In this document: positions 1-64,000 of the stretch, piece after piece
Position numbering within the stretch: the stretch's first letter is position 1
Layout of the letters: the number at the start of each line of letters is the position of its first letter
Assembly (NCBI GenBank): GCA_020444065.1
Contig: JAHLLQ010000004.1
Span: forward strand, 198,662 to 262,661
Origin: a bacterium
GTDB taxonomy: Bacteria; Sumerlaeota; Sumerlaeia; SLMS01; JAHLLQ01
Reading direction: 5' to 3'
Length of the DNA: 64,000 nucleotides
Translations under genes and position numbers: made by a program
The notes under the pieces: generated by a model
What the model was told of the DNA's origin: nothing
Database searches by the model: none
Seen by the model: the letters and a program-made list of their open reading frames with translations, nothing else

Positions 1-436
1 CCAATCCTGGGACTCGGTGCCGCCGGCGCCGGAGTGAATATCCACGAAGCACGGCAGCTTGTCCTCGTCGGACGTCAGCAGCGTCTGGATCTCCAGCTTC
101 TCGTAGCGGGCGACGAGATCGTCGGTCAGGGCGGACAACGCCTCGGCGTCTTCCGAATCCTCCTGGCCTTCTTCCTTCAGAAGCTCGGCCATTTCGAGAT
201 TCTCGGTGGCCTCGCTCTCCAGCGTCTCCCAAGGCTCGATGCCGGCCTTCAGATCGTTCAACTGGCGCATCAGCTTCTGCGCGCGCTCGGCTTCGTTCCA
301 GAACTCCGGGTGTTGGGTTTCTATCTCGAGGGATTCGATCTGCTGCTTCTTTCCCTCGAAGTCAAAGAAACCTCCTGTTTTGGACGCAGGAGTCCTTGAT
401 TTCACGCAACTTGGTAATCGTCTCAGACAAAGTCAT
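1..436 (-). CDS. prfB: peptide chain release factor 2, partial (C-terminal part lies beyond window start); needs programmed +1 frameshift. Frame 0 = 436..365 (24 codons MTLSETITKLREIKDSCVQNRRFL, then in-frame TGA at 364..362); +1 frame continues from 363 to <1
   Basis: Reverse strand read by hand: ATG at 436..434, 24 codons, then CTT TGA C. Shifting +1 after CTT gives DFEGKKQQIESLEIETQHPEFWNEAERAQKL...DIHSGAGGTESQDW, which matches the RF2 N-terminal region as I recall it (E. coli RF2 ...DYDAKKERLEEV...WNEPERAQAL...). Track ORF 362..1051(-) ends in ...NRRFL, confirming the frame-0 stop. Confidence 0.9.
361..376 (-). other. programmed +1 ribosomal frameshift site of prfB: SD-like AGGAGG (376..371), 3-nt spacer TTT, slippery CTT (367..365), in-frame stop TGA (364..362), then C (361)
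   Basis: Reverse-strand sequence AAACAGGAGGTTTCTTTGAC; same architecture as the E. coli RF2 autoregulatory site AGGGGG-TAT-CTT-TGA-C. Confidence 0.85.
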
Positions 437-613
437 CGGGGGTCTCTCTTTCTTGATCGGCCCTGAATATCCAGGGGCGGCGAATCGTAGAGGCAAGAGG
501 CGGACCAAAGCAAGGGCGGAGAATTCCCGACAGCATCTAGCCCTGACGCGGCTCCAAACCTGTCCCACAATCTCCTTCGTATCCAGTTTCATTCGGGGAC
601 GAGGAGGAAGTCG

Positions 614-1213
614 ATGAAGAGCCTGGCATTCACGCTTGCTATCATTGCCGCAATTGCCCTGGCGCTGCTCATCAACCACAGCGCGAAGATCTTCTACACG
701 CCAGGTTTGGCCGACGACGACAAGGCGATTCGAGGACTCGTCCAACGCTACTACAGTCATCTGCGCGCCGACGAGTTCGAGCAGGCGGCTTTGTGCTACG
801 AGCCATCGGCATTCCTGGGCGTTCCATTCTCTGGCGCCGAGGCACTGAAGGCAGCCAAAGAACTGAGCGGAGAGATTCCCGAAGAAATCAGCGTCGAAGC
901 GCTGCGCATCAACGGAACGACGGCCTTCGGTGAAATCGTGATTCAACGCGATGGAATCGGTCCGGTCAGCATACAGATGACCGACTCCGAGGGGAACCGA
1001 ATCGGCACCTGGGCGCGCACGTTGCACTTCGTGAAACTCAACAACGGCCAATGGCGCATCGCCAAGGACGACGACCAGGCCCTGGAATTGGACCTGGACT
1101 CGACGTCAGGGGTATTGAATGTCGCGCGGCAATACCTGAACGATCCAGCCAACAAAGACGAGATTCAGCGAGCGATCCAAGGCGCCAGTCAGCAGGCAGG
1201 CACTGCGGAATAG
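614..1213 (+). CDS. membrane-anchored NTF2-like / SnoaL-like (DUF4440-like) protein, hypothetical
   Basis: Track ORF 199 aa; strong RBS GAGGAGGAAG 4 nt before ATG; N-terminal hydrophobic helix (LAFTLAIIAAIALALLI); NTF2-fold-like composition. Family assignment is an impression, not a search result. Confidence 0.5.
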   Translation: MKSLAFTLAIIAAIALALLINHSAKIFYTPGLADDDKAIRGLVQRYYSHLRADEFEQAALCYEPSAFLGVPFSGAEALKAAKELSGEIPEEISVEALRINGTTAFGEIVIQRDGIGPVSIQMTDSEGNRIGTWARTLHFVKLNNGQWRIAKDDDQALELDLDSTSGVLNVARQYLNDPANKDEIQRAIQGASQQAGTAE

Positions 1214-1223
1214 GTCTCAGTCC

Positions 1224-1907
1224 TCACGGCCGCGGGTGGATGATCACCAACTCGTTCGGAAGTTCATTCTTATCGTCCGGTTGGATGGGAAGCATTTCAG
1301 CCAGTTTGCCTTTTGCTTCGGCAATCGTTTGCGTGAAGGTCTCGGCGCGGCGGCCGGCGCGGAGTTGTTCGACGGCCAGATCGCGCAGGCTGTCCAGGAA
1401 GTCCTGTCCGACCTTTTCCGCCAAAGCATGGTCCGCGAGCACCACGACGCGGCGCTCGAAGAGCGAAAGGTACACGAGAATACCGCCGCGCAGTTCCGTG
1501 CAGGCCAATCGCCGCGATCCGAAGACATGCGACGCCGCCCGGGTAACCTCCGCGATCATTTCCTTCTCGCCAACGAAGAGCCGTCGCAGCAGGTGGACGT
1601 AGCTGGCAATGACGGAACCGGCGATGAATCCGAGCGTAACCGCCACGGCCTGCCAGCCGAACCCGATTCCGCTTGGCGAACCGAAGTTGCCGAGCGCGCC
1701 GCCTTCGCGCGAGAAGTCGATGAAGTTCACGCCGCCCAATACGACCAACGCCGCGATCAGGCCGCAGATCGACTCCGCGCGATCATAGCGGCCGGACTCG
1801 GTCGAGATCGCGCAAACGATCTCCGCGGCTGTGGCCTTCTCCGCCTCCGCGACGGCCTCTTCGACCTCGCGCTTCTGATTGCTGTTCAAGAAACTCTGAG
1901 CATTCAT
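1224..1907 (-). CDS. TPM-domain protein (putative), membrane-associated
   Basis: Track ORF 227 aa; N-terminal motif EVEEAVAEAEKATAAEIV resembles the TPM signature; hydrophobic segment; sits just downstream of a second TPM-like gene on the same strand. Confidence 0.5.
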   Translation of the reverse strand: MNAQSFLNSNQKREVEEAVAEAEKATAAEIVCAISTESGRYDRAESICGLIAALVVLGGVNFIDFSREGGALGNFGSPSGIGFGWQAVAVTLGFIAGSVIASYVHLLRRLFVGEKEMIAEVTRAASHVFGSRRLACTELRGGILVYLSLFERRVVVLADHALAEKVGQDFLDSLRDLAVEQLRAGRRAETFTQTIAEAKGKLAEMLPIQPDDKNELPNELVIIHPRP

Positions 1908-1941
1908 GCGTCCATGCCTTTGTCAGGTCGATGGGTTGTGA

Positions 1942-2790
1942 TTACCAGGAGCCGGTGGCTCCGCCGCCGCCGGAGAAGCCTCCGCCGAAACCGCCACTGC
2001 TGCCGAAGCCGCCGCCACCTCGGCTGCGCACGAAGACGGCCAGTATGCCGACGATGATCCAGGAACAGAACGCCATCGCCAGCAGCACTCCACCGGCGAT
2101 GAGCAGCTTCGAGCGGTACTCCGGGAAGAAGATCGCGAGGATCATCAGGAAAACCCCAAGTCCCGCCATCAGGAGAATGATGAAGAACGGGAAGAAGCTG
2201 AATGTCTGAACATCCTGGCCGAGTTGTGTGCTCTCAAGGCGATCGAAGAAATCCTGCTGCGGCAACGTCTCGGGATCCTGCGCGGCAAAGGCGCCCAGCT
2301 TGGCAACCCCCGCGACGATCCCGCCGGAGTAGTCGCCGGTCTTGAATCTCGGAATGATGTCGGTCTGCATGACCTGGTTCGCCGCATAGTCCCACCGCGA
2401 ACCCCAATCGGCCCCGAGTTCGATCCGCGCCTTTCGATCGCCCAGCGACACCAACAACAGGATTCCCTTGTTTCCCCCCGGCGCTTTCGAGCCGATTCCC
2501 CACGAATCGAACCAGTCGCGGGCGAAATCCTCGATGCTCTCACCGCTGCTGCCGTACTGGGCCATCGAGTTGATTGTCACGACAACAATCGGGACATCGT
2601 GCTCCTCGTAGGCCTGACGCTGGATGTTTCCGAGGACGCCGATGTCCTGACGTGTCAGGAGATTGGCGTAATCATTCACAAACGAGTCGTCGGTCGGGAC
2701 GGGCGGAATCTGCGCCGCGGCCAGGGCCATTGGGATCAGGAAAGCCAGGGCCAGCACCCAGAAGGCTTTCCTGCAAGAAAATCGTCGCAT
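1942..2790 (-). CDS. TPM-domain protein (YgcG-like), signal peptide, C-terminal TM helix and Gly-rich tail
   Basis: Track ORF 282 aa; signal peptide MRRFSCRKAFWVLALAFLIPMALAAAQ; TM segment FFPFFIILLMAGLGVFLMILAIFF; tail GGGGFGSSGGFGGGFSGGGG typical of YgcG-like TPM proteins. Confidence 0.6.
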   Translation of the reverse strand: MRRFSCRKAFWVLALAFLIPMALAAAQIPPVPTDDSFVNDYANLLTRQDIGVLGNIQRQAYEEHDVPIVVVTINSMAQYGSSGESIEDFARDWFDSWGIGSKAPGGNKGILLLVSLGDRKARIELGADWGSRWDYAANQVMQTDIIPRFKTGDYSGGIVAGVAKLGAFAAQDPETLPQQDFFDRLESTQLGQDVQTFSFFPFFIILLMAGLGVFLMILAIFFPEYRSKLLIAGGVLLAMAFCSWIIVGILAVFVRSRGGGGFGSSGGFGGGFSGGGGATGSW

Positions 2791-3009
2791 AGAGGGTCTC
2801 CAAGAAGGGGGTCAGGTGGCGTGTGTCCCACCTGCACGATCTATAAGAGGTCTCAGTGCCTTTATTCAGAGCGAAGCCCCGCAGAGGGGCAATGCTTTCC
2901 CTGGGCGAGCAGCCGCCATGACCCGAACGGCGCTTGACCGCCGGGCGGCTGGCGTGTTGGTTCGGGGCGCGCCCAAAGGGGCGGTTATTCTATCGAGGAT
3001 GGGCCCGAC

Positions 3010-4122
3010 ATGTCTTCTGTGCTTCCCAATGCAACGTCTCACCGCTGGCCGGGATTGATCGAACGTTACCGCGAGTACCTGCCGGTGACGGACAAGACAC
3101 CGGTCGTGACGCTGCACGAAGGCAACACGCCGTTGATTCACTGCCCCGCGGTCTCCGAACGCGTTGGCAAGGGTGTGAACGTCTTCGTGAAGTACGAAGG
3201 CCTGAACCCGACCGGATCGTTCAAGGACCGCGGCATGACCATGGCCGTGTCGAAGGCCAAGGAGGAAGGCTCGAAGGCAGTGGCTTGCGCATCGACCGGC
3301 AACACGTCTGCATCGGCGGCGGCCTACGCAGCTCGCGCCGGGATGACCTGCGCGGTTCTGATTCCGTCCGGCAAGAACGTTGCCCTCGGCAAACTCGCCC
3401 AGGCCATGATTGCCGGCGCCAAAGTGATCCGCATCGACGGCAACTTCGACGAGGCCCTCGAGTTCGTTCGCGAGGTTTGCGACAACCACCCCATTACGTT
3501 GGTGAATTCGCTGAACCCGTACCGAATCGAAGGGCAGAAGACCGGCTCGTTCGAGATCTGCGAACAGCTTGGCGGCAAGGCCCCGGAGCTCCACTGTATC
3601 CCCGTCGGCAACGCCGGAAACATCACCGCCTATTGGAAGGGCTACACCGAGTTTCACGCGGCCGGCAAGATCCCCGCGACCCCGACGATGTGGGGCTTCC
3701 AGGCAGAGGGCGCCGCACCCATCGTCCGCGGCCACAAGGTCGACAAGCCCGAGACCCTCGCGACCGCGATCCGGATTGGCAATCCCGCCTCCTGGAAACA
3801 GGCGGAAGCGGCACGCGATGAATCCGGCGGCCTGATCGACATGGTGACCGACGCAGAAATCACCGCCGCTTCGAAGTTCCTTGCGACGCGCGAAGGCGTC
3901 TTCTGCGAGCCGGCCTCGGCGGCTTCCGTCGCGGGGCTGATGAAGAAAGCCGAAGCGGGCCTCGTGGAACCGCTGGTGAAGGAATACGGCGAATTGAACG
4001 TCGTCTGTATCCTGACCGGGCACGGCCTGAAGGACCCCGACTTCGCGATCGGCAACACCGGGGGACTGATCGACATTCCGGCCAGCATGGATGCCGTGCT
4101 GGAGGTCCTTGGGCTGGACTGA
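3010..4122 (+). CDS. thrC: threonine synthase
   Basis: Track ORF 370 aa; PLP-lysine motif GSFKDRG; overall fold-type II PLP enzyme resemblance to ThrC. Confidence 0.92.
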
Positions 4123-4155
4123 TCGCCGGGCGAAACCTCACAAAAGTCTGTCGTA

Positions 4156-4197
4156 CCAGGGCCCGCGGGAAATGTTCCGCGGGCCCTGGTTTGTGTG
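4156..4197 (+). terminator. rho-independent terminator downstream of thrC
   Basis: 15-bp stem CCAGGGCCCGCGGGA / TTCCGCGGGCCCTGG (one G-U pair), 4-nt loop AATG, followed by TTTGTGTG; 34 nt after the thrC stop. Confidence 0.75.
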
Positions 4198-4374
4198 ATC
4201 GAAGCGGCGCAATCCATCCCGCGACTATGACTCTTCTCCAAAAATCGGTCCAAAAATGCTAAATCTCAATTTCCGAATTGTTGGAAATATCGGTCAAAAT
4301 ATGGCCAAAATGGGCATGTTTTGACCAAATAAAGCGCTCAAAGTAGGTTCACCAAATATTAACACAAAATATCG

Positions 4375-4403
4375 TTGACTACACCACGCGCGCTATGCAT
4401 ATT
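4375..4403 (+). promoter_or_regulatory. putative sigma70-like promoter of the nuclease gene (-35 TTGACT, 17-nt spacer, -10 CATATT)
   Basis: Hexamers read directly in the AT-rich island about 55 nt upstream of the GTG start at 4458; 5/6 and 4/6 match to consensus. Confidence 0.4.
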
Positions 4404-4457
4404 CCTCTGTTCTACTGAAGGCAGGCGAAAAATTTTCTCTCGGAAGGAGAAGGCGCC

Positions 4458-7079
4458 GTGACCCCCCATGAGTCATTAGCTTCTCGCGCACATTCGATGC
4501 GCACCCTCTGCAGTACTCTTCTGGTTCTTTCCCTCACATTCCTCATGTCGAGTCTGGCCCTGGCGGATGAATACGATCCCCCTTCCGGCTACTATGATTC
4601 GGCATCCGGACTCACCGGAAGCGCTCTCAAGAACGCTCTCCACAACATCATCGACGATCACACGAAGCTCTCCTACACGCCCGGCGTGTGGACGGCTCTG
4701 CGTGAAATCGATCAGGACCCCAGCAATTCCAACAACATCCTCGACCTGTACTCGAACCGCTCGATCCCCAAGACCGATCAGGATGGCTCGAGCAGCGCGA
4801 CCTACGTTTGGAACCGCGAGCACTCGTTCCCGAAGTCGTTCGGCTTCAACTACGAGAGCTGGCCCCCCTACACCGACGTTCATCACCTGTTTGCGTGCGA
4901 GAAGAACATCAACTCGACCCGCAACAACCACTATTTCGACTGGGCAACCGGTGGCACCGAGTACGCGGTCGTAGGCACGACCGACGTCAACAAACTGCTC
5001 GGCGACGCTTTCGAGCCCTGGGATGGACGCAAGGGCGACGTGGCCCGCGCGCTCTTCTATATGGACACCCGCTACAATGGCGACCAGTCCAACGAGCCGG
5101 ATCTGTCCCTGGATGATGGCCAGCCCGTAACCGGCGAACCCCACATGGCGAAGATCAGCACACTGCTCGAGTGGCACGCGCTTGACCCCGTCGTGCAGTG
5201 GGACCGCCGCCGCAATCACTTGGTCTACACGAACTACCAGCATAACCGTAATCCGTACGTCGACCATCCGGAATACGTTTGCTCCGTTTACGGCGGAGCA
5301 GCCTGCAGTGGCCCGACGCCGACTCCGACCGCTACGACAACGGCCAGCCCGACGCCGACCCCGACGCCGACCCCGACGTCGACCGGTGGCACGTTGACCA
5401 GCGGCGTGACGGTCAGCGATTCCGTCGCCCAGGGCGCCTGGGATCACTACTCGATTTACGTTCCGGCCGGTGCGACTCAGTTGCAGGTCGTCATGACCGG
5501 CACCAACGATGCCGACGTCTACGTCAAGCAAGGCAGCCAGCCGTCCTCGAGCAGTTGGGACTTCCGTCCGTACGTCAACGGCTCGAGCGAGACCGTGACG
5601 GTCAACAGCAGCTCCAACCCGACGCTTGTTGCCGGCAGCATGTACTACGTTTCGGTTTATGGCTACAGCTCGTCGACCTCGTCCTACTCGCTGACGGCGA
5701 CGGTCACCGGATCGTCCACCCCGACGCCGAGCCCGACGGCGACGGCCACGGCCACCGCGAGCCCGACGCCTTCGAGCGCCGCGAACCTGTTCTTCACCGA
5801 GTACGTTGAAGGCTCCAGCTACAACAAGGCCGTCGAGATCTACAACGGCAGCGGCTCCTCGGTCAGCCTCTCCGGCTGGTCCGTGCAAGTGTTCTTCAAC
5901 GGCGGCACCTCCGCCGGTTCGACGATCAACCTGTCCGGCACGCTGGCCGCGGGTGATGTCTACGTCATCGCCGACGATAGCTCCGTTTCCGCTCTGACGA
6001 GCGTTTCGGATATGCTGTTCTCCAACAGTTCCTGGAACGGCGACGATGCCGTGGCCCTGGTTTACAGCGGCACCACCGTCGACGTGATTGGCCGCATCGG
6101 CCAGGATCCGGGCAGCGCCTGGAGCGCCAACGGCGTCAGCACGCAGGACCAGACGCTGCGTCGCAAGTCCACGGTGACCTCCGGCGACTCCAACGGCACC
6201 GACACGTTTGATCCGAGTGTCCAGTGGATTGCCTACAGCATTGACGACTTCTCGAATCTGGGAACCGCCGGCAGCACGTCGCCGACCCCGTCTCCGACGC
6301 CTACGCCGACACCCAGCCCGAGCCCAAGCCCGACGGCTTCTCCGTCGCCCTCGCCGACGCCGAGCTCCGGCGGACTGACCAGTGGCGTGACGATCAGTGA
6401 CAGCGTCGCCAATGGCGCCTGGGATCACTACACGATCTACGTCCCGTCGAATGCGACCCAGTTGCAGATCGTCATGACGGGCAACAACGACGCCGATCTG
6501 TACGTCAAGAGCGGCAGCCAGCCGACCGCCAGTTCCTGGGACTTCCGTCCTTACGTTGGTGGCTCGAGCGAGACCGTGACGATCAACAGCAGTTCCAGCC
6601 CGGCGCTGAACACTGGCGTGACCTATTACATCTCCGTGTACGGCTACGCTTCGGCGACCTCGTCCTACACGCTGACCCCGACGATCACGACGAGTTCCGC
6701 CACGCCGAGCCCGACACCTTCTCCCACCCCGACGGCGACAGCGACATCCACTCCAACCGGTGGCGACATGACGAGCGGCGTGACGATCAGTGAGAGCGTT
6801 GCGTACCATTCCTGGACGCACCACTCGATCTACGTGCCCGCCGGCTCGAGCCAGTTGCAGGTTGTTATGACCGGCAGTGGCGATGGCGACGTCTACGTGA
6901 AGCAAGGCAGCCAGCCGACATCGAGCAGTTGGGACTTCCGGCCGTACGCCTGGGGTTCGAGCGAGACGGTGACGGTGAATGGCAGCTCCAGCCCATCGCT
7001 GGTGGCCGGCAGCATGTACTACATTTCGGTGTATGGATACGAGGCATCCAGCATCAACCTGACGGCGACAATCAACTAG
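4458..7079 (+). CDS. secreted multi-domain nuclease: signal peptide, endonuclease I-family domain, PPC module 1, lamin-tail domain (LTD), PPC modules 2 and 3, joined by Pro/Thr-rich linkers
   Basis: Track ORF 873 aa; RBS GGAGAAGG before GTG 4458 (alternative ATG at 4497 gives MRTLCSTLLVLSL... signal peptide); endonuclease-I-like region (VWNREHSFPKS, ARALFYMD); LTD-like region (ANLFFTEYVEGSSYNKAVEIYNGSG...GDVYVIADD); three about 105-aa modules of the type GVT(V/I)SDSVA...W(D/T)H(Y/H)(S/T)IYVP...DVYVK.GSQP...SWDFRPY resembling pre-peptidase C-terminal domains. Confidence 0.8.
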   Translation: MTPHESLASRAHSMRTLCSTLLVLSLTFLMSSLALADEYDPPSGYYDSASGLTGSALKNALHNIIDDHTKLSYTPGVWTALREIDQDPSNSNNILDLYSNRSIPKTDQDGSSSATYVWNREHSFPKSFGFNYESWPPYTDVHHLFACEKNINSTRNNHYFDWATGGTEYAVVGTTDVNKLLGDAFEPWDGRKGDVARALFYMDTRYNGDQSNEPDLSLDDGQPVTGEPHMAKISTLLEWHALDPVVQWDRRRNHLVYTNYQHNRNPYVDHPEYVCSVYGGAACSGPTPTPTATTTASPTPTPTPTPTSTGGTLTSGVTVSDSVAQGAWDHYSIYVPAGATQLQVVMTGTNDADVYVKQGSQPSSSSWDFRPYVNGSSETVTVNSSSNPTLVAGSMYYVSVYGYSSSTSSYSLTATVTGSSTPTPSPTATATATASPTPSSAANLFFTEYVEGSSYNKAVEIYNGSGSSVSLSGWSVQVFFNGGTSAGSTINLSGTLAAGDVYVIADDSSVSALTSVSDMLFSNSSWNGDDAVALVYSGTTVDVIGRIGQDPGSAWSANGVSTQDQTLRRKSTVTSGDSNGTDTFDPSVQWIAYSIDDFSNLGTAGSTSPTPSPTPTPTPSPSPSPTASPSPSPTPSSGGLTSGVTISDSVANGAWDHYTIYVPSNATQLQIVMTGNNDADLYVKSGSQPTASSWDFRPYVGGSSETVTINSSSSPALNTGVTYYISVYGYASATSSYTLTPTITTSSATPSPTPSPTPTATATSTPTGGDMTSGVTISESVAYHSWTHHSIYVPAGSSQLQVVMTGSGDGDVYVKQGSQPTSSSWDFRPYAWGSSETVTVNGSSSPSLVAGSMYYISVYGYEASSINLTATIN
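5390..7076 (+). repeat. three diverged tandem coding modules (about 5390-5700, 6360-6680, 6765-7076; roughly 80-85% nt identity by eye) plus CCGACGCCGAC-type Pro/Thr-linker microrepeats inside the nuclease gene
   Basis: Hand alignment of the DNA encoding the three PPC-like modules shows long shared stretches (e.g. ggcgtgacg.tcag.ga.agcgt.gcc...gggacttccg.cc.tacg...ggctcgagcgagac.gtgacg). Confidence 0.7.
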
Positions 7080-7128
7080 GCTTTCCCCCCGACTAGCCTT
7101 CGGTTGTCCTCCCTGAGGGACCCGACCG

Positions 7129-7172
7129 CCGCCCCGCCGAATTTCCCCCCTCGGCGGGGCGGGGTTCTTTTT
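7129..7172 (+). terminator. rho-independent terminator downstream of the nuclease gene
   Basis: 12-bp perfect stem CCGCCCCGCCGA / TCGGCGGGGCGG, loop ATTTCCCCCC, followed by GGTTCTTTTT. Confidence 0.75.
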
Positions 7173-7258
7173 AGAGGAAGCCGTATCGCGCCCCTGCGCT
7201 TGACTTCCGCTCAATCATTGGCCCCAGTAGTGTCATATGCTCCAGGGAGTTCGAGTCC

Positions 7259-7828
7259 ATGTCGAGTGAGTCCGTCCCGCGCCTTCAGCCCTCGTTGGAG
7301 ACCAGGCGCCTTATTCTCCGCCCGTTCGCGCTCACCGATGCGCCAGAGGTGCAGACGCTGGCGGGGGAGCGTGAGATCGCTGAGACAACTCTCAACATCC
7401 CCTTCCCGTACGAGGATGGCCTGGCCGACCAGTGGATTCGCACGCACCGTCGCGACTTCGAGCAGGGACGGGTTGCGATCTTCGCGATCGTGCGCCAGAG
7501 CGATGGTCTGCTGATCGGTGCGATCGGGTTTGTGCTAACGCTCAATCATGGTCACGGCGAACTCGGCTACTGGATCGGGCGTCCTTTCTGGAACAAAGGC
7601 TACTGCAGCGAAGCCGCTGAGGAGATGTTGCGTTACGGCTTCGAGGAATTGAATCTCCACCGCATCCATGCGCACCACTTCACACGCAACCCGGCTTCCG
7701 GGCGCGTGATGGAGAAGATCGGTATGCAGCACGAAGGGCGCATGCGCGAGCACGTCAAGAAGTGGGATCACTTCGAGGATATTGAGATTTACGGTATACT
7801 GCGGAGTGAATTCGAGCGTCGCGCCTAG
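7259..7828 (+). CDS. GNAT family N-acetyltransferase (RimJ/RimL-like)
   Basis: Track ORF 189 aa; typical RimL-like pattern (RLILRPFALTDAPEV...; acetyl-CoA-binding-like core GYWIGRPFWNKGYCSEAAEEMLRYGFEEL). Confidence 0.85.
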   Translation: MSSESVPRLQPSLETRRLILRPFALTDAPEVQTLAGEREIAETTLNIPFPYEDGLADQWIRTHRRDFEQGRVAIFAIVRQSDGLLIGAIGFVLTLNHGHGELGYWIGRPFWNKGYCSEAAEEMLRYGFEELNLHRIHAHHFTRNPASGRVMEKIGMQHEGRMREHVKKWDHFEDIEIYGILRSEFERRA

Positions 7829-8511
7829 TCGGCACTTGGGATCAGGATTCGGCCACCCAATCCCGCGGCGATTTCCATCAGAATCCAACTCGCATACGGC
7901 ACCGCATCAGGACGCACGCCAAACAGCGACACGATGAACGGGGTCTCCGTCCCTAGTTTCTCTGCGCCATATCGTTCGAGAAAGTGCGCGCGGAATCGGA
8001 CGTTACGCCAGTCGCTGAAGCGATAGGGAATTTCGGCCGTGAATCGATTCGGGTCGGGGGATTTCCAGTCCTTTACAAACTGCCACAGTGGGCCGAAACG
8101 TTCCGCGTGAAGTTCCTCGAACGCGGCGAGGTACTCCAACCAGCGGTGCGAGAGGTCCTTCGAGAGATCGTCTGGCAGCGTGAACTCCACGACAATTCCC
8201 ATGCCGTCATCATTGTCACCGCAGAATGGATTGGGCGTCTCGTTGGGGAATGCGCCATCCACATCCACCAGAGTTTTCGAGATTGTCTGGGAATCGAGAT
8301 CGGGATTCAGATCGAGATCGAGCCCCGCCAGTCGGTCGAGCGATGCGCTGCCGAGTTGCCAGGTAACGCTCGAATCCGACATCGCGCGATGGTGCAGCAA
8401 CCGCGCGGGGAAATCCATATACGCGCGCAGATCGCTCGCAACATAGCACAGTACTTCCGGGCTATCCTGGGGGGTCCAGCCTTCGTCGATGATCAGGCGA
8501 TCCATGTGCAC
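7825..8511 (-). CDS. hypothetical protein (acidic, cytoplasmic-looking)
   Basis: Track ORF 228 aa with protein-like composition; its stop overlaps the GNAT stop by 4 bp (convergent). No family recognised. Confidence 0.5.
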   Translation of the reverse strand: MHMDRLIIDEGWTPQDSPEVLCYVASDLRAYMDFPARLLHHRAMSDSSVTWQLGSASLDRLAGLDLDLNPDLDSQTISKTLVDVDGAFPNETPNPFCGDNDDGMGIVVEFTLPDDLSKDLSHRWLEYLAAFEELHAERFGPLWQFVKDWKSPDPNRFTAEIPYRFSDWRNVRFRAHFLERYGAEKLGTETPFIVSLFGVRPDAVPYASWILMEIAAGLGGRILIPSAD

Positions 8512-8549
8512 CGTCGGGCCACCTTCCCGCCCGGCGGTTCGTCCAGGCG

Positions 8550-9992
8550 TCAGGATTTCTTCCAGATCGTGCCGCCGGGACGGTCTTCCAGGGCAATACC
8601 CAGGTCGCCCAATCGATCCCGAACCATATCGGCGAGTGCGTACTGTTTATCCTGACGCGCGCGCGCGCGTATGTCGATCAGAAGTTGCAGCAGATCCTCC
8701 TCAAGACCGGCGATCTGCTCCTCCTCAGGCTCCAGTTCGCACGTCACGCCGAGGACTTCGCGAAAGACGCCCAGCAGGGCCGTTGCGCCGGCCAGGAACG
8801 CCTTTTCATCGGTCTCGCCGCGTTCCACTCGGGCGCGTTCGCTGTTCACAATCGTAACAAGATCGAACAGGACGGCCAGGGCCTGCGCCGTGTTGAAATC
8901 GTCGTCCATCGCGGCGGCGAAGCGCTTCTCGACCTCGACCAACTGCTCGTGGTTCTCCCACTCCTCGGGCTCTGGCAAATCGCCGAGCAAGTGTAGCGCC
9001 TCGCGATACGCATCGCTGTATCGAGTCGAGGCCTTCTGGGCTGCTTCCAGGTTGTCCACCGTGAAGTCCAGCTCCGTCCCGTAGTGCGCCGAGATCAGGA
9101 AGTGGCGCAGCGTAATAGGATCGAACTTCTCAAGCAATGCATCGATCGTCTTGAAGTTTTTCAGCGACTTCGACATCTTCTCGCCATCGATGTTCAGGAA
9201 GCCGTTGTGAACCCAATAGCGCACGAACGGATGCCCCGTGTGGCATTCGCTCTGCGCGATTTCGTTTTCGTGGTGTGGGAAGCGCAGATCCGCGCCGCCG
9301 GCGTGGATGTCGATTGTATCCGAACCCAGACATGCCATCGACATGACGGAACACTCGATGTGCCACCCGGGGCGCCCCTTGCCCCAGGGCGAATCCCACG
9401 CGGGCTCGCCGGGTTTCGCGGCTTTCCAAAGGCAGAAATCAAGCGGGCTGCGCTTCAGTTTCTGCTGACTTTCCAATACGCGTTCGCCCTGCCTCATGTC
9501 GTCGAGTTTCTTCCGCGACAGGCGACCGTACTCCTTGAAGGATCGAACGTCGAACCAGACCGAGCCGTCCTCGCTCGCGTACGCGTGATCTTTGTCGACC
9601 AGACTCTTGATCAGGCCGATCATCTGGCCGATGAATTCTGTCGCCTTCGGATGCCGCGTCGCGCGGCGCACGCCGAGCGCCTCTGCGTGCTCGAAGAACA
9701 ACTTCGTGTACTTCTCCGCGACCTCCTCGGCGGGAATGCCTTCTTCAGTAGCCCTAGCGATGATCTTATCGTCCACGTCCGTCAGGTTCTGCACGAAGTT
9801 TACATCATAGCCGCTGTACTCCAGCCAGCGCCGCATCACGTCGACGACAACGAAGTTGCGCGCATTGCCAATGTGAAACGGCCCATAGACAGTCGGCCCG
9901 CAATTGTAGAAGAGGACCTTCTTCCCCTCGGGATCGAGAGGAACGAATTCTTCCTTCTGGCGCGTCATGGAGTTGGTGATGCGAAGGGACAT
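8550..9992 (-). CDS. cysS: cysteine--tRNA ligase
   Basis: Track ORF 480 aa; class I motifs HIGN (FHIGNARN) and KMSKS; Cys-binding-like region GWHIECS. Confidence 0.95.
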   Translation of the reverse strand: MSLRITNSMTRQKEEFVPLDPEGKKVLFYNCGPTVYGPFHIGNARNFVVVDVMRRWLEYSGYDVNFVQNLTDVDDKIIARATEEGIPAEEVAEKYTKLFFEHAEALGVRRATRHPKATEFIGQMIGLIKSLVDKDHAYASEDGSVWFDVRSFKEYGRLSRKKLDDMRQGERVLESQQKLKRSPLDFCLWKAAKPGEPAWDSPWGKGRPGWHIECSVMSMACLGSDTIDIHAGGADLRFPHHENEIAQSECHTGHPFVRYWVHNGFLNIDGEKMSKSLKNFKTIDALLEKFDPITLRHFLISAHYGTELDFTVDNLEAAQKASTRYSDAYREALHLLGDLPEPEEWENHEQLVEVEKRFAAAMDDDFNTAQALAVLFDLVTIVNSERARVERGETDEKAFLAGATALLGVFREVLGVTCELEPEEEQIAGLEEDLLQLLIDIRARARQDKQYALADMVRDRLGDLGIALEDRPGGTIWKKS

Positions 9993-10038
9993 GGACGTCT
10001 CCTGGCGAAATCGATGTTTGTTTAAGAGAGGTTCTGAA

Positions 10039-10719
10039 TCAGGTGGCCAACTGCTCGACGGGGCTTTCGCGCACGACTGAACAGATCAGGCTCACGACGG
10101 TGTCCTCATCCAGGTCCGTCGTGTCGACCAATGTGGCGTCGTCCGCGATTCGCAAGGCGCCCCACTCGCGGCGCCGATCGCGTTCGTCCCGATCGATCAG
10201 ATTACGATAAATCTCTTCGTGCGGAACGGGCTTGCCCATTGCTTTCAACTGAGCCGCGCGTCGCTGCACGCGCACTTCGGGCGAACCGTCGAGGTAGATC
10301 TTCCACGCGGCATCCGGGAAAACGACCGTGCCGATATCGCGACCTTCGAGAACGCTCGATCGTTGCAGTCCGATGCGGCGCTGCTGATCGACCAAGGCCT
10401 CGCGCACATCGATGTTATCGGCCGCGCGGTGCACATTGCGTCCGACCTCTTCGTCGCGGATGGCCTGTGTGATTTCCTTCCCGTCCAGCCACACCGTTCC
10501 GTCATCGCGCAGTTCCAACGACAAATTCCGCGCCAGCGCGACCAGTCGATCGGTCGTCGCTTGCTCATCGGTCAACTGGAGGAAACTCCAGGCGACGGCG
10601 CGGTACATGGCGCCGGTATCGATGTGTCTGAAGTGGAGTTGTTCGGCGACGCGGCGCGCGACGGTGGATTTCCCGACCCCAACGGGGCCGTCGATAGCAA
10701 CAACTGGAGCCTTCTGCAC
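10039..10719 (-). CDS. cmk: cytidylate kinase
   Basis: Track ORF 226 aa; P-loop AIDGPVGVGKST; Cmk-like overall pattern. Confidence 0.9.
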   Translation of the reverse strand: MQKAPVVAIDGPVGVGKSTVARRVAEQLHFRHIDTGAMYRAVAWSFLQLTDEQATTDRLVALARNLSLELRDDGTVWLDGKEITQAIRDEEVGRNVHRAADNIDVREALVDQQRRIGLQRSSVLEGRDIGTVVFPDAAWKIYLDGSPEVRVQRRAAQLKAMGKPVPHEEIYRNLIDRDERDRRREWGALRIADDATLVDTTDLDEDTVVSLICSVVRESPVEQLAT

Positions 10720-10849
10720 TGTGAGCTGTCTCCCGGAATTTGGCGCGCGGCCGCCCGCGCCCGGACAACGGATTGCCTAGGCCACCGCGGGCCCGTCGGG
10801 CAAGGGAAGATACAGGAAGCAATGGGTTGGATATGGCGTGATCGAGCTG

Positions 10850-12319
10850 TCACGTCTTGCGGAACTTCGTCCCCAGCCGCATCAGCAAATCGTAAGTCTC
10901 GCGATCCCAGAAGCGCAGCGCCGCGCCGTAGAGCAGCGTGGGCACCGCGGCCAGCAGGAACGACACGATCTGGTGATCCGGCAGCAGCGCGCACAGGCCC
11001 CACAGAGCCAGTCCGAAGAGTCCCCACAGCGGGATGAAGCGCATCCACGAAAGGAAGAACTTCGTGTAGCCTGCCCGCAGCAGCCAGGCCAGCAGCCCGC
11101 CGTAGACGAGCCACATTGCAGCGGAGCACACCGCCAGGGCTGCTATTGCGGTCTCCACCCCTCGCGATGCTCCCCAGATCAGAGCGCCGGCTCGCACGAT
11201 CAGGTTCGCGCCGTTCCAGAACAGGCCGACCTCTGGCCGATCGCGCAGGACGTCCAGGCTCGAAATGGGCGAGAAGAGGCCCTGGAAGACCAGGTAGAGC
11301 GCCAACCACTTGAACATCGGGGCGGCGCTGTCTACCCAGTCCGCACCGAGGATCAGGTGGACCAGGATCGGGGCATAGAACGCCAACCCGAGCAGAACGA
11401 TCGGAATCGTGGCAGACGCTCCGCGGAGAGTCAGGAGAACCCGGCGTTGGAGCTCGTTCTCTTCCAGTCCCGCCAGCGCCGGGAAGGCGACTCGCCCGAT
11501 CGCGTGCACGAGAAGGAACATCGGCATCGCAATCAGTGCGTTGGCCATCGCGAAGACGCCCGCTGCCGCCTCGCCCACCAGCGCGCCAAGAATCAGCACC
11601 GGCGCCTGGGCGCCGCTCGCATTCAGAAGTTGATCCGCCGTGAAAACCGAGCAGAACCGTCGATGCTTGCCAACCAGGGCTCGAAACTCGCGCCACGCGG
11701 CACCAACCTGGAAGATTGTACCGAAGGATCGCCCCCGCCATAGGATCGCCACCTCGACGACGGCAGCCACCGCATACGCCGTGTAAAGCGCCGCCACGGA
11801 ATGCCACAGCAGGACCAGGGCGGCTCCGCCAAGCAGCGTCACGGCCGTGTTGCTGAACTCCGCCACGCCGATCCGCGCGAAGTTCAACTCCGCCACGTGC
11901 AGCGGCTTCACGTTCAGCTTCAGTGTTTCCAGAAAGACGATCAGCGGGAAGAACCAGAGCAGGTAACTGCTGTCGCCGAGGCCCATCCAGCCGGCGATGA
12001 CGCCGTGCCCCGCCCAGGCAACGATTGCGAGGATCGCGGCCCCGAGCATCAGGGCGCCGCGCAAGGCCCGCCCGTAGCGTTCGCGCTGCTCGGCCTCGCG
12101 CACGACCAACTGATCGAACCCGAGTGAAAGCGCCGCCCAGACCATCAGGTGGAGCGAAATGACCTGCCGATAAACACCCCATTCCGCTTCGCTGACCAGG
12201 CGCGCGATGATGGCCAGGCCGGCAATGCCGATCAGGCGCTGAGCGAATGTGAACGCCAGCACCCATCGGACGGCGGTGACGGGGGATCGACTCTTCATGC
12301 AGTTAGCTGGATGCAACAC
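10850..12319 (-). CDS. polysaccharide biosynthesis / oligosaccharide flippase-like (MOP superfamily) membrane protein
   Basis: Track ORF 489 aa, highly hydrophobic with many predicted TM helices; start either GTG at 12319 or ATG at 12298 (MKSRSPV...). The overlapping 564-aa ORF in another frame (10572..12266) has Arg/Gly/Ala-rich composition and is rejected. Confidence 0.65.
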   Translation of the reverse strand: MLHPANCMKSRSPVTAVRWVLAFTFAQRLIGIAGLAIIARLVSEAEWGVYRQVISLHLMVWAALSLGFDQLVVREAEQRERYGRALRGALMLGAAILAIVAWAGHGVIAGWMGLGDSSYLLWFFPLIVFLETLKLNVKPLHVAELNFARIGVAEFSNTAVTLLGGAALVLLWHSVAALYTAYAVAAVVEVAILWRGRSFGTIFQVGAAWREFRALVGKHRRFCSVFTADQLLNASGAQAPVLILGALVGEAAAGVFAMANALIAMPMFLLVHAIGRVAFPALAGLEENELQRRVLLTLRGASATIPIVLLGLAFYAPILVHLILGADWVDSAAPMFKWLALYLVFQGLFSPISSLDVLRDRPEVGLFWNGANLIVRAGALIWGASRGVETAIAALAVCSAAMWLVYGGLLAWLLRAGYTKFFLSWMRFIPLWGLFGLALWGLCALLPDHQIVSFLLAAVPTLLYGAALRFWDRETYDLLMRLGTKFRKT

Positions 12320-12366
12320 GCGAACACGGGCAAGGGGGATTGCCCGCTGCCGCTATTCGCTGCGCC

Positions 12367-13017
12367 TCATTCGAGGTATTCCCGAAACCACTGTCGAGCG
12401 TGCAGAATCACGTCTGCCAGTTTTCCGGGTTCCTCGAACAGGTGCCCGGCATCGGGAATAATCTCGAAGTGCTTGTGGCAGACAATGTGCTCCACGGCCG
12501 CCTCGTTCATGCGGATCACCGGAGTGTCATCGCCCCCGACGAGCAACAAGATCGGGGCGTGGATGCGACCGAGAGCTTCCTTGCCAGCGAGGTCCGGGCG
12601 CCCTCCGCGCGAGACGATGGCTTTGACAATTCCCGGATTCCAACTGGCCGCGACAATCGCCGCTGCGGCGCCGGTGCTGGCCCCGAAGTAGCCGATATTC
12701 AATTGATGCGTTTCGTCCTGGCGCGTCAGCCATTCGGTTGTTTCCGTCAAACGCGTCGCGAGGAGTCCAATATCGAAGCGATGCCGCCGTGTGCGTGCAT
12801 CGATTTCCTCCTCCTCCTTCGTCAGCATATCAAAGAGAAGAGTAGCGAGGCCGCTCTCGTTGAGATCCTCTGCAACAACCCGGTTCCGCCGACTGTTCCT
12901 GTTGCTGCCGCTGCCATGTGCAAACAGAACAATCCCCCTGGCCCTGGGCGGAATCTTCAGGATTCCTTTCAGTTCAGCAGAGCTTGTCTGAATCTCGACC
13001 AACCCTTCCTCGCTCAT
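12367..13017 (-). CDS. dienelactone hydrolase family alpha/beta hydrolase
   Basis: Track ORF 216 aa; nucleophile elbow GYFGASTGAAAA; DLH-like pattern (VLFAHGSGS, ...IPDAGHLF). Confidence 0.8.
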   Translation of the reverse strand: MSEEGLVEIQTSSAELKGILKIPPRARGIVLFAHGSGSNRNSRRNRVVAEDLNESGLATLLFDMLTKEEEEIDARTRRHRFDIGLLATRLTETTEWLTRQDETHQLNIGYFGASTGAAAAIVAASWNPGIVKAIVSRGGRPDLAGKEALGRIHAPILLLVGGDDTPVIRMNEAAVEHIVCHKHFEIIPDAGHLFEEPGKLADVILHARQWFREYLE

Positions 13018-13035
13018 AGTATCGTCCTTTCGTTC

Positions 13036-13719
13036 TTAGAATTCTGCAAGCAGCCGACGGACTTCCTCATCGTCGGTCTGCGTAAAATCCGAGTACCACG
13101 CACCAACGCCGCCGAACGGCGATGGTGTGCTCAGGCAGACGAAGTCCTCAGCTCGCTTCTCGAATGTTGACTTCGTATCCTCCGGCGCCACGGGCACCGC
13201 GACAATCGAGTGCGCAACTTTCAAGTCTTTCAGCGCAACCAGCGCACTCCACATCGAAGCACCCGTTGCAATCCCGTCGTCTACAAGAATCGAAGTTCTT
13301 CCCGCCAACATCATCGGTACGCGATCGCCGCGATACAGCGATTCCCGCCTCATGAGCTCGGCTTCTTCCCGCCGTGTTACTTGCTCGATCTCGCGATCGG
13401 CAATTGCCAGCGCCTCGATCACGTCGCTGTTCAGAACGCGCACGCCTCCCGTTGCGATCGCACCCATCGCCAACTCCTCACGCCCGGGCACGCCGAGCTT
13501 CCTGACAATAAAGACGTCGAGCGGAACGCCCAGGGCTTTGGCGATTTCATAGCCCACGGGAACGCCGCCGCGGGGCAGCGCCAGAACGATGACATCGTCC
13601 CGGCCCGCATAGGACGTGAGTTCCCGAGCCAGCAGCCGGCCCGCTTCTCTGCGGTCCGTGAAATGGAGGCCTTTTCCCCAGTAGGGCATTGCATTGATCC
13701 CGGTGCGAGTGGCGCCCAC
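13036..13719 (-). CDS. phosphoribosyltransferase (type I PRTase domain protein)
   Basis: Track ORF 227 aa; PRPP-binding motif ILVDDGIATGASM; start GTG 13719 or ATG 13689. Confidence 0.8.
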   Translation of the reverse strand: MGATRTGINAMPYWGKGLHFTDRREAGRLLARELTSYAGRDDVIVLALPRGGVPVGYEIAKALGVPLDVFIVRKLGVPGREELAMGAIATGGVRVLNSDVIEALAIADREIEQVTRREEAELMRRESLYRGDRVPMMLAGRTSILVDDGIATGASMWSALVALKDLKVAHSIVAVPVAPEDTKSTFEKRAEDFVCLSTPSPFGGVGAWYSDFTQTDDEEVRRLLAEF

Positions 13720-14320
13720 TCTCGAAGAGAAGGTCGATTGAACTCACAGTTGCACGGACGATCCCAGAGCTCAAGTCCTCACTGCACAGGATGTCCAGGA
13801 ATCGGATCATAGAAAGGCATGGTAGGGTCCATTCGGAGCAAAACGGCGTCGTTTGGACCGGTCAATCTTTAACAGCCGTGAAAACCGGCGGGCAAAGTGA
13901 GAGCGGAAATTCGAAGAGAAGTGATTTTCCATGCCAAGCGCCTTCGTTTTATCAAAATCCTGCGACGCGGCTTCTTGTCTTACTCAGTTTGAGCGCACCA
14001 AGACTTCATCGTGAAAGATTGATATAATTGGATTTGTGCTGTTTATTTACCGCTTGAGAAACCGCGGGCGAGCAAGCCCTTAACCAGAGGCCTGGGCACC
14101 CGGTTTTTATAAAACGTTTCATTGTATTTTTCCAAATTTTCGGAATTCGAAAGATTAATCGCGTTGCACGTTCGCACCGTTTTTGATTGAAGTGGTCCAA
14201 CGTCAATAAAGGCTTTGCCTGTCGGGGGGAAGCCCAAGTGACGAAATCCAAATTGTCCGAAAAGTCGAGCGTCGCACCGCACCGCATCGCCGGCTCAGAA
14301 GGGCAGAAGGGAAAGTCACC

Positions 14321-15736
14321 ATGAAGAAATTTAGTAAAGCTCTCGTTGCCGGCGCCGCACTCGCCCTCGCACTGCCGGCAGGCCTCCAGGCCGGTGTTAT
14401 GATGCAAGGCTTCTATTGGGACACCCCCAATGGTTGGTACAACACGATGAAGAACAACGCCTACAGTCTGCGCTACATGACTGGCGGCGAAGGCATCGAC
14501 CGCATGTACTTCCCGCCCCCGTCGAAATGCGCCGGCGGCGGCTACTCCATGGGCTACGACCCGCACGACTATTATGACGTTGGCCAGTACTATCAGCACG
14601 GCACAACCGCCACCCGTTTCGGAACGCAGGCTGAGTTGAAGGCCGCCACCTCCAAGTATCGCGGCTACGGCGTTGTGACGATGGCGGACATCGTCCTCAA
14701 CCACCGCAGTGGCGGTAACAGCGAATACAACCCCAACGCCGGCTACAACACCTGGACGAAGTTCAATAACCAGTCCTCCGGCATGTGCGTGTGGAACTAC
14801 AATGACTTCCACCCGTCGACCTTCGAATGGTCGGACGAAGGCGTTTTTGGTGGCTATCCGGACGTCTGCCACAACACTGGTTCTGCTCCAGGCCAGCCCT
14901 ACGGCGACTTGATCAGTTGGGGCAACTGGCTGAAGAACACCGGCAACGCCGGCTTCAACGGCGGATGGCGCTTCGACTACGTGAAGGGCTATCACCCGTG
15001 GATGTCCAAGGACTTCCGTTACAACACCGGCTACGGCATGGGCGTTGGCGAGTACTGGGATTCCAACACCAGCACGTTGAACTGGTGGGCCGGCTCTGCC
15101 GACTGCCAGGCGTTTGACTTCGCAGCCTACTACACGCTGAAAGATATCTGCACCAACACCGGCGGTGGCGGCTACATGCCAAACCTCGTCAATAGCAACA
15201 AGTCCTTCGCGGCCAAGAACAGCTATCGCGCCGTCGGATTCGTCGGGAACCACGACACCGACGAGATCTTCACCGACAAGATGCTGGCCTATGCTTACAC
15301 GATGACCTACAAGGGCTATCCCTGCATCTACTGGAAGGATTACTTCAACTACGGTCTTGCAACCCTTGGCGGCCAGTGGGGCAACGGCATCAAGCAGTTG
15401 ACCTGGGTTCGTAACAAGCTGGGCAACGGCGGACCGAACGTCCAGAACCTGAAGACCAACGATGGCAACCTGTTGATCTACGGCGACGCCGACGGCAACA
15501 GCAGCCACCCGGGCTTCATCATCGCGATCAACGACGACAGCTACTCCTGGCGCGGCTCCTGGGTCCAGACTTCGAATGGCAACCTGAAGAACAAGACCCT
15601 GAAGTGCTACGCCTGGTACTCGCCCAACAGCGGCCAGAACTATCAGCCCTCCAGCAAGTGGTGTAACAGCAGCGGCTGGGTCGAAGTTTGGGCACCGCCG
15701 CGCGGCTACGCCGTGTACGCGCCTAACGGGTACTGA
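14321..15736 (+). CDS. secreted alpha-amylase, glycoside hydrolase family 13
   Basis: Track ORF 471 aa; signal peptide MKKFSKALVAGAALALALPAGLQA; GH13 conserved regions DIVLNH, GWRFDYVKG, GEYWD, FVGNHD; Asn/Tyr/Trp/Gly-rich composition. Confidence 0.9.
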   Translation: MKKFSKALVAGAALALALPAGLQAGVMMQGFYWDTPNGWYNTMKNNAYSLRYMTGGEGIDRMYFPPPSKCAGGGYSMGYDPHDYYDVGQYYQHGTTATRFGTQAELKAATSKYRGYGVVTMADIVLNHRSGGNSEYNPNAGYNTWTKFNNQSSGMCVWNYNDFHPSTFEWSDEGVFGGYPDVCHNTGSAPGQPYGDLISWGNWLKNTGNAGFNGGWRFDYVKGYHPWMSKDFRYNTGYGMGVGEYWDSNTSTLNWWAGSADCQAFDFAAYYTLKDICTNTGGGGYMPNLVNSNKSFAAKNSYRAVGFVGNHDTDEIFTDKMLAYAYTMTYKGYPCIYWKDYFNYGLATLGGQWGNGIKQLTWVRNKLGNGGPNVQNLKTNDGNLLIYGDADGNSSHPGFIIAINDDSYSWRGSWVQTSNGNLKNKTLKCYAWYSPNSGQNYQPSSKWCNSSGWVEVWAPPRGYAVYAPNGY

Positions 15737-15796
15737 TCCGCAGGCTTGACTCATGGGGGGACGCTCGGATGCCTCGTTTGAGCGTGTCACCGTGAC

Positions 15797-15864
15797 GGGG
15801 GCTTCGGCGATAAAGTCCGTTCTTCGGGGGAAAGCGGACCTAGCCGAAGCCCCCTTTCTTTAAA
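15797..15864 (+). terminator. structured 3' element / probable intrinsic terminator downstream of amylase
   Basis: 12-bp stem GGGGGCTTCGGC / GCCGAAGCCCCC enclosing a 34-nt loop with an inner GTCCG/CGGAC pair, followed by TTTCTTTAAA. The long loop makes a simple terminator assignment uncertain. Confidence 0.5.
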
Positions 15865-16050
15865 GTCTGTCGGATCGCGCCACACCTCGGCGCCGGCCGG
15901 ATCGATCGCAAGATCGGTCCGGCCGAATTCCTTTTTTAGGCGAGGCATTGCCTCAAGCCACTTGGCCGCTCGCGCAACTCGCCGCAATGGAGCACACTCA
16001 CATGGTGCTTCTATTCAGCACTGCAAAGAATTGAAAGGGGAGAGGAGAGA

Positions 16051-17793
16051 CTACTCGTTGTCGCGCCGCAGCAGATCGACCATTGATTGATCAAGCAGGC
16101 TCAGTTGCTTTGGCTCGACGTAATAGGTGCGGCCGCCGGTGCGAACCAGCGGATCGCCATTGGCGTCGGCCAGTAGCTCGAACTGATAGATCACTTCATC
16201 GTCTGCATCGAGGAACTCGAGCTTCAGATTTGACGCCCCGGCATCACCGGAGACGAGTTCACTGTTCCATTCGAGTGCTTCTGCACGAGCGATGAACGTG
16301 TCTACCTTATCATCGGACACGACACGCGTTGCCTGGCCGGGGAAGGAGAGCTTCCACACGCCGGACTGTTTTGTGATTTCCACGGTGTTCTGTCCGGTCA
16401 GCAGGCGCACGTGTTCCGTACGATCGCCGAAGCCGGTCTGGATACGCCGCTCTTCCAGGTCGCGACGGAACTTATACAACTCATTCACCCGCTGGAAGTC
16501 GATTCCCCAGATCGTGTGATCTTGCAGGCGTTCTGCGTAGGCAATGCCCTCTGCCGTGTCGACTGTGCCGACGCGAAGGCCCTGGGCCTTGCCGTCTGCG
16601 CCCCACGCAATTAGCTCGAGGCTCGGCGAATCGAGTCCGTAGCGCCGCAGCGCCGCCCCGCCGATCGGGCGATCTGCGGCAAAACTCGTGGCGGCCTGCA
16701 GGAAGCTACTCAACTTCTCGGGGTTCATTTCAAGGTCCGGGAATTCCTCGAACTCCCAATTGCCCTCTTCGTTGCGCGCCATCGCCATCTCGGCGCGGCC
16801 AGAGCGCGTCTCGAGGCGCTGAATCTGCTCGGGAGTCAACCACAGGAAGCGCTTCGTGCTCCACTCCATCCGCGGGCGCAGGAAATCCGAGAACGTAGTC
16901 GAACGCAGCACGCCGATCGTGTCGTTCAGATTCGAGCGCGCAAAGAAATCTCCCTCGCCGGCCAGCTTGTTACCGACCTCCAATCGCTGTTTCTTGCCAT
17001 CGGCCAGTGCAATCTCCACCGTCAGCGTCGGCGATGTAAATCCAAGCGCTGCGGTCGACGTGGCCGGATCGTCCATCATCGCGACGGCGCGCGCCTGAGA
17101 GAGCGACGCCAACATGCGATCGACCATCTCGCCATCGGCCGGTGTGCGATCGTCGTCGAGTAACCACGGGAATTCTCCCTTGGTGTCTCTCTTCAGTTCA
17201 AATTGCTGGCGTTGACCGCCGATCGCGATTGTCTGAACATCGACCGGATCGAAACGCAGCAGCATCTTGTCGCGCAGCAGTTGCAGATCCTTCTGCGCCT
17301 GGTTGCGCACCCAATCGCCAACGGTGAAAACGTCGTCCGTTCCATCCACCATCGCATAAACGCGGCCCAACTGGCTGGCCTCTCTGCCGAAGAGCAGTCG
17401 AACCTTCTCGTCCTTGCCCGCGACGCTAGCCTGGACGGTCACGATCGGCATCGGATCGTCGAGGCCGTACGTCTCCAAGTCGTCCGGTCTGAAGGGGAGC
17501 GACTTCTTCGCTCCGCGGATGTTGTCGACGAGAGCCTTCACCTGTCCCACATCCGCCCGCATTTCCACGGGGGTCGTCACCCACCACTCGTCTCCGTCCC
17601 TCTTTTCCAGGCGATAGGTTCCCGATTCGTTTTCGAGCAGCACCATCGTCGCATCCATGAAATCGAACTCCATGATGCGCATCGCCTGGGCCTGCTGGAG
17701 ATTCTCTGTTCGCGTGCGATTGCGATCTGCCAGGAATGCGCCCAGCAGAAGCGCCGCCACGATCGCCGCGATGATCGGCTTGCGGAGGTTCAT
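16051..17793 (-). CDS. DUF4340-like protein, N-terminal TM anchor (last gene of the ABC/GldG operon)
   Basis: Track ORF 16051..17973; preferred start ATG 17793..17791 (MNLRKPIIAAIVAALLLGAFLA), which overlaps the GldG-like stop (ATGA). DUF4340 assignment is from context and general resemblance. Confidence 0.65.
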   Translation of the reverse strand: MNLRKPIIAAIVAALLLGAFLADRNRTRTENLQQAQAMRIMEFDFMDATMVLLENESGTYRLEKRDGDEWWVTTPVEMRADVGQVKALVDNIRGAKKSLPFRPDDLETYGLDDPMPIVTVQASVAGKDEKVRLLFGREASQLGRVYAMVDGTDDVFTVGDWVRNQAQKDLQLLRDKMLLRFDPVDVQTIAIGGQRQQFELKRDTKGEFPWLLDDDRTPADGEMVDRMLASLSQARAVAMMDDPATSTAALGFTSPTLTVEIALADGKKQRLEVGNKLAGEGDFFARSNLNDTIGVLRSTTFSDFLRPRMEWSTKRFLWLTPEQIQRLETRSGRAEMAMARNEEGNWEFEEFPDLEMNPEKLSSFLQAATSFAADRPIGGAALRRYGLDSPSLELIAWGADGKAQGLRVGTVDTAEGIAYAERLQDHTIWGIDFQRVNELYKFRRDLEERRIQTGFGDRTEHVRLLTGQNTVEITKQSGVWKLSFPGQATRVVSDDKVDTFIARAEALEWNSELVSGDAGASNLKLEFLDADDEVIYQFELLADANGDPLVRTGGRTYYVEPKQLSLLDQSMVDLLRRDNE

Positions 17794-19382
17794 CGCATGC
17801 GCCTCCTTGCGATCGTGTAGCCGACACCGCCTGCCAGCAGGCCCAGTCCAAGGAGCAACAGGCCGCCGCAGATGATCCAGAAGCGCTTCTCGGTCAGTTC
17901 CAGGTGCGTGGCCGGCAGCAGTTTCGGCGGAATCGCCATCTGGTCCTCGCGCGCAGCCAGCCAGTTCACACACTGGGTCAGGAACGTCGCGGACTCATCC
18001 TGAACGAAGTCGTTGCCGAACGTATCGGAATCGCCGATCACGACCATCCGAGCAACATCGCCCCGCACGCCGCCGGGGGTTCCGAATATGGAAGCCATCG
18101 CCGTCGGCCACGCATGAATCAGCGCCTCATCTTCGGGCGGAGTTGCCTTCAACGTGTCGCGCAACTCCTGGGGATCTTCCGCCCACACCTTGTCATGGCT
18201 CGCCAGCAGGGGAGTGATCATCGCGTCCGCGGAAGCAAGTTCCGGCCGATTCTCCAGCGGACGAACGTTGTTCATCAGGAACGGCTTGTCGCTCGATGCC
18301 GCAACGATCGCGTGCTCTCCGACCGGGCGCACCATCACGGGCAGGCCCTGCATGACATCGCGAGGTGCGAAGCGATCGATCAGAATCTCGTTCGGAGCGT
18401 CGATGCCTGCTCGCTGCATCACGGCGCGCAGATTCGGGAAGTCGCGCCCCTGGATCAGCATCGGATCGATCAAGATCAGAATCGATCCGCCTTCATCCAG
18501 GTAGCTCAGCAGAATCTCGCGCTCCCGATCATACAGATCGATTGTCGGCCCGGAAATTACCACGACACCCGCATCGGTCGGGATCTGCGCGGCTGTCTGC
18601 AGATCCAATCCCGCAACCGGCATGATGCTGTCGGACATCTGCTGTGCGGCCTTCTGCAGGGAGAAATCATTCTGGCCGGGACGACGATCCTTGAGCGGAG
18701 TCAATCCCCGCTCGCCCTTGTCGGACAGGAAGTAGATCTTCTGATCGCGACCGCGAACGACTCGCAGCAGAGCGTTGGAAAGGCTGTTCTCCCGATAGCG
18801 ATCCGTCGCGCGAATCACCGTCCGTTGACGGCGCAATTGTTCGCCGCCACGATATGCCGTCACAAACACATCGCCGGGATACACACTGTCTGCAAACTGC
18901 ATTGCCTCGGCTGCGTTGATTGTCGGATCGAAGATCTCGAAGTGGATCTTGTCAGATTCGCGCTCGTACAGATCCAGGAAATCCCTCAGCGACGCGTGAT
19001 CGGCCAACTCTGCAAAGACCGTGACCTGCACTTGGGTGTCCAGTTGGTGCAGGAACACGCGCGTTTGCTCCGACAATGTATGAACGCGATGCTCGGTGAC
19101 ATCGATCGGCACCGAGTGATTCGCGACCATCAGATACACGAAAATGCAGGACAGGAAGATGAAGAGGCTGTAGGCGATCGAGGCAACGCTGTCGCGAACG
19201 CTGCCGCGCTCCTGCCACACAATGCCGAGGACCAGCAGCACCAGGGCTGCGCCGCCCATGCCGAGCAACCATGCCTGGAAGCCGCCCAGGATCGCACCCC
19301 AGATCAACGTGCCCAACAACAGTACCGCGCCGAGGATCGGCAGAAACAGTTGGCGCAGCATGTAGAAGGACGATCGATTCAT
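17790..19382 (-). CDS. GldG-like auxiliary component of an ABC-2 type transporter
   Basis: Track ORF 17790..19394; preferred start ATG 19382..19380 overlapping the permease stop (TGATG); N- and C-terminal TM segments flanking a large soluble domain, typical of GldG-family proteins. Confidence 0.7.
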   Translation of the reverse strand: MNRSSFYMLRQLFLPILGAVLLLGTLIWGAILGGFQAWLLGMGGAALVLLVLGIVWQERGSVRDSVASIAYSLFIFLSCIFVYLMVANHSVPIDVTEHRVHTLSEQTRVFLHQLDTQVQVTVFAELADHASLRDFLDLYERESDKIHFEIFDPTINAAEAMQFADSVYPGDVFVTAYRGGEQLRRQRTVIRATDRYRENSLSNALLRVVRGRDQKIYFLSDKGERGLTPLKDRRPGQNDFSLQKAAQQMSDSIMPVAGLDLQTAAQIPTDAGVVVISGPTIDLYDREREILLSYLDEGGSILILIDPMLIQGRDFPNLRAVMQRAGIDAPNEILIDRFAPRDVMQGLPVMVRPVGEHAIVAASSDKPFLMNNVRPLENRPELASADAMITPLLASHDKVWAEDPQELRDTLKATPPEDEALIHAWPTAMASIFGTPGGVRGDVARMVVIGDSDTFGNDFVQDESATFLTQCVNWLAAREDQMAIPPKLLPATHLELTEKRFWIICGGLLLLGLGLLAGGVGYTIARRRMR

Positions 19383-20155
19383 CACGCCCTCCACCGCAGC
19401 GATTCAATCTGCCGCACCGCCAGGAACAGGAACAAGAAGGCGAACAGCACGAAATACGCGCCATCGACTGCCGATATCGATCCGGCCAGGAATCCTTCGA
19501 TATGCCCGACGATCGTCAGATGTTCTGCCAACTGCGCCAATTCCGGCGACCGGAAGGCTCCGAGCAACGTCGAGACGATCAGAAGCATGAAGATGACAAT
19601 GTATGTCAGCACCGCGGCGACGACTTGCGATTCCGTCAGGCTGGAGAAGAAGACACCCAGGGCGACGTACGCCAAAGTCGCCAGCACCAGCGCGCCGTAA
19701 CACGTCGCCACGACCGCCCACTCCGGATCGCTCAACCACGTGACGATCGCAGGAAACACGAGAGTCAGCGCGAGGTAGACGAGAAGGGCGGTACTGTTGG
19801 CGAGGAACTTCCCAAGCACCAGGCTCCATTCTCCGGCCGGCGTGGTTCGCAGCAGCGCGAGCGTGCCGTGTCGGCGTTCCTCAGCAAACGCACGCATCGT
19901 CAGCATCGGAACCTGCATCAGTAGGAAGAAGTGAATGACCTGGAAGAGTTGTGTGACCAGCGCGACCGTAACGTTGGAACTGACGTTGTTCTCCTGCGCA
20001 TATCCTGGATCGGCGAAACCCAGCATCATAACGACGAAGACGAGGCCGCTGGCCAGGAAGAACACGCCCGACAGGACCCAGAAGAGCGAAGTCGTGAACA
20101 GCGCACGCAGATCGCGACGATAGACGAGCATTGTCTGGCGAATGGCGGCCATCAT
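19382..20155 (-). CDS. ABC-2 family transporter permease (GldF-like)
   Basis: Track ORF 257 aa, six hydrophobic helices; start overlaps the ATPase stop (ATGA at 20152..20155). Confidence 0.75.
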   Translation of the reverse strand: MMAAIRQTMLVYRRDLRALFTTSLFWVLSGVFFLASGLVFVVMMLGFADPGYAQENNVSSNVTVALVTQLFQVIHFFLLMQVPMLTMRAFAEERRHGTLALLRTTPAGEWSLVLGKFLANSTALLVYLALTLVFPAIVTWLSDPEWAVVATCYGALVLATLAYVALGVFFSSLTESQVVAAVLTYIVIFMLLIVSTLLGAFRSPELAQLAEHLTIVGHIEGFLAGSISAVDGAYFVLFAFLFLFLAVRQIESLRWRA

Positions 20156-21108
20156 GACTCCGTCCCCACTTTCGCCATCGGATCGTTGATCGCGCGCAGG
20201 AAGATTTCTTCCAGAGTCGCTTCCTCTTCATGGAGATCCAGTAGTTCCATGCCGCCATCGAGGATCGCACGTGCGATCAGCGGACGGAACTCCATGCGCC
20301 CCTGCCATTTCACGCGCAGATAGCCTTCACCCTTCGGTGCGCCGGAGAGCACCTCGATCTCCGTATCCGGTGCGGCTTCGCGCAACAGGTCCGCCGCCTC
20401 GGCGGGCAAGCCTTGCACATGCACGCGGACACGGCGCTCGGCGCTTTGCTGGCCAATTTCTTTGACCGGGCCCTGTGTTACGATACGGCCCTGGTTTAGA
20501 ATCACGACGCGCGTGCACGTCATGGCGACTTCCGGCAGGATGTGCGTCGATAGAATCACTGTGCGGTGTCCGCGCATCTTATGAATCAGATCGCGGATTT
20601 CTGAAATTTGGCTGGGATCGAGCCCCACGGTTGGCTCGTCCAGGATCAGGACACGCGGATCGCCGAGAAGGGCCTGAGCCAAGCCCACGCGCTGCCGCAT
20701 GCCCTTGGACAAGTTCCCGACCAGCCGTCCGCCCACGTCAGAGAGACCGGTTTCCTCGAGCGACCGATCCACCTGGAAGTTCACATCGCGCGCTTCGACC
20801 AGCTTCATCCCCGCGACGAACTTCAGGTAACTGCGCACTGTCATCTCGGGATAGAGCGGCGCCTCTTCGGGCAGGTACCCGAGCAGCCGGTGAACGTCGC
20901 GGTGGCGGCGCGTCACGTCGAAGCCGCCGATCTGCGCCGAACCGCTGGTGGGCAGCGCGAGACCAGTCAGGATCTTCATTGTGGTTGTCTTGCCTGCACC
21001 ATTCGGGCCCAGAAAGCCAAGGATCTCCCCCTCCGGCACGTCAAAGGACAAGCCGTCGAGGGCCCGATTCGGCCCGTAGAACTTCGTCAGGCAATCGACA
21101 TGGATCAT
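20152..21108 (-). CDS. ABC transporter ATP-binding protein (GldA-like)
   Basis: Track ORF 318 aa; Walker A GPNGAGKTT, signature LSKGMRQR, Walker B ILDEPT. Confidence 0.9.
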   Translation of the reverse strand: MIHVDCLTKFYGPNRALDGLSFDVPEGEILGFLGPNGAGKTTTMKILTGLALPTSGSAQIGGFDVTRRHRDVHRLLGYLPEEAPLYPEMTVRSYLKFVAGMKLVEARDVNFQVDRSLEETGLSDVGGRLVGNLSKGMRQRVGLAQALLGDPRVLILDEPTVGLDPSQISEIRDLIHKMRGHRTVILSTHILPEVAMTCTRVVILNQGRIVTQGPVKEIGQQSAERRVRVHVQGLPAEAADLLREAAPDTEIEVLSGAPKGEGYLRVKWQGRMEFRPLIARAILDGGMELLDLHEEEATLEEIFLRAINDPMAKVGTES

Positions 21109-21158
21109 CGTCGAGAAGATTCCGGCTTCATCGCGAAGGTGGCGTCGCCGGCGAGCGA

Positions 21159-21995
21159 TTACAGACGCTCGATAATGCCGGCAACCAGTTGACAGAATTT
21201 CTCACCAACCAGTTTGCCCGTCTCCATCACTTCCTCGTGGGTCGTGACGACGTCGGACTTCAGCACCAGCGAGTTCGTGATCACCGAGATGCCCAGCACG
21301 CGTGCGCCGGCGTGTACAGCCACGAGGTTCTCCGGCACGGTCGACATGCCGACGGCATCGGTCATGCTGCGGAACATCTGGACTTCGGCCTGTGTTTCAT
21401 AGGTCGGGCCGGTGCTGGCCAGGTACGTGCCTTCCTGCAGTGTGATTCCCAAGTCGCGGGCCGTGCTGCGGGCCAACTCCATCAGCTCCGGATCGTACGG
21501 AGCCGACATATCCGGGAAGCGCGGCCCGATCGAATCCAGGTTCGCGCCGATCAGCGGATTACGGAACTGGTTGTTGATGTGGTCGTTGATCAGCATCAGG
21601 TCGCCGGGCGTGAAGAGACGATTCACACTGCCGGCGGCATTGCTCAGAATCACTGTCTCGACCCCGAGCGACAACAGCGCACGCAGCGGAATCACCGTCT
21701 CGCGCACATCGACGCCTTCATAGACGTGCTTGCGGCCGCTCATGACGATCACGGGCTTACCGCCGACCTTGCCCCAGACCAGGCGCCCGGCGTGGCCAAC
21801 CACGGTGCTTTGGGGGAAGTGTCGCAGCTCGTCGTAGGAAACCGACTTGGCATCCTCGACGGATTCGCCGAACTTGCCGAGGCCGCTGCCGGCCACGACC
21901 AGGATCTTCGGCACATCGCCGACCTTCTCGCGCACGCTGTCCGCGGCGTCCTTGATCAGCGCTTCATGTTGTTTCGGATCGTCGAGATGACTCAC
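21159..21995 (-). CDS. purine nucleoside phosphorylase (PNP/MTAP family)
   Basis: Track ORF 278 aa; PNP-family pattern (VVGHAGRLVWG, YEGVDV, STVPE). Confidence 0.85.
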   Translation of the reverse strand: MSHLDDPKQHEALIKDAADSVREKVGDVPKILVVAGSGLGKFGESVEDAKSVSYDELRHFPQSTVVGHAGRLVWGKVGGKPVIVMSGRKHVYEGVDVRETVIPLRALLSLGVETVILSNAAGSVNRLFTPGDLMLINDHINNQFRNPLIGANLDSIGPRFPDMSAPYDPELMELARSTARDLGITLQEGTYLASTGPTYETQAEVQMFRSMTDAVGMSTVPENLVAVHAGARVLGISVITNSLVLKSDVVTTHEEVMETGKLVGEKFCQLVAGIIERL

Positions 21996-22021
21996 GTCTT
22001 CTTCCTCATTTCAGAAAATGC

Positions 22022-22729
22022 TCAGCCCAGCTTCTTGCGCAGGCGCCACAGTGTCACGAAGGCTTTTACGATTTCCAGCCCTGAAATCTTCGATTCTCCT
22101 GCCCGCCGATCGTGGAAGACGATCGGGATCTCCCGGATGCGCGCGCCGCGGCGCTGGCAGACAGCCAGCAGCTCCATCAGGCAACTGTATCCATCCGAAC
22201 GAATCGAATCCAGATCGATGCCGCGCAGCAGCTTCGTGCGATAGCACCGATAGCCGCTCGTGCAATCCCGTGCCTTCAGTCCCAGGATCATTCGCGCGAG
22301 CGTATTCGCGCCCCAACTCAGGACGTAGCGATGCGGACCCCAGTTCCGGATGCCGCCCCCGGCGATATACCTCGACCCGACGACCACATCCGCGATCCGC
22401 GCCATGTGCAGAATCTCGTACAGGTGCCTCGGATTATGCGACAGGTCCGCGTCCATCGTGATGGCGAGGTCGTATTCCCGCTCCATCGCCCAACGGAACC
22501 CCGCCAGGTAGGCCGTTCCCAGCCCCAGCTTGCCTTCGCGCTCCAGCAAATGCACGCGCCCGGGGTACTCTTCGGCCCGCTCGCGAACCAGGTCGGCCGT
22601 TCCATCCGCCGACGCGTCATCCACGACCAGCACATCCACCTGTCCGCGCTGTTCCATCAGACCATCGATCAGATGGCCGATGTTCTCCACTTCGTTGTAG
22701 GTCGGAACGATGCAAACGGCACGCGGCAT
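22022..22729 (-). CDS. GT2 family glycosyltransferase, polyprenol-phosphate mannose/glucose synthase-like
   Basis: Track ORF 235 aa; CIVPTYNE...VLVVDDASADGT...MDADLSHNP pattern typical of Dpm1-like GT2 enzymes. Confidence 0.85.
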   Translation of the reverse strand: MPRAVCIVPTYNEVENIGHLIDGLMEQRGQVDVLVVDDASADGTADLVRERAEEYPGRVHLLEREGKLGLGTAYLAGFRWAMEREYDLAITMDADLSHNPRHLYEILHMARIADVVVGSRYIAGGGIRNWGPHRYVLSWGANTLARMILGLKARDCTSGYRCYRTKLLRGIDLDSIRSDGYSCLMELLAVCQRRGARIREIPIVFHDRRAGESKISGLEIVKAFVTLWRLRKKLG

Positions 22730-22840
22730 GACGGGCTCGCTTCGGGGAGTGGCCGCACTCGTGGCACAGCCCGTAAGGTCTGCGGATTCAGGGCCCGGGT
22801 GTCAAGGCCCGCGGGGATAGAACCGATCAGACTGGCCTCA

Positions 22841-22872
22841 TGAAAAACCGCCCCTTCAGTTCGAAGAGGCGG
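22841..22872 (-). terminator. putative intrinsic terminator downstream of gspG
   Basis: Reverse strand CCGCCTCTTC-GAACT-GAAGGGGCGG (10-bp stem, one mismatch) followed by TTTTTCA; 28 nt after the gspG stop. Confidence 0.55.
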
Positions 22873-22899
22873 CTTTCCGTAGTGAGGTGACTTGGTTGG

Positions 22900-23346
22900 T
22901 TATTCCTTTTTTGTCCAACTGGTGACGTCGTCGTCGGTGCCTTCCTGGCCATCCGGACCGTCGCTCCACAGGTCGTAGTCTTTGCTGTGCTCGCCGGGGG
23001 CGCGATAGCGGAACTCGTGGCCCCATTGGTCCTTGGGAACCGAATCGGCGTCAAGATAGGGACCTTCCCACATGCCTTCAGGGGCGTCGCTGGGTTCTTC
23101 GAACAGAGCCTCGAGGCCTTCATTCGTGTCCGGGAAGCGTCCCAGGTGCATCTCGAACTGCGAGAGCCCGAGCTTGATGTTGTGAATCTGGGTCTTGGCA
23201 GCCTGAATCCTGGCTTTCTTTGACTTACCGGCGAGACGCGGGCCGACGATGGCCAGCAGCACGCCGATGATCACGACGACGAACATGATTTCCAGGAATG
23301 TGAAGCCTCTGCGGCCGCGGTTGTTGTGACGAATCATCAAACTCAA
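22900..23346 (-). CDS. gspG: type II secretion / type IV pilin-like pseudopilin (GspG-like)
   Basis: Track ORF 148 aa; prepilin leader and N-methylation motif RRGFTFLEIMFVVVIIGVLLAIVGP. Confidence 0.8.
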   Translation of the reverse strand: MSLMIRHNNRGRRGFTFLEIMFVVVIIGVLLAIVGPRLAGKSKKARIQAAKTQIHNIKLGLSQFEMHLGRFPDTNEGLEALFEEPSDAPEGMWEGPYLDADSVPKDQWGHEFRYRAPGEHSKDYDLWSDGPDGQEGTDDDVTSWTKKE

Positions 23347-23520
23347 ACCTCCTTCAGATTAGGAAAACGCTCCGCATTCTCCCCTGTGTGATTGCCCCTC
23401 GCCGAACTAAGACACCTGTTTGTGCTGTCCGGTTTGGCGATGGACACCGATTCTAATGGCAAGCATCGGGCCACCGACGGCGGGGGAGGGAAAAAAGGGA
23501 GAAACGCAGGCAGGGGGAGG

Positions 23521-24975
23521 TCAGTTCCCCTGCCCGCGCTGAATCTGCTTGGTCAGGTACCCCACGATGCTCGCCATGTTGGCGTCCGCATCCACGGCCT
23601 TCTTGATCTTGCGGAACGCATAGATCACTGACGTGTGGTCCTTGCCGCCGAATTTCGCCGCGATGTCGGGGAAGCTCAGGTCCGTCAACTCGCGGCACAA
23701 GTACAACGCCAAGTGACGTGGTTGACTGAATTTCTTGGACCTATTGCTGCCCAGCAGCTCTTGCGGCGTAATCTCGAAGTAATCGCACACGCAGCGCTGC
23801 ACGTCCTCGATACTGACCCGGCTCTGGGGCTGGCCGACCATCAGGTGTCCCAACACCTCGCGGGCGGATTCCAGGTTGATCGGACAGTCGTGCAGTCCCG
23901 CGTAGACCTTGATGCGTTTCAGGGTACCCTCCAGCTCACGAATGTTCGACTTCACGCGCTCGGCGATGAACTGCAGCACGTCGCTCGGGATCCGCAGGCC
24001 TTCCTGGCGCGCTTTCTGCCGCAGAATTGCGATTCGGGTTTCGAGGTCCGGCGGCTGGATATCCGCAATCACGCCCCACTCGAAGCGCGACCGCAGCCGC
24101 TCCTCGAGCGTCGCCAGGTCACGCGGGGGGCGATCGCTGGAAAGCACGATCTTCTTCCCGTCGTCGAACAGCGTGTTGAACGTGTGGAACATCTCGTCCT
24201 GCGTGCGTTCCTTTCCCATCAGAAACTGCACGTCATCCAGCAGCAGAACGTCCACATTCCGGTATTGATTACGGAACTCCACCTTGCGGTTCATCTGGAT
24301 GCTCTCGATGAAGCTATTGATGAACTGCTCGGAGCTCGCATACATCACGCGCACCGTGCGGTCGGCCTCGTACAACGCGTGACCGATGGCCTGCATCAGG
24401 TGCGTCTTGCCCAGACCCGACTGTCCGTAGATGAACAGAGGGTTGAAGGCCTGGGAGTTAGAGTCTGCCACGGATTGGGCCGCTGCGTGCGCGTAGCGAT
24501 TGCTTTCGCCCACGACGAAATCTTCAAACCGATACCGGGGATTGATCCGTGGCGGATCCACGACCCGCGGGCTGGGTGCCGAATGCTGGAAGCCTCGGCG
24601 GCCGCCCATCTGGCGGAAATCCACAACGCTGCGGCGGTGAGACATCCCACCGTCGAATGGCGTCTGCTCTTCCGTGGAAGAGGACTCTTCAGTGCTATCT
24701 GTTTTCTCGCGGACGATCAGATCGACGTCCACATTGCGGCCTGCAGCCTCGCTCATGACCGAGCGCAACTGCCGGCCGTATTTTCGTTCAATCCAGTTCT
24801 GGTAAAACTCGCTTGTGACGGACAAGGTCACCCGCTGTGACTCTTCGCAAATTCCATCAAAAGTTATGGGCAATAACCACGCATTATACTCAGCTTCTCC
24901 CACATTTTCGCGCAAGATATCACGAACCCTGTCCCATACATCGGGCGTGATGCGGGTCATGAAAGAGTGTTCCAT
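23521..24975 (-). CDS. dnaA: chromosomal replication initiator protein DnaA
   Basis: Track ORF 484 aa; AAA+ Walker A GQSGLGKTHL; Walker B LLLDDVQF; C-terminal DnaA signature ...KDHTSVIYAFRKI. Confidence 0.95.
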   Translation of the reverse strand: MEHSFMTRITPDVWDRVRDILRENVGEAEYNAWLLPITFDGICEESQRVTLSVTSEFYQNWIERKYGRQLRSVMSEAAGRNVDVDLIVREKTDSTEESSSTEEQTPFDGGMSHRRSVVDFRQMGGRRGFQHSAPSPRVVDPPRINPRYRFEDFVVGESNRYAHAAAQSVADSNSQAFNPLFIYGQSGLGKTHLMQAIGHALYEADRTVRVMYASSEQFINSFIESIQMNRKVEFRNQYRNVDVLLLDDVQFLMGKERTQDEMFHTFNTLFDDGKKIVLSSDRPPRDLATLEERLRSRFEWGVIADIQPPDLETRIAILRQKARQEGLRIPSDVLQFIAERVKSNIRELEGTLKRIKVYAGLHDCPINLESAREVLGHLMVGQPQSRVSIEDVQRCVCDYFEITPQELLGSNRSKKFSQPRHLALYLCRELTDLSFPDIAAKFGGKDHTSVIYAFRKIKKAVDADANMASIVGYLTKQIQRGQGN

Positions 24976-25055
24976 TTCGTGTCGAGATCGTCTTCGGGAG
25001 ATGTCCCGGCTTCGTCGCCTAGGTCTTGAGAGGTATCAAAGAATCGGAGGGGCCA

Positions 25056-26099
25056 TCAAGGCTTTTCTAGTGGCCTGGAATCTAAGTCTGAAATGAACTC
25101 AAGTCCAGTAGTACCAGTGATGTAGAGACTTTGTGGCGAGCAGCTTTCCGGCGTGTCCCGAGGGGTGTGCCAGGGAGCGAAGTCGAAGTCTATCAGGTTT
25201 ATACACGGCCATCCATGGGCCAAATAGGGCAGATGATCGTCGATCACGGGACGGCCGATTTTTTTCGCAAAAACCTCCGGCCAGAGCCGCTCTCCGATCC
25301 CCCAGAACCGATCCACCGTTTCCGGGGCCTTTTGGGTGCTGTAACGTTCCTGGGGAAAATGCAAATCGGCATCTGCAACCATGTCAAAGTTGACTCCGGC
25401 CTCAAAACCGTCCGGACTTAACCAGTCGTTAGCCAAATACCTGGACCCGATGCAGTATTCATAATACGGGTCTCGCACTTTTTGGCCCTGTCGGGCACCC
25501 AAATCCTCGACATCGTGAAAGACCAGATAGACCCCCACGTTCTTCGGGGGGTGTTCAGCGATCGCCCGGGCCATTCCAAGGAGGACAGCCACCCCGCTGG
25601 CGCCGTCGTTGGCTCCCGGCACGGGCTGGATGATCTCGCGGGCGGTCTTGGCCTGGTCGCTGATCGGGCGGGTATCGTAGTGGGCCGAGAAAAACAGCCG
25701 CCGGGCCCGCCCGATTTCCCATGTGCCGATGATATTATAAATGTCGACTTCCTGGCCGGTCAGGGTCGGCTTTACGGGGCCGGCCTGGCGGATCTCCACG
25801 TCGAATCCGGCCTTCTCCAGCTCGGTGCGAATGTACTCGATCGTTTTCCCATGCCCGGTGCTTCCTGGGATGCGCGGTCCGAACTCCACCTGCGTCACCA
25901 GATCCTTCCACGCGCGATTCATATCGAAAGCCGCAGCCAGCGGAGACATCGGTGCCGCCGCCGTGGGGACGGAGGGGACGGAGTTCGTCATGCTCGTTGC
26001 CTCATCGCTGCTTTGCGTTTGAGCAGAGACCATTCCGCTCGCCGTCATTGCACCGGCTAGGAACAACCCGATTGCCCAATTCCACTTCGATCGATTCAT
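25056..26099 (-). CDS. M28 family peptidase / glutaminyl-cyclase-like, secreted
   Basis: Track ORF 347 aa; signal peptide; start overlaps the gltX stop (ATGA at 26096..26099). Family call from general resemblance (metal-binding His/Asp/Glu pattern); moderate certainty. Confidence 0.7.
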   Translation of the reverse strand: MNRSKWNWAIGLFLAGAMTASGMVSAQTQSSDEATSMTNSVPSVPTAAAPMSPLAAAFDMNRAWKDLVTQVEFGPRIPGSTGHGKTIEYIRTELEKAGFDVEIRQAGPVKPTLTGQEVDIYNIIGTWEIGRARRLFFSAHYDTRPISDQAKTAREIIQPVPGANDGASGVAVLLGMARAIAEHPPKNVGVYLVFHDVEDLGARQGQKVRDPYYEYCIGSRYLANDWLSPDGFEAGVNFDMVADADLHFPQERYSTQKAPETVDRFWGIGERLWPEVFAKKIGRPVIDDHLPYLAHGWPCINLIDFDFAPWHTPRDTPESCSPQSLYITGTTGLEFISDLDSRPLEKP

Positions 26100-27577
26100 G
26101 CCGTTGGCACCGTTCCCTTTTCGATCAGTTCCGCCGCACGATTAATGCGTGCGACACATTCGCTCTTTCCAAGATTCACAAGCACATCGAACAAGCCGGG
26201 ACTCGCCATTCGCCCTGTCGTTGCAAGGCGAATCGGCTGCGCGATCTTGCCGAAGCCGATTCCGATTTCCTCCGCTAGAGCGCGCAAGGCTGCTTCGAGT
26301 CCATCATGCGAGAAATCATCGAGCGCCTCGATGGCCTTTGCTGCGGCGCGCAAGTTCAACTCCGTCCCTTCTTTTCCGAACGCCTTCTTCACGCCCTTCT
26401 CCTCGAAGGTTTCCGGCGCGCGGAAGAAAAAGTCCAGCGCTTCGGGAAATTCACTCAGCAATCGAACGCGCTCGATCGCCAGTCCGATGATCGTCGCCAG
26501 CCATTCCTCACCGCGCTCCGGCGCAGAGAGCCCGGCGCGCTCCAGGAAGGGCTTTGCACGTTCGACAATCTCCGCCGGCGGAAGGTTCCGCAGCCAGTAC
26601 CCATTCATGTACAGGTACTTGTCCTCGTCGAAGTTCGCATTCGACTTTGAAAGGCCGTCCAGCGAGAACTTCTCGATCAGATCCTCGGCCGAGAAGATCT
26701 CCGCCTTGTCATCGAAACTCCAGCCTGCCAGCGCGATGAAGTTCATCGTGGCCTCGTGCAGGTAACCGAGATCGCGTCGCGCAGACACCGAAACGGGGAA
26801 GCGCGGATCCGCGTCCTCGTCGCGTTTGCTCATCTTCTTGTTCGCCTTCATGATCAGCGGCAGGTGCGTGTACGTCGGCACCGGATAGCCCAGGGCCTCC
26901 AGGACCATCATCTGGCGCGCCGTATTGGTCAGGTGATCCGAGCCGCGGATGACGTGCGTGATCTGCATGTCCGCGTCGTCGATCGCGCAGCAGAAATTGT
27001 AGAGTGGCTTGCCCCAGTTGCCTTCCGTTCCCGCACGCGTCAGATTGAAATCGCCGAGATCCTCGTTCACGAACCGGCAGTCGGCCGTTCCGCTTAGCAG
27101 TGTCTCCGGGACATTCGTCTCGCCCTCGGGAACGCGGAATCGCCACGTGAACGGCACGCCGTCGGCAAGGCGCTGCTCCACTTCCTCTTCGGACAGCTTC
27201 AAGCACGCCCGATCGTAGGTGAAGTTGCGCTTCTCGGCCATGGCCTGCTGGCGCAGCCCATCGATGCGCTCCGGCGTACAGAAGCAGCGGTACGCATGGC
27301 CGCTCTCGACCAGACGCCGCAGGTGCTCCTCGTACACGTCGCCGCGCTTGCTCTGATAAAAGGGGCCCTCATCCCACTTCATGCCGAGCCATTCGAGCGA
27401 ATCGAGAATCTGCTGGGTCGACTCCTCGGTGCTGCGTTCCGCGTCGGTATCTTCGATACGCAGGATGAATGTGCCGTTGTTGTGGCGCGCCCACAGCCAG
27501 TTGTACAGCGCCGTGCGGGCGCCGCCCACGTGCAGGAACCCGGTGGGGGAGGGAGCGAATCGAACGCGGACAGTCAT
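26096..27577 (-). CDS. gltX: glutamate--tRNA ligase
   Basis: Track ORF 493 aa; class I motifs HVGG (PTGFLHVGGART) and KMSKR. Confidence 0.95.
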   Translation of the reverse strand: MTVRVRFAPSPTGFLHVGGARTALYNWLWARHNNGTFILRIEDTDAERSTEESTQQILDSLEWLGMKWDEGPFYQSKRGDVYEEHLRRLVESGHAYRCFCTPERIDGLRQQAMAEKRNFTYDRACLKLSEEEVEQRLADGVPFTWRFRVPEGETNVPETLLSGTADCRFVNEDLGDFNLTRAGTEGNWGKPLYNFCCAIDDADMQITHVIRGSDHLTNTARQMMVLEALGYPVPTYTHLPLIMKANKKMSKRDEDADPRFPVSVSARRDLGYLHEATMNFIALAGWSFDDKAEIFSAEDLIEKFSLDGLSKSNANFDEDKYLYMNGYWLRNLPPAEIVERAKPFLERAGLSAPERGEEWLATIIGLAIERVRLLSEFPEALDFFFRAPETFEEKGVKKAFGKEGTELNLRAAAKAIEALDDFSHDGLEAALRALAEEIGIGFGKIAQPIRLATTGRMASPGLFDVLVNLGKSECVARINRAAELIEKGTVPTA

Positions 27578-27663
27578 GAGGTCTCCTTCGGAGCGAATGA
27601 TGTTGGGTGGGAGGTTTCCGCGCGGGGCGGCGGGTCGTCAAGCGGGCGGTCCTGATTGCCGGC

Positions 27664-27717
27664 TTTGGGGATAAAAACAAACCCTTCCGGGACGGTCGAT
27701 CCGCCCCGGAAGGGTTT
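27664..27717 (-). terminator. rho-independent terminator between rpmB and gltX
   Basis: 13-bp perfect stem AAACCCTTCCGGG / CCCGGAAGGGTTT with 13-nt loop, followed on the reverse strand by GTTTTTATCCCC. Confidence 0.65.
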
Positions 27718-27876
27718 CAATTCTTCGAGCTGGAATCCGCGACCGGCGGGGTGGACAACCGGACCGTTCGCGCACCCGGAACGGTAAACTTATGGCTGCT
27801 TCCTTCCGGACCTGACCAGGTTCGTTCCCGTCCGTCGCACGGGGCCCGGCTGTCCACTCCGCCGGCCCGCGGGGGA

Positions 27877-28110
27877 TCAGCCCTGCTGGCGCTTCAGTTC
27901 TTCGAGGATGACCTTGCGCGGGGCGGCCTTGGCCACGGCACCGCTCTTCAGGGCCTTCGTCGAGACGTAAGCGTGACGAGTCGTGCCGTTTTCGTCGACA
28001 ATCTTGACCCGCTGGATGTTCGCACCAAAGGTGCGCTTCGTCTTGTTATTGGCGTGGCTGACGTTGTTGCCAACAGCCCGACGCTTGCCTGTCACTTCAC
28101 ACTTTGCCAT
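27877..28110 (-). CDS. rpmB: 50S ribosomal protein L28
   Basis: Track ORF 77 aa, [28 protein letters not shown]... matching the L28 pattern (C.VTGK....GN.VSH....KR.F). Confidence 0.9.
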
Positions 28111-28255
28111 GATTCTATTCCATACACCGAAATCGGATTATTTCCCGCAAGGGCGCAGCAAGCTAGGACCGGCCCCGGTCCCAGGTCAAACACAAAACGC
28201 GCCCGATCGCCCTTGCGAGGCCGGATTTACTGTCCGGCGTGGCTGATTTCGAGCC

Positions 28256-29365
28256 TTACAGCGCCTTCTTCAGCACCGAAACGACCTCTTCCAACTCCTC
28301 GTCTTTCATATAGGCGAACAAGGGCAGGTTGAGGACGCTCTTCGCCAGCCAGGCCGCCGTCTCGCCGCCCACCTGGCCGGCCATCCAGGCCGCCGCGCCG
28401 GGCTGGGTCGACATGGAACCGGGGTAAACATTGCCGAAGCCGATCCCATTCTCTTTCAGAACGGCTTCGATGGACGGGCGTTTTTCTGGATCCGGAAGTG
28501 TCACGTTCAGGTACCCATTCTCGACGTAACCCTCTGGCGGACCAACGGTTCGGACGCCGATCGCTTCCAGATTCTCGCGGTACCACTCGGCGCTCTTGCG
28601 CCGCGAGGCCAATCGCGGATCGGCAAACTCCAATGCCAGGTTGAGATAGGCCGCGTCGAAACCGCCCATGCGGCTGTTCCAGCCTACCAGCCCGTGGCCG
28701 TAGTGGCTCGTCCGACCGTGGTTGCCCAGGACGCGTACGCGCTCGGCCAGGTCCTTCGTCGAGCAGACGACCGCACCCGCGTCGCCGCAGGAACCCAGCA
28801 CCTTGGCCGGATAGAAGGAGATCGTCGACAGGAACGCGTCCTTGTAGATGGACTCGCCCTTGTACTGAACGCCGAAAGCCTGGGCGCCGTCTTCGATCAG
28901 GGCGATGCGGCGCTCGGCGCAGAACTGCCGGTAGTCGTCCAGGCGGGCCGATCCCCATCCGTACAGGTGGACCAGAATCGCGGCCCGCGGCGAGAACTCG
29001 TCGACGGCCTGGCGGAACTGCTCGAAGTCCATCTGCAGGTCGTCTTCGCTGATGTCCACGGTCACCGGCTGCGCGCCGACGTTGACGACGGCCTCAAAGG
29101 TCGCCCAGAAGGTCGAATCGGGCACCAGCACCATGTCGCCCGGGCCGACGCCCGCGGCGCGCAAGGCCAGTTGCAGCGCGTCGGTCCCGTTGGCACAACC
29201 CACCACGGCTGGGGCGCCGCTCAGGCTCACCAGCTTCTCCTCGAGTGCGGCCGCTTCCGGCCCACCGACGAACTTCGTGTTCTCCGAGACGTCCCGGCAC
29301 TTGTCCATCCAGCGGTCCATAAAGCCGGGCTCGAACCGCCGCAAGTCGATGAAAGGAACTGCCAT
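28256..29365 (-). CDS. DegT/DnrJ/EryC1/StrS family PLP-dependent aminotransferase
   Basis: Track ORF 28256..29470; preferred start ATG 29365..29363 (MAVPFIDLRR...); DegT-like pattern throughout. Confidence 0.85.
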   Translation of the reverse strand: MAVPFIDLRRFEPGFMDRWMDKCRDVSENTKFVGGPEAAALEEKLVSLSGAPAVVGCANGTDALQLALRAAGVGPGDMVLVPDSTFWATFEAVVNVGAQPVTVDISEDDLQMDFEQFRQAVDEFSPRAAILVHLYGWGSARLDDYRQFCAERRIALIEDGAQAFGVQYKGESIYKDAFLSTISFYPAKVLGSCGDAGAVVCSTKDLAERVRVLGNHGRTSHYGHGLVGWNSRMGGFDAAYLNLALEFADPRLASRRKSAEWYRENLEAIGVRTVGPPEGYVENGYLNVTLPDPEKRPSIEAVLKENGIGFGNVYPGSMSTQPGAAAWMAGQVGGETAAWLAKSVLNLPLFAYMKDEELEEVVSVLKKAL

Positions 29366-29760
29366 AGTTGATCGCTTTCGAAATGAAGTTCCGGAGATTC
29401 TCCTCCACTCCGGCCGGCAAGAATGCGGAGCGGCGTGGCAGGGAGTCAATGGCAGGGCGATCAGATTCACCCAATCTCTTCGCCGGGCGGGATCGATCCC
29501 TGGCCAAGGCGGCTCCCGCGCTCAGTCAACCATCCCGTGAGCCGGATCTGGAATGTGGCATAAACCCGGTGATTCCAGGGCCATATAAAGGTGCTTTAGT
29601 GCCAAGTTCCTGCCCGAAGCGGGGAAAACCCTTGCGGCACAACGGCCGTGGCACGCAAATCGCCCGTGGCGGCCGTGTGAAAGGCGGGGGGAAGTGCGTC
29701 TGCTTGACGGCCTGTAACTGTACCTCCCCAGAACCAGACGGGACGACCAAGAGGAACCGA

Positions 29761-31047
29761 ATGACGAATCCACTACATCAGCAAAATGCCGGCGCAGCGG
29801 CCTATCCCTTTAATGTCGTCGAAGTCTCCGGCGACGAAGCTGCGCCGACTCCCTGCGCCCCCATTTTTGATAAGGCGTCCCGATTCACCAAGGCCGACGA
29901 AATGGTCGACCTGGGGTTGTATCCTTATTTCCGCTGCATCGAGTCCGCCCAGGACACCGAGGTCTTCATCGACGGCAAGAAGATGCTGATGCTCGGGTCC
30001 AACTCGTACATGGGCCTGACCAACGATCCGCGGATCAAGGAAGCTGCCAAGAAGGCACTCGACACGTACGGCTCCGGGTGCGCCGGTTCGCGGTTCCTGA
30101 ACGGCACCCTGGACATTCACGTGCAGCTCGAAGAGCAAATCGCCGACTACATGGATATGGAAGCGGCGCTGGCTTACACCACTGGATTCCAGGCCAACCT
30201 GGGCACGATTGCAGCCCTCGTCGGCAAAGACGATCACGTTTTTATCGACCGAAGCGATCACGCTTCCATCGTCGATGGCTGCCGCTTGGGCTTTGGCAAG
30301 ATCCACAAGTTTCCCCACAACGACATGGAGCGGCTCGAGCGCGCCCTGAAGCAGCACGATGCGACCGGTAAAGTCATCGTGGTCGACGGCGTGTACTCGA
30401 TGGAGGGCGACATCGCGAAGCTGCCCGAAATCGTGGCGCTGGCGCAGAGATACCACGCCGGCATCATCGTAGACGACGCACACGGCATCGGCGTCCTCGG
30501 CAAGAAGGGCAATGGCACGGCGGATCACTTCAACCTGACCGCCGAGACGGACCTGGTTGTCGGTACATTCTCGAAGTCGCTTGCCTCGGTCGGTGGATTC
30601 GTCGCCGGCAGCCGCAGTGTCATCAATTTCCTGAAGCATCACAGCCGCGCGCTGATCTTCTCGGCTTCGATCTCTCCGCCATGCGTGGCTGCAGCCCAGA
30701 AGGCCATGGAGATCATCGAGAACGAGCCCGAGCGCCGCGAAGCGCTTTGGCGGAACACGCACTTCATCGCCGAGGGCCTCAAGAGCCTTGGCTTCAACAC
30801 TGGCCACTCGGAAACGCCGATCATTCCGATTCTGATCGGCGAGACGATCACCTGCTTCCAGTTCTGGCGGGCCTTGCACGACGCCGGGATCTTCGTGAAT
30901 CCCGTCGTTGCGCCGGCTACTCCGCCGGACCAGGCCCTGATCCGCATCAGCGTCATGGCGACCCACACGATCGACCAGTTGACTTACGCGCTGGAGCAGA
31001 TCGAGCGCATCGGAAAGCAGACAGGCGTCCTCCAGGCCCTGACCTGA
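29761..31047 (+). CDS. alpha-oxoamine synthase family PLP enzyme (8-amino-7-oxononanoate synthase / serine palmitoyltransferase-like)
   Basis: Track ORF 29368..31047; preferred start ATG 29761 behind RBS AAGAGGAA; PLP-lysine motif [16 protein letters not shown]; AONS/SPT-like overall. Confidence 0.85.
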
Positions 31048-31074
31048 GTCGGAAAACCCAACCAGAATGCAGTC

Positions 31075-31108
31075 GCCGGGGTCGATTGAACGGCCCCGGC
31101 TTTTTTTT
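31075..31108 (+). terminator. rho-independent terminator downstream of the alpha-oxoamine synthase gene
   Basis: Stem GCCGGGG / CCCCGGC with 12-nt loop followed by eight consecutive T. Confidence 0.75.
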
Positions 31109-31211
31109 GTCTGGCGGACCGCCGGGATTGCGTCCCGGAGCCCCGAGCCCTTAGGTCTGGGCGGTCCGGGCGGCGGCCGGGGCAAATCCAACACCGAGCA
31201 ACTCATTCTCC

Positions 31212-34200
31212 ATGGCAACCTTCGCGAATCACCGAAGTCTGGCGTTCAGTTCCCTCATCCTGCTGCTTACTCTCTGTGCCGGGACGGCTTTGGCCGCAAA
31301 GATCCCCGCCAAGGGCATCGAATCCCTGCCCCACGAATACCTGTTCGAGCAGGCCGATAGCCTTCGGTCATTTTCAGATCGGATTGAACTCCAGGGATCC
31401 ATCAACTCTGACGAGTTGCACCTGCTGCGCCGTGCATGGGTGGTTGCCGCTCCTCCGGGAGAGATCGAATACGAGATTCGCAGCCTTACCATCAAAGATC
31501 ACATCACGGGCGTTCCGGTGGAACTGACTTCCGCCGAGGGCATTGACGAGGTCCGGGAGAGCTACGGATTCAGAACTGGTTTCATCGTGGAAGAAATGGG
31601 CATCATGCGAAATGTCCGACTGCTCCGCGTGGTCGTGAACGGCGATGCCCAGATTCTCTACAACAAGCGCAGCTTCTCGCTTCGTCAGTTCGACATCGTC
31701 ATCAAGTTCCCAGAATGGAGCCCAGAGGATGTCTCCAACGGCTCCTTCTCAAGTGAACAAAGCAGCTTGCGCCAGATGCTCGAACAATCGGTCGCGAACC
31801 CCGAGATGCTGGACCTCTACGCGCAGGCAGACCCGCCTGAGACCGAGACAAGCCTGCACGCAAAGTCCGCTTGGCAGCCGCGTCCCGAACTGACAGCGGA
31901 GGACTTCCCTTGGCTGAAGATTCCGATCACCGAGGACGGCTTGTACGCGATCGACGGGCGCTGGCTGTCGGGTCAGGGGCTGGATCCCTCGACGATTGAT
32001 CCGGCATCGCTCTTCCTCGTGAACCGCGGCGAAGAAGTCGCCCTGGTGCAAGCCGGCCCTGAGGGGGCATCGTTCGCCACCGGCGCCCGTCTAATTTTCC
32101 TCGGGCTGAAGAATCACTCCAAAGAAACAAACGAGCGCATCTACTTTCTTGGTCGTCGAGAGACGCCCCAGGAACGTCCCGCTCTCGCCACTGCTGAAGA
32201 TCTCGATGAAGATGCAGAAGTCGAACGCACCTACCGCCGGAAGACGCGCATCGAGGAGGACGTGAACCTCGAAACGCGCGTTGGCAGCTTCCTGAGTATT
32301 CGCGAGATGACATGGGTATGGGATGAATTGCCGCGCGACACGCCGGAGAGTTTCACCTTCGATCTGCAGACCCTTCCATCGTCGGCACCCGCAGCCAAGG
32401 GATCGATCAAGGTCTACTACGCGGGCGTTGGCCTGACCGGCGTTGTGACCCTCGCGGTGAAACTCAATGGCAAGGAACTGGTGCCCGGTGCGACCCTAAC
32501 AAGTCGCCGCAACGTGGTGGATTTCGATATCCCCGAAGGCCTCCTGCAGGTGAACGACAACGTGTTCGAACTCACCATGAAGCAGCCTACGGGCTCGGGC
32601 AATCGCCAGATTCCGCCCATCTATCTCGATTACATCGAACTCGAGCATCAGAGTCTCTTCCGCGCGCACGATGGCCAGCACCTCGCGGACTTCGGCAGCG
32701 AGAAGAGTATCTCCGGCAACGTTCGGCTCGGCGCCGTTGGCTTCCGTCCCTATCGGATGCTGGCAGTGGACGTGACGAAGCCTGAGCAGCCGCTCCGACT
32801 TCCCGTCGTTGAAGGCGAAGGCATCATTTACGTCCTGGCCGATGTCACGCCCGAAACTCGGATTCTCATGATGGAAGACGACGTCGTTCCACGTGCCCCA
32901 GCCGGCGAGCCACTGCATTGGCAGGATTGGCGCGCGCAGGATTCAAGCGCTCAAGTCGTGGTCATCTATCATCCGGATTTCGAAGAGTCCGCACATCGGC
33001 TCGCCGCAGACATCGAGTCCTCCGGACGCGATGTCGTCCTCGCCGATGTAGAAAGCATCTATGAAGCCTACACGGACGGTGAACTGAGTGTCGATGCGAT
33101 CCAGATGTTCCTGCGCGATGCTATCTATCGTTGGGATGGTGAGCGTCCGACTCACGCAATCCTCGTTGGCGATTGCACGAGCGATGGGCAACGCGTTTCG
33201 CGCAACGACGTGATCAACTACGTGCCGACGCATGTGATCGAGGAAGCAGAGACGCATGCGATCGATGAGTACGCGACCGACCAGTACTACGCTTGGCTGG
33301 CCGGCGACGATGAAGTCGCCGATATCATCGTTGGTCGTATCTCCGTGAACAACATCACCGACGCCGACACCGTGGTGGATAAGTCCATCGAGTATCGCCG
33401 GCAAGACCCGTCAATTTGGGCCAGCCGCTTTGTTACGGTCTCCGACCCGGCCGAGTTCGAAAGCGTCTCCTCGATGCTGGTTCACACGTCTGTCGACCCG
33501 TGGTTTGACTACACGGCAATCAATACAGCGGATTATCCCTGGGAGGATAACTTCTACCTGCCGCGGAACTACATCCAGGGCGACGAGATCAAAGTCGCTC
33601 CGGTTGTGACGACGAAGTTGCAGGAAGAAATCGACAGCGGACTCGGCGTCATTTCCTTCTTCGGTCACGGTTCGCCGAATATTTGGTCGAATCAGCGCAT
33701 CTGGTTCGGCGGCGACAGCGAGAACAGCGATAACCTTCGCCTGCGCAACCGCGACCGGCTGGCGTTCATGACGTCGTTCACCTGCAATAATGGTGCGATC
33801 GACTATCCCGTACCGCGTTGGAATGTCTGCATCGCGGAAGACATGATGCGTGTTCCAAAGGGGGGAATGGTGGCGTGCTTCGTACCGTCCGGTCCTGGGT
33901 ACTCCGAGCGCCACTTGCGTCTGGCTGAAGGCTTCTTCCGCACCCTGACGCATTTGAAGGTTCGTGAGTTTGGCCAGGTCGCCGAGATGTCGCGACTCAC
34001 CTATCAGGCCATGCTTGGCTCCGATGATCACGCGCGCATGTTCATCTTCCTCGGCGATCCCACGCTGAAGTTCCCAGCGATCGAGCGCGATGCGGAACTT
34101 TCGATTCGCCCCGACGTCTTGTCGGCGGCCGTTGATCGTCAGCCTATTCGTGCGGCGATGACCACCGAGGAAGAAGAACTGACAACGGGGACGATGATCC

Positions 34201-35738
34201 TTCGCGGCCGCAATGGCCAGGTGATTGCCGAAGGCGAAATGACTCCGGATGGACGTGGCGGCGTTGTCGGTGCCGTGATGGCTGAATTGCCCCGCGACCA
34301 GATGGAGTATCGTCTGATCACGCGAGCGATGGGAAAGAGCGGCGAGCTGTATCGCGCGGGTATGCGAGTCCCTCGCGCGCCCTCGAAGGTCGTCATCGAA
34401 CTGGTCGAAATCGGCGACGTTAGCTATGATCCGCCGTCGCGCGAGTTCACTTACGTTCTCTACAACCAGGGAAACTTCGCGCAGTGGGGTGAGTTGAATG
34501 TCACCCGCCTTCACGACGGAAAACGCATTCAGGCAGGCGTGATTCCATTCGAACTGAAGGCGAAGGAACGCCAGTCCTTCCCGATTAGGCTGGAAGCGCC
34601 CCCCGGAGCTTACGTGATTCAAGCCAATGTGCATCCCTCGCGTACGTACGACTTAAACGAGGAACTTCCCAGCGCGTTGTCGACCGATTGCCTCGTCATT
34701 CCGGACCAGGAGAATCCCGAGGCGGATCTTGTGATTCCGACCGATGCGTTCCGAATTCTTCCTGCGAAGAGCAAGTCCTCCTCGCCATTGGCAGAGACGT
34801 TTATCGCAAACACCGGTGGTAAGCGTCCACGCGCGCGGCTGATTTACCGTGCAGCCTATCCGAATGGCAAAGTCGTGGAAGGCAGCCGGGTGATCGGCTG
34901 GGTCGATCCGGGAAAGGCTGTCCGTTCCACGATCCCAATGCAGATCGAACTCGAAATGACTGCCGATTTGAAAGTTGAATTAATCAGTGAGTCGATGGAT
35001 TTCGAGGATCCGAATCCAGACAATAACTCCCTGACGCGGACGGTTACGGCGGAGTCGATGCCGGACATTCAACTCATTCCCGGCAGCCTGAAGATCTCGC
35101 CCCCGCACCTGGCGGAAGGCGTGACGATCTTCGTTGAAGGTAAGGTCGTCAATCGCGGCCAGACACGTTCTGCAGGTTGCAAGGTTGCGCTCTTCCCGGC
35201 CGGAGACACGGGATTCAACGAGCCTCTGCGCAGCCTGGCCGGACAGAATGGTTCCGACATTCCGCCCCTGCAGCCAGGTTCATCGTGGCCGTTCAAGATT
35301 CGCTGGGATGCCCACGACAATTTGAACGTCGATTCCGTTCAATTACTCCTCGACTCGGATCAGATCCTCGTCGAATCGAACAAACGGAACAACCTCATCA
35401 GCGTGCCACTCGAAATTAAATCGAAGTGGAAACTGGCTCCGCGCGGAATTGCTTTCAAGCAGGATCGCCCGGGTTACTTGACTCTGATCGCGCGTGTCGC
35501 GAACGAAGGCCAAACCGACGCCCGACGCGTGAATGTGATGTTCTATCGAACCACTGACCAGAACGATGAGACCTTCCTCGGCGAAGTGCTCGTCGATCGC
35601 ATCCCCGCCGGCAACATGGCTCTCATCCAGTTCCCATGGAACCTGGAAGGCGAGAACATGCGCCAGAAGGTCCAGCCCAGCTTCAACGTATCGCTGAAGG
35701 GCAGCCTGCAGCGAATCTCGTCGGTCACGGAAGAGTAA
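31212..35738 (+). CDS. giant secreted clan CD cysteine peptidase, gingipain-like (C25-like), with C-terminal CARDB-like repeats
   Basis: Track ORF 1508 aa; signal peptide MATFANHRSLAFSSLILLLTLCAGTALA; putative catalytic His-Gly dyad in FFGHGSP (His codon 33666..33668) and Cys in SFTCNNG (about 33783..33785); C-terminal Ig-like/CARDB-like repeats. Family call from motif memory. Confidence 0.7.
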   Translation: MATFANHRSLAFSSLILLLTLCAGTALAAKIPAKGIESLPHEYLFEQADSLRSFSDRIELQGSINSDELHLLRRAWVVAAPPGEIEYEIRSLTIKDHITGVPVELTSAEGIDEVRESYGFRTGFIVEEMGIMRNVRLLRVVVNGDAQILYNKRSFSLRQFDIVIKFPEWSPEDVSNGSFSSEQSSLRQMLEQSVANPEMLDLYAQADPPETETSLHAKSAWQPRPELTAEDFPWLKIPITEDGLYAIDGRWLSGQGLDPSTIDPASLFLVNRGEEVALVQAGPEGASFATGARLIFLGLKNHSKETNERIYFLGRRETPQERPALATAEDLDEDAEVERTYRRKTRIEEDVNLETRVGSFLSIREMTWVWDELPRDTPESFTFDLQTLPSSAPAAKGSIKVYYAGVGLTGVVTLAVKLNGKELVPGATLTSRRNVVDFDIPEGLLQVNDNVFELTMKQPTGSGNRQIPPIYLDYIELEHQSLFRAHDGQHLADFGSEKSISGNVRLGAVGFRPYRMLAVDVTKPEQPLRLPVVEGEGIIYVLADVTPETRILMMEDDVVPRAPAGEPLHWQDWRAQDSSAQVVVIYHPDFEESAHRLAADIESSGRDVVLADVESIYEAYTDGELSVDAIQMFLRDAIYRWDGERPTHAILVGDCTSDGQRVSRNDVINYVPTHVIEEAETHAIDEYATDQYYAWLAGDDEVADIIVGRISVNNITDADTVVDKSIEYRRQDPSIWASRFVTVSDPAEFESVSSMLVHTSVDPWFDYTAINTADYPWEDNFYLPRNYIQGDEIKVAPVVTTKLQEEIDSGLGVISFFGHGSPNIWSNQRIWFGGDSENSDNLRLRNRDRLAFMTSFTCNNGAIDYPVPRWNVCIAEDMMRVPKGGMVACFVPSGPGYSERHLRLAEGFFRTLTHLKVREFGQVAEMSRLTYQAMLGSDDHARMFIFLGDPTLKFPAIERDAELSIRPDVLSAAVDRQPIRAAMTTEEEELTTGTMILRGRNGQVIAEGEMTPDGRGGVVGAVMAELPRDQMEYRLITRAMGKSGELYRAGMRVPRAPSKVVIELVEIGDVSYDPPSREFTYVLYNQGNFAQWGELNVTRLHDGKRIQAGVIPFELKAKERQSFPIRLEAPPGAYVIQANVHPSRTYDLNEELPSALSTDCLVIPDQENPEADLVIPTDAFRILPAKSKSSSPLAETFIANTGGKRPRARLIYRAAYPNGKVVEGSRVIGWVDPGKAVRSTIPMQIELEMTADLKVELISESMDFEDPNPDNNSLTRTVTAESMPDIQLIPGSLKISPPHLAEGVTIFVEGKVVNRGQTRSAGCKVALFPAGDTGFNEPLRSLAGQNGSDIPPLQPGSSWPFKIRWDAHDNLNVDSVQLLLDSDQILVESNKRNNLISVPLEIKSKWKLAPRGIAFKQDRPGYLTLIARVANEGQTDARRVNVMFYRTTDQNDETFLGEVLVDRIPAGNMALIQFPWNLEGENMRQKVQPSFNVSLKGSLQRISSVTEE

Positions 35739-35740
35739 GC

Positions 35741-37012
35741 ATGTCTCGTCGCTTCGCACACCTGCTTCTGATTTGCTTGATCGCAATCACCGCGATTGGA
35801 TGTTCCCGCGCGAAGCGCGATGCGAACCTGAAAGCCAACGCACCGACAGGAACGGCGGAGTTCGGTCTTTGGGTTCAGCCGGAGACGGCAGCCGAGTCTT
35901 TCCAGACTGTGGCAGAGGCGACGGCCTTCTTCGATGACCTGAAAGAGCAAAAGGTTTCGACGGTCTTTCTTCAGGTCAAAGATCGCCAGGGCGATGTGAT
36001 CTTCGCAACGAAGCACGCGGCCGCCATTCCTGGTGCAGAGCATCTGCTCGCAAACGCCGCGCGGGGGGCGAACGCGGCCGGTGTCCAATTGATCGCCGCC
36101 TATCCAGTCTTTGTGGGCAATCCTCGGCCCGGTGAGGAACTCATCGAATACACTTACGATGAGTCGGCTGGTCATGCACGCGTCCAACCACGCGAATCAG
36201 GTCCGCTACCGCGTCTGAATCCATCCATCCGCGCTGTCCGCGACCGAGAACTCGCCATCCTGCGAGAGCTGGCTGCTGTGCCTGTAGATGGATTCTGTCT
36301 GACGCATGCCGGCTATCCGGGAAGTCAGGCGGACTTCTCCGACGAGGCGCGCGCGGGTTTCGAAGCCGCCATGGCCCGTCCTGTCAAAGTCTGGCCGGAT
36401 GATATCTTGGGCTTCCGCCCGGGCGAGCATCGCCCCGTCGCAGAGCCAGGGGATTTGTGGGAAGCGTGGGTTTCCTGGCGCGCGAGTCTGTTGCGCGACT
36501 TCCTCTTCCAGGCTCAGGGGGCGTTGACTGTCGGCACGGAAGTTCGTCGGCCAGTGCTCATCATGGCCGAGGGCTACTACCCCCTGCATTACCGCCAGGG
36601 TGTGAACTGGGCCAGCCCCGCCGCCTCCGTGCAGAAGGCCTTTCCATCGGCTCCGCCACGCTACGGCGGAACCGGTACCGGGGCGATCTTCGACGGCGTC
36701 GTGTTGGAGCTGCTGGCTCCGATCCCAACGATCGAGGAAGCGGTCGCCAACGAGATGGCCTGGTGGTCGAGCGCCGAGGGGGCCTCCCGACTGGCATCCG
36801 AGCTATTGCCGCCCGACGCCACGCGATGGGCGGCGGTCACGCCGATGCCCTTCGCGGATTCAGAGGGTAACCTGAGCAGTGGCGCGCGCGAGGCCTTCCT
36901 GCGCTCCACACACGAATGCGCCCGGGCGAACCCGGGCGTACTGGTACTTGACCTGGACTACATGAATGGCTGGGGCCTGTGGGCGGATGTTCAGGGCGCG
37001 CTGGCGCGCTAA
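35741..37012 (+). CDS. lipoprotein, possibly glycoside-hydrolase-like family 10 (GHL10/DUF187-like) TIM-barrel protein
   Basis: In-frame ATG 35741 two nt after the protease stop; lipobox LIAITAIGC; resemblance to GHL10 is tentative. Confidence 0.55.
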   Translation: MSRRFAHLLLICLIAITAIGCSRAKRDANLKANAPTGTAEFGLWVQPETAAESFQTVAEATAFFDDLKEQKVSTVFLQVKDRQGDVIFATKHAAAIPGAEHLLANAARGANAAGVQLIAAYPVFVGNPRPGEELIEYTYDESAGHARVQPRESGPLPRLNPSIRAVRDRELAILRELAAVPVDGFCLTHAGYPGSQADFSDEARAGFEAAMARPVKVWPDDILGFRPGEHRPVAEPGDLWEAWVSWRASLLRDFLFQAQGALTVGTEVRRPVLIMAEGYYPLHYRQGVNWASPAASVQKAFPSAPPRYGGTGTGAIFDGVVLELLAPIPTIEEAVANEMAWWSSAEGASRLASELLPPDATRWAAVTPMPFADSEGNLSSGAREAFLRSTHECARANPGVLVLDLDYMNGWGLWADVQGALAR

Positions 37013-37015
37013 CCA

Positions 37016-37336
37016 TCATTCCACGTCGTCATCGCTCTGGTCGCTCGAGGCGACATCGATGCTCTTGATTTCCTTGCCCGGTTTGAAAGTCACCACGCGG
37101 TGCGAGGGAATCGGGTAGGATTTCTTATTCTTTGGATTCCGGCCCATCCGCGCCTTGCGCTGCTTGACCTGGAAGACTCCGAAGTCTCGGATTTCCAGTC
37201 GCTCATCGCGGATAATCACTTCTTTCACCGACTCGATGATCTGGTCGACGATAATGAGGGCCTCCTTGTCCTTGATCTGTTGTTGATCGTTGGACAGGCC
37301 GTCCGAGATTCGTTTGACGATATCGGCTTTGATCAT
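37016..37336 (-). CDS. HU/IHF family nucleoid-associated DNA-binding protein with acidic C-terminal tail
   Basis: Track ORF 106 aa; IHF/HU arm pattern ...GVFQVKQRKARMGRNPKNKKSYPIPSHRVVTFKPGKEIK. Confidence 0.85.
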   Translation of the reverse strand: MIKADIVKRISDGLSNDQQQIKDKEALIIVDQIIESVKEVIIRDERLEIRDFGVFQVKQRKARMGRNPKNKKSYPIPSHRVVTFKPGKEIKSIDVASSDQSDDDVE

Positions 37337-37484
37337 TTCGGAACCATCGCTCGCATTTCAGGTGTTCTCGACCAAGAAAGAGAAGAGGCACCGCCGTCGC
37401 AAGTCAAATTACTTCAAGCGTTCAAAATTCCTGTGAGGGCAGCGGAGAGACTCGGTCGGAGAGCCCCGGCCTGCTGCATTCTCC

Positions 37485-38546
37485 TCATCTCTTCTTCCGC
37501 CGCACCTTCTCGGGGGGCGGGTTCTTGAGCAAATCCATGTACTTGGCGAATGCGCTGGGCATTTCGCTTGTTTTCGTGATCCAGCGGCTCGTCTTGATAG
37601 GATGCTGGAATTTCAGCCGGATCGCGTGCAGCATCATGCGCTTCGACGGGGGGACCTGGCGCCCGAAACGCTGGCTGTCGTGGCGCATCCGGGCCAGCTT
37701 CACGTAGACCGGATCGCCGATTACCGGGTGTCCAGCTTCTGCGCAATGGATGCGAATCTGGTGAGTTCTCCCCGTTTCCAGTCGCAACTCAAGAAGGGTG
37801 GCCCCCGGGAGGCGCTCCAGGACTTTGTAGTGCGTGATGGCTTCCTGGCCGCCGGGGCCCTGCTTGGCAGGCTTGGGCTTCGGCTTGGCGCCGGTCTCCT
37901 CCGGCTCGGGAACTGGACCAACCACTTGGCGCAATTTGCCTTCGCCGACGCCGATCAGGTTGTGCCATGTCCCCCGATCCTCGCGAATCCGGCCTTCGAC
38001 GAGGGCAACGTAACGTCGCTCCATGAAGCGCCCGGCCGCCTGGCGCTGCAGGTTTCGCCCGGCGTCCGCCGTCTTGCCCATGACCATCAGCCCGCTGGTT
38101 TCCTTGTCCAGGCGCTGCACGACGATCGGGTTGACGGGACGTTCGCCCTTGGATTGCCAGTAGTGCTTCAGCAGCTCAACCAACGGCGTCCCACGCGTGC
38201 CTTCGACGGGTTGGACCAGGATGCCTTCGGCCTTGTCCACGACGACAACGTGCTCGTCATCATGGACGACCTTCATCTGATCCAGCAGGGGGCGGTTCTT
38301 CGAGCGCCCCTGCCCGCGGGCACCGTGAGTCAGGTCGACCGTGAGGTCCGCGCCGCTGGGGATTGGAGCATCCAGATCGTCCAGCTTCTTGCGGTCGGCT
38401 TTGACCAGGCCATTGGCGACGATCAGGACAAGGGCGCGCGAGGACACCTTCGGCAGAACCTCGGCCAGGATTTCCTTCAGCCGGCGGTCTTGCCAGTCGG
38501 CACGCCAACGGAACTCGTATTTCTTCTGTGGAACGGGCAGTTTCAT
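37485..38546 (-). CDS. RluA-family 23S rRNA pseudouridine synthase (RluD-like)
   Basis: Track ORF 353 aa; catalytic motif QRLDKETSGLMVMGK; S4-like N-terminal region; contains a Pro/Lys-rich insertion. Confidence 0.85.
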   Translation of the reverse strand: MKLPVPQKKYEFRWRADWQDRRLKEILAEVLPKVSSRALVLIVANGLVKADRKKLDDLDAPIPSGADLTVDLTHGARGQGRSKNRPLLDQMKVVHDDEHVVVVDKAEGILVQPVEGTRGTPLVELLKHYWQSKGERPVNPIVVQRLDKETSGLMVMGKTADAGRNLQRQAAGRFMERRYVALVEGRIREDRGTWHNLIGVGEGKLRQVVGPVPEPEETGAKPKPKPAKQGPGGQEAITHYKVLERLPGATLLELRLETGRTHQIRIHCAEAGHPVIGDPVYVKLARMRHDSQRFGRQVPPSKRMMLHAIRLKFQHPIKTSRWITKTSEMPSAFAKYMDLLKNPPPEKVRRKKR

Positions 38547-38612
38547 GGTCGCGAATGGTGGTCAGGTGGCTCGTCCGTGGCAAGGCAATAGCAGTCGTGC
38601 AGGAATCTTCGA

Positions 38613-39593
38613 TTACTCCATCAGGCGGCGTTCTGCAACGCGACGCGTCAGGAATTGGAGGAAGGAGCATCCAATCGCGAACTTGATCAGGATCAGCGGC
38701 GGGAAGATCAGCAGGAACGTCCACGGGAGCAGTGCCGATCCGAGGAAGGCACCGGAGATTCCGATCAGGAAACCGAGTACCAGGCAAACGCCAAGGCCGT
38801 GCGTGGCGGCCTCGGCAAAGCTGTCCGATGTGAACGCGAACGATATGGCGATCGATCCCGTCGCGAAGATCGTCGCCGCCATGTGGACGGGAAAGAGGAA
38901 GCACAATGGGAGAATCAAATAGGGACTGAGTACCTCGCTGGATCCCAGGATGGAAGCTCCGATACCGATTGCCAGCAGCGCCGGGCAAAGGGCCGCCGCG
39001 ATGTATGCAATCGGCAATGTGGCACCGACCAGCATCCCCCATGCAATCTCCTCGGGGCGCAGCGGAGTGACGGCCAACTCATCGAGCATCGATCGGCTTT
39101 CCGAATAACGGATCGTCCCGGCAGCAGTGAAGAACCCCAGCAGATTGCAGCCGAGATGAATCAGCGCGAAGAGGGCGTAGTAGATGCCCGCGAACAGGGG
39201 TTCCTGACCGGACTCGGCCAACATCGACTGGATCTGGAGAAAGATCGGTGTCGCAATCGTGGCGAGCAGAATCGGAATCAACAGCAAGAGGTACCAGGGT
39301 AACAGAGAGAAGAGGAAAAGCTTCCGGCGCGTTCGCAACCACTCGCGGCGGAACATCGCATTGCTGCTCGGCGATGCCAGGAAGCCAAAGAAGAACGTGA
39401 AGAATGCAGCCGAGAAGAATCGAGGGACTCCCAATTGCGAGTCATCCAACACGACCACCGGACGTGATTGTTGATAGACTCCCTGGCGAGGCTGCTCCAC
39501 GCGGGGACGGACGTAGTCCTCCTCGTCGCCGGGCATTGGAATGCGCGGATCGTTGCGCCAGGGAGGGATATCGCCTTGCTTCTGGCCAGTCAT
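38613..39593 (-). CDS. hypothetical polytopic membrane protein
   Basis: Track ORF 326 aa; hydrophilic N-terminus then about 6 hydrophobic helices; no family recognised. Confidence 0.6.
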   Translation of the reverse strand: MTGQKQGDIPPWRNDPRIPMPGDEEDYVRPRVEQPRQGVYQQSRPVVVLDDSQLGVPRFFSAAFFTFFFGFLASPSSNAMFRREWLRTRRKLFLFSLLPWYLLLLIPILLATIATPIFLQIQSMLAESGQEPLFAGIYYALFALIHLGCNLLGFFTAAGTIRYSESRSMLDELAVTPLRPEEIAWGMLVGATLPIAYIAAALCPALLAIGIGASILGSSEVLSPYLILPLCFLFPVHMAATIFATGSIAISFAFTSDSFAEAATHGLGVCLVLGFLIGISGAFLGSALLPWTFLLIFPPLILIKFAIGCSFLQFLTRRVAERRLME

Positions 39594-39614
39594 GGCTCAC
39601 TTCCGCTGGATTCG

Positions 39615-39628
39615 TTGCACCGGTGCAA
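39615..39628. promoter_or_regulatory. perfect 14-bp palindrome TTGCACCGGTGCAA, candidate operator
   Basis: Read directly; 22 nt upstream of the minus-strand membrane-protein start (39593) and 270 nt upstream of the divergent LacI-HTH gene. Confidence 0.45.
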
Positions 39629-39897
39629 TGATGTGGAGCGATCTGAGCCCGGTCTAGCGAAACAATCGTGGAATCAGTGGTTCACTTTGTCCATTCAGGC
39701 TATTTTTGACGCTCCAATTTGGTCCGATTCTCACATGGGTCTCTGCGCAGTGTCAGACCGCGGTGTGCATAAACAGCTTTATTGTTAGGATACGGTTCAA
39801 GATAGTGGCAAAGCCCTTTTATGGCACGCCCTTCTCTAAGGCAAGGCGTGGGTAGTAACACAACACCAAGTTGTTCCTTCAGAGGAGAATACACAAA

Positions 39898-40155
39898 ATG
39901 TCGAATCTCAATAATGACGGTGGTTTGACCATTCGCGACATCGCCCGCATCACCGGGTACAGCCGCTCGACGGTCTCACTCGCCATTAACGATAGCGATA
40001 AGATCAACGATGAAACCAAGACGCTGATCATGGATACCATCAAGCGCGTGGGCTACGTGCCGAATCCGGCCGCCCGTGCACTCGGCGCCCGCAGCCGCCA
40101 GGTTGTTGCCGCTCGCAAGAGCCGCGGCGATTCCATGGGACGCATTCAAGTCTGA
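39898..40155 (+). CDS. stand-alone LacI-type HTH DNA-binding protein (85 aa, no ligand-binding domain)
   Basis: ATG 39898 behind RBS AGAGGAGAA; LTIRDIARITGYSRSTVSLAINDSDKINDETKTLIMDTIKRVGYVPNPAARAL matches the LacI/PurR HTH pattern; ORF stops 25 residues later and is followed by a strong terminator. Confidence 0.6.
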   Translation: MSNLNNDGGLTIRDIARITGYSRSTVSLAINDSDKINDETKTLIMDTIKRVGYVPNPAARALGARSRQVVAARKSRGDSMGRIQV

Positions 40156-40175
40156 CAGTTCTCCTGAAAGAGCCT

Positions 40176-40220
40176 GCGCCCGGTCTTCGCGTCAGGCGAA
40201 GACCGGGCGCCCTCTATTTC
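40176..40220 (+). terminator. rho-independent terminator downstream of the LacI-HTH gene
   Basis: 15-bp perfect stem GCGCCCGGTCTTCGC / GCGAAGACCGGGCGC, loop GTCAG, then CCTCTATTTC. Confidence 0.7.
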
Positions 40221-40455
40221 GCTCTCTTCCCAAAACCAGGGACGCACACATTGGCAGATACAGAACCGAAGAAGTCGGCGCAGTCGTCGGCACAATTCGT
40301 CAAGCCTCGGCAAGCCCTTTCACGCTGGTGCTACAGGCGAATCTTACGCGGCGGCATGCGCAAGAACGGCACCGTTGGCATACGCCCAAACGGCAACCGC
40401 GGCTACAGACAATAACAATCAGAACCCCGGATGGAATGTCCGGCGGGGGTGAAAC

Positions 40456-41031
40456 TCACTGAGGCGCAGTCTTCAGTACGGCGAAGCACGTGTTCGTAAT
40501 CGTGCGCGCATAGGGACGCAGTTTGCCCTTCAGCCGACCGTAGCGATTGCCCACGGCGCTTTGCATCACCATGCCCAGCAGCAACTGCGTGGATAGCGCG
40601 ACGTTCTGCTCCGGAATCTCGCCGCGCTTGATCGCGCCGTCGATCACGCTCGTGATGACGTCGACCGGGTTCGCCATATCCTGGCGTACCGCGTCGAGCA
40701 ATTCGTGCTGCACCAGCAGGACGAATTGGAACCCCTTCGGATCCTCGTCGTACGCGGCATAGAAGCCGTCGATCATTGCGAAGAGCTTATCCTCGATCGC
40801 CCGGCCCTTCTGGTCGGCCGCCTTCATCAGGTCGGCGTATCCCTGGAAGTACTGGAAGAACAGGTAGCGGACAAGATCGTCCTTACTGGCGTGGTGGCGA
40901 TAGAGCGCCCCCTCGGTGACTTCGGCGCGTTCAGCGATCTGGCGAATGCTGGCGCCGTCGATGCCGCACTCGACGAAAAGCTCCAATGCGGCGCGTTCAA
41001 TGTCTTTCTTTTTCTTTGGCGGGCGAGCCAC
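40456..41031 (-). CDS. TetR/AcrR family transcriptional regulator
   Basis: Track ORF 191 aa; N-terminal HTH ...GASIRQIAERAEVTEGALYRHHASKDDL. Confidence 0.85.
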   Translation of the reverse strand: MARPPKKKKDIERAALELFVECGIDGASIRQIAERAEVTEGALYRHHASKDDLVRYLFFQYFQGYADLMKAADQKGRAIEDKLFAMIDGFYAAYDEDPKGFQFVLLVQHELLDAVRQDMANPVDVITSVIDGAIKRGEIPEQNVALSTQLLLGMVMQSAVGNRYGRLKGKLRPYARTITNTCFAVLKTAPQ

Positions 41032-41181
41032 GACGCGCTTCCTTCCCTTCGAAATGTAAGCAAACGTTGACCGGCTCCCCGAACCAAAGCAACTCCAAAT
41101 CGCTGCAGTTTCTCTTGTTGCCTCGCGGGGGGTCCCCCTGGACTATGCTGATAACCGAATATAGACAGGGAGGACGGCACG

Positions 41182-42639
41182 ATGTTCCCTCACCGCCGCC
41201 TGTTGCTCGCGCTGCTCTGTTTGCCGGCGTTGACGACCTGCACACACGCCCAGGTTTTGCTCAACGGTTCCCACAAATTCGTTACCTCGGATGAGAACGA
41301 GATGTTCATCGACCCCCGTCGAGCGGTTGATCGATCCGATTGTGGACAGATCGCCTTCGTTTCTTACGAGGCCCTGCAATACACCTTCCATCGCCTGCTA
41401 CTCTACGAAACCTTCGAAGGCGGTGGGGCAGGCGAGGTGACCGAACTGCCGAGAGGTTTCAACACCGAAGCCGACGCTGCCTATGATTCCGACTGCAGGC
41501 TGTTCGTCTATCTCGCCAGCGGATCCCAGACGGAGACCCGTATCCGCCAGGATGACGGCGCTTTCCTTACTTTCGAGAGGAATCTAGCCATCCCCGACTT
41601 CACGGGTGCCGCCTACAATCTGTTGGACTTTTTTCGCGGAGAAGACGGCAATCTGCACGCGGTGCACTTCGCCTATCGGTTTGTTCGAGACGGACGGGCC
41701 TCTGAGAAGCGCCTGATTTGGGGCACCTGGCGCAACGGAGCTTGGGAGGACCGCGTTATCAGTGACTACAGCGGCACGATCTTCGGCCCGCTGGACGCGG
41801 CTGTGAATGCATATGGGCATCTCTATGTGCTGGCCGATCCGCCGAGTTCCCACAGCTACTCCGAGGATCTGTTCTTCAATGTGTACTCGCCGGAGTTGTC
41901 GACATCGGAGAACGTTCGGCCCGCGCCGGGGATGGATTTCCATCCGTTGGAGGCAAGCCTTGCCCTCGGTCCCAATGGCGAGATCTCCATCGCTGGAACA
42001 TTCATGCAGACCGTCGAGACCGGATCGCCCACTTACATCAACCTTCGTTACTTACGGCGCACCGGGGACAATCAGTGGAACGAGACGTCCATCGCGACAA
42101 GCGACGACGACTATCACGGCAGCGACGGCAGCAATTACACGGGCCGCCGGCCACTGCTTGAGTATGACGAAAGCGGAGGTTTGCATCTCGCCTTCAGCGA
42201 TCATTCGAACTGGCATAATCCCTACAGCGAATCCGAGATTGGCCAGGTGCGTTACGGTTATCTTCCGCCAGGGGGAACTGCCTGGACGCTGACAACGGTC
42301 TTCCGTCAGCCTGGGCGCTCTGCCAGTCCAGACCCGTTGCACGGCTTTCGCCTTGGCGGACTCGCGCCTTCTCCCAGCGGCCGCCGCGCAAACATCTTCG
42401 GCGCCGAGCGAATCGTCGTGTACAACAACGACCCCTTCGCTGCGCCCGACATCGTGACCATGAATGGTCTGCAATTCGATGTTCAGAACACTCAGGCTGC
42501 CTCCGTTGCTGCGCCCAATTACGCCGTGCTGAACTGGCTGCTCGGCCGGCCGTTCGCTGGGGGTGCCCCAGCGGATGGAAACGGCGACGGTGCACTTGGC
42601 TCTGCGGATTTGATCGGAACGATCGCACTGGAGCCCTAG
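41182..42639 (+). CDS. secreted hypothetical protein with C-terminal dockerin/EF-hand-like Ca-binding motif
   Basis: Track ORF 485 aa; signal peptide MFPHRRLLLALLCLPALTTCTHA; C-terminal ADGNGDGALGSADLIGTIA motif; divergent from the TetR gene. Confidence 0.6.
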   Translation: MFPHRRLLLALLCLPALTTCTHAQVLLNGSHKFVTSDENEMFIDPRRAVDRSDCGQIAFVSYEALQYTFHRLLLYETFEGGGAGEVTELPRGFNTEADAAYDSDCRLFVYLASGSQTETRIRQDDGAFLTFERNLAIPDFTGAAYNLLDFFRGEDGNLHAVHFAYRFVRDGRASEKRLIWGTWRNGAWEDRVISDYSGTIFGPLDAAVNAYGHLYVLADPPSSHSYSEDLFFNVYSPELSTSENVRPAPGMDFHPLEASLALGPNGEISIAGTFMQTVETGSPTYINLRYLRRTGDNQWNETSIATSDDDYHGSDGSNYTGRRPLLEYDESGGLHLAFSDHSNWHNPYSESEIGQVRYGYLPPGGTAWTLTTVFRQPGRSASPDPLHGFRLGGLAPSPSGRRANIFGAERIVVYNNDPFAAPDIVTMNGLQFDVQNTQAASVAAPNYAVLNWLLGRPFAGGAPADGNGDGALGSADLIGTIALEP

Positions 42640-42737
42640 CAGGTCCGTATCGCGAAACAAGCCTCATCTCCATTGCGCCGGTCCGGTTCGTTGACGCAGC
42701 GTTCCTGTTGCTGCAATTCCCGACCGAAAGGCCCTTC

Positions 42738-44117
42738 ATGTTCGCCAACCTCTGTCGTTTCAGTCTCCTGCTTGCGATTTTGCTCGCTGCCAGCGCCGTC
42801 GCTCAGAGTGACGATGCTCCGACCAGCGGCACCACCGCGCTAATTGAGGAGGCCGTGGCTCTCATCGATCAGACCGATGTGCCCATCCAGGAGCGCATTG
42901 CCCGCACCGAGGCGATCTTGCGCGAGCACCCCGGAGCAGCCGAAGTCTGGGCGGCCCTCGGTGAACTGCGACGCGACGCTGGAGAGGACGAGGCGGCGCT
43001 GCTGGCCTTCGAGCGCGCCGTCGCCAAGGACGATTCGCTGTACTCTGCGTGGCACTGGATTGGGATCCTGAACAAGCGCGAACGCCGCGATCTGGATCGC
43101 GCCCTGGAAGCCTTTCAACAGGCGATCGATCACGGGGCCAGGAAGAGCCGCGAGTTGAATGAGATCGCGGTGACGCTGGCTTACAAGGGACGCATGGCCG
43201 AGGCGCTGCAAACCTGGGAAGAGACAATCGCCGACGATCCCGGCTGGGCGGTGCCATACGCGAATGCGATCAAGGCCGCCCTCTACCTGGACGATGAAGA
43301 CAAGGCCCAGGAACTCTTCGAAGCCGGCATCAAAGCCGATGAGTTCGAGGAGAACATCGCGCTGCATTGGGGTCAGTATCTGCTTAACGACGGTGACGAG
43401 GATGAGGCAGCCGACGTCTATCGCCGCGCGCTTGAGCGCGCTCCGGAAAATGCCGTGCTGCGGTTCTACTACGGGTTGGCGTTGCGCGAGTCCGGCGACG
43501 AAGACGCGGCGATTGAGAATCTGAAGCGCGCCTATACGTTGGGCCTCAAGGAAGGCCGCCCAGATGTCTACGAGGCCGCAAACGAGCAACTGTTTGCGAC
43601 GCGCTATCCGAAGGAATGGAAGCGCCTTCAGAAGGCCGCCAAGACCGTTTTCGCAAACCACGAATCACAGGAAGACATTGTGAAGGCCGCCGAGAAGGGG
43701 CTGAAGATCCTGAACCCGATCATCAGCGATCACCCGGACATCTGGAATGCTTACCTGGTGCGCGGTGTGGCGTATCGACGCATGAACGAACCGGCCCTGG
43801 CGAAGCGCGATCTGCGTCGCGTTCTGGAACTGAGTCCCAACGAACCAAACGCCTGCATTCACCTCGCCATGTTGCATCGCGATCTTGACGAAATGGAAGA
43901 TGCCACGAAGTACGCGCACGAAGCGGCAGAGGCCGCCCCACGCGATCCTTCGATCCTGGCCAACGCAGCATTTGTGTTCCTTGACGCCGACGACTGCAAA
44001 TCGGCGCGCATGATGTTCGATCGCGCGCGCGACCTTGTCCCGGAGGGCAGTATCCCCGCCGACCAGGATCCCCTGTTCCCGCTGCAGGATGAAATTCAGG
44101 CGAACTGCGGCCAATAA
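42738..44117 (+). CDS. TPR repeat protein, secreted
   Basis: Track ORF 42708..44117; preferred start ATG 42738 (MFANLCRFSLLLAILLAASAVA); multiple TPR-like helical repeats. Confidence 0.75.
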   Translation: MFANLCRFSLLLAILLAASAVAQSDDAPTSGTTALIEEAVALIDQTDVPIQERIARTEAILREHPGAAEVWAALGELRRDAGEDEAALLAFERAVAKDDSLYSAWHWIGILNKRERRDLDRALEAFQQAIDHGARKSRELNEIAVTLAYKGRMAEALQTWEETIADDPGWAVPYANAIKAALYLDDEDKAQELFEAGIKADEFEENIALHWGQYLLNDGDEDEAADVYRRALERAPENAVLRFYYGLALRESGDEDAAIENLKRAYTLGLKEGRPDVYEAANEQLFATRYPKEWKRLQKAAKTVFANHESQEDIVKAAEKGLKILNPIISDHPDIWNAYLVRGVAYRRMNEPALAKRDLRRVLELSPNEPNACIHLAMLHRDLDEMEDATKYAHEAAEAAPRDPSILANAAFVFLDADDCKSARMMFDRARDLVPEGSIPADQDPLFPLQDEIQANCGQ

Positions 44118-44144
44118 GCTCCGGACACCGAGGGACTACCGATC

Positions 44145-46127
44145 GTGCTGCTTCTGCTCTTCGATGCTCTAGCCTCACTGATTGCCGGCCGCGTCGCCGC
44201 GGGGTGGGTGTTTTCCGATGAGGAAACGCCCGACCGGCTGACGCTTTGGCTGCTGTGGTCGATCAGCTTTTTCCTCCTAACCCCATTGGCAATTGGAACC
44301 ATTGCCGGCTCGCTGACGGTGAAGTCATTGTACGTTGGTTTCAGTATTCTGACTGTGGCCGCGATCATCGCGCACATCGCGATCGGTCGACGCCTGACGT
44401 CCTGGAAATACGACAAGGTCGGTCTCGGCGATTCAATCCTGCTGGCCTGGGGGCGCGAGATTCTCGGCGCCTCGTGGAAGGCGCGCTTCGCGTGGGCGAT
44501 CGTTGTCCTTTGGGTGCTTGGCATGTCGGCGCCCGGTTGGTTTCTGACGCCGCGCACTTGGGACGCCGTCGAATGCTACATGCTGCAACCCGTCGATTAC
44601 CTTCCGCCGCACGAGTTCTCGCTGTCGCTTCCGTTGCCTGGCGGCCCCGAGCAGTACCGTACGCTCGGCGAGACGTTCCCGAACCTGAAGGGCTTCTGGG
44701 CCATCCAGGTGATGCTCGGGCGGGACTCGATGAAGGGCGCCGGCCTCGCACAAGTTCCGTTCCTGTTCATCGCTCTCGTGGCCCTGTGGGGGATCGGACG
44801 GCGACTCGAATTGCCCGCCTGGACGACGGCCGTTGGGGCGTTCTTTCTGATCTCAATGCCGGAGGTCATGCTGCAGTCGACTGAGCTCTACACTGACGTC
44901 CAGACCAGTTCGACATTGCTGATCGTCTTATGGGCCTTGACCGGCCTGGATCGCGAGGCCTTCCCGCGCCGCTGGATTGTCGTCGCCGGCCTGGCCTTCG
45001 GACATCTGGCCGCCGCAAAAGCGTCTCTCCTGATCACCGGCGGCCTTCTTGGGCTCCTGGCCGTGGGGCTGGCGATGCATCGCGCCGGCAAAGGGAAACG
45101 CATCCAGTTCGGCGCGTTGATGCTCGCATCTGGCCTTATCGGAGGAGTCGTTCTTGCGGGGCCGTGGCTGCTTCGAGGAGCCATCGTCTACCACAACCCA
45201 ATCTACCCGATTTCGGTATCCGTCGGCGATCACATGATTCTTCCAGGGACCGGACCAGCAAGTCTGAATACCGGTGTCCTGATGAGTCAGACTGGCTTGA
45301 CGGAATCGCAGGCCTACTTGAACTCGGCCCTCGAAGGCGGAGGAATTACGCATCTTGGGTTCATCGCGGGCGGGTGGGGACCACAGGGCCTGGTTTTCGG
45401 ACTGCCCGCTCTCATCCTGCTGGCAGTGCTGGGATTTCGAAGGAACGCGACGCGCTGGCGCCTCATCCTCGCAGTTGTTGCGCTCGTCATTCTGGGTTCG
45501 CCGGATCTCTGGTGGCCGCGTTTCGGGCTCCAGGTTCTTATCTTTGCAACCGTCGGCGTGGCTGCATGGATGGCACTGGCAGACCGTTGGCAGCGTATTC
45601 TCCTGATGATGCTCCTGATCGTGTTCGCAGGCTGGAATGGGCTGCGCGTTGTCCCATCGATCCTCTTCCGCTGCTATGAACCCATCATACTGGCCTATCC
45701 ATTCATTACTGGCGACCCGATCCCCCTTTTGGAGGAACATCGTCCCGACGAGTTCGCCGCGCGTGACTTTGCCCGTGAAATAGCCGGCTCTGATCCAGGC
45801 GTTCGCATGGCATACATTGGCGATGCCACATACAGGATGCCGCCCATTCGGCTAATCCCCGATGAAATGCGCAACCCACTGGTTCCAACCGGTCGGATTG
45901 AAGACACCGATGGGCCGGAAGCGTGGATGGCCGATCTTCTCGATTCGGAAGCGACTCATATCATCCTGCCATTCGGGCGCCCCGAAGGTCGGCTACTCGA
46001 CGAGCATCCAGAGCATTTCCAGTCATTGTACCGGGATCGTCCCTGGCGAGCGGAGCACCCCTGGGGACCTTCGCAGTATCCACGCGAAGCGGTCTGGGCC
46101 ATTCAGCGGGAGGGCGCCGATGAATAA
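44145..46127 (+). CDS. large polytopic membrane protein (660 aa), function unknown; possibly GT-C-like glycosyltransferase
   Basis: Track ORF from GTG 44145; more than 10 hydrophobic helices plus a C-terminal soluble region; GT-C idea is inference only. Confidence 0.65.
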   Translation: MLLLLFDALASLIAGRVAAGWVFSDEETPDRLTLWLLWSISFFLLTPLAIGTIAGSLTVKSLYVGFSILTVAAIIAHIAIGRRLTSWKYDKVGLGDSILLAWGREILGASWKARFAWAIVVLWVLGMSAPGWFLTPRTWDAVECYMLQPVDYLPPHEFSLSLPLPGGPEQYRTLGETFPNLKGFWAIQVMLGRDSMKGAGLAQVPFLFIALVALWGIGRRLELPAWTTAVGAFFLISMPEVMLQSTELYTDVQTSSTLLIVLWALTGLDREAFPRRWIVVAGLAFGHLAAAKASLLITGGLLGLLAVGLAMHRAGKGKRIQFGALMLASGLIGGVVLAGPWLLRGAIVYHNPIYPISVSVGDHMILPGTGPASLNTGVLMSQTGLTESQAYLNSALEGGGITHLGFIAGGWGPQGLVFGLPALILLAVLGFRRNATRWRLILAVVALVILGSPDLWWPRFGLQVLIFATVGVAAWMALADRWQRILLMMLLIVFAGWNGLRVVPSILFRCYEPIILAYPFITGDPIPLLEEHRPDEFAARDFAREIAGSDPGVRMAYIGDATYRMPPIRLIPDEMRNPLVPTGRIEDTDGPEAWMADLLDSEATHIILPFGRPEGRLLDEHPEHFQSLYRDRPWRAEHPWGPSQYPREAVWAIQREGADE

Positions 46128-46965
46128 GTATCTTTCCCACCTGATGATTGGTTTGGCAGTGGCGGCTCTGATCCTGACCATCATTTATGCTGTTCAACCG
46201 GCGCGAACGATGGAGATCAAAGCGCTGAAGGTCGAATTCTACGGCGCGCTCCCCCGGGCCGGCATATCCCTCGATGGCCGTCACACGCGAAACCACCTGG
46301 TGGCGGGGAAATTCACCCCGTGGACGCACATGACCTCCCGCGCGATGCTGACGCGATGGCGTGAGCGCGAAGCAGCACCCTTCGCCGTTGAGTCGCTCTA
46401 CAGTCGCTGGGAATCGGGGTTCTGGCGGCTGCCGACTTTGGGAGAATGGACGGAAACGCTCGAACAAGTCGACCGCGAGTGGCTCGAGCAACGGGCTGAA
46501 TACAGCGAACCGTGGGAGATATCCGCGGCGGATGCACTCGATCAGAACTGGACGTTCACCGTCTATCCGGCCGACGCAGCCGAACAGATCCCGATTGTCC
46601 GTGACGATGAATCGATCGAGTTTACTCTCACCCCGGATGCGCCTCCGACGATCCAGTTCCTCGTCAAGCCGGCCGGCCTTCCAACGGCACGGATCGGCGA
46701 TGTTCTGCTGGTCGAGTGGGGAGAAGAGGGTTGGGAGATGCCACCGACACTCTACTGGTCAACGACCCAACTCGCAATCAGCGGACGGCGAATGAAGGTC
46801 GGAGAGACAACGGAACCGGACACGTCGGCCTACAGTTTTCCGGCCGAGCCGGGATGGATTTGCCATGGGGCGGAGGCCTGGACATGGCGGTTCGATTTTG
46901 CTCCGAAGGGCGGAAAGATCGTGCTTCGCGGCTTCCGCGGGGAGGATTCGGGGCGGATTTACTGA
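46120..46965 (+). CDS. hypothetical membrane-anchored protein (281 aa), translationally coupled to the preceding membrane protein
   Basis: ATG 46120 in the track ORF frame (45862..46965); 8-nt overlap (ATGAATAA) with the upstream gene stop; N-terminal TM helix MNKYLSHLMIGLAVAALILTIIYAV. Confidence 0.6.
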   Translation: MNKYLSHLMIGLAVAALILTIIYAVQPARTMEIKALKVEFYGALPRAGISLDGRHTRNHLVAGKFTPWTHMTSRAMLTRWREREAAPFAVESLYSRWESGFWRLPTLGEWTETLEQVDREWLEQRAEYSEPWEISAADALDQNWTFTVYPADAAEQIPIVRDDESIEFTLTPDAPPTIQFLVKPAGLPTARIGDVLLVEWGEEGWEMPPTLYWSTTQLAISGRRMKVGETTEPDTSAYSFPAEPGWICHGAEAWTWRFDFAPKGGKIVLRGFRGEDSGRIY

Positions 46966-47051
46966 TATCTCCGCATGAATTCCCGAGTTGACCCGTCGCC
47001 TCTGCCCGGGCGAGGCTGTTCGATCATCATACCAAGGGATGGTGTGCTCGT

Positions 47052-47960
47052 ATGAACAAAGATTCGGATGCTCTGGTAGGACAAATCGCGGACGTCGTGA
47101 TGCAGGTAATGGCCGAGCGCGGCCTTCTCGGTGGGGGAGACGCCCCCGCCGCATCTGCGACGGTTGGGACAGGAACGGCCTGTAGTTTGCCCCACGGCAT
47201 GGCTGCCCAAGGCCCTCCGCCCAAGCACGATCTCGTGCAGGCCGGCGCCGAGCGCATCGGCCACACCGGCGAGCAGCCTCCCAGCGGCGAGGCCTGCATG
47301 CGGCTGTCGAACTACATCGACCATACGCTGCTGAAGGCGACGGCGACCGAGGACGAGATTCGGCGCCTCTGCGAAGATGCTCGGAAGCATCAGTTTGCAT
47401 CGGTCTGTGTCAACTCGGCTTACGTGCCGCTTTGCAAAGAAATGCTGGAAGGCTCCGGCGTCAGCGTCTGCACCGTCGTCGGATTTCCCCTGGGGTCGAT
47501 GTCCAGCGAGGCCAAGGCCTTCGAGACCGCCGATGCCGTGACCAAGGGGGCCGACGAAGTCGACATGGTTATCAATGTCGGTAAGCTTCAGTCGGGCGAC
47601 TTCAAGTACGTCTGCGACGACATTCGGGCCGTTGTGTCCGCGGCGCGCGGCCGCACCACCAAGGTCATCATCGAGACATCCTATCTGAACAACGACGAGA
47701 TCGTGCATGCCTGTGTGCTCTCCAAGGCTGCAGGTGCAGACTTCGTGAAGACCAGCACCGGATTCGCCGGCGCCGGGGCGAAGGCCGAGCACGTAGCGCT
47801 GATGCGCAAGACCGTCGGCAAGGAAATGGGCGTGAAGGCCAGCGGCGGAATCCGTGACTGCGACGCAGCCCGCCAGATGATCGACGCAGGGGCCAATCGT
47901 CTCGGCGTCAGCGCCAGCGTTGCCATCGTACAGGGCAAGAAGTCGGACAGCAGCTACTGA
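47052..47960 (+). CDS. deoC: deoxyribose-phosphate aldolase with 82-aa N-terminal extension
   Basis: Track ORF 302 aa; canonical DeoC begins at internal MRLSNYIDHTLLKATATE; Schiff-base lysine region DFVKTSTGF; also KVIIETSYL and VKASGGIR. Confidence 0.85.
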   Translation: MNKDSDALVGQIADVVMQVMAERGLLGGGDAPAASATVGTGTACSLPHGMAAQGPPPKHDLVQAGAERIGHTGEQPPSGEACMRLSNYIDHTLLKATATEDEIRRLCEDARKHQFASVCVNSAYVPLCKEMLEGSGVSVCTVVGFPLGSMSSEAKAFETADAVTKGADEVDMVINVGKLQSGDFKYVCDDIRAVVSAARGRTTKVIIETSYLNNDEIVHACVLSKAAGADFVKTSTGFAGAGAKAEHVALMRKTVGKEMGVKASGGIRDCDAARQMIDAGANRLGVSASVAIVQGKKSDSSY

Positions 47961-47964
47961 GTAA

Positions 47965-49446
47965 ATGACCACAAAACTCATCGAATTGATCGAGTCGTTC
48001 CCTGGCCGGCGCGTGCTGGTGGTGGGTGATGCGATTCTGGATCACTATGTCATTGGAAGCGTCAGCCGCACGTCGCCAGAGGCGCCGGTCGCTGTCCTGC
48101 GCGTCACGGAAGACGAATGGCTGCCGGGCGGGGCGGCAAACGTCGCGCGTAACCTGGCGGCGCAGCGCTGCCAAGCCACGCTGATTTCTCTTCGCGGCGA
48201 CGACGAACACGGTCGGCGCCTGGAGGAGTTGCTCGGCCGTGATGCGAGCATTCGTCTCGCGTTTGTCGTCGACAAGACGCGTCCCACAACGCTTAAGACC
48301 CGCTGCGTGGCTCAGGGTCAGCAGATGATGCGTCTGGACCGCGAAGAGTCCGGCCCAATCTCCGACACGGTTCGGAAGCGCGTAATGACCGCCGTGCGCC
48401 GCGAGATGAAGCAAGCCGATGGGGTGATTCTCAGCGACTATGGCAAGGGCCTTCTGACGACCGCCCTGGTGCAGGAGATCATCGCCGCCGCTCGTGAGTA
48501 CAACGTTGAGGTGCTGGTCGATCCGAAGGGAACCGACTACTCGCGCTACAAGGGCGCGACTCTGATCACGCCCAATCAGAAGGAAGCCCAGGAGGCCAGT
48601 GGCATCTCGATCGTCGACGAGGAATCCGCTCGTGAAGCCGCCCGCATCTTGCAGGCGAAGGTGCGTGGCAAGGCGATCTGCATTACCCTCGGCGGGCGCG
48701 GTGTGGCTGTCTTCCCGCGGCGCGGTCGCTCCGTTCAGATTCCTGCCCGCGCGCGCGAAGTCTTCGACGTCACGGGCGCGGGCGACACGTTCATCGCGCT
48801 GTTCAGCCTGGCGCGATTCTGCGGCGCGACCTTTCCGCAGGCCGCAGAGATCGGTAATGTTGCCGCCGGCATCGTTGTTGGACGCGCAGGCGTTGCGACC
48901 GTTTCTCTCGATGAATTGAAGCGCGAATTCCTCGGCCAGTCTGCCAACCGCAAGGCGATGGGAATGCGCGAACTGGCGGAAGTCTGTCACTCGCTCTCAC
49001 GAGCCGGCCGGAAGACGGTGTTCACCAACGGCTGCTTCGATGTCTTGAATGTGCGGCACATCCGGCTGCTGGAGCAGGCGCGCGCCCTCGGCGACGTGCT
49101 CGTCGTTGCGCTCAACAGCGACGCGAGCGTCCGACGCCTGAAGGGCGAGCCGCGACCGCTGCTGACCGAGTCGGAACGGGTTGAATTGATCGGCTCGTTG
49201 CCGTACGTTGACTACATCACGGTCTTCGACGGTGAAACGCCGAACGAACTGCTCGAACGGTTGCGCCCGGATATTCTGGTGAAGGGCACTAACGTTGAGA
49301 ATGTCGTTGGCCAGGAAATTGTCGAAGGCTACGGTGGCGAGATTCGCCTGCTCGATCTCGGATTCGGCCCCAGCGTCGACGAGGTCATTCATCGCGCTGC
49401 CGAGGGCACAGCCCCCAATAAACGTAAGCGAAAAGGACGCACATGA
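47965..49446 (+). CDS. hldE: bifunctional D-glycero-beta-D-manno-heptose-7-phosphate kinase / heptose-1-phosphate adenylyltransferase
   Basis: Track ORF 493 aa; N-terminal ribokinase-like domain (DVTGAGDTFIA) and C-terminal nucleotidyltransferase domain (TNGCFDVLNVRHIRLL); starts 4 nt after the deoC stop. Confidence 0.85.
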   Translation: MTTKLIELIESFPGRRVLVVGDAILDHYVIGSVSRTSPEAPVAVLRVTEDEWLPGGAANVARNLAAQRCQATLISLRGDDEHGRRLEELLGRDASIRLAFVVDKTRPTTLKTRCVAQGQQMMRLDREESGPISDTVRKRVMTAVRREMKQADGVILSDYGKGLLTTALVQEIIAAAREYNVEVLVDPKGTDYSRYKGATLITPNQKEAQEASGISIVDEESAREAARILQAKVRGKAICITLGGRGVAVFPRRGRSVQIPARAREVFDVTGAGDTFIALFSLARFCGATFPQAAEIGNVAAGIVVGRAGVATVSLDELKREFLGQSANRKAMGMRELAEVCHSLSRAGRKTVFTNGCFDVLNVRHIRLLEQARALGDVLVVALNSDASVRRLKGEPRPLLTESERVELIGSLPYVDYITVFDGETPNELLERLRPDILVKGTNVENVVGQEIVEGYGGEIRLLDLGFGPSVDEVIHRAAEGTAPNKRKRKGRT

Positions 49447-50558
49447 GTTCCGGGCATTTCGTTGATCAGGTTCAGATCCACGTGAAGGCCGGGGACGGAG
49501 GACATGGCTGCATTTCCTTTCTGCGGATGAAAGGACAGCCATTCGGTGGCCCCGACGGTGGAGACGGCGGGCGCGGCGGTTCGGTGATTCTCGAAGCCGA
49601 ACCGGAGATGCTGACGTTGATCGATTTCAAGTCGCGGCATCACGTGAAAGCCCCGCGCGGTGCAAACGGCGGTGGTAAGAATTGCTCCGGCCGCAGCGGC
49701 TCCGATGTCGTTCTTAAGGTTCCCCTCGGCACGGTTGCCATCGACGCGGACACGCACGAAGAGCTCGGCGATCTGACGCAGCCCGGCCAGCAGCTCGTAA
49801 TCGCCAAAGGGGGCGACGGCGGAAACGGCAACCAGCACTATGCGACCCCGACCAACAAGGCGCCGCGGAAAGCGCAGGATGGCTTCCCCGGTGTGGAACG
49901 AAATGTCGTTCTCGAGCTGAAGGTCATCGCCGATGCCGGGCTCGTCGGCCTGCCAAACGCCGGCAAGTCGACATTGTTGGCCGCCATGACGCACGCGCAT
50001 CCGAAGATTGCGCCCTATCCGTTCACGACAATTCATCCGAACCTGGGCGTCTTCGTCGCATCGGACTTCCAGCGTCGGATTACGCTGGCCGACATTCCGG
50101 GCCTCATCGAGGGCGCCCATACTGGCCAGGGCCTCGGCCATCGATTCCTGCGCCATATCGAGCGCACACGCGCCCTGGTACATCTCGTGGCACCGGAAGC
50201 CGGCACGGACGACGACGGAACAATCACGCTGGCCGACGCGCATCCGGAGACGCTTCTCTACGCGTACGATCTGGTTCGCAGCGAGCTCGAAAGCTACAGT
50301 TCCAAGCTCCTTCTGAAGCCCGTTATCGTGTGTTTGAACAAGGTCGATTTGATGTCCGAAGAGGAAGTCGCGGCAATCGTCGACGCCTTCCGAACCGAAC
50401 GCGACATCGAAGTCCACTTGCTCTCTGCGCAAGACAAGAGCGGAGTAGTGGAACTGCAACGCAAGATCGAGGAACTGGTGCTGGATCCCCCGACCGAGGA
50501 ATCGGAAGTCCGATCCAGGTCCCTGCCTCAATTCGAACTTCGCGAGGAGGAGTCATGA
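49443..50558 (+). CDS. obg: GTPase Obg/CgtA
   Basis: Track ORF 371 aa; Obg fold N-terminal Gly-rich region; G1 motif GLPNAGKST; start overlaps the hldE stop (ATGA). Confidence 0.95.
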   Translation: MSSGHFVDQVQIHVKAGDGGHGCISFLRMKGQPFGGPDGGDGGRGGSVILEAEPEMLTLIDFKSRHHVKAPRGANGGGKNCSGRSGSDVVLKVPLGTVAIDADTHEELGDLTQPGQQLVIAKGGDGGNGNQHYATPTNKAPRKAQDGFPGVERNVVLELKVIADAGLVGLPNAGKSTLLAAMTHAHPKIAPYPFTTIHPNLGVFVASDFQRRITLADIPGLIEGAHTGQGLGHRFLRHIERTRALVHLVAPEAGTDDDGTITLADAHPETLLYAYDLVRSELESYSSKLLLKPVIVCLNKVDLMSEEEVAAIVDAFRTERDIEVHLLSAQDKSGVVELQRKIEELVLDPPTEESEVRSRSLPQFELREEES

Positions 50559-51166
50559 CTCGCCGCATCCTATTTTCGCTGATTCTACCGGTCATCCTCT
50601 TGACTGCCGGTTGTGTGAATATCGCGCCCAAGCTCGGCACCGGGCGTGCCGAGGTCGAACGCTTCGAACGCGCCGTGGACGTGAACCCTGCCAACGAGCA
50701 CGCCTGGTTCCTGCTCGGGAAACGCTTCCTCCAGGGAGAGGATTTCTCGAACGCTGAAAACGCGTTCGAGCACGCGATCGATCTGCGCCCTGACTTCTCC
50801 GAAGCCTATGTGGGCATCGGGGTGAGCCGCCTGCAGCGGGAAGACTGGCGCGGAGCAGCCGATGCCTACGAGCGTCTCCTCGCCATCGAGCCGCAGTCCG
50901 TCGCGGCATACGAGGGCCTGGCCGCTGCGCACCTCGGCGCAAAAGATATCGACGACGCGGAAGCGGCCGCTCTTGAAGCGCTCAAGATCTACGACGGCGC
51001 CCTGCAGGCTCACCGTATCCTTGGCGAAGTCTACTACATTCGCGGCAACTACGCGGGTGCGGTCGAGCAATGGAACATCTCGCTCGAAGAAGGCGAACGC
51101 GCCAGCGATCTTCAGCCCCTTGTCGATGATCTGACCCACTACATGCGCAAGTACGGCGCGGACTGA
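50555..51166 (+). CDS. TPR-repeat lipoprotein
   Basis: ATG 50555 in the track ORF frame (50330..51166) behind RBS GAGGAGGAG; overlaps the obg stop (ATGA); lipobox LLTAGC; TPR-like repeats. Confidence 0.75.
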   Translation: MTRRILFSLILPVILLTAGCVNIAPKLGTGRAEVERFERAVDVNPANEHAWFLLGKRFLQGEDFSNAENAFEHAIDLRPDFSEAYVGIGVSRLQREDWRGAADAYERLLAIEPQSVAAYEGLAAAHLGAKDIDDAEAAALEALKIYDGALQAHRILGEVYYIRGNYAGAVEQWNISLEEGERASDLQPLVDDLTHYMRKYGAD

Positions 51167-51211
51167 TTTCTTCTTCGCGGCCGGGCTCGATACACTTCAG
51201 TTGAGTTCTGA

Positions 51212-53629
51212 TTATTCTGTGATGATGGCCGCATCGGCCAGCGGAGCCGGTTCCGGCATTTCTCCGTCCGGGTAGGCACGCCAGACAGCCTCTTCATCAG
51301 CCGTTGCGGCAGCAGACGCCCAACCGGTCGAGAAGTCCACCAATTCCAATCGCCATCCCCGCGGCATCGGCAGCTCGGTGCGCGCGTGCGATCGCGATGT
51401 CCAATAATCCGACACAAATTGCGCCCAGATCGGTCCGGCGGCCCGTCCGCCGGTTTGCCCGGCACCCAGGGGAAGCGGCTGGTCAAAGCCGACCCAAACG
51501 GCAACGACGGCCTCCGGTGTATAGCCCACGAACCAGGCATCGCGATTGTCGCTGGTCGTGCCCGTCTTTCCCGCGACGGCGTCGCGCAGTTGCTCCGGCA
51601 GCATTTCGCGCAGGCGTTTGCCCGTGCCGCGCGTCATGACCCCGACCAGCATCTGCTGCATCCAGGCCGCCGTGCGCGAATTGAGCTGGTCCTTCGGCTG
51701 GCGCTTGTGCGTGACGAGTGGATGGCCCTCCGCGCTGCGGACAGAACGAATCGCCGTCGGGACCGATGCCTCCCCGGCGTTTGCAAAGGCAAGGTAAGCC
51801 GCGGCAGCTTCCAGCGGCGTGACACCTGATGTCCCGAGCGCGACGGGATACTCGACCGGCATTTCCCAGTGCGGCGCGCCAGGCGTGACATCGAACTCGC
51901 GAACGCGCCGGATGCACTCGCGCAAGCCAGCCTCCTGCACCATCTGGATTGTGACAACGTTGCGGGAGTGCTCGAGCGCTGTCTGCAGCGACGTCGGGCC
52001 GAAGTGAATGTTCTCGTAGTTGCGCGGCGAGTAGCCGTTCGAGAACTCGATCGGCTGATCGTCGAAGATCGTCCAGGGCGCCATTCCGCGTTCCATCGCG
52101 GCGGCGAAGAAGAACGGCTTCAGCGTCGATCCGGCCTGGCGCCGCGCACGCATCGCCCTGTTAAAATACCCGTTGTTGGCGCGATCTGCCCACTCGCGTC
52201 CACCCGCCAGCGCCAGAATCTCGCCGGTTCGGCTGTCGAGGCAAACCAGTGCGCCTTGCAGGCGGGTCTGTGGGAGCAGATCGCCGCGGAACAGACCCTT
52301 CTCAGGCATGACTTCGCGAACTTCCAAGTCAACGCCATCGCCTGGGCCGACATGGGCAAAGTAAGTCGCGGTTGCTTCTGGAATTTTCAGATCGCCCCGC
52401 CAACTGCCCGCGAGTTCGACGACCAAAGAGCCCGGGAACGTGCGCACAACCCGGCCCATGCGAACCTGCCCCGGTCGGGGGGTCTCCCACCACTCGGCGG
52501 CATCGCGTGCTGACGCGAATCGGTCCGCGCGCGTGGCCAGCCACTCCGATTCGGCCTTGTCCAGCCCCGCACGGAGAGCAGCCAGCGCCAGCTTCTGCGC
52601 TTCGCCATCCATCGTCGTCCGAACGGTCCACCCAGCGGCCCGGGCGCGTTCGCCTAGCAAGGCCGGTTCGGCCGCAAGCTCTGCCCGCACGGCATCCAGG
52701 AAGTAATCCGCATCTCCCGCGCCGCTTCGGGTCGGCCCCGCAACTCGCAGGGGGGCCTCACTGGCCTGCGCATATTGCGCCTCTCCGACCCAACCCAGTT
52801 CCTTCATCCGCGCCAGTACCTGTTCGCGCCGGCGGAGCGCGGCTTCCGGATCGTTCAGCGGCGAGTAGCGCTCCGGCAACTGGGGGAGTCCCGCCAGCAG
52901 GGCGCTCTCTGAAAGTTCCAGATCGCGTGCGGACTTGCCGAAGTACATCTGCGACGCGGCCTCGACGCCGTAGTTTCCGCTGCCGAGGTAGATCTGATTC
53001 AGGTAGACTTCGAGAATCTGGTCCTTGGAGTACCGCCGCTCCATCTGCAGCGCGATCAGCGTCTCGTGAACCTTGCGGCGCAGTGTCTTCTCGCGGCCGA
53101 TTTCCGGCAGCAGGTTGCGTGGCAACTGCTGGGTGATTGTGCTGGCGCCCTGCGACAAGGTCCCGCGGCTGGCGTTGATGACCGCCGCGCGCAGGATGCC
53201 TTTGGGATCCAGGCCGATGTGGTGGCGGTAATTCGCATCCTCGATCGCAATGAACGCCTCCGGCAGATGCGCCGGCAGATCGTCGAGGTGCACGACCTGG
53301 CGGCGCTGCTCGAACATTGTCGCGATGGGCCGGCCATCGCGATCGAGCAGTGTGGTCGTTTGGGGGGGATCGTATTGCTCGAAGGCCTCGATGGGAGGAG
53401 CCATCTCGAGCCAGGCGACCAGGGCACCGGTCGCGAATCCGCTGACCGTGATTCCCAGAAGAATCGCCAGGCTGCCCACCCACCAGGCCAGACGAGCGGG
53501 GCGGTTACAGCCTTGCCGACGGCTGCGGGGGGCTGGCGTCTCGTCAGCGCGTTCCTGTGCCCCGCGAGATCGCAGGTGGCCCAGCATTGCATTCGATTGT
53601 CCGGCTCGCGCCAAGGCAGTCCTCTCCAC
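51212..53629 (-). CDS. mrcA: penicillin-binding protein 1A (bifunctional transglycosylase/transpeptidase)
   Basis: Track ORF 805 aa; GT51 motifs (AIEDANYRHH, TITQQL); transpeptidase motifs STLKP and KTGTT; N-terminal TM anchor. Confidence 0.9.
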   Translation of the reverse strand: MERTALARAGQSNAMLGHLRSRGAQERADETPAPRSRRQGCNRPARLAWWVGSLAILLGITVSGFATGALVAWLEMAPPIEAFEQYDPPQTTTLLDRDGRPIATMFEQRRQVVHLDDLPAHLPEAFIAIEDANYRHHIGLDPKGILRAAVINASRGTLSQGASTITQQLPRNLLPEIGREKTLRRKVHETLIALQMERRYSKDQILEVYLNQIYLGSGNYGVEAASQMYFGKSARDLELSESALLAGLPQLPERYSPLNDPEAALRRREQVLARMKELGWVGEAQYAQASEAPLRVAGPTRSGAGDADYFLDAVRAELAAEPALLGERARAAGWTVRTTMDGEAQKLALAALRAGLDKAESEWLATRADRFASARDAAEWWETPRPGQVRMGRVVRTFPGSLVVELAGSWRGDLKIPEATATYFAHVGPGDGVDLEVREVMPEKGLFRGDLLPQTRLQGALVCLDSRTGEILALAGGREWADRANNGYFNRAMRARRQAGSTLKPFFFAAAMERGMAPWTIFDDQPIEFSNGYSPRNYENIHFGPTSLQTALEHSRNVVTIQMVQEAGLRECIRRVREFDVTPGAPHWEMPVEYPVALGTSGVTPLEAAAAYLAFANAGEASVPTAIRSVRSAEGHPLVTHKRQPKDQLNSRTAAWMQQMLVGVMTRGTGKRLREMLPEQLRDAVAGKTGTTSDNRDAWFVGYTPEAVVAVWVGFDQPLPLGAGQTGGRAAGPIWAQFVSDYWTSRSHARTELPMPRGWRLELVDFSTGWASAAATADEEAVWRAYPDGEMPEPAPLADAAIITE

Positions 53630-53867
53630 GATAGGCTATCGCTGCATGCCTGCCGGTCCGTCGGGCACAACGGCAACATAAAATGCCAGGCGCCGCGTTC
53701 CATGGCGCCTGGGCGTTTCGACGAGATGAGGCGATTGTCAGGAAGGAGTCAAGATATCGGGCGTAGCGAGTGACGATCTGCGAATCGCCGAATCCATGCT
53801 TGCATTTCCTTCCGGGGCAGGGCTTCGATCATGCTCCGTGAGCGGATCGAATGGAGGCTCGAGAACA

Positions 53868-55292
53868 ATGAGTGGATCAAGCCGCCGCCCGGCGAATCGA
53901 GGGAACTGGGCGAGGCGGCTCTTCGTGGGAGGTAGGACCGGCGGAGGTTCGGATGTTCGCCAGGGCCAGACGCTCTCGACGATCGAGGGCTGTTTTGCCA
54001 ATGTTCACATCATTCTGGTTTCCGGGGCGTTCCTGACCGGATTCGCGCTGATGCTCGGGCTGAAGGACTTCCACCTTGGCCTGATCGGTGCTCTGCCGGC
54101 CTTCGCAAACATCCCGGGAGTCTTCAGCGCGTGGCTGTCGGAGCGCGTTGGATCGCGCAAGACGATCACGTTTGTCGGTGCTCTCGTGTCGCGACTGCTG
54201 TGGCTGCCGATGCTGGCGCTGGCATTCCTTCCCCTCGATCCCGAGACCCGAATCTGGTGGTTCGTGGGGCTGTTTGCCGCTTCATCTCTCGCCGGTGGGT
54301 TTGCCGGGAATTCCTGGCTGAGTTGGATGAGCGACCTCGTGCCGGCGCGTCTCCGCGGCCGTTACTGGGGGCATCGCAACCGAGTTCTGAACATGGTCAG
54401 CATCGTCGTGATGCTGGCGGGCGGATGGGCGGTTGACTTTTTCCGCGCGCACGATGCCGAGCGCGCCGGCTTTGCGGTCATCCTGTTGATCGCGTGCTTC
54501 TTCGCCGTTCTCGCGGCATTGACCCTGCGCCGCCAGTACGAGCCGCCCATGGCGCCGATCCAAACGAATAAGTTCTTCGCGAATCTGCGCAAGCCGTTGA
54601 TGAACAGGGAGTACTTCCTGGTCATCAAGGCGTTCGGGATTTTCCAATTCTTCATCGGGCTGGTGGCCCCGTTCATCGCGGCTTACATGCTGGAATACCT
54701 GAAGCTCAACTTCACGACCATCAGCCTCTACTCGATCTATGGGCTGGTGATCGGCTTGTTCTTCAACCCGTTCTGGGGACAGATCATGGACAAGGTCGGG
54801 ATCCGATCGGTCTTGCTCCTGAATCTGGCAATCATCGGATTGTTGCCCTTCGCGTGGATTCTTTCGCTATCTTTTGGCGGCGGCTTCGTACTGCTCGTCT
54901 TCACGCTCAGTGGAATCGGCTGGTCGGGTTTCAACCTCGCAGCCTTCAATCTGCCGTTCTCCTACTCGCCGCCCGAGGGACGGACTTACTACCTGGCCGT
55001 GCTGAATATCAGCAATGGGGCGCTTCTCTTCTGCGGATCGCTCGTTGGGGGCATCCTGGCCCAGGCGATGCGCGGATTCGAGCTTCATATCGGTCCGATC
55101 CACATCATCCACTATCATATCCTGATGCTGGTTTCAGCCCTCGGTCGCCTGAGTGCGGGGCTGTTGTTCGCCCGGATCCACGATGTCCGGTGCCGCGGAC
55201 TGCTGTACACGATGCAACTGTCCAGCAACATCTTCTACTCGCGACTGATGTCGACAGGCCGTCTGCTGTTCTTTCCGCGGCGCGGCGCCTGA
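53868..55292 (+). CDS. MFS transporter
   Basis: Track ORF 53796..55292; preferred start ATG 53868 behind GGAGG; about 12 hydrophobic helices. Confidence 0.8.
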   Translation: MSGSSRRPANRGNWARRLFVGGRTGGGSDVRQGQTLSTIEGCFANVHIILVSGAFLTGFALMLGLKDFHLGLIGALPAFANIPGVFSAWLSERVGSRKTITFVGALVSRLLWLPMLALAFLPLDPETRIWWFVGLFAASSLAGGFAGNSWLSWMSDLVPARLRGRYWGHRNRVLNMVSIVVMLAGGWAVDFFRAHDAERAGFAVILLIACFFAVLAALTLRRQYEPPMAPIQTNKFFANLRKPLMNREYFLVIKAFGIFQFFIGLVAPFIAAYMLEYLKLNFTTISLYSIYGLVIGLFFNPFWGQIMDKVGIRSVLLLNLAIIGLLPFAWILSLSFGGGFVLLVFTLSGIGWSGFNLAAFNLPFSYSPPEGRTYYLAVLNISNGALLFCGSLVGGILAQAMRGFELHIGPIHIIHYHILMLVSALGRLSAGLLFARIHDVRCRGLLYTMQLSSNIFYSRLMSTGRLLFFPRRGA

Positions 55293-55388
55293 AATCCCGC
55301 ACGCCACCCGCCGGTTCTTCTTGCGTTCTCCGGCCGCATCTTCTCATCTGAAGATTCAAGAAGGCGAATCGTTTGAGGAGAGAAACGC

Positions 55389-55739
55389 ATGGAATTGGAT
55401 CCCAAGGAACTGCGCCAGATCTTTGTAGATGCCTTGGAGGAGTGGTTTGGGCCGGCGCACCAGAAACTGGGCGGACGGTGGCACGGCGGGAAGATGATCC
55501 TGCAGCCCGAGAACGAATCCCTGAAAGCCAAGGAACTCGACGTCGAGGTCTTCTTTCACAAGATCGTGATGATGCGCGAGTCCCTCCGCGTGTTGGAGCA
55601 GAAGATTAACAATCACCCAAAGCTGGATGACGAGGATCGCCTCGTGCTGCAGCAGTACATCACGCGCTGCTACGGCACGATGACAACCTTCAACGTGCTG
55701 TTCCGCGATGAAGAGGATCGCTTCGCCGGCCAGCGCTGA
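55389..55739 (+). CDS. hypothetical protein (116 aa)
   Basis: Track ORF; RBS GAGGAGAGAAA before ATG; no family recognised. Confidence 0.55.
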   Translation: MELDPKELRQIFVDALEEWFGPAHQKLGGRWHGGKMILQPENESLKAKELDVEVFFHKIVMMRESLRVLEQKINNHPKLDDEDRLVLQQYITRCYGTMTTFNVLFRDEEDRFAGQR

Positions 55740-55769
55740 TTGCCTTTCATTTCCCCCAGGAGGGCATTG

Positions 55770-56966
55770 ATGGAAACCCTGACAAAGACTGAGTGCTCCG
55801 CTTTTCTGCTGAAATCAAACCTGACCGTGGACTCGCTCGTCGATCTGGCCATTGGTCGACTCGAGCAGTTCGTTCCTGGCGGAGTCGAAATCACGACTGA
55901 TGCCGACAAAGCGGACGTCGTGCTCGTTTGCAGCGGAGGCGTGGAGGGCGACTACATCCGCTTACTCGAAGGCGCCACCATCCCGCCCGTCATTCTGGCC
56001 GGTGCGGAAGCGAACGCCTTTGCCGCCGCGACGGAAATCTGCGCGTATGCCCGTTGGCGCGGGCGCTCCGTGCTCTTTGAGCCACTGGCGGAGGAGAATC
56101 ACGAGCAGGTTCGCCAGGCAATCGCCGCGGCACGTGCCGCGCGCAAGTTGCGCCAATCGGTCCTCGGCATCATTGGAATGCCCTCTGCATGGCTAGTCGC
56201 ATCGATCCCCAGCGAGTCCGCCATCCGCGATCGCATCGGCGTGCGGCTGGAGCGCATCCCCTGGTCGAACGTGCCGATCGATCTGACGCCGGACAAGTCA
56301 GAGGAAAGCCCTTGGCGGGACGCTCCGCGGCACACGCACGAGGTCAGCGAGGACGCACTTGAGCGCGCGCTGGCGTTCAGTCGGAATCTGCGCCGATACG
56401 TCCGCAGCAAGCAACTCGACGCTGTTGCCGTCGAGTGCTTCTCGTTGCTGAAAACTCACCACGTCAGCGGTTGTCTCGCGCTGGCCGACTTGCTTGAAAA
56501 CGGCCTGCCGGCTTCCTGCGAAGGCGATGTTTGCAGTGCACTCGGGATGATGTTTGCACAGGCTGCATTGCCCGACGACGTGCCGTTGCCTTGGATGGCC
56601 AACATGACGTTCCGCACCGGCAATCGATTCTGGTTCTCACATTGCACCGTGCCGCCCGGAAATGTGAAGTCCGTCGAACTGCGGACGCACTTCGAAAGCG
56701 ACAGCAGCGTCGCGATTCACGGGACGTATGAAGAAGGGTCGACGGTTACGCTGTTGCGCCTAGCAGCGGACTTGAAGACAGCCTATCTGACTCGCGGCGT
56801 GATCGCGAGCGCCGAAGCGGTCGAAACGCGTTGCCGCACACAAATCGCTGTCGACGTCGAAGCGCAGCCCACCGAGATCCTCGGCAATCACCATCTCCTC
56901 ATCAGCGGAGACCAGACGATGCCGCTCGAGATGTTGCTGAAGCTGCTCGGATTCCGCCTGGTGTAG
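55770..56966 (+). CDS. hypothetical protein (398 aa), possibly sugar-isomerase-like
   Basis: ATG 55770 behind RBS AGGAGGG, in frame with track ORF 55740..56966; protein-like composition; family not recognised with confidence. Confidence 0.6.
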   Translation: METLTKTECSAFLLKSNLTVDSLVDLAIGRLEQFVPGGVEITTDADKADVVLVCSGGVEGDYIRLLEGATIPPVILAGAEANAFAAATEICAYARWRGRSVLFEPLAEENHEQVRQAIAAARAARKLRQSVLGIIGMPSAWLVASIPSESAIRDRIGVRLERIPWSNVPIDLTPDKSEESPWRDAPRHTHEVSEDALERALAFSRNLRRYVRSKQLDAVAVECFSLLKTHHVSGCLALADLLENGLPASCEGDVCSALGMMFAQAALPDDVPLPWMANMTFRTGNRFWFSHCTVPPGNVKSVELRTHFESDSSVAIHGTYEEGSTVTLLRLAADLKTAYLTRGVIASAEAVETRCRTQIAVDVEAQPTEILGNHHLLISGDQTMPLEMLLKLLGFRLV

Positions 56967-56992
56967 GCAAGAAACACAGACTTGGGAAAAAT

Positions 56993-57033
56993 GCCGGCCT
57001 GTCGAGTGAGTTCGACAGGCCGGCTTCTTTGTT
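56993..57033. terminator. bidirectional intrinsic terminator between convergent genes
   Basis: 13-bp perfect stem GCCGGCCTGTCGA / TCGACAGGCCGGC, loop GTGAGT; T-rich on both sides (TTCTTTGTT on plus; reverse strand ATTTTTCCC). Confidence 0.75.
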
Positions 57034-57040
57034 ACACTCT

Positions 57041-60000
57041 TTAGTGGAACATCCACCCGCGCGGTGCCGGCGTGTCCGGATCTCCAGCCAGCACAAAGAT
57101 GCCGTAGTCGGTCATCGGCGCGCTGACTTCGCCGCGCTCTTCGATGTGATGCGATGTCAGGGCATCCCAACTCGAAGTGGTTTCATTCCACTTGAACAGC
57201 CCCAACGTTGATGGATCGACTCGATAGAGCGGATCGACGTACTCGGAGTACGTGATCATCACGCCCGTCTTGCCGGCGATGGGACTGTCGTCTGCACTGA
57301 CGATGCGATATGGGCCACGCACAACGTTCTTGCCGGCCGGCGCGGGGCGCGTCACCTCCGTAATGCTCAGGACCGTCCCGGAAGGAATGGCACCGGCCGT
57401 GCCGAAGATACGCAGTGGATCGCCCGACGCCCCCCAATGGATTTCGGCGCTGTCATCGTTGAACGGCACGAAGTGGAACGTGCTCATGATGTCCAACTGC
57501 TCGCCTTCCCAGTCGACCGTCTCCACGACGACGGATCCACTCGGCGCATCGGCATCCCACAGCGACGTCTCTGCCGTGTAGGCACTCTCCCCGGCGTTCC
57601 ATTCAAGATCGATCGTCTTCACCCAGCCGTCCAACTGCTCGGTGCGAATTGTTGCGCGGGGCGGTTCGCTCAGCTCTTCGCTCGACGTGAGGCTGACAAG
57701 CATGAGCGTTACCGTTGTGCCCGGCGACACATCAAGTGCCAGTTCCCGATCCGGCGTCAGCATGCGCTTCTTTGCCCGATCGGGTGCACCACGTGCGCTC
57801 TCCGTCAACGTGCGCGCCCCGTATCGATCATCCGGAAGATCGAAGTAATGCAGCACAGGCTCATCGGCCCCCTCGATCACTTCCAGGATCACGGCGCGGT
57901 CCGAGGGCCAAATATTGTGCAACGTCGTGTAGCCGTAATCATCGGTCGCCATCATGGAGAGCGATGAGCCGTCGGCGTGCTCAAGCAACACAGAGCGTTT
58001 GTCCCACGGCGTACTGTCCGCCTTCAGGAAGCGGAACGTGCCGCCGTAGCCGTAGTAACTCGGTGTGTCGAAGATGTAGACGCGGTCCCAGGCATCGCAC
58101 GGAAGCTCATCGGGCCCCGGCACATGGCCGCCTCGTTCCTCCGGGCGTGTCAGAAGCCAGCGCTGGTAATGCGTCGGCCGAAGGAAATCATTGAGGTTTT
58201 CCTTGATCGTCTCCCAGCACGGCTCGTTGCGATATCGCTCCTGCGCCGTCTCGTGATTGTGAGCATTACCAGTGCCGTCGTCGCAGAAATTGTACGCGGC
58301 GCCCTGGTTGTCCATCACGCAGGCCGAGAGCGGACCGTGAGCTGCAAAGGGAGATTCTTCATCGAGGCGTTGCAGCGTGCAGTTCGAATCGTCGCAGTAC
58401 CACAGATCGTCACTGTAGTGCGTGATGTATTCATCGTAGAGATTCAGCGCGTAGTGCCCCATCTCGTGGATGAAGGTACGATGGTCCGTGATGGCAGCGA
58501 ATTCCATGTTGTTCCAGGAGTACCGTGAATATAGCCCATTGATGTTGGCATTCGCTCGGTAGTTTCGGAAGTGAATGCGCCCATCGCCGCCATCGTCCCA
58601 GAACGACCGATTCTCGTACAACTCAACCAGCTCAAGGAACATCTGTCCGTCGCTGACGTTGTAGAAGTAATCGCTCGCCCGTTCGATCTGGTGGCGCATA
58701 TACTCCCAGTAGATGCCATCCGGATTCCAATCCGTTGCCATCACAAGATGGAAGCCGATCAGTGGATTGCGCCGTTCCAGCACCAGGTCCATCGGGCTGC
58801 CCATATCGCTGACGATGTGCCCTGTCATCTCGCCGTCATCGCCAATGGTGATGTTTGTCAAGTACACGTGGTATGCCCAAGGCGAACCGCCGAGTTCTTC
58901 ACGATCTCTCCGATCGGATTCTTTCGTGTAGACCTTGTAGAGCGCCGTAATGCGATCGCCGATATAGACATCGGGAACGCGAATGGCACCGGCGGCATTC
59001 GTTTCGCCCACGTAGTCGTCATTGTGATAGACCTTCGCGCCGGCGCGTGCTTCGAACGTCGGAGAATCGCCCAAATGCGGAATCTCGACTTCGATGTTCA
59101 CGCCGAGATCTCTCTCGAATCGAGTCGAGCGCCAACCCGTCATCGTTGAACTGTGTCCGACATTATCGTGGAACTGGGCGGCGATCTGGTATTCCGTGTT
59201 CACGTCTGGAGGAGTAAAGAAGACAGTCTGTTCCGGCGCGTGATCGTAGTAGATCCCATACTCCGTCCATTCCGTCATCCCGGCTTCGCGGAAGAAAAGC
59301 TGCCAGTAGTTCAAGCCGCTGCCGCGGTCGCCAATGTCGAAGACTTCCACACGGACGCGGCTTCCCGTGTCATCGTCCGGCGTGGCGTAGATCAGTCCAC
59401 CTGGTGGGAACACATCGACGCGCAGGGGATCGGAGTGCGCGATGTCCGACAGGTTCCCCGCTCGATCTACAGTGACGGCATGCAGGTACCACGGTTCCGT
59501 CCAGTCGTACCCTTCGGTTGTGTCGGAGAATCGGACGCCCTCGTAGTAAATTCCTGCGGACGGATCGGATGTCGGATTGTGCGTGATCAAGTAGCGCATC
59601 CCCACAGCGTCTGTGAAACCATCATCGCCACGCGTGATTGAGAAGGTGGTGTGCGCGTTTGCCCAGTCGGGCCAACTGACGTACCCATCCAGATGGAAGG
59701 TCGGGGGATCCGGCCGGTGCGTGTCGATGTAGAACGGCCCGTCTCGCAATGTCCCGACCGAGATATTGCCGGCGTTGTCGACGGCTCGCAGGTGGATGTA
59801 CCAGTCCGTCGCATCGGCAAGCTCTTCGGTCATTTGCAGACGCGCACCCATGCTGAATTCCGTCACGTCATCCGGCTCGGTGTCGGGATTCTGATCCACG
59901 ACCACGGAATAGCCTGCGATGCCGCTGTGCGCATCTTCGCTGGCCGGCCACGAGTACCGAATCTGATCGATCTTGCTCCACGGCCCCCAGGCATTCGGCT

Positions 60001-61483
60001 CATGCCGGAATGTGTACAGCAGCGATGGCAAGCCCGGCGGCTCCATATCGATTCGCACGGTGTACTCGGGACTGTGGCCAACGTTGCCGGCCGCATCTTC
60101 GATGTGGAATCGAATCCGATAGTTGCTACCGTTTGAATCGAAGGCTGCCACTGTTGTGGAAAGAAGTGCGTGGCTTTCGTCCGATGAGATGACTTCATCG
60201 ACGGGCGCAGTCGTGCTCCATGAGCCGCCGCTGTCGGTGGAGTACTCGAAGGTCGCTGTGCCCGTGGAAAGCTCGACGTTATCTTCCACCAGTACCGAGC
60301 AAGTTGGTGCTGTGTATGTCAGCCAACCGTCCGGTCTGAAGTCCGCCCATCCCGCGGGCGGTGCGCCGTCCTGGCTGTAGAAAAGGCGCACAACCTTCTC
60401 GTTTTCGATGGCAATCATATCAGGCCAGACATCGTTATCCAGGAACTCAAACGATGAGCGCGTAAACTTGTTTCCATCGCCGACCTTCACCGCCTCCTTG
60501 GGGGCGCCCCACTTCTCAACGTCCTCACCGCTCAGGATGAAGAGACTGTCATTGGTGGTTCCGAGAATATCGTAGTGCCCATCGCGGTCGTGATCCATGA
60601 CCGAGAGCCACTTGTAAACATAGCTCTTTTCGGAGTGAACGAGTTCCCACGGATCCGTTGCCCGATTCATCAGAATCAGCAACGTCCCATCCCCATCCAG
60701 AGCATACAGATCCATGTAGCTGTCCTTGTTGAAATCGAAGGACCAGCACATCGTGATTCCCAGGTCCTGAGGCAAGTTCTTGCGATCGACGATCCACGTT
60801 GGATCATCGTATCGAAAGAGAAAGAGGGCGCCGGTCGAATCCACGCACATGGCATCGTGGAAGCCGTCCTTCTCAAAGTCGCCGACGGCCAGCCACTTCA
60901 CAGACAGACCACTTGTGTCGCCCACCGTCCGATCCCAGCCGCCACCTCCGCCGCCCGGGACGAACTTGAAGATGTCTACGCCCTCCGCGCTCGGCGGAGA
61001 CGCAAACACCACGGGCATCGTATCGCCATTGATGTAGCCGAAATCCAGCGTCGAGTAATTCATCGCGGGCGACATGGGGTAGGACTTCAGCCAGCCGTTG
61101 TTCTCCCACTTGCAGAAGTGGATGCCTTCGGTGGTTTTGCTGAGGAAGAATGCCTCCTCGTGATCGTCCAGGTCGATGTCGCGCAGGAAGATGTTGGAGA
61201 AGGTCGGCCAACCCGGGATATCGGCCGTCGTCGCATCCGTCCATGTCGCGCCGCCATCGCCAACGAAGTACATGGCGCCGGCCCCGGTCCCTTCCGCCGC
61301 GAGCATCAGATCCGTATCATTGTCGTCATCGGGATCCGCGGCGTCGTAGCCCTGTCCGGAGAGCCCGTGCCCGGTCTGCTCCGTCCACGAGATCTGCGCA
61401 GTGACGGGCGCAATAAACAAGAATGCGGCGCAGCACAAGAGCGCCAGTCGACGGGAAACCCCCGTCAAAAAAGTCAATTCCAT
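57041..61483 (-). CDS. giant secreted zinc metalloprotease with N-terminal FG-GAP/VCBS-like beta-propeller repeats and Ig-like domains (possibly M6 / InhA-PrtV-like)
   Basis: Track ORF 1480 aa; signal peptide; FG-GAP-like repeats (VGDFEKDGFHDAMCVDSTGALFLF, FDFNKDSYMDLYALDGDGTLLIL, MDHDRDGHYDILGTTNDSLFIL); zinc-binding HEXXH in TFIHEMGHYALNLYDEY. Confidence 0.75.
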   Translation of the reverse strand: MELTFLTGVSRRLALLCCAAFLFIAPVTAQISWTEQTGHGLSGQGYDAADPDDDNDTDLMLAAEGTGAGAMYFVGDGGATWTDATTADIPGWPTFSNIFLRDIDLDDHEEAFFLSKTTEGIHFCKWENNGWLKSYPMSPAMNYSTLDFGYINGDTMPVVFASPPSAEGVDIFKFVPGGGGGGWDRTVGDTSGLSVKWLAVGDFEKDGFHDAMCVDSTGALFLFRYDDPTWIVDRKNLPQDLGITMCWSFDFNKDSYMDLYALDGDGTLLILMNRATDPWELVHSEKSYVYKWLSVMDHDRDGHYDILGTTNDSLFILSGEDVEKWGAPKEAVKVGDGNKFTRSSFEFLDNDVWPDMIAIENEKVVRLFYSQDGAPPAGWADFRPDGWLTYTAPTCSVLVEDNVELSTGTATFEYSTDSGGSWSTTAPVDEVISSDESHALLSTTVAAFDSNGSNYRIRFHIEDAAGNVGHSPEYTVRIDMEPPGLPSLLYTFRHEPNAWGPWSKIDQIRYSWPASEDAHSGIAGYSVVVDQNPDTEPDDVTEFSMGARLQMTEELADATDWYIHLRAVDNAGNISVGTLRDGPFYIDTHRPDPPTFHLDGYVSWPDWANAHTTFSITRGDDGFTDAVGMRYLITHNPTSDPSAGIYYEGVRFSDTTEGYDWTEPWYLHAVTVDRAGNLSDIAHSDPLRVDVFPPGGLIYATPDDDTGSRVRVEVFDIGDRGSGLNYWQLFFREAGMTEWTEYGIYYDHAPEQTVFFTPPDVNTEYQIAAQFHDNVGHSSTMTGWRSTRFERDLGVNIEVEIPHLGDSPTFEARAGAKVYHNDDYVGETNAAGAIRVPDVYIGDRITALYKVYTKESDRRDREELGGSPWAYHVYLTNITIGDDGEMTGHIVSDMGSPMDLVLERRNPLIGFHLVMATDWNPDGIYWEYMRHQIERASDYFYNVSDGQMFLELVELYENRSFWDDGGDGRIHFRNYRANANINGLYSRYSWNNMEFAAITDHRTFIHEMGHYALNLYDEYITHYSDDLWYCDDSNCTLQRLDEESPFAAHGPLSACVMDNQGAAYNFCDDGTGNAHNHETAQERYRNEPCWETIKENLNDFLRPTHYQRWLLTRPEERGGHVPGPDELPCDAWDRVYIFDTPSYYGYGGTFRFLKADSTPWDKRSVLLEHADGSSLSMMATDDYGYTTLHNIWPSDRAVILEVIEGADEPVLHYFDLPDDRYGARTLTESARGAPDRAKKRMLTPDRELALDVSPGTTVTLMLVSLTSSEELSEPPRATIRTEQLDGWVKTIDLEWNAGESAYTAETSLWDADAPSGSVVVETVDWEGEQLDIMSTFHFVPFNDDSAEIHWGASGDPLRIFGTAGAIPSGTVLSITEVTRPAPAGKNVVRGPYRIVSADDSPIAGKTGVMITYSEYVDPLYRVDPSTLGLFKWNETTSSWDALTSHHIEERGEVSAPMTDYGIFVLAGDPDTPAPRGWMFH

Positions 61484-61597
61484 GTCCTCAACCCTCCTGG
61501 ACAGACTTTTCGAGCTTGCTTTGATTTGTAGAAGGAAGTGTGTGGCGGAGGGACAGAAGTGTCAATCGAAGTGCCCCACGGATAGTGCAATCGAATA

Positions 61598-61621
61598 GGG
61601 GGGCGAGTCGCCTCGCCCCCC
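61598..61621 (-). terminator. putative intrinsic terminator downstream of accD
   Basis: 10-bp stem GGGGGGCGAG / CTCGCCCCCC with 4-nt loop, 5 nt after the accD stop; reverse-strand tail TATTCGATT is only weakly U-rich. Confidence 0.5.
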
Positions 61622-61626
61622 TGGAA

Positions 61627-62529
61627 TCAGCCTTCGGAGCCTTCCTCCGCCTCGTCGTCCGGCAGCGCTTCCATGTGCCGGATCTGGCGGAGAATCTGGA
61701 TCATCTTTCGTCGCATCTGTTTGCGCTCGATCACCATATCGACGAAGCCGTGTTCCTGAACGAACTCGGCCGTCTGGAAGTTCTTCGGCAGGGACTGGCG
61801 GATGGTCTGCTCAATCACGCGTCGGCCGGCGAAGCCCACGTAGGCGCCGGGCTCCGCGATGATCAGGTCGCCCAGCGAGGCGTAGCTTGCCATGACGCCC
61901 GCCGTCGACGGGTCGGCCAGAATCGAGATGTACGGAATCCCCTTTTCCTGCATGCGCTTGCAGAGAATCGACGTCTTCGCCATCTGCATCAGCGACAGGA
62001 TGCCTTCCTGCATGCGCGCGCCGCCGGTCGAGGCAACCGTGATACAGACCCGGTTTTCCTCGAGTGCCAGTTCCATCGCGCGCGCGACTTTCTCGCCGAC
62101 CACGCACCCCATCGAGCCGCCCATGAAGAAGAAGTCCATGATGCCCAGCGAAACCGGCACTTCGCCGATCGTCGCCCGGCCGGTCAGGATGGCGTCGTTC
62201 CGGCCCATCTTCTTGCGGGCCTGCTGGACACGATCCGTGTACTTCTTACTGTCCTCGAACCCGAGGGGATCGCCGGACGTCAGATTCGCGTTCGTCTCCT
62301 CGAAGGTGCCCGGATCGATCAGCAGATTAAGCCGCTCGTCGGCGGTCAGGCGTTCGTGCCGCCCGCAGCGCGGACACACCTTCCAATTCTCCGCCCAGTC
62401 CTTCTGTCGCATGATGAAGCCGCAGGACACATCCGGGCACTTGTGCCAGAGGTCCTTCGGAATGCGGTCGCGGCTGCGCGCCGGCGAGATGGTGATGAAC
62501 TCGGGAGTGGGACGACGGAACCAACTCAT
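61627..62529 (-). CDS. accD: acetyl-CoA carboxylase carboxyltransferase subunit beta
   Basis: Track ORF 300 aa; N-terminal Cys4 zinc finger (CPDVSC...CPRCG); carboxyltransferase pattern (GGSMG, GGARMQEG). Confidence 0.9.
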   Translation of the reverse strand: MSWFRRPTPEFITISPARSRDRIPKDLWHKCPDVSCGFIMRQKDWAENWKVCPRCGRHERLTADERLNLLIDPGTFEETNANLTSGDPLGFEDSKKYTDRVQQARKKMGRNDAILTGRATIGEVPVSLGIMDFFFMGGSMGCVVGEKVARAMELALEENRVCITVASTGGARMQEGILSLMQMAKTSILCKRMQEKGIPYISILADPSTAGVMASYASLGDLIIAEPGAYVGFAGRRVIEQTIRQSLPKNFQTAEFVQEHGFVDMVIERKQMRRKMIQILRQIRHMEALPDDEAEEGSEG

Positions 62530-62613
62530 GAGAGGTCTTTCCTGACGGGGTCGTTGTGCTGCCAGATTACGGGTTTCTCGTAGCGGAGAGACGGCAACGC
62601 CGTCAATCCTCTC

Positions 62614-63591
62614 TCACGGTCTCCACATGTACTGGAAGACCTCGGTCGAGGGGGCGCCGAAGGTGTCCAGATTCATATTGAAGAGGTTGAACTGCGTGCC
62701 GCCCGTCTCCGGGGCCTTCGACGAGGCATAGGCCGTCGAGACTTCTTCCCGACTGCTCCGCATGATCAGCACCACGTCCGGGTCCTTGCCGACATCCTTT
62801 TTTGCCATTTCAATGACTTCATCCAGGTAGGCGACGCCATCGATCAGGCCCTTGTCCAGCGCCTGCTTCGCCGTGTAAATGCGACCGTCGGCGGCCGCCA
62901 GCAGTTCGTCGTGGGTCAGGTTCGTGCGGTTCTTCTCGATCACGGCCAGGAACTGGCTGTACATGTCCTGGATCACGTCCGTGTAGAGCTCGCGCTCCGC
63001 GTCCGTCATGTGATCGTAGAATGCGCCGGCGTCCTTCATCTCGCCTGTGCGGATGGCGTTCATCTTCACCCCGGCCATGTCCATCAGTCCCTTGACCTCC
63101 GGGAACATCGCGATCACGCCGATCGAGCCGGTGATTGACGTCGGGTGGGCATAGATACGATCGCCAGCCATCGAGATATAGTACCCGCCGGAAGCCGCCA
63201 GGTTCTGCATCGAGACGTAAATCGGAATATCGCGCTCTTGCTTGAAGCGCATCAACTCGCGGTACATGATGTCGCTGGCCGTGACGCCCCCGCCCGGGGA
63301 ATCGACGCGCAGGATGATCGCTTTGACATGCTTGTCCTCGCGGGCCACGTCGAGCTTCTTCGTCAGGCTCACAACCGAGCTGTCGCTTCCGAAGAAGGAT
63401 TCCGAGGCGCCTCCGGATGTCAGCACGCCGGACACGTCGATGATCGCCACCTTGTCGCGTCCCTTACCTTCCTTGTACATGACCATCTGGTCGGTCGGCA
63501 TGGTGGGCAGGCTGATTGGAATGATCACGCAGCCCTGCAGCAGAAGGACAAACCCCAACAGAAGTCCCAGGAGCGGCGTTTTTCTCGTCAT
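62614..63591 (-). CDS. sppA: signal peptide peptidase SppA (S49 family, 36K type)
   Basis: Track ORF 62614..63885; preferred start ATG 63591..63589 behind RBS AGGAGAA (MTRKTPLLGLLLGFVLLLQGC); S49 pattern (ILRVDSPGGG, SGGYYIS). Confidence 0.85.
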   Translation of the reverse strand: MTRKTPLLGLLLGFVLLLQGCVIIPISLPTMPTDQMVMYKEGKGRDKVAIIDVSGVLTSGGASESFFGSDSSVVSLTKKLDVAREDKHVKAIILRVDSPGGGVTASDIMYRELMRFKQERDIPIYVSMQNLAASGGYYISMAGDRIYAHPTSITGSIGVIAMFPEVKGLMDMAGVKMNAIRTGEMKDAGAFYDHMTDAERELYTDVIQDMYSQFLAVIEKNRTNLTHDELLAAADGRIYTAKQALDKGLIDGVAYLDEVIEMAKKDVGKDPDVVLIMRSSREEVSTAYASSKAPETGGTQFNLFNMNLDTFGAPSTEVFQYMWRP

Positions 63592-63719
63592 GATCTGAAT
63601 TCTCCTATCGAAACGGCATCGTCTTGACTCAAGGTCTGCCCAGCAGGTCACGCCGGCCGCACAATCCGCAACCACAGAGTGCAAAGGGCGGCCAGTTGCC
63701 AAACTCCGGGGGCGTATCA

Positions 63720-64000
63720 GTGGAATTCGAGCTGCACAAATTCGAAGGCGCAGGAAACGACTTCGTGATCCTCGACGATCGGGAGGATCGCTTTCCCGCG
63801 GGGGAAGAGGGACGCCGCCTGATCCAGTTACTCTGCGACCGGCGTCGCGGCATCGGCGCCGATGGATTGATGCTCCTTCAGCCATCTCCCGAGGACGGGC
63901 TCGACTTCCGCATGCGGTACTACAATGCCGATGGGGGAGAGGCCGAAATGTGCGGCAACGGGGCGCGCTGCCTGGCTCGTTTTGCCCACCAGGTCGGCGC
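63720..64000 (+). CDS. dapF: diaminopimelate epimerase, partial (N-terminal part; continues beyond window end)
   Basis: Hand translation from GTG 63720: VEFELHKFEGAGNDFVILDD...RMRYYNADGGEAEMCGNGARCLARF, matching the DapF N-terminus including the catalytic Cys in CGNGARC. Confidence 0.8.
   Translation, partial: MEFELHKFEGAGNDFVILDDREDRFPAGEEGRRLIQLLCDRRRGIGADGLMLLQPSPEDGLDFRMRYYNADGGEAEMCGNGARCLARFAHQVG

Follow-up and report, generated by a model that had tools for sequence, protein, structure and literature searches.

The left edge of the window (the whole 64,000-nucleotide stretch of DNA analysed here) almost certainly carries the 5' part of prfB, the gene of the class-I release factor 2 (RF2), with a canonical programmed +1 frameshift site. 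This was claimed in a preliminary description of the same DNA, which placed an ATG at 436, the string AGGAGG-TTT-CTT-TGA-C at 376..361 and an open +1 frame behind it, and all of these coordinates are exact. The finding is correct but ordinary and already known, as the recoding signal has been known since 1986 and is catalogued in >8,000 genomes. In this study, we provide the full-length product, the frame under selection on both sides of the site and a comparison with other prfB loci.

Elements of the prfB recoding site

prfB is encoded on the minus strand and is cut by the left window edge, with the first 145 of its 377 codons inside. The start codon ATG (434..436) opens a frame-0 segment of 24 codons (365..436; MTLSETITKLREIKDSCVQNRRFL). 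Read on the minus strand, the codons after the ATG (436..434) run from ACT TTG TCT GAG through GTC CAA AAC to AGG AGG TTT CTT and are followed by TGA C. The internal Shine-Dalgarno (SD)-like element AGGAGG forms codons 21 and 22 (Arg-Arg; 371..376). It is followed by the 3-nt spacer TTT (Phe 23; 368..370), which would be the E-site codon during the shift, and by the slippery codon CTT (Leu 24; 365..367). In the preliminary description, 24 codons were counted and the AGGAGG-TTT-CTT stretch was placed after them; the number of codons was right, but AGG-AGG-TTT-CTT are codons 21-24 and are included in the 24. Directly after codon 24 lies the premature in-frame stop TGA (364..362), which completes CTTTGA at 367..362 and, with the C at 361, forms a weak RF2-specific termination context (361..364). 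The +1-frame segment covers codons 25-145 (1..363; DFEGKKQQIESLEIETQHPEFWNE...GGTESQDW), starts with DFEGKK and is open from 363 to 1, without any stop up to the window edge.

All elements of the motif are present, namely a stop near codon 25, CTT-T, an SD-like hexamer 3 nt upstream and a C after the stop, and the site is canonical in every element. It lies at the codon that is homologous to the frameshift junction of E. coli RF2. The pattern AGGRGG-NNN-CTTTGAC has a single exact match in the 64 kb, compared to 0.01 expected from shuffled sequences.

The list of open reading frames contains a 229-aa frame-0 ORF (362..1051, -), which extends upstream through the oppositely oriented neighbour gene, and a 121-aa antisense ORF over the 5' part of prfB (34..399, +). 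Both had been mentioned in the preliminary description, together with the expectation that automated gene callers misreport such genes, and this expectation was borne out on two public contigs. On the Logan contig L002, which carries this same sequence, the caller chooses a +1-frame GTG (window 405) as the start and predicts a protein of 367 aa without the true N-terminus, and on L001, a contig of a close relative, it starts at a TTG in the +1 frame. Both public gene calls are wrong at the N-terminus. The proper annotation is a single CDS that joins 436..365 with 363..1 and onwards over the +1 shift, rather than a truncated gene, a split gene or a pseudogene.

The gene next to prfB is a divergently transcribed 199-aa ORF (614..1213, +) with a signal-peptide-like N-terminus and no recorded Pfam match. 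Beyond it, on the minus strand, lie two genes with matches to the TPM_phosphatase domain, one at 1224..1907, where the match is faint, and one at 1942..2790, which ends in a Gly-rich tail. The bacterial small SRP RNA (RF00169) was found at 27754-27851 (-) with 66.2 bits, as the sole Rfam match at the gathering threshold. A search for tRNA genes in the 64-kb window found none.

Identity of the product and the frame under selection

The joined translation of the part inside the window (145 aa) matches the Pfam PCRF domain (E = 3.6e-17). It also matches the NCBIfam RF2 model TIGR00020 with E = 5.4e-28, compared to 1e-7 for the RF1 models. Searched against solved structures, its best matches are all RF2 chains (E ~4e-17). 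The alignment crosses the junction, where RRFL|DFEGKK of the window stands opposite RGYL|DYDAKK of E. coli; this Leu-Asp pair is the known frameshift junction of E. coli RF2. The frame-0 segment aligns to residues 1-25 of the RF2 chain 9fy1_8, beginning at residue 1, and in E. coli RF2 to the stretch RGYL. It covers the N-terminal helix of the solved RF2 chains, and the RF2 profile is matched from profile position 2.

The full-length product was rebuilt from L002 (run SRR14069912), which was reached via the neighbouring 199-aa protein (614..1213, +). This contig is 100% identical to the window over an overlap of 3,246 nt and reaches 1,695 nt further, but it possibly stems from the same sample, so that it does not confirm the base calls independently; support of that kind is provided by L001 and the 78 motif-bearing loci described below. 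The joined product has 377 aa and ends at a TGA stop. In the part outside the window, carried by L002, it contains SPF at residue 206 and GGQ at residue 253 (context SGKGGQKVN). SPF is the RF2-type tripeptide for stop-codon recognition, with PxT as its counterpart in RF1, and the GGQ motif catalyses peptidyl-tRNA hydrolysis. The 377-aa product scores 481.9 bits with TIGR00020 (prfB) and passes the curated cutoff of 370, whereas it fails both RF1 models (254.6 and 246.6 bits, cutoffs 400 and 423). Precomputed matches recorded for the L002 gene are PF03462 and PF00472 (PCRF and RF-1 domains). The claim that the +1 frame continues into RF2 was thereby confirmed for the whole protein, with an alignment that passes through the junction.

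The protein database contains one close relative with 85% identity, and all others share 30-40%. The close relative is encoded on the ENA contig L001, which is labelled Sumerlaeia SLMS01 and has ~85% identity over the N-terminal part. Its gene opens with an ATG and 24 codons (MTLSETIARLRDIKDSCVQNRRYL), and its site reads AGGAGG-TAT-CTT-TGA-C. It shares the N-terminus MTLSETI with the window gene, and its ATG is the first start codon following an upstream stop. When the GTDB species representatives were scanned with the 145-aa product, no relative was found, as the divergence of the N-terminal domain is too high for the pattern method used. The full-length product was needed, and with it the best two matches among the GTDB species representatives were Candidatus Sumerlaeota MAGs with 62% (L003) and 60% (L004) identity. 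Judged by these best matches, the window probably stems from an uncultured and under-sampled representative of this phylum.

From an alignment of the window gene with L001, we took the codon differences in each frame, given here as synonymous : non-synonymous. Upstream of the site, the ratio is 7:4 in frame 0, compared to 2:9 (frame +1) and 2:10 in the other frames. In the first ~240 nt downstream of the site it is 27:11 in frame +1 (7:31 and 4:34 in the others), and over the rest of the gene 95:22 (14:107 and 5:116). These counts indicate that purifying selection switches from frame 0 to frame +1 at the site. Such a switch argues against a pseudogene, against a start at GTG 405 and against a one-off sequencing error.

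That the window carries a decaying copy, with a functional in-frame prfB elsewhere in the genome, is therefore very improbable. Our inspection covered 64 kb of the genome, which leaves room for a second gene, but the selection in the proper frame is strong on both sides of the site, the full-length product scores above the RF2 cutoff with SPF and GGQ kept, and the interruption is a conserved functional motif rather than a random lesion. Within the 64-kb window, neither tblastn with the N-terminal domain nor a six-frame scan for GGQ[HN]VN found a second release-factor gene or a GGQ motif; the scan is blind to the GGQKVN variant of this lineage, and tblastn likewise gave only the prfB locus. The preliminary description had made its reading depend on the alignment of the +1 frame to RF2, which holds, and on the absence of another, uninterrupted prfB, which holds for the 64-kb window.

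Equally little credence can be given to a model without any frameshift, in which the +1-frame GTG at 405 is the start codon of a 367-aa protein and the frame-0 ORF is not translated into RF2. This is exactly the model of the Logan gene caller, and the +1 frame is indeed open back to position 434. The substitutions upstream of the site fit frame 0 and not frame +1, however, and both the N-terminal helix and the profile of RF2 are matched by the frame-0 peptide. Moreover, the N-termini encoded in the +1 frame differ between the window (VKSRTPASKTGGFF) and L001 (MPGSAISRTHASRTGGIF), and by eye no SD-like sequence is evident just before the GTG. A start at ATG 436 followed by recoding remains the preferred reading.

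L001 deviates from the window in one further respect. At ~2876-2906 of this contig, within the part that encodes the acidic linker in domain 1 of RF2, 1 nt is deleted and 6 nt are inserted compared to the window. The result is a second, mid-gene frame break, by which prfB is called as two genes (115 aa and 230 aa). We considered that the L001 copy itself might be a pseudogene, which is disfavoured by the 95:22 ratio beyond the break and the contig coverage of 2.95x. In view of this coverage and the ratio downstream, an assembly error in the variable linker is more likely than decay.

Proposed mechanism of recoding and its sequence context

In E. coli, the ribosome pauses at the internal stop when RF2 is low, the SD-like element pairs and the tRNA-Leu slips to UUU. 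By analogy, translation of the window gene would start at ATG 436 and proceed through 24 codons in frame 0, until CUU (Leu24) occupies the P site and UGA-C the A site, a stop read by RF2 only and in a poor termination context. With plentiful RF2, termination at the UGA would release a peptide of 24 residues, and with scarce RF2 the ribosome would pause there. The AGGAGG 3 nt upstream could then pair with the 3' tail of the 16S rRNA at a spacing that is too short for the normal geometry. The P-site tRNA-Leu may re-pair from CUU to UUU at the slippery codon, and GAC (Asp25) would be decoded next, now in the +1 frame, which would lead to the 377-aa RF2. In this way, RF2 would limit its own synthesis. 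We infer the shift in this organism, its efficiency and the autoregulation from work on E. coli, B. subtilis and Flavobacterium (PMC12421855, PMC10798248).

Of the 43 long ORFs of the window, 8 have an SD-like 5-mer ahead of their first ATG. Compared to the background of 1.8%, this is an approximately ten-fold enrichment, which suggests that the organism probably uses SD/anti-SD pairing. A search for rRNA genes in the 64-kb window, including the 16S rRNA gene, whose 3' tail would carry the anti-SD sequence CCUCC, found none. No sigma-70-like promoter was found in window 1..700.

At 372..392, the mRNA has an inverted repeat (CUCCUG/CAGGAG), which overlaps the internal SD-like element. We considered that it might sequester this element and rejected it as a chance feature. 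Its folding reaches z = -1.5, 16 of 200 shuffled sequences fold at least equally well, and in longer contexts z is near 0. In L001, the stem is disrupted by a synonymous substitution. The same repeat was flagged on the opposite strand by a terminator scan.

The recoding site in other bacteria

As a comparison set, 80 prfB loci were taken from GTDB species representatives, and the homologous position was inspected in each. In most of them, the match to the query begins only at residue 23-24, i.e., at the junction. A purine-rich SD-like hexamer, a 3-nt spacer and CTT-TGA or CTT-TAA are present at the homologous codon in 78 of the 80 loci. The two others are L062, which is without the 5' end of the gene, and the Treponema locus L081 (2351-2650), which is truly in-frame and without the motif; both of these, as well as L057, were assigned by inspection. 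The 3-nt spacing and the CTT are the same in all 78 loci, and the ATG-to-CTT distance amounts to 23-25 codons in the majority of the other loci. The stop at the site is TGA in 72 and TAA in 6 loci, and the base that follows is C in 72. The most frequent hexamers are CGGAGG (30 loci), AGGAGG (12), CGGGGG (7) and AGGGGG (6), and the spacer codon is TAT in 30, CAT in 18, TAC in 11 and TTT in 9. The complete 16-mer of the window recurs in L012 and L080. At the Cytophagia locus L057 (1429-1450) the site is kept with a weak SD-like element (AAGGTG-TGT-CTT-TGA-C). Bacteroidia are reported to retain the motif despite their rare use of SD sequences, and L057 is in line with this.

In a survey of 12,753 RefSeq genomes, the motif was found in 64% (PMC12421855). 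Its SD-like element approaches AGGGGG and is followed at a distance of 3 nt by a hyper-conserved CTTT, the base behind the stop is C, and among the motif-bearing genomes the stop is TGA in 98.6% and TAA in 1.4%, and never TAG (PMC12421855). The geometry of the window site, which the preliminary description had called classical, matches this consensus as well as the 78 loci. An uninterrupted gene, in which the extra T is a 1-nt insertion introduced by sequencing or assembly, is effectively refuted: single-base indels are common in metagenome assemblies and L001 seemingly has one elsewhere in the gene, but the interruption falls exactly on the known recoding codon with every accessory element and recurs in L001 and in 78 of 80 loci of other genomes, and in-frame prfB genes are without the SD-like and slippery elements (PMC12421855).

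Loss of the motif was associated with high GC and high TGA usage in the survey (PMC12421855). The window has a GC content of 60.6%, and a crude set of 35 non-overlapping long ORFs in the 64 kb ends in TGA 17 times, in TAA 11 times and in TAG 7 times. Contrary to the association, prfB retains the motif in this fairly GC-rich and TGA-rich genome. The window gene is one more data point for the persistence of the ancestral RF2 autoregulatory motif in Candidatus Sumerlaeota, at ~60% GC and with TGA as the commonest stop; the understanding of recoding itself is unchanged by it.

A TAA stop is read by both RF1 and RF2. CTT-TAA occurs in 6 of the 78 motif-bearing loci (L003 at 671-690, L004 at 676-695, L019, L045, L067 and L071); it is followed by C in the two Sumerlaeota loci L003 and L004, and by G or A in the four Ignavibacteria/Melioribacter loci. 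The identity of the stop at the site varies within the poorly sampled Sumerlaeota, with TGA in the window and L001 and TAA in L003 and L004. It is tempting to speculate that TAA is fixed in whole sub-clades and that these lineages have shifted from sensing RF2 only to sensing the total activity of release factors. We consider this unlikely; in the survey, TAA was scattered and not fixed in clades (PMC12421855). If TAA were fixed in this way, the window gene would represent the canonical state for comparison.

The site in E. coli prfB was reportedly described by Craigen and Caskey in 1986 as a programmed +1 frameshift at AGG GGG UAU CUU UGA C. The window gene corresponds to it in the gene concerned, in the position of the junction (Leu then Asp, near codons 25/26) and in the +1 frame that encodes the remaining RF2. 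Both share a 6-nt SD-like element, a 3-nt spacer, CUU, an RF2-specific UGA and the C after the stop. They differ in the hexamer, which is AGGGGG in E. coli and AGGAGG in the window, and in the spacer, which is UAU (Tyr) in E. coli and UUU (Phe) in the window, and both differences are common elsewhere (AGGAGG in 12 and TTT in 9 of the 78 loci). In the Sumerlaeota L003 (JAFIGB010000370.1), L004 (CAYFUR010000141.1) and L001, the site lies at the same codon as in the window. The site reads CTT-TAA-C in L003 and L004 but CTT-TGA-C in the window and L001, and L001 has the spacer codon TAT instead of TTT. The in-frame prfB genes, e.g., of Actinomycetota, many Spirochaetota and the Treponema locus L081, encode the orthologous RF2 protein, but they have no premature stop, SD-like element or slippery sequence at the homologous position. 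The window gene clearly belongs to the motif-bearing class of prfB genes.

Follow-up and report, generated by a model that had tools for sequence, protein, structure and literature searches.

A phased A-tract array as a candidate UP-like element upstream of a secreted nuclease promoter in the Sumerlaeota

The AT-rich DNA preceding a large secreted nuclease gene, found in a 64-kb stretch of a Sumerlaeota genome (the window, throughout this text), is in our assessment, held with moderate confidence, an A-tract, UP-like upstream element of the sigma-70-type promoter of that gene. On this reading, the nuclease gene would be transcribed independently and the island would form the upstream half of its promoter region. 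The CCAAAAT repeats would be C-A(3-5)-T A-tracts that recur with a spacing of about 11.2 bp along one helical face, in a series that begins just upstream of the -35 hexamer and continues for approximately 135 bp. The narrow-minor-groove A-tracts beside the -35 would be contacted by the C-terminal domains of the RNA polymerase alpha subunits, and the distal phased series would make of the upstream DNA an arm, bent or writhed in a superhelix and easy to wrap, through which promoter strength is increased or tuned. A conserved 16-bp block at 4325-4340 may add one site for a specific regulator. The evidence comes from the anatomy of the region, from repeat and periodicity statistics, and from the pattern of conservation in the sole usable orthologous locus, a 3-kb ENA contig labelled Sumerlaeia SLMS01 (L045); from these we infer the transcription start, the contacts with polymerase or other proteins and the effect on expression.

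Results

The nuclease gene and its setting

The window has a GC content of 60.6%, with a 1st percentile of 48% per 150 bp. In the region concerned, thrC is followed by a 335-bp intergenic region, the secreted nuclease gene and a gene for a GNAT acetyltransferase. The main features are:

3010-4122, plus strand: thrC, threonine synthase (Pfam PALP, 8.7e-70)
4155-4198, plus strand: intrinsic terminator of thrC, an inverted repeat with a T-rich tail
4200-4457: AT-rich island region, between the thrC terminator and the nuclease GTG at 4458
4223-4372, plus strand: island core with the phased A-tract series, approximately 35% GC
4375-4403, plus strand: sigma-70-type core promoter TTGACT-17-CATATT, 9/12 to TTGACA/TATAAT
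4405-4457, plus strand: predicted 5' leader of the nuclease
4458-7079, plus strand: secreted nuclease of 873 aa (Endonuclease_1, DUF7590, lamin-tail and 3 PPC domains)

The thrC protein is 100% identical to an NCBI entry named 'threonine synthase [bacterium]', and its closest named relatives belong to Candidatus Sumerlaeia. The hairpin of the thrC terminator (4155-4190) is GC-rich, with a 14-bp perfect stem and an 8-nt loop, and so strong a terminator after thrC indicates that the nuclease gene has its own promoter.

The architecture of the nuclease is unusual, with Thr/Pro/Ser linkers between the Endonuclease I, lamin-tail and three PPC domains. Both the nuclease and its L045 ortholog were absent from a search of 5.8 billion proteins, in which the best matches reached 58% identity and were much shorter. 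The gene has a host-like GC3 of 0.82, and its product probably serves in scavenging extracellular DNA. Elsewhere in the window, a type II secretion pseudopilin (GspG) is encoded at 22900-23346 on the minus strand; it may have a bearing on how the nuclease and an amylase-like protein described below are exported.

Composition and repeats of the AT-rich island

The lowest-GC 150 bp of the entire 64 kb falls in the island, at 34.7% against the mean of 60.6%. Only 3 of the 32 intergenic regions in the window have a GC content below 52%, the usual intergenic value being 55-66%. The AT-rich stretch that a sequence-only reading had proposed between the thrC terminator and the nuclease start thus holds the GC minimum of the window, and the motif copies, inverted element and promoter described in that reading were all found in place. 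The repeats are:

4238 and 4250 (4238-4257), plus strand: distal pair of CCAAAAAT, 12 bp apart
4293 and 4304, plus strand: GTCAAAAT and GCCAAAAT, 11 bp apart
4323, plus strand: GACCAAAT, a motif copy
4351, plus strand: ACCAAAT, a motif copy
4363, plus strand: CACAAAATAT, a copy additional to those in the sequence-only reading
4326-4318, minus strand: GGTCAAAAC, the single minus-strand copy
4350-4372, plus strand: proximal repeats CACCAAATAT and CACAAAATAT, 13 bp apart, at the UP-element position
4269-4288: imperfect palindrome ATTTCC-N8-GGAAAT, containing the previously described inverted element TTCCGAATTGTTGGAA (4271-4286)
4292-4326: 35-bp near-palindrome GGTCAAAATATGGCCA-AAA-TGGGCATGTTTTGACC, 14/16 complementary, which contains the 11-bp-spaced pair and the minus-strand copy

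The motif YCAAAWW, which was picked post hoc, occurs six times in the island compared to 1.2-1.7 times in dinucleotide shuffles (P ~2e-4). Because the motif had been chosen after looking at the sequence, we added an unbiased statistic, the size of the largest family of 8-mers with no more than one mismatch, likewise compared to dinucleotide shuffles. The largest such family, CCAAATAT, has six non-overlapping copies, compared to 2.9 in the shuffled sequences (P=0.0005); the exact 5-mer and 6-mer maxima in the island were not above shuffles (P 0.15 and 0.075, respectively). Counting both strands of the window, there are 17 motif matches, six of them within the 258 bp of the island and all six on the plus strand. 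Motif density is 17.9/kb in the island versus 1.27/kb in the remaining 7 kb of intergenic DNA, a 14-fold difference, and is 2.7 times that of a second AT-rich island; no other motif cluster was found within the 64 kb. Within the window, the motif is thus far from equally frequent in other intergenic DNA.

The second AT-rich intergenic island (13720-14320, 49% GC) lies 5' of an amylase-like gene (14321-15736) whose product is probably secreted. It carries, at 14130-14145, the one TTCC-N8-GGAA palindrome that the 64 kb has outside the nuclease island; the two palindromic sequences, TTTCCAAATTTTCGGAATT in the second island and TTTCCGAATTGTTGGAAAT in the nuclease island, match at 15 of 19 positions and lie 191 nt and 187 nt from their respective start codons. 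An element common to both islands was rejected, as global alignment found no similarity and the TTCC-N8-GGAA palindrome is all that they share. The second island also lacks A-tract phasing.

Among the four lowest-GC spots of the window is the 5' end of dnaA (23521-24975, minus strand), with a shift from AT-poor to AT-rich sequence at 24770-24994, and the chromosomal replication origin may lie near this gene. The nuclease island itself was rejected as a replication origin, as dnaA is 19 kb away and direct reading of the island found no DnaA-box-like sequence. A small gene within the island was likewise rejected: its only open reading frames are of 20-36 aa and without support.

Helical phasing and predicted curvature

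The AA periodogram of the island peaks at 11.0-11.3 bp, with P=0.003 within the 10-11.6 bp band and P=0.012-0.016 when any period from 8 to 14 bp is allowed. In a sliding 146-bp scan of the 64 kb, comprising approximately 3,200 positions, the top five all overlap the island, and neither the long intergenic regions nor the remaining AT-rich islands of the window showed phasing. With the opening base of the -35 hexamer as reference, the A/T runs begin at -135, -123, -114, -90, -79, -68, -56, -48/-44, -35, -21 and -9, and they fit an 11.2-bp series across approximately 126 bp. The phased A-tracts suggested from the sequence alone are therefore well founded, being the strongest such signal in 64 kb.

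Curvature was predicted with a wedge model, using Bolshoy-Trifonov parameters. The local bends of 44-49 degrees per 30 bp at approximately 4250 and 4296 are in the top 1%, and the end-to-end ratio, 0.81-0.92, ranks within the top 1.5-2.5% for the window. A period of 11.2-11.3 bp means that the bends do not sum in one plane, and planar curvature is accordingly moderate. The earlier suggestion of intrinsically curved DNA is weakly supported: the island ranks in the top 1-2.5% of the window by this model, but the predicted curvature is moderate and at least 12 other sites bend more, and strong planar curvature is not borne out. The data support an arrangement of the tracts on one face, or a writhed one, and not strongly curved DNA.

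Classical bent DNA is built of phased CA(5-6)T tracts, as in the bending locus of kinetoplast minicircles and in synthetic phased A-tract promoters. The island resembles it in having units of C, 3-5 A and T, about one per helical turn and on one strand. It differs in its period, 11.2-11.3 bp compared to 10-10.5 bp, and in its shorter tracts of 3-5 A, and these two differences explain why the planar curvature predicted for the island is only moderate.

A period of 11.0 bp in TT (P=0.0025) was observed in the AT-rich region 5' of a distant Endonuclease-I homologue (L049, 2640-2830), which has 53% identity to the nuclease and lies in an unrelated context. This peak is the strongest periodicity of that 7-kb locus; as the sub-region was chosen after scanning, it serves only as a hint.

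The core promoter and its UP-like flank

The sequence TTGACT-17-CATATT at 4375-4403 is the only sigma-70-like match in 3900-4700. The assignment of a sigma-70-like promoter here gains from the comparison with L045, where the hexamers and the 17-bp spacing are kept: TCGTTGACTAC and TGCATAT are identical in the two genomes, and in this one relative the spacer is mostly different in sequence but still 17 bp long. Conserved hexamers flanking a drifting spacer are the mark expected of a working sigma-70-type promoter, as far as two sequences can indicate, and transcription is predicted to start near 4410; promoters of this class usually initiate 6-8 nt past the -10.

Upstream A-tracts and UP elements raise bacterial promoter activity by way of the alpha subunit (Aiyar, Gourse & Ross 1998; Estrem et al. 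1998, both as cited in PMC3326320). The nuclease promoter is similar to UP-element promoters of the E. coli rrnB P1 type in having A-tract DNA directly upstream of a consensus-like -35. The A-run adjoining the -35 is kept, as AAAA in one genome and AAAAAA in the other, and its location at the position of the proximal UP subsite is at most suggestive. The UP consensus NNAAAWWTWTTTTNNNAAANNN (-38 to -59) has a best match of 10/14 in both the window and L045, compared to a mean of 7.3 for random sequence of island composition. The match is partial, with a good proximal and a poor distal subsite. The island also differs from UP elements in its extent, as the array reaches approximately -170 from the predicted start compared to -38 to -59, and in its host, an uncultured member of the Sumerlaeota; the alpha C-terminal domain contact proposed here is a prediction from sequence. 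As the core promoter is already good at 9/12, strong help from upstream is not obviously needed.

Conservation of the island in an orthologous locus

L045 keeps the thrC-spacer-nuclease order, and its ATG aligns with the window GTG at 4458, confirming the nuclease start. As this is the only orthologous locus, the footprint rests on two sequences. A contig scan with the nuclease yielded relatives of at most 64% identity, mostly single domains and none syntenic, and a metagenome scan with the alignment gave matches at 38-45% only. In a protein search with the nuclease domain, the best match had 58% identity, and the upstream regions were non-syntenic and not alignable. Five other Sumerlaeia thrC loci (L044, L046/L047, L055, L056 and L057) have no nuclease downstream. 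Nucleotide identity between the window and L045 is as follows:

thrC: 77%
terminator region: 51%
island, 4200-4371: 52%
promoter, 4372-4404: 64%
leader, 4405-4457: 92.5%
nuclease coding sequence: 74%

In the terminator region, L045 has a GC hairpin and T-run at the same place (L045 1605-1640) with a wholly different sequence; by this comparison, the structure of the thrC terminator has been kept between the two genomes while its sequence has changed. From 4236 onward the alignment is free of gaps, indicating an ancestral island rather than an inserted one. A mobile element was rejected for the same reason and for lack of plasmid similarity.

Within the island, conservation is concentrated in a few places. 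AATCGGTCCA at 4243-4252 and TTGGAAA at 4281-4287 are conserved, the latter being all that L045 keeps of the palindrome ATTTCC-N8-GGAAAT. Of the 35-bp near-palindrome, only the AAAAT(A) and TTTT cores are kept, with their spacing unchanged. Also conserved is a plus-strand block, CCAAATAAAGCG(C/T)TCA at 4325-4340, which is identical at 15/16 positions in L045 and lies approximately 45 bp upstream of the -35. The block may be a site for a specific protein, as judged from its conservation; searches found no second copy of it in the window at up to 3 mismatches or in the fetched loci.

The A/T runs at -90, -79, -56, -48/-44 and -9/-10 occupy the same places in both genomes. Across 4280-4374, 26/31 positions in runs of at least three A or T are identical, compared to 29/64 elsewhere (P=0.0004). 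When the conserved block is left out (4280-4371), identity is 19/23 at tract positions and 18/52 elsewhere (P=0.0001); in this block-free stretch, non-tract A/T positions are identical at 13/27 and G/C positions at 5/25 (20%). The distal portion (4236-4279) shows no tract preference (6/16 versus 13/28 identical), the distal CCAAAAAT pair is lost in L045 apart from AATCGGTCCA, and L045 lacks the distal third of the array. The periodicity of L045 taken alone is not significant (P ~0.13).

This pattern does not bear out the claim that (G/T)CCAAAAT is a sequence-specific site present in six copies, as so few of the G/C flanks are identical, the two distal copies are lost and just one copy keeps its CC, that at 4325 inside the conserved block. 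To judge from the two genomes, selection has kept the A-tracts at fixed helical positions and not the C/G bases around the motif, which favors a structural role over an array of six base-specific sites.

Could the repeats nonetheless be sites for a sequence-specific regulator that switches the nuclease on, for example under phosphate limitation? We regard this as unlikely. The candidates would be an OmpR/PhoB-type response regulator on the direct repeats or a dimeric factor on the 4292-4326 palindrome. OmpR/PhoB-type regulators bind, in head-to-tail order, direct repeats that are spaced by one helical turn, and the island offers repeat pairs 12 and 11 bp apart, a palindrome complementary at 14/16 positions, an over-represented and strand-biased motif family, and a conserved 16-bp block that contains one motif copy. 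The phosphate idea is attractive because low phosphate induces nucleases that Vibrio cholerae secretes for eDNA scavenging, the EndA-type Dns among them (PMC4714964). This reading is opposed by the poor identity of the C/G positions, with four of the six or seven copies lost as motifs in L045, by the lack of a second copy of the conserved block in the window, and by the finding of neither a second cluster nor a Pho gene among the approximately 37 of 51 predicted window genes that were put through Pfam. Like Pho boxes, the island has direct repeats at a spacing of 11-12 bp, and the gene that they precede encodes a secreted nuclease. However, Pho boxes are 7-bp CTGTCAT-like repeats with an 11-bp period that overlap and replace the -35, whereas the repeat pairs of the island lie 70-135 bp upstream of a good and intact -35 and are not conserved in L045; direct reading of the island found no repeats of the CTGTCAT type, which may not be the type used by the Sumerlaeota.

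A structural role could also be played through a protein other than polymerase. The phased A-tracts might be a loading platform for a nucleoid-associated protein, either an H-NS-like silencer or a member of the HU/IHF family, that represses the promoter or controls it architecturally, with the DNA not acting directly on RNA polymerase; we consider this quite unlikely. In a window of 60% GC, no other stretch equals the island in AT-richness or in phasing, the retention of A-tracts rather than of a specific sequence would fit minor-groove readers, and the window contains an HU/IHF-family gene at 37016-37336. However, the island is just ~150 bp long and does not extend beyond the intergenic region, no gene of the H-NS type was identified, and the host-like GC3 of the nuclease indicates that it is not a target of xenogeneic silencing. 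The same data are otherwise compatible with either a nucleoid platform or an A-tract/UP-like element. The HU/IHF-family gene is on the minus strand, and its upstream spacer (37337-37484) has two YCAAAWW matches; its product is a candidate for recognizing bent or AT-rich DNA in this organism.

It is improbable that the island is merely an AT-rich spacer whose A-runs and phasing arose by drift or local duplication, with only the core promoter and leader functional: the identity of 4200-4371 is as low as that of the terminator spacer, L045 lacks the distal copies and has no significant periodicity, and the exact 5-mer and 6-mer maxima fall within shuffles, but the unbiased mismatch-family test, the first rank of the island periodicity in 64 kb and the selective conservation of tract positions (P=0.0001) all speak against it.

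The 5' leader of the nuclease

The most strongly constrained stretch of the locus, which the sequence-only reading did not remark on, is the predicted leader together with the opening 30 nt of the nuclease reading frame, at 87-92% identity in 30-nt segments. The leader and first 10 codons (4405-4489) are more alike between the two genomes than the flanking coding sequences are (74-77%). In this stretch the Shine-Dalgarno sequence GGAGAAGG (4446-4453) is able to pair with UUUUCUCU (4433-4440), and a second CU-rich segment, CUUCUC, is present at 4480-4485. The start codon falls within a GUGAC/GUCAU hairpin, in which the GUG-to-AUG difference between the window and L045 turns a G-U pair into an A-U pair.

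The leader, which can pair with the ribosome-binding site and start codon, probably sets nuclease expression also after transcription, and the stretch 4405-4489 may be a translational control element. The predicted folds of the leader RNA did not exceed those of shuffled sequences in stability (z +1.3 to -0.2) and no compensatory changes were found between the window and L045, which leaves an RNA switch as only a hypothesis. No second copy of the leader was found in the window or the fetched loci. A known cis-regulatory RNA was rejected, as an Rfam search of 4100-4560 gave nothing above gathering and, with E to 10 allowed, no credible match (best 20 bits, E=0.11). A 7-codon open reading frame at 4396 was also rejected; it is not conserved and has no ATG in L045. 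The sole Rfam match in the window is a bacterial small SRP RNA at 27754-27851 on the minus strand (66 bits versus a gathering score of 40).

There is little probability, in our view, that the locus combines two lineage-specific devices, namely the A-tract scaffold with the CCAAATAAAGCGYTCA block and a translational switch in the leader. In such an arrangement, the scaffold and block may be read by a Sumerlaeota regulator or nucleoid protein, and the segments at 4433-4440 and 4480-4485 may compete for the Shine-Dalgarno sequence while the hairpin covers the start codon.

Discussion

To our knowledge, the Sumerlaeota (formerly BRC1) have no cultured member, and their promoters and gene regulation are almost wholly undescribed. 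The phased A-tract promoter architecture described here is of a well-known kind; it is unusually clean for this genome and basically ordinary, and the locus does not challenge present understanding. Its value is as a clean comparative example that brings together a sigma-70-type promoter, a phased A-tract upstream region, a constrained leader and a large secreted nuclease. As such, it could be used as a reference promoter architecture for the Sumerlaeota and as a test case for A-tract promoter tuning in a GC-rich genome.

Follow-up and report, generated by a model that had tools for sequence, protein, structure and literature searches.

What kind of enzyme is encoded at positions 4458-7079 of the 64,000-nucleotide stretch of DNA analysed here (the window), and how did three similar modules and a lamin-tail domain come together behind its catalytic domain? 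The DNA derives from an uncultured Sumerlaeota-like bacterium, related to Sumerlaeia. As an earlier note on this DNA had proposed, a single 873-aa open reading frame (ORF) in a program-made ORF list occupies exactly 4458..7079 on the (+) strand, stop codon included, and the same gene was found at 100% identity on Logan contigs L002 and L003. Its start codon is GTG, and a Shine-Dalgarno sequence, AAGGAG, can be read 8 nt upstream (4444..4449, +); the hexamer is identical in a contig from a sister genome (L001), where the start and the 5′-UTR are also kept. A consensus scan predicted a sigma-70-like promoter (TTGACT, a 17 nt spacer and CATATT) at 4375..4403 (+). Both boxes are conserved in L001 while the bases around them have diverged, and the site probably functions as a promoter. 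A terminator-like hairpin with a T-run was found by consensus scan 3′ of the stop codon (7149..7174, +), and we treat it as weak evidence because such sites are no more numerous here than in shuffled sequence. The nuclease gene is probably monocistronic, with a promoter of its own. On the opposite strand, a 912-aa ORF (4476-7214, −) is likely spurious, being rich in Arg and Gly and lying opposite a nuclease coding sequence with a GC3 of 0.82. The neighbouring genes thrC, GNAT and cysS gave no functional support for the nuclease reading.

Pfam found all of the domains that the earlier note had named, namely an endonuclease-I-type domain, a lamin-tail domain (LTD) and three PPC-like modules, and it supports every one of them; for the nuclease and the LTD there are also confident structure models. 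The order is signal peptide, Endonuclease_1 (ENDO), PPC1, LTD, PPC2 and PPC3. The predicted Sec-type signal peptide, read from the translation, covers aa 1-36 (4458..4565, +) and has a basic n-region, a hydrophobic LLVLSLTFLMSSLALA and an A-L-A cleavage motif ahead of DEYDPP, without a lipobox Cys. The same layout is present in the closest relative, a protein from the sister genome that is 72% identical to the window protein (P0002), and cleavage presumably follows A-L-A. With a predicted signal peptide and a catalytic domain in one chain, the earlier suggestion of a secreted nuclease holds as a sequence-based prediction. The C-terminus is PPC3 (...LTATIN), and we found no sorting tag, hydrophobic segment or GlyGly-CTERM anchor there. 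Between the domains lie linkers whose coding DNA consists of CCGACG-type short repeats, all on the (+) strand: linker 1 (25 aa, Pro/Thr, 5310..5384), in which TRF and a repeat finder detected CCGACG and 12-nt short tandem repeats; linker 2 (25 aa, Pro/Thr, 5709..5783); linker 3 (30 aa, Pro/Thr/Ser, 6276..6365); and linker 4 (23 aa, Pro/Thr, 6690..6758), which was placed from the translation and coordinates. Every domain is acidic by computed composition, and all domains are under purifying selection when compared with the sister genome (dN/dS 0.09-0.25).

The catalytic domain (aa 37-284; 4566..5309, +) matches PF04231 over residues 53-272 and over the entire profile (1-235 of 235), with 155.5 bits (cutoff 25) and an E-value of 2.5e-45. 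A profile of the domain matches Vvn and Vibrio endonuclease I (E 1e-16). Six residues, N119, E121, H122, D140, N152 and R155, are invariant across 15 homologues; three of them lie in the motif N119-R-E121-H122 (4812-4823, +), and N152 (4911-4913, +) is a predicted metal ligand that lines up in the profile alignment with the metal-ligand Asn of Vvn ‘EVNGDRSN’. The motif residues and N152 presumably correspond to Vvn E79, H80 and N127. The AF2 model of the domain (pLDDT 87.2) has strand-strand-helix topology at the motifs, formed by strands 118-122 and 144-148 and the helix 149-155. Its best six PDB fold matches are endonuclease I entries (2VND, 2G7E, 2G7F, 1OUO, 1OUP and 2PU3; probability 1.00, TM 0.5-0.6), and the next are Cas9 HNH domains. 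The nuclease fold that had been placed at residues ~40-280 is present by Pfam, by the AF2 model and by PDB fold matches, and within it is a beta-beta-alpha-metal core, in which the His general base ends strand 1 and the helix supplies the Asn metal ligand. In such a core, the predicted role of H122 is to activate the nucleophilic water and that of N152 is to bind the metal ion.

Identity between the catalytic domain and solved endonuclease I structures is just 16-18%, and the NCBIfam deoxyribonuclease I equivalog NF011716 gave 25.1 bits against a cutoff of 372, so the preference for DNA or RNA is not fixed by homology. Searched as single sequences, neither the nuclease domain nor the LTD had a match among PDB sequences; the relationships emerged only with a profile or a structure model. 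The catalytic domain has three Cys, of which close relatives share two, C275 and C283; a multi-disulfide pattern was not found, no Cys being invariant in the domain alignment. The enzyme might be chiefly a ribonuclease like Bsn, or a periplasmic barrier to foreign DNA like EndA or Vvn, rather than a secreted DNA scavenger. Bsn, an RNase activated by Mg2+, does belong to PF04231, as do periplasmic enzymes that reduce transformation (PMC5714182), and the domain is very distant from characterised DNases. However, the long Pro/Thr linkers and the four beta-sandwich modules of binding type are what one typically sees in extracellular enzymes acting on polymers, the LTD is of the type in the extracellular DNases ExeM and NucH, and three related proteins (P0013, P0014 and P0041) carry PF18962, that is, T9SS or other surface-sorting tails. 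We regard a chiefly ribonucleolytic or periplasmic role as unlikely. Since Vvn-type enzymes cut both DNA and RNA, the ribonuclease reading differs from ours in emphasis and is not an exclusive alternative.

The three PPC modules are located at aa 310-417 (PPC1; 5385..5708, +), aa 637-744 (PPC2; 6366..6689, +) and aa 768-873 (PPC3; 6759..7076, +), and all three have a D-x-D-x-Y motif, in the forms DADVY, DADLY and DGDVY, respectively. Pfam PPC matches three stretches of the protein (97.4 bits, cutoff 25.9; E 9e-28); PPC1 is assigned to Pfam PPC/DUF7590, the best stretch is 656-729 in PPC2, and PPC3 was delimited by self-alignment. PPC2 also matches PDB 2LUW, a metalloprotease PPC domain (E 7e-15). 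By self-alignment and blastn (E down to 1e-79) the modules are true repeats, or paralogues, which bears out what had been noticed of their repeat nature.

The earlier note went further, describing tandem segments with long stretches of nucleotide identity that arose by recent intragenic duplication and would be a substrate for recombination-driven length variation. These claims did not survive closer comparison. Only PPC2 and PPC3 are adjacent; PPC1 is 981 nt upstream of PPC2, and the LTD lies between them. Module pairs have 68-77% DNA identity, no exact repeat anywhere in the nuclease gene is longer than 21 nt, and the modules differ from one another by a dS of 0.57-1.30. Each module is nearer to its positional counterpart in P0002 (75.9%, 81.5% and 84% aa identity for modules 1, 2 and 3) than to its intragenic paralogues, and a module tree gives the pairs Q_m1/P0002_m1, Q_m2/P0002_m2 and Q_m3/P0002_m3, where Q is the window protein. 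Because each module is the positional orthologue of one in P0002, the triplication is older than the split from that 72%-identical relative. As judged by these sequence comparisons, the three PPC modules are old and not recent copies. A gene that is a hotspot for repeat-number change would also sit poorly with three assemblies (the window, L002 and L003) in which length and sequence are the same, and with an array broken by an LTD. The points in favour of recent duplication are the paralogy of the modules, the short tandem repeats that encode the linkers, PPC copy numbers of 1 to 3 among relatives, and the existence of relatives with younger PPC duplicates, such as P0008 (85% DNA identity, 60-nt exact run). 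For this gene the idea is largely refuted, and we consider it very improbable.

The LTD (aa 443-606; 5784..6275, +) is of the ExeM/NucH N-terminal type. Pfam LTD (PF00932) matches residues 438-546 (62 bits, cutoff 34.3; E 8e-17), and NF033680 matches locally (query 428-605 against model 11-175; E 2.1e-28). In the AF2 model (pLDDT 92.4) the top PDB matches are the Ig-fold domains of lamin B1, A/C and B2. The domain is acidic (pI 4.05, 17 acidic and 5 basic residues), which disfavours simple electrostatic DNA binding.

This segment is what sets the window gene apart from its sister. The alignment to P0002 spans query 1-442 and 608-873 and lacks 443-607; on contig L001, P0002 is an ENDO-PPC-PPC-PPC protein without LTD at the orthologous locus, and downstream of the nuclease the window and L001 share the gene order GNAT-hyp-cysS-cmk. 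An LTD is likewise missing from P0003-P0006 and from other ENDO-PPCn representatives. The gene directly upstream of P0002 on L001 ends PPC-linker-LTD-stop, and window positions 5590-6273 match it with 72.6% nt identity. Its C-terminal LTD is 69.7-70.1% identical in aa and 72% in nt to the window LTD, for which the next-best LTD reaches 52% aa identity, and the homology stops at ~6273-6276, which is the stop codon of that gene. Since the sister has no LTD, the neighbour's LTD matches at 70% and the homology ends at a stop codon, these comparisons suggest that the LTD was most likely transplanted into the linker from a gene like the sister's upstream neighbour, presumably in that direction. The right junction is at the start of linker 3. 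Informative sites in the C-terminal part of PPC1 are mixed in the three-way alignment with L001, so the left junction can be placed only in linker 2, at ~5745-5775; these mixed sites give no support to a chimeric PPC1. A foreign origin of the LTD was rejected, as its GC3 equals that of the flanking domains. The dS of the LTD pair is 1.06, inside the orthologous range of 0.66-1.41, and values this near saturation make the timing of the event rough. The donor-type gene is seen as a 225-aa C-terminal fragment on a 3.4-kb contig at 3.3x coverage, and a search of this fragment against a 5.8-billion protein set yielded short LTD fragments only and no full-length orthologue.

Could the internal LTD be an artefact of assembly, a chimeric join through low-complexity linker sequence? 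Repeats and such linkers can confuse assemblers, but Logan assemblies from SRR14069923 and SRR14069912 span all junctions in single contigs with 100% identity, the frame is intact, and the LTD has a dN/dS of 0.21, indicative of purifying selection; an artefact is extremely improbable. The Logan contigs break around the gene at points that differ between the two samples, and the breaks were rejected as a sign of structural variation. A second possibility is that the ancestral nuclease gene already had the LTD and the sister deleted it, the neighbouring LTD being an older paralogue and not a donor. The saturated dS leaves the timing unresolvable, there is one close sister sequence, on a low-coverage contig, and repeats encoding the linkers could mediate a clean deletion. 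Yet this history takes two events instead of one, the LTD is missing from all other members of the ENDO-PPCn clade, and the window LTD's homology runs exactly to the end of the neighbour-type protein, at its stop codon. P0009, 54% identical to the donor-type fragment, has the architecture EEP-PPC-LTD-stop, which is independent and older; this and the end of homology at the stop codon fit a terminal domain that was copied inward. We think deletion in the sister quite unlikely.

Our main reading, to which we give a probability of roughly 0.8, is that the gene encodes a Sec-exported Endonuclease_1 nuclease with tethering modules and an LTD inserted into an ancestral ENDO-PPC-PPC-PPC protein. From that ancestor, a piece of ~500 nt holding exactly one LTD would have entered the PPC1-PPC2 linker in the window lineage, the donor being a [catalytic domain]-PPC-LTD gene like the one directly upstream of the sister orthologue. 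More tentatively, and at somewhat less than even odds, the linkers and PPC modules of neighbouring nuclease genes may act as domain-shuffling junctions, through which an Endonuclease_1 linker received a whole LTD that had formed the C-terminus of a neighbouring nuclease, probably of EEP type; the window has no donor-type gene at this position. In that event two nucleases have been merged into one, and the locus is a natural domain-transplant experiment that may reveal what the LTD contributes to nucleases.

The domain order had been called unusual in the earlier note, and this was half right. The exact order ENDO-PPC-LTD-PPC-PPC was found nowhere else among the relatives searched, while the ENDO+LTD pairing itself is both abundant, occurring in 60 of the top 150 cluster representatives, and previously published (PMC5714182). 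Endonuclease_1, PPC and LTD also co-occur in other proteins in other orders. A metagenome scan returned >469 relatives, none closer than P0002; among species-representative genomes the scan turned up distant proteins with ENDO+LTD, LTD or PPC, but none from a close Sumerlaeota relative. Gene context is not conserved around the distant relatives P0003, P0004 and P0009, so the ancestral neighbourhood cannot be reconstructed past the sister genome. We are fairly confident that this is an ordinary secreted nuclease made from well-known modules, with the LTD in mid-protein as its sole unusual feature.

The protein is predicted to be a Sec-exported, sugar-non-specific, Mg2+-dependent His-Me finger (beta-beta-alpha-metal) nuclease. 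Once exported, its N-terminal catalytic domain would hydrolyse extracellular DNA and probably RNA too. The four beta-sandwich modules (three PPC and one lamin-tail Ig-like) on flexible Pro/Thr linkers may keep the enzyme on a polymeric substrate, matrix or cell surface, by analogy with PPC proteases and LTD nucleases, and may be trimmed stepwise following secretion. In published work, D-x-D-x-Y is the motif with which PPC domains bind macromolecular substrates, and the domains are lost step by step (PMC3327674); ExeM without its LTD retains most activity (PMC6085458). The most likely role would be to scavenge nucleic acids for their P, N and C, to turn over matrix DNA, or both. DNA in the environment is a large pool of P and N that extracellular nucleases recycle, and these enzymes also shape biofilms. 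This gene reveals no new kind of enzyme or mechanism, and a recombination hotspot is unsupported; it is a Sumerlaeota-lineage case of freely rearranged accessory modules in extracellular nucleases, and the orthologue pair differing only in one LTD would be a clean system for testing the role of that domain.

Among known systems, the window protein shares fold and motifs with the endonuclease I family (PF04231; E. coli EndA, Vibrio vulnificus Vvn, V. cholerae Dns/EndA and Shewanella EndA; His-Me finger group 9), including the NREH His ending beta-strand 1, the helix Asn metal ligand and a C-terminal helical sub-domain and, as homology would predict, export and non-specific metal-dependent nuclease activity. 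It differs from these enzymes in its low identity to solved members, in having no multiple-disulfide pattern, in its acidity, in a size ~4x larger owing to four accessory domains, and in falling far under the NF011716 cutoff that marks EndA/Vvn equivalogs. Endonuclease_1 is commonly found with LTD, fn3 and Big_2 domains (PMC5714182), and the fusions with LTD, seen in Alteromonas, Colwellia, Bacteroidales and many metagenomes, pair the same catalytic domain and lamin tail in a secreted protein. In those fusions the LTD stands directly before or after the nuclease, often in several copies, whereas the window protein has a single LTD between PPC modules. The comparison with ExeM/NucH-type nucleases that the earlier note had recommended holds for one module. 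The 170-aa LTD matches the N-terminal module of ExeM/NucH/Xds (LTD + OB-fold + EEP; NF033680/NF033681), the gene of LTD donor type is similar to proteins with EEP-PPC-LTD order, P0009 among them, and extracellular nucleic-acid degradation would be the expected role in both cases. Unlike ExeM/NucH/Xds, the window protein has a His-Me finger and not an EEP catalytic domain, its LTD is internal and not N-terminal, it has no GlyGly-CTERM anchor, and Pfam found neither PF03372 nor an OB-fold in it; over the whole protein NF033680 reaches 98.9 bits where 1300 are required, and the match is confined to the LTD module. The PPC-bearing secreted proteases (Pseudoalteromonas E495, vibriolysin MCP-02 with 2LUW, and Vibrio and Grimontia collagenases) have a peptidase where the window protein has a nuclease, but they carry the same D-x-D-x-Y PPC modules toward the C-terminus, with one to several copies behind the catalytic domain of a secreted hydrolase, as in the window protein.

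The nuclease gene is a single open reading frame of 873 codons on the (+) strand (4458-7079). The order of its parts is a signal peptide (residues 1-36), an Endonuclease_1 domain (ENDO, 37-284), a first PPC module (PPC1, 310-417), a lamin-tail domain (LTD, 443-606) and two further PPC modules (PPC2, 637-744; PPC3, 768-873), with four Pro/Thr/Ser linkers of 23-30 residues, encoded by short CCGACG-type repeats, between the domains. Pfam matched Endonuclease_1 at residues 53-272 over the entire model (E 2.5e-45), PPC in three stretches (E 9e-28) and LTD once (residues 438-546, E 8e-17), with a weak DUF7590 match overlapping PPC1. Residues 428-605 also locally matched the N-terminal LTD module of the extracellular nuclease ExeM (NCBIfam, E 2e-28), the protein lying far below the whole-protein cutoff for ExeM. 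The domain composition described in the earlier note is therefore correct. The same note had called the PPC segments tandem, but PPC1 starts 981 nt ahead of PPC2 and the LTD intervenes; PPC2 and PPC3 are the sole neighbouring pair, so the modules do not form a single tandem array.

The gene starts with GTG, preceded at 8 nt by AAGGAG, and a consensus scan found a promoter-like pair upstream (TTGACT/17 nt/CATATT); it appears to be monocistronic. L001, the contig carrying the closest homologue, P0002, keeps the start codon, Shine-Dalgarno sequence, 5'-UTR and promoter-like pair, while the flanking bases have diverged. On inspection, the translated N-terminus has a basic n-region followed by a hydrophobic core of 16 residues and then A-L-A ahead of DEYDPP, with no lipobox cysteine, making it a predicted Sec/SPase I signal peptide; P0002 has the same layout. 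The intergenic region before the promoter is 335 nt long, and its AT-rich part (4225-4345) has recurring CAAAAT-like motifs and a box, CCAAATAAAGCGCTCA, kept in L001, which could be a regulator-binding site. An Arg/Gly-rich antisense ORF of 912 aa (4476-7214, (-) strand) spans the entire gene; it is likely a by-product of the very high GC3 of the sense strand (0.82) and not a gene.

It had been proposed that the PPC modules share long stretches of nucleotide identity, reflecting recent intragenic duplication and allowing recombination-driven length variation. After codon alignment, pairs of modules share 66-75% of their residues and 68-77% of their nucleotides, with dS of 0.57-1.30 and dN/dS of 0.21-0.36. 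No exact repeat in the gene, whatever the register, is longer than 21 nt, a length that does not exceed the minimum commonly cited for efficient RecA-dependent recombination. The proposal of long identical stretches is therefore unsupported. P0002 (687 aa, 72% identical to the nuclease) has the architecture ENDO-PPC-PPC-PPC, and PPC1, PPC2 and PPC3 are 75.9%, 81.5% and 84.0% identical to their positional counterparts there and less alike to their own paralogues. As the modules of the two proteins pair one to one in a module tree, the triplication predates the split of the two organisms. Length variation found no support either: L002 and L003, two additional assemblies built from separate sequencing runs, have the gene at the same length and with 100% identity. 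Younger PPC duplicates were recognizable in a positive control, P0008, whose modules agree at 85% of DNA positions and share an exact run of 60 nt. PPC number varies from 1 to 3 across the clade; module duplication thus recurs in the family, but the present gene is no recent instance. P0008 (L133 2080-4449) and P0007 (L134 306-2906) combine Endonuclease_1 with MAM domains and PPC, P0008 also with an LTD; within each, the paired PPC modules share 90-92% of their residues, suggesting that duplication there is more recent or that the copies are being homogenised.

The history of the LTD is a separate matter. P0002 aligns to nuclease residues 1-442 and 608-873, and 443-607 are missing from it; the LTD is likewise absent from P0003-P0006 and from a number of other representatives of ENDO-PPCn clusters. 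L001 is binned as Sumerlaeia_SLMS01, and a second contig of that bin, L132, carries cmk, cysS (83% identical), a hypothetical gene and a GNAT acetyltransferase gene in the order seen at 7349-11456, which makes the two nuclease genes positional orthologues. Upstream of the nuclease the window has thrC; at the same place in the sister, directly upstream of P0002, is the 3' end of another gene, truncated by the contig end and reading PPC-linker-LTD-stop. Window 5590-6273 is 72.6% identical in DNA to this fragment, and protein identity between the two LTDs is 69.7-70.1%, against 52% for the second-closest LTD found by any search. The left boundary of the proposed insertion lies within the second linker (~5745-5775), and the homology ends at ~6273-6276, the exact position of the upstream gene's stop codon. 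The dS of the LTD pair, 1.06, falls within the 0.66-1.41 measured for orthologous domains of the same two genomes, and the nuclease LTD does not differ in GC3 from its neighbours. The simplest reading is that one complete LTD from such a gene was inserted once into a Pro/Thr linker; gain of the LTD in the common ancestor with later loss in the sister is a less likely alternative. The window itself is not an assembly artefact, as L002 and L003 span all junctions, and misassembly of L001 is unlikely, because its LTD is followed by a stop codon and then by intergenic sequence that is unique. P0009, an Exo_endo_phos-PPC-LTD-stop protein 54% identical to the upstream-gene fragment, shows that nucleases of another type can also end in PPC-LTD, an arrangement that is already established. 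If an LTD was captured in this way, with domain precision, from a gene like the sister's upstream one, it would be a tidy case of domains being shuffled by way of low-complexity linkers and might offer a way into LTD function.

Such an insertion would explain the domain order, which the earlier note had thought unusual. Among the loci retrieved, ENDO-LTD occurred 20 times, LTD-ENDO 11 times, LTD-PPC-ENDO three times and LTD-PPC-PPC-ENDO once; the two cases of ENDO-PPC-LTD-PPC-PPC were L002 and L003, the window's own sequence. When 1.84 billion cluster representatives were searched exhaustively with HMMER, 17,417 matched at E <= 1e-3, and the best 150 of these included 60 with ENDO and LTD, 10 with ENDO and PPC, one ENDO-PPC-LTD (P0010) and none with an LTD flanked by PPC modules. 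The exact order is so far unique, and to that extent the suggestion stands; the ENDO and LTD fusion itself is common and already known. It also occurs in cultured Alteromonas and Colwellia, and according to the published His-Me finger classification the commonest partners of Endonuclease_1 are fn3, LTD and Big_2 domains (PMC5714182).

The window's CysS is 100% identical to an NCBI protein encoded on a 432-kb contig. Named relatives of this CysS at 54-66% identity are Sumerlaeia or Sumerlaeota, as are the nearest named nuclease homologues, and the 83% CysS relative sits in the Sumerlaeia_SLMS01 bin. The flanking genes examined (two encoding TPM-domain proteins, thrC, GNAT acetyltransferase, cysS and cmk) showed no functional link to the nuclease. 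The two TPM-domain (phosphatase-like) genes are adjacent to each other, directly upstream of thrC (1224-2790, (-) strand), and might conceivably be linked to phosphate metabolism and to the nuclease close by. Between cmk and cysS, L132 has an inserted block (1633-4703) missing from the window (~9992-10039), encoding an N6/N4 methyltransferase, a BglII-type endonuclease, an SMC/AAA_15-AAA_21 ATPase and DUF4276, perhaps a restriction-modification system and an OLD/Gabija-like pair. Elsewhere, dnaA (23521-24975, (-) strand; Bac_DnaA, DnaA_N and DnaA_C domains) suggests that the window is probably near the chromosomal replication origin. The window also holds an SRP RNA gene (27754-27851, (-) strand), a 1508-aa protein with Peptidase_C25 (gingipain-like) and CARDB domains (31212-35738, (+) strand), probably another large secreted or surface hydrolase, and a 1480-aa FG-GAP repeat protein (57041-61483, (-) strand).

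The accessory modules resemble characterized domains. PPC2 matches the solved PPC domain of a metalloprotease (2LUW, E 7e-15), and all three modules have D-x-D-x-Y, which together with an aromatic residue mediates macromolecule binding by the PPC domains of protease E495, domains that E495 sheds stepwise after secretion (PMC3327674). The LTD model is confident (pLDDT 92.4), with the Ig-like tails of lamins B1, A/C and B2 as best PDB matches; the domain is strongly acidic (pI 4.05), making simple charge-based DNA binding unlikely. ExeM without its LTD gives near-wild-type clearing on DNA agar and has reduced activity in vitro (PMC6085458).

A nuclease fold had been placed at residues 40-280, and one is present there. 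The AlphaFold model of residues 37-284 is confident (pLDDT 87.2, pTM 0.89); its first six PDB matches are without exception endonuclease I or Vvn (probability 1.0, TM 0.5-0.6), with Cas9 HNH domains next. In the model, the strands WNREH (118-122) and LFACE (144-148) and the helix KNINSTR (149-155) form a predicted beta-beta-alpha-metal finger. A profile of 15 homologous ENDO domains has invariant columns at N119, E121, H122, D140, N152, R155, G193, D194 and R197, and further at W239, D243, P244, R252, Q261, N263, N265 and P271. It matches Vvn (1OUO, 1OUP) and Vibrio endonuclease I (2PU3, 2G7E, 2VND) at E 1e-14 to 1e-16, and pairs N152 with the Asn in the 'EVNGDRSN' helix of Vvn. Comparison with the sister genome shows purifying selection on every domain (dN/dS 0.09-0.25), and the gene is a real, well-supported, predicted secreted multidomain nuclease of a known family. 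Its preference may be for DNA or RNA, because PF04231 also takes in RNase Bsn (PMC5714182). The ENDO domain is 16-18% identical to the classical periplasmic enzymes and, unlike them, falls far below the NCBIfam deoxyribonuclease I equivalog cutoff, has no conserved multi-disulfide pattern and is acidic (pI 4.9).

Follow-up and report, generated by a model that had tools for sequence, protein, structure and literature searches.

A C25 cysteine peptidase and a DigH-like lipoprotein encoded by a two-gene operon in an uncultured Sumerlaeota bacterium

To our knowledge, C25 peptidases are known almost wholly from the Porphyromonas gingipains and from PorU, enzymes that are each tied to the Bacteroidota machinery of type IX secretion (T9SS). 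What, then, might a C25 peptidase of 1508 amino acids do in an uncultured bacterium of the phylum Sumerlaeota, where its gene lies directly in front of a lipoprotein gene? We analyzed the locus within a 64,000-nucleotide stretch of DNA (the window), and the answer that we come to, with somewhat less than even confidence, is that the pair consists of an envelope-resident processing protease and a glycan-hydrolase partner. The locus is laid out as follows.

31075..31108, forward strand: intrinsic terminator of the upstream aminotransferase gene, the 5' limit of the transcription unit
31212..35738, forward strand: C25 cysteine peptidase gene, 1508 aa, ATG start (NCBI: hypothetical protein KQI84_12165)
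35741..37012, forward strand: lipoprotein gene, 423 aa, divergent member of the GHL10/DUF4985 superfamily (NCBI KQI84_12170)
37016..37336, reverse strand: convergent gene for an HU-type DNA-binding protein (Pfam Bac_DNA_binding, E 1e-23), the 3' limit of the two-gene unit

The peptidase and lipoprotein genes form a two-gene operon. The first ends with a TAA codon at 35736-35738 and the ATG of the second is at 35741, so that the gap is the 2 nt already noticed in the initial annotation. That annotation also placed the pair between strong terminators, one at 31075-31108 and the other far downstream near 56993. The upstream terminator is real; its stem has 10 bp, nine of them G-C pairs, it carries a T8 tail, and its fold energy is -28.5 kcal/mol (z -4.5). 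A hairpin is present at 56993-57024 as well, but it is 20 kb off with many genes on both strands in between, and the end of the operon is the convergent HU gene, which lies 3 nt beyond the lipoprotein stop codon on the opposite strand. A scan for sigma-70 promoters upstream of the peptidase gene, a scan that is uninformative for the Sumerlaeota phylum, gave no match.

The export signal and catalytic center of the peptidase are encoded by the following segments.

31212..31295, forward strand: signal peptide, residues 1-28 (by inspection; probable signal peptidase I site between ALA and AK)
32958..34070, forward strand: Peptidase_C25 catalytic domain, residues 583-953 (Pfam)
33666..33668, forward strand: codon of catalytic His819, inside the GHGSPNIWSNQR motif; aligns with RgpB His211 and the PorU catalytic His
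33783..33785, forward strand: codon of catalytic Cys858, inside the FTCNNGAIDYP motif; aligns with RgpB Cys244 and the PorU catalytic Cys

The N-terminus, MATFANHRSLAFSSLILLLTLCAGTALA followed by AK, resembles a Sec signal peptide on inspection, as had been proposed. It looks to be of the signal peptidase I type and not of the lipoprotein type, an observation that counts against an envelope-processing role for the window protein. The central region had been taken for a clan CD, C25-like peptidase, and this holds: Pfam Peptidase_C25 (PF01364) matches residues 583-953 with 225.6 bits (cutoff 23, E 1.6e-66) over model positions 2-373 of 374, and the domain has the caspase-like alpha/beta fold that defines family C25 (clan CD). 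The residues suggested to be catalytic, the His at 819 in FFGHGSP and the Cys at 858 in SFTCNNG, align with the dyads of RgpB and PorU; a check for homologues in which they are not conserved found both invariant in six close homologues and in 23 aligned sequences, true PorUs among them. The surroundings of the active site (GHGSPNIWSNQRIWFGG...FTCNNGAIDYP) are very strongly conserved, which suggests one specific conserved substrate. In the AlphaFold model the catalytic domain is nearest in structure to the gingipains, with the caveat that AlphaFold may lean to RgpB and Kgp, whose structures are older and possibly within its training data; this nearness is a further point against the envelope-processing reading.

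31296..32957, forward strand: N-terminal beta-rich domains, residues 29-582 (AF2 model, pLDDT 85.7)

The stretch from residue 307 onward has its homologue in the part of PorU that lies ahead of the catalytic domain. NCBIfam T9SS_sortase (NF033707) aligns residues 307-963 to model positions 109-741, PorU (6za2) is ranked first by Foldseek (834 aligned columns, E 2.9e-26), and PorU is also the best PDB sequence match (E 2e-6). Apart from this family, such an N-terminal architecture is known in PorU alone. Homology that reaches beyond the catalytic domain in this way would suit a sortase or C-terminal signal peptidase of the PorU type acting in the absence of a classical T9SS, one that would strip a C-terminal signal from envelope proteins and pass them on to a glycan bearing amines (for instance LPS, some other surface polysaccharide or peptidoglycan). 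We consider such an activity improbable. The NF033707 score is 194.3 bits against an equivalog cutoff of 420 bits and 1240-1388 bits for true PorUs, and no PorV, PorZ, other T9SS gene or T9SS C-terminal-domain protein is seen in the 64-kb window. Nor were PorV or T9SS components found in the annotated flanks of related Sumerlaeota loci. A literature search for T9SS in Sumerlaeota or BRC1 found no paper linking them, and the Sumerlaeota genome papers make no mention of this protease or of any secretion system.

The C-terminal third of the protein is made up of the following segments.

34074..35699, forward strand: five beta-sandwich (Ig/CARDB-like) domains, residues 955-1496 (AlphaFold model, Pfam, profile and structure comparison)
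35073-35399, forward strand: fourth of these domains, a Pfam CARDB match, residues 1288-1396 (PF07705; 41.8 bits, cutoff 22.7)
35673..35735, forward strand: conserved C-terminal tail, residues 1488-1508 (PSFNVSLKGSLQRISSVTEE), from orthologue comparison; last 12 residues predicted disordered

The AlphaFold model of residues 955-1508 (pLDDT 83.8) has five all-beta sandwich domains, and it matches generic Ig/macroglobulin-like arrays. The Ig/CARDB-like array of the initial annotation therefore stands as five predicted beta-sandwiches, of which only the fourth passes the CARDB threshold; mutual similarity among the other four is weak (hhalign E 1e-3 to 1e-2), and internal-repeat detection in the region gave weak signals. 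CARDB/Ig arrays are common on secreted enzymes, which counts against the envelope-processing reading. The lack of a T9SS sorting domain had been remarked on as well, and the absence is borne out: Por_Secre_tail / type A CTD (TIGR04183 / PF18962) has no match at E<=1 in Pfam or NCBIfam, and the profile of the last domain reaches 0.3% probability against PorU CTDs. The expectation behind the remark was mistaken, since the host belongs to Candidatus Sumerlaeota and not to Bacteroidota, so that a T9SS C-terminal domain is not to be expected by default. PorU proper and T9SS cargo were both ruled out as identities of the protein by this missing domain (Pfam, NCBIfam and profile comparison) and by the PorU score far under its cutoff.

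The protein ends in a tail whose motif, LKGSLQRISSV, closes 16 of the 17 readable orthologue C-termini, and whose disorder appears as pLDDT < 50 at residues 543-554 of the model of 955-1508. A sortase might use this phylum-wide disordered element for docking or latency, with the GHL10-like lipoprotein presenting or trimming the glycan in a role like that of PorZ. Elsewhere in the sampled Sumerlaeota DNA, GSLQRISSV is found on no ORF other than the protease itself. When the last 110 residues of the ORFs in ~360 kb of Sumerlaeota DNA were compared all against all, no C-terminal sorting domain recurred, and neither PEP-CTERM nor LPXTG-like ends were present; the lack of a shared sorting domain argues against protein attachment of this kind, as does the lack of a retained C-terminal domain in the window protein.

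The search for orthologues of the protease met none outside Sumerlaeota. The 18 genome loci are all of that phylum, and when three more loci, recovered through a protein lookup, are added, the whole set makes up a single clade that splits deeply in two. Complete orthologues are of near-constant length and their identity to the window protein goes down to 27%, a combination that fits vertical inheritance of a core gene. The neighbors are housekeeping genes in every lineage examined (aminotransferase, HU, RluD, CoaX, BirA, QueA), and no degradative or transport cluster lies near the protease in those lineages. In roughly half of the orthologues the signal peptide carries a lipobox-type cysteine. 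At one Sumerlaeota locus (L018) an O-antigen-ligase (Wzy_C)-TPR gene is 2 nt downstream of the protease gene, and distant PorU-like proteins that are not PorUs adjoin Wzy_C, Poly_export and glycosyltransferase genes. Such neighbors, together with the glycan-binding TIM-barrel-like domain predicted in the partner, would suit an enzyme that attaches proteins to surface glycan, but the polysaccharide-gene neighbors are anecdotal and come from four loci only.

The same distribution bears on the possibility that the protease is nutritional or degradative. Such an enzyme would pass through the outer membrane, with a type II system as one conceivable route, or be displayed on the surface, and would digest environmental proteins for uptake; the Ig/CARDB domains would bind substrate or the cell surface, and the GHL10-like lipoprotein would help to degrade glycoproteins or foreign cell-wall debris. 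Sumerlaeota have been described as scavengers of protein and polysaccharide with many peptidases (PMC8092238), a habit that counts against the envelope-processing reading. We judge a nutritional role to be unlikely, and a freely secreted nutritional protease to be less likely than envelope processing. A single conserved orthologue of constant architecture across the phylum, set in housekeeping surroundings, argues against it, as do the lipobox in roughly half of the orthologues, the absence of any peptide-use transporter or regulator linked to the protease gene, and the absence of an identifiable route across the outer membrane (by Pfam, NCBIfam and CTD profile). In addition, the only characterized relative of the partner acts on the cell's own peptidoglycan (PMC12288456).

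That partner starts with MSRRFAHLLLICLIAITAIGC followed by S, which includes a lipobox (LIAITAIGC before the S, by inspection), and lipobox-like sequences are visible in several of its orthologues too. It had been called GHL10-like. The direct comparison did not support the name, as Pfam GHL10 (PF02638) has no match at E<=1 in the window lipoprotein and its only Pfam match is DUF4985 at 25.9 bits, under the cutoff of 39.3. Its relatives did: a search found 302 of them at E<=1e-3, and among the 111 that were scanned GHL10 is present in 73 (best E 7e-27), DUF4985 in 82, DUF4015 in 40 and GHL6 in 39. The family profile (A6) matches E. coli DigH at 99.3% probability (E 1.8e-20, 296 columns). A Sumerlaeota-only profile matches just the N-terminal half of DigH, at 92.6% probability, and the lipoprotein profile has no significant match among PDB sequences. 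Judged by these comparisons, the window lipoprotein is a divergent GHL10/DUF4985 member and a distant homologue of DigH, which breaks down denuded peptidoglycan glycans where the cell divides (PMC12288456). Catalytic residues of the GHL10 type are not assignable in the putative hydrolase from the alignments, which counts against a glycan-hydrolase role.

The initial annotation left the secretion route of the 160-kDa protease unclear. Retention in the envelope appears at least as likely as free secretion, because of the lipobox in about half of the protease orthologues and because the partner's kin is a periplasmic cell-wall hydrolase.

Is the pairing itself conserved in related genomes, as the idea of co-expressed partners would have it? 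It is in part. The two genes are adjacent in 11 of the 18 lineages, all within one of the two Sumerlaeota clades, and there they are separated by at most 4 nt or overlap by up to 4 nt. The remaining seven, which include all of clade B, keep the protease without an adjacent lipoprotein gene, and at the clade B loci a search for a conserved partner or a PorV-like gene met only unrelated housekeeping neighbors. Pairing thus holds in one clade and not in the other, and the coupling of protease and lipoprotein is not obligatory. The seven unpaired lineages also count against the envelope-processing reading. Translational coupling of the two genes could instead point to a regulatory protease, which would control how much of the co-encoded DigH-like lipoprotein is present or whether it is activated, in the manner of Prc and the cell-wall hydrolases of E. 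coli; E. coli DigH is listed among Prc-regulated hydrolases (PMC12288456). We think this very unlikely, as those seven lineages retain the protease with no lipoprotein gene beside it and a multidomain architecture of 1508 aa is far bigger than such a role needs.

We return to the reading that we tentatively prefer, a processing protease that resides in the envelope and has a glycan hydrolase as its partner. The C25 peptidase would be exported by Sec and would cut peptide bonds with its His819/Cys858 dyad. What the sequences show is family membership, gene structure, synteny, phylogenetic distribution, domain architecture and conservation of the dyad, whereas the enzyme's cell location and type of substrate we infer: it would stay associated with the envelope, lipid-anchored in many orthologues, and would carry out conserved housekeeping processing of exported or surface proteins, not being T9SS cargo itself. 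The five C-terminal beta-sandwich domains may be a spacer or a binding module for substrate or envelope, and the disordered tail a docking or regulatory peptide. The lipoprotein, translationally coupled in one Sumerlaeota clade, may be functionally coupled as well and would act on a glycan of the envelope, for which peptidoglycan strands serve as the model. Several lines of evidence point in this direction: the C25 fold with its conserved dyad; the very strong conservation around the active site; the single Sumerlaeota-only clade with its near-constant length and housekeeping neighbors; the lipobox in about half of the orthologues; an N-terminal architecture shared with PorU, which is a surface-bound processing enzyme (PMC11285876); and a partner gene that abuts or overlaps in 11 lineages and whose profile matches DigH at 99.3%.

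In the Sumerlaeota family, N-terminal domains like those of PorU precede a catalytic core of the gingipain kind, and the T9SS CTD is missing. Its gene is conserved in the core of an uncultured phylum and is frequently coupled to that of a protein related to a cell-wall glycan hydrolase. A role in envelope processing or anchoring, if the enzyme has one, would show how PorU-type enzymes work and evolved outside the T9SS, and would point to an undescribed step in the building of the Sumerlaeota envelope. Should the protease prove to be a sortase, the enzyme that attaches proteins in the T9SS would have its ancestor, or a surviving relative, in a more widely distributed system of envelope anchoring; should it be a feeding protease only, it would be one more ordinary peptidase in a bacterium that lives by scavenging. 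Either way, both genes, which are now "hypothetical protein" in the annotation, can be given family-level names.

How does the pair compare with systems already described? The gingipains (RgpB and Kgp of Porphyromonas gingivalis; MEROPS C25; PDB 1cvr, 4ief, 4rbm) are broad virulence and nutritional proteases. Their hosts are Bacteroidota with a T9SS, whereas the window protein comes from Sumerlaeota, lacks the T9SS type A CTD, is about three times as long as the solved RgpB catalytic-plus-IgSF fragment, and carries ~550 residues of PorU-like domains at its N-terminus and five beta-sandwich domains at its C-terminus. The Propeptide_C25 prodomain (PF08126) has no match at E<=1 in the window protein; some distant PorU-like relatives carry it. 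The nearest relatives outside Sumerlaeota are unnamed PorU-like C25 proteins (including P0007, P0008, P0013, P0022; NCBIfam 'PorU2' NF052324), which are likewise large and multidomain, have the same N-terminal and catalytic layout, and also fall under the PorU/PorU2 cutoffs (197-387 bits). They differ in that they are 20-25% identical to the window protein over about half its length, carry other C-terminal modules (FlgD_ig, SdrD-like, TSP3), and have neither the LKGSLQRISSV tail nor a DigH-like partner gene. DigH (YddW) is close to the window lipoprotein in size (439 aa vs 423 aa), and in profile comparison their N-terminal regions align, cysteine-bearing signal sequences included; E. coli digH, however, has no adjacent C25 protease gene, and the window lipoprotein on its own is below every GHL10 threshold. 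Finally, PorU (NF033707; PDB 6za2) retains an uncleaved T9SS CTD (PMC11285876) that is absent from the window protein, but the two have their pre-catalytic and catalytic domains in common, and the His/Cys dyad is conserved with true PorUs. The pair amounts to an unstudied variant within enzyme families that are already known.

The open reading frame at 31212-35738 (+) translates to 1508 residues, exactly as in the initial annotation, and the clan CD, C25-like region noted there is borne out by Pfam, in which Peptidase_C25 matches over its full length at residues 583-953 (225.6 bits, E 1.6e-66). The putative catalytic residues, His819 in FFGHGSP and Cys858 in SFTCNNG, coincide in HMMER alignments to solved structures with the catalytic His211/Cys244 of RgpB and with the PorU dyad. 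Both are invariant among the six closest homologues and across an alignment of 23 sequences, true PorUs among them; thus the conservation on which the annotation had let its claim stand or fall was found. The N-terminus is basic, then hydrophobic, and ends ALA/AK, and we read it by eye as a predicted Sec signal peptide. A lipobox-type cysteine (for example LTGC, LAGC, INGC or VSSC) is present in roughly half of the orthologues; the remainder, the window protein among them, look like signal peptidase I substrates.

The lipoprotein gene reported 2 nt past the protease stop is also present: the stop codon occupies 35736-35738, the next ATG is at 35741, and the product is a 423-aa protein with the lipobox LIAITAIGC/S. 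The strong terminator upstream of the protease gene (31075-31108) was found as described. The proposed downstream terminator near 56993 exists as a hairpin (56993-57024) but is unconnected with this operon; the pair ends at an HU gene. The features concerned are:

31212-35738 (+), C25 protease gene
35673-35735 (+), residues 1488-1508, C-terminal tail; its motif, PSFxVxLKGSLQRISSV plus a few residues, is conserved in orthologues at L001-L017
35741-37012 (+), lipoprotein gene
37016-37336 (-), HU gene, convergent, 3 nt past the lipoprotein stop, the 3' limit of the pair

The distant hairpin is a 14-bp bidirectional terminator common to the convergent genes at 55740-56966 and 57041-61483 (-), the latter encoding a signal-peptide protein of 1480 aa in which FG-GAP and bacterial Ig-like repeats occur. 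An Aminotran_1_2 (class I/II aminotransferase) gene (29368-31047, +) immediately precedes the C25 gene, in the window with an intrinsic terminator between them; the same order is found at six loci encoding relatives of the protease (L001, L003, L004, L019, L020 and L026). The window's aminotransferase frame (559 aa) has about 200 extra N-terminal residues relative to its 426-432-aa orthologues, so its start codon was probably called too early.

Residues 955-1508 of the protease are predicted to form five all-beta sandwich domains (pLDDT 83.8) that match generic Ig and macroglobulin-like arrays. The Ig/CARDB-like array of the initial annotation thus holds as to its predicted fold, but only one C-terminal domain (1288-1396, 41.8 bits) passes the Pfam CARDB threshold; the others fall under it, and their mutual resemblance is weak. 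A T9SS C-terminal domain was not detected on the protease with Pfam or NCBIfam, and profile comparison with PorU CTDs gave 0.3% probability, in agreement with the earlier statement that no T9SS-type sorting domain is obvious. The protein ends instead in [KR]P[ST][FY]x-x-LKGSLQRISSV and then 2-12 more residues, a motif kept, even at 27-33% overall identity, in 16 of the 17 orthologue C-termini that could be read, and found on no other ORF of the sampled DNA. Its last 12 residues are predicted to be disordered (pLDDT below 50); a terminal peptide conserved yet disordered in the model looks like a docking or regulatory motif. No T9SS components or proteins with the T9SS C-terminal domain were seen in the 64-kb window, other ORFs of the sampled Sumerlaeota DNA showed no common C-terminal sorting domain, and we found no paper linking Sumerlaeota with T9SS. 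The window also encodes an 873-aa predicted secreted nuclease (4458-7079, +) with Endonuclease_1, a Lamin Tail Domain and three PPC domains, and without a T9SS C-terminal domain.

NCBI records the exact protein, on a 432-kb contig, as 'hypothetical protein KQI84_12165 [bacterium]'. When each GTDB species was scanned through a single genome, 18 loci encoding relatives were found, all 18 from Candidatus Sumerlaeota (formerly BRC1); these relatives are 27-46% identical to the window protein, and complete orthologues are nearly constant in length. When the N-terminal and catalytic region is compared by neighbour joining (these 18 loci and three from protein lookup), the Sumerlaeota proteins form one clade with two deep branches, A and B, apart from true PorUs and other PorU-like proteins. 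By profile search, a lipoprotein homologue immediately follows the protease gene in the window and at L003, L004, L005, L007, L008, L014, L017, L020, L025 and L026; the two genes are up to 4 nt apart or overlap by as much as 4 nt. The pair thus occurs in 11 of 18 distinct lineages, all 11 of them in clade A, where three losses are seen (L001, L002, L006), and at no locus of clade B. The association therefore dates back to the ancestor of one clade and is tight wherever it occurs, but it is not obligatory. The initial observation is confirmed, and its reading as a C25 protease with an envelope lipoprotein partner is supported in part, with the pairing limited to one clade and the far terminator no operon boundary. 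That the protease is dedicated to regulating the lipoprotein is unlikely, since it persists in lineages in which the lipoprotein gene is absent.

The window lipoprotein itself matches only DUF4985, under the Pfam threshold, and a word-indexed search returned one close relative. An exhaustive HMMER search gave 302 relatives, and among the 111 scanned we found DUF4985 (82), GHL10 (73), DUF4015 (40) and GHL6 (39). Turned into a profile, these relatives match E. coli DigH/YddW (99.3% probability, E 1.8e-20, 296 columns), and a profile of Sumerlaeota sequences alone aligns with its N-terminal half (92.6%). The label 'GHL10-like' is thus correct at superfamily level, although the window protein has no GHL10 match of its own; judged from these profiles, it is a predicted divergent DigH/GHL10-type protein. 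DigH specifically hydrolyses denuded peptidoglycan glycans and accumulates at the division site (PMC12288456). L025 has another GHL10 gene, unambiguous in Pfam and convergent, right after the pair (15691-16749, -).

The window is ordinary chromosome (dnaA, gltX, cysS, cmk, obg, a class A PBP, hldE, SRP RNA), and protease neighbours at other loci are likewise housekeeping genes (CoaX, BirA, QueA, kinases). Since dnaA lies at 23521-24975 (-), the window is probably near the chromosomal replication origin. An ORF at 47965-49446 (+) with PfkB kinase and cytidylyltransferase-like domains has the bifunctional HldE architecture, which suggests that the LPS contains heptose and hence that the envelope has two membranes. 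The bacterial small SRP RNA (27754-27851, -; Rfam RF00169, 66.2 bits) overlaps a spurious plus-strand ORF (27607-28332). A DUF4340 gene (16051-17973, -) is followed by a minus-strand run (17790-19394, 19382-20155, 20152-21108 and 21159-21995, in the region 16051-22000); the long plus-strand ORFs at 17904-19700 and 20475-22244 show low GC3, match nothing in Pfam and are probably spurious.

Other neighbours of C25 genes we regard as leads, not evidence. Two Sumerlaeota lineages have MoxR/Bat genes beside the C25 gene: a MoxR AAA+ ATPase gene lies directly upstream on the same strand at L015 (6922-7929) and L016 (6797-7747), and a complete MoxR-DUF58-VWA-BatA-BatD operon lies convergent downstream at L002/L024 (L024 14500-23213). 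Surface-polysaccharide genes adjoin PorU-like C25 genes at four loci, L018 and three outside Sumerlaeota: a Wzy_C O-antigen-ligase-TPR gene 2 nt downstream at L018 (12130-15072); Wzy_C, a BY-kinase-like gene and Poly_export at L021 (1-4057); GT9 and WecG glycosyltransferases at L022 (1-1546); and PMT_2 with an FGE-sulfatase/FlgD_ig protein at L023 (2621-6594). The metagenomic L022 contig also has three large tandem C25 paralogues (1549-17768; 1811, 1255 and ~1807 aa) with Propeptide_C25, CARDB and ILEI domains; two of the paralogues flank a 539-aa ILEI/CARDB protein.

Residues 29-1000 were modelled confidently by AlphaFold (pLDDT 85.7, pTM 0.87). Foldseek ranks PorU (6za2) at the top (834 aligned columns, E 2.9e-26) and RgpB next (421 columns, E 7e-18); the two fold searches run on the model disagree in the order of matches, and AlphaFold may favour older gingipain structures. 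Taken together, the modelled catalytic core is gingipain-like, and the multidomain region N-terminal of it is common to PorU only. We tentatively favour a processing peptidase that resides in the envelope and is co-expressed with an envelope glycan hydrolase, because of the phylum-wide vertical conservation and constant architecture, the housekeeping surroundings, the frequent lipid anchors (lipobox) of orthologues, the PorU-like front end, the strongly conserved active-site surroundings and the kinship of the partner with a cell-wall hydrolase of the periplasm. The chief alternative is a nutritional gingipain-like protease, secreted or at the surface; it draws on the gingipain-like core and on the proposal that members of the phylum live as scavengers (PMC8092238), and we consider it less likely.

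A true PorU-type sortase acting independently of the T9SS seems improbable. PorU is the top NCBIfam model for the protease (residues 307-963 against positions 109-741 of 1095), and 'PorU2' scores 108 bits, both far under the cutoffs (420 and 450 bits, respectively); other large non-Sumerlaeota relatives are likewise under cutoff (197-387 bits). Gingipains have Propeptide_C25, to which the window protease has no Pfam match, and it reaches 194 bits against the PorU model, whereas the true PorUs among the distant matches reach 1240-1388 bits. The protease belongs to the C25 family, yet is neither a gingipain nor a PorU.
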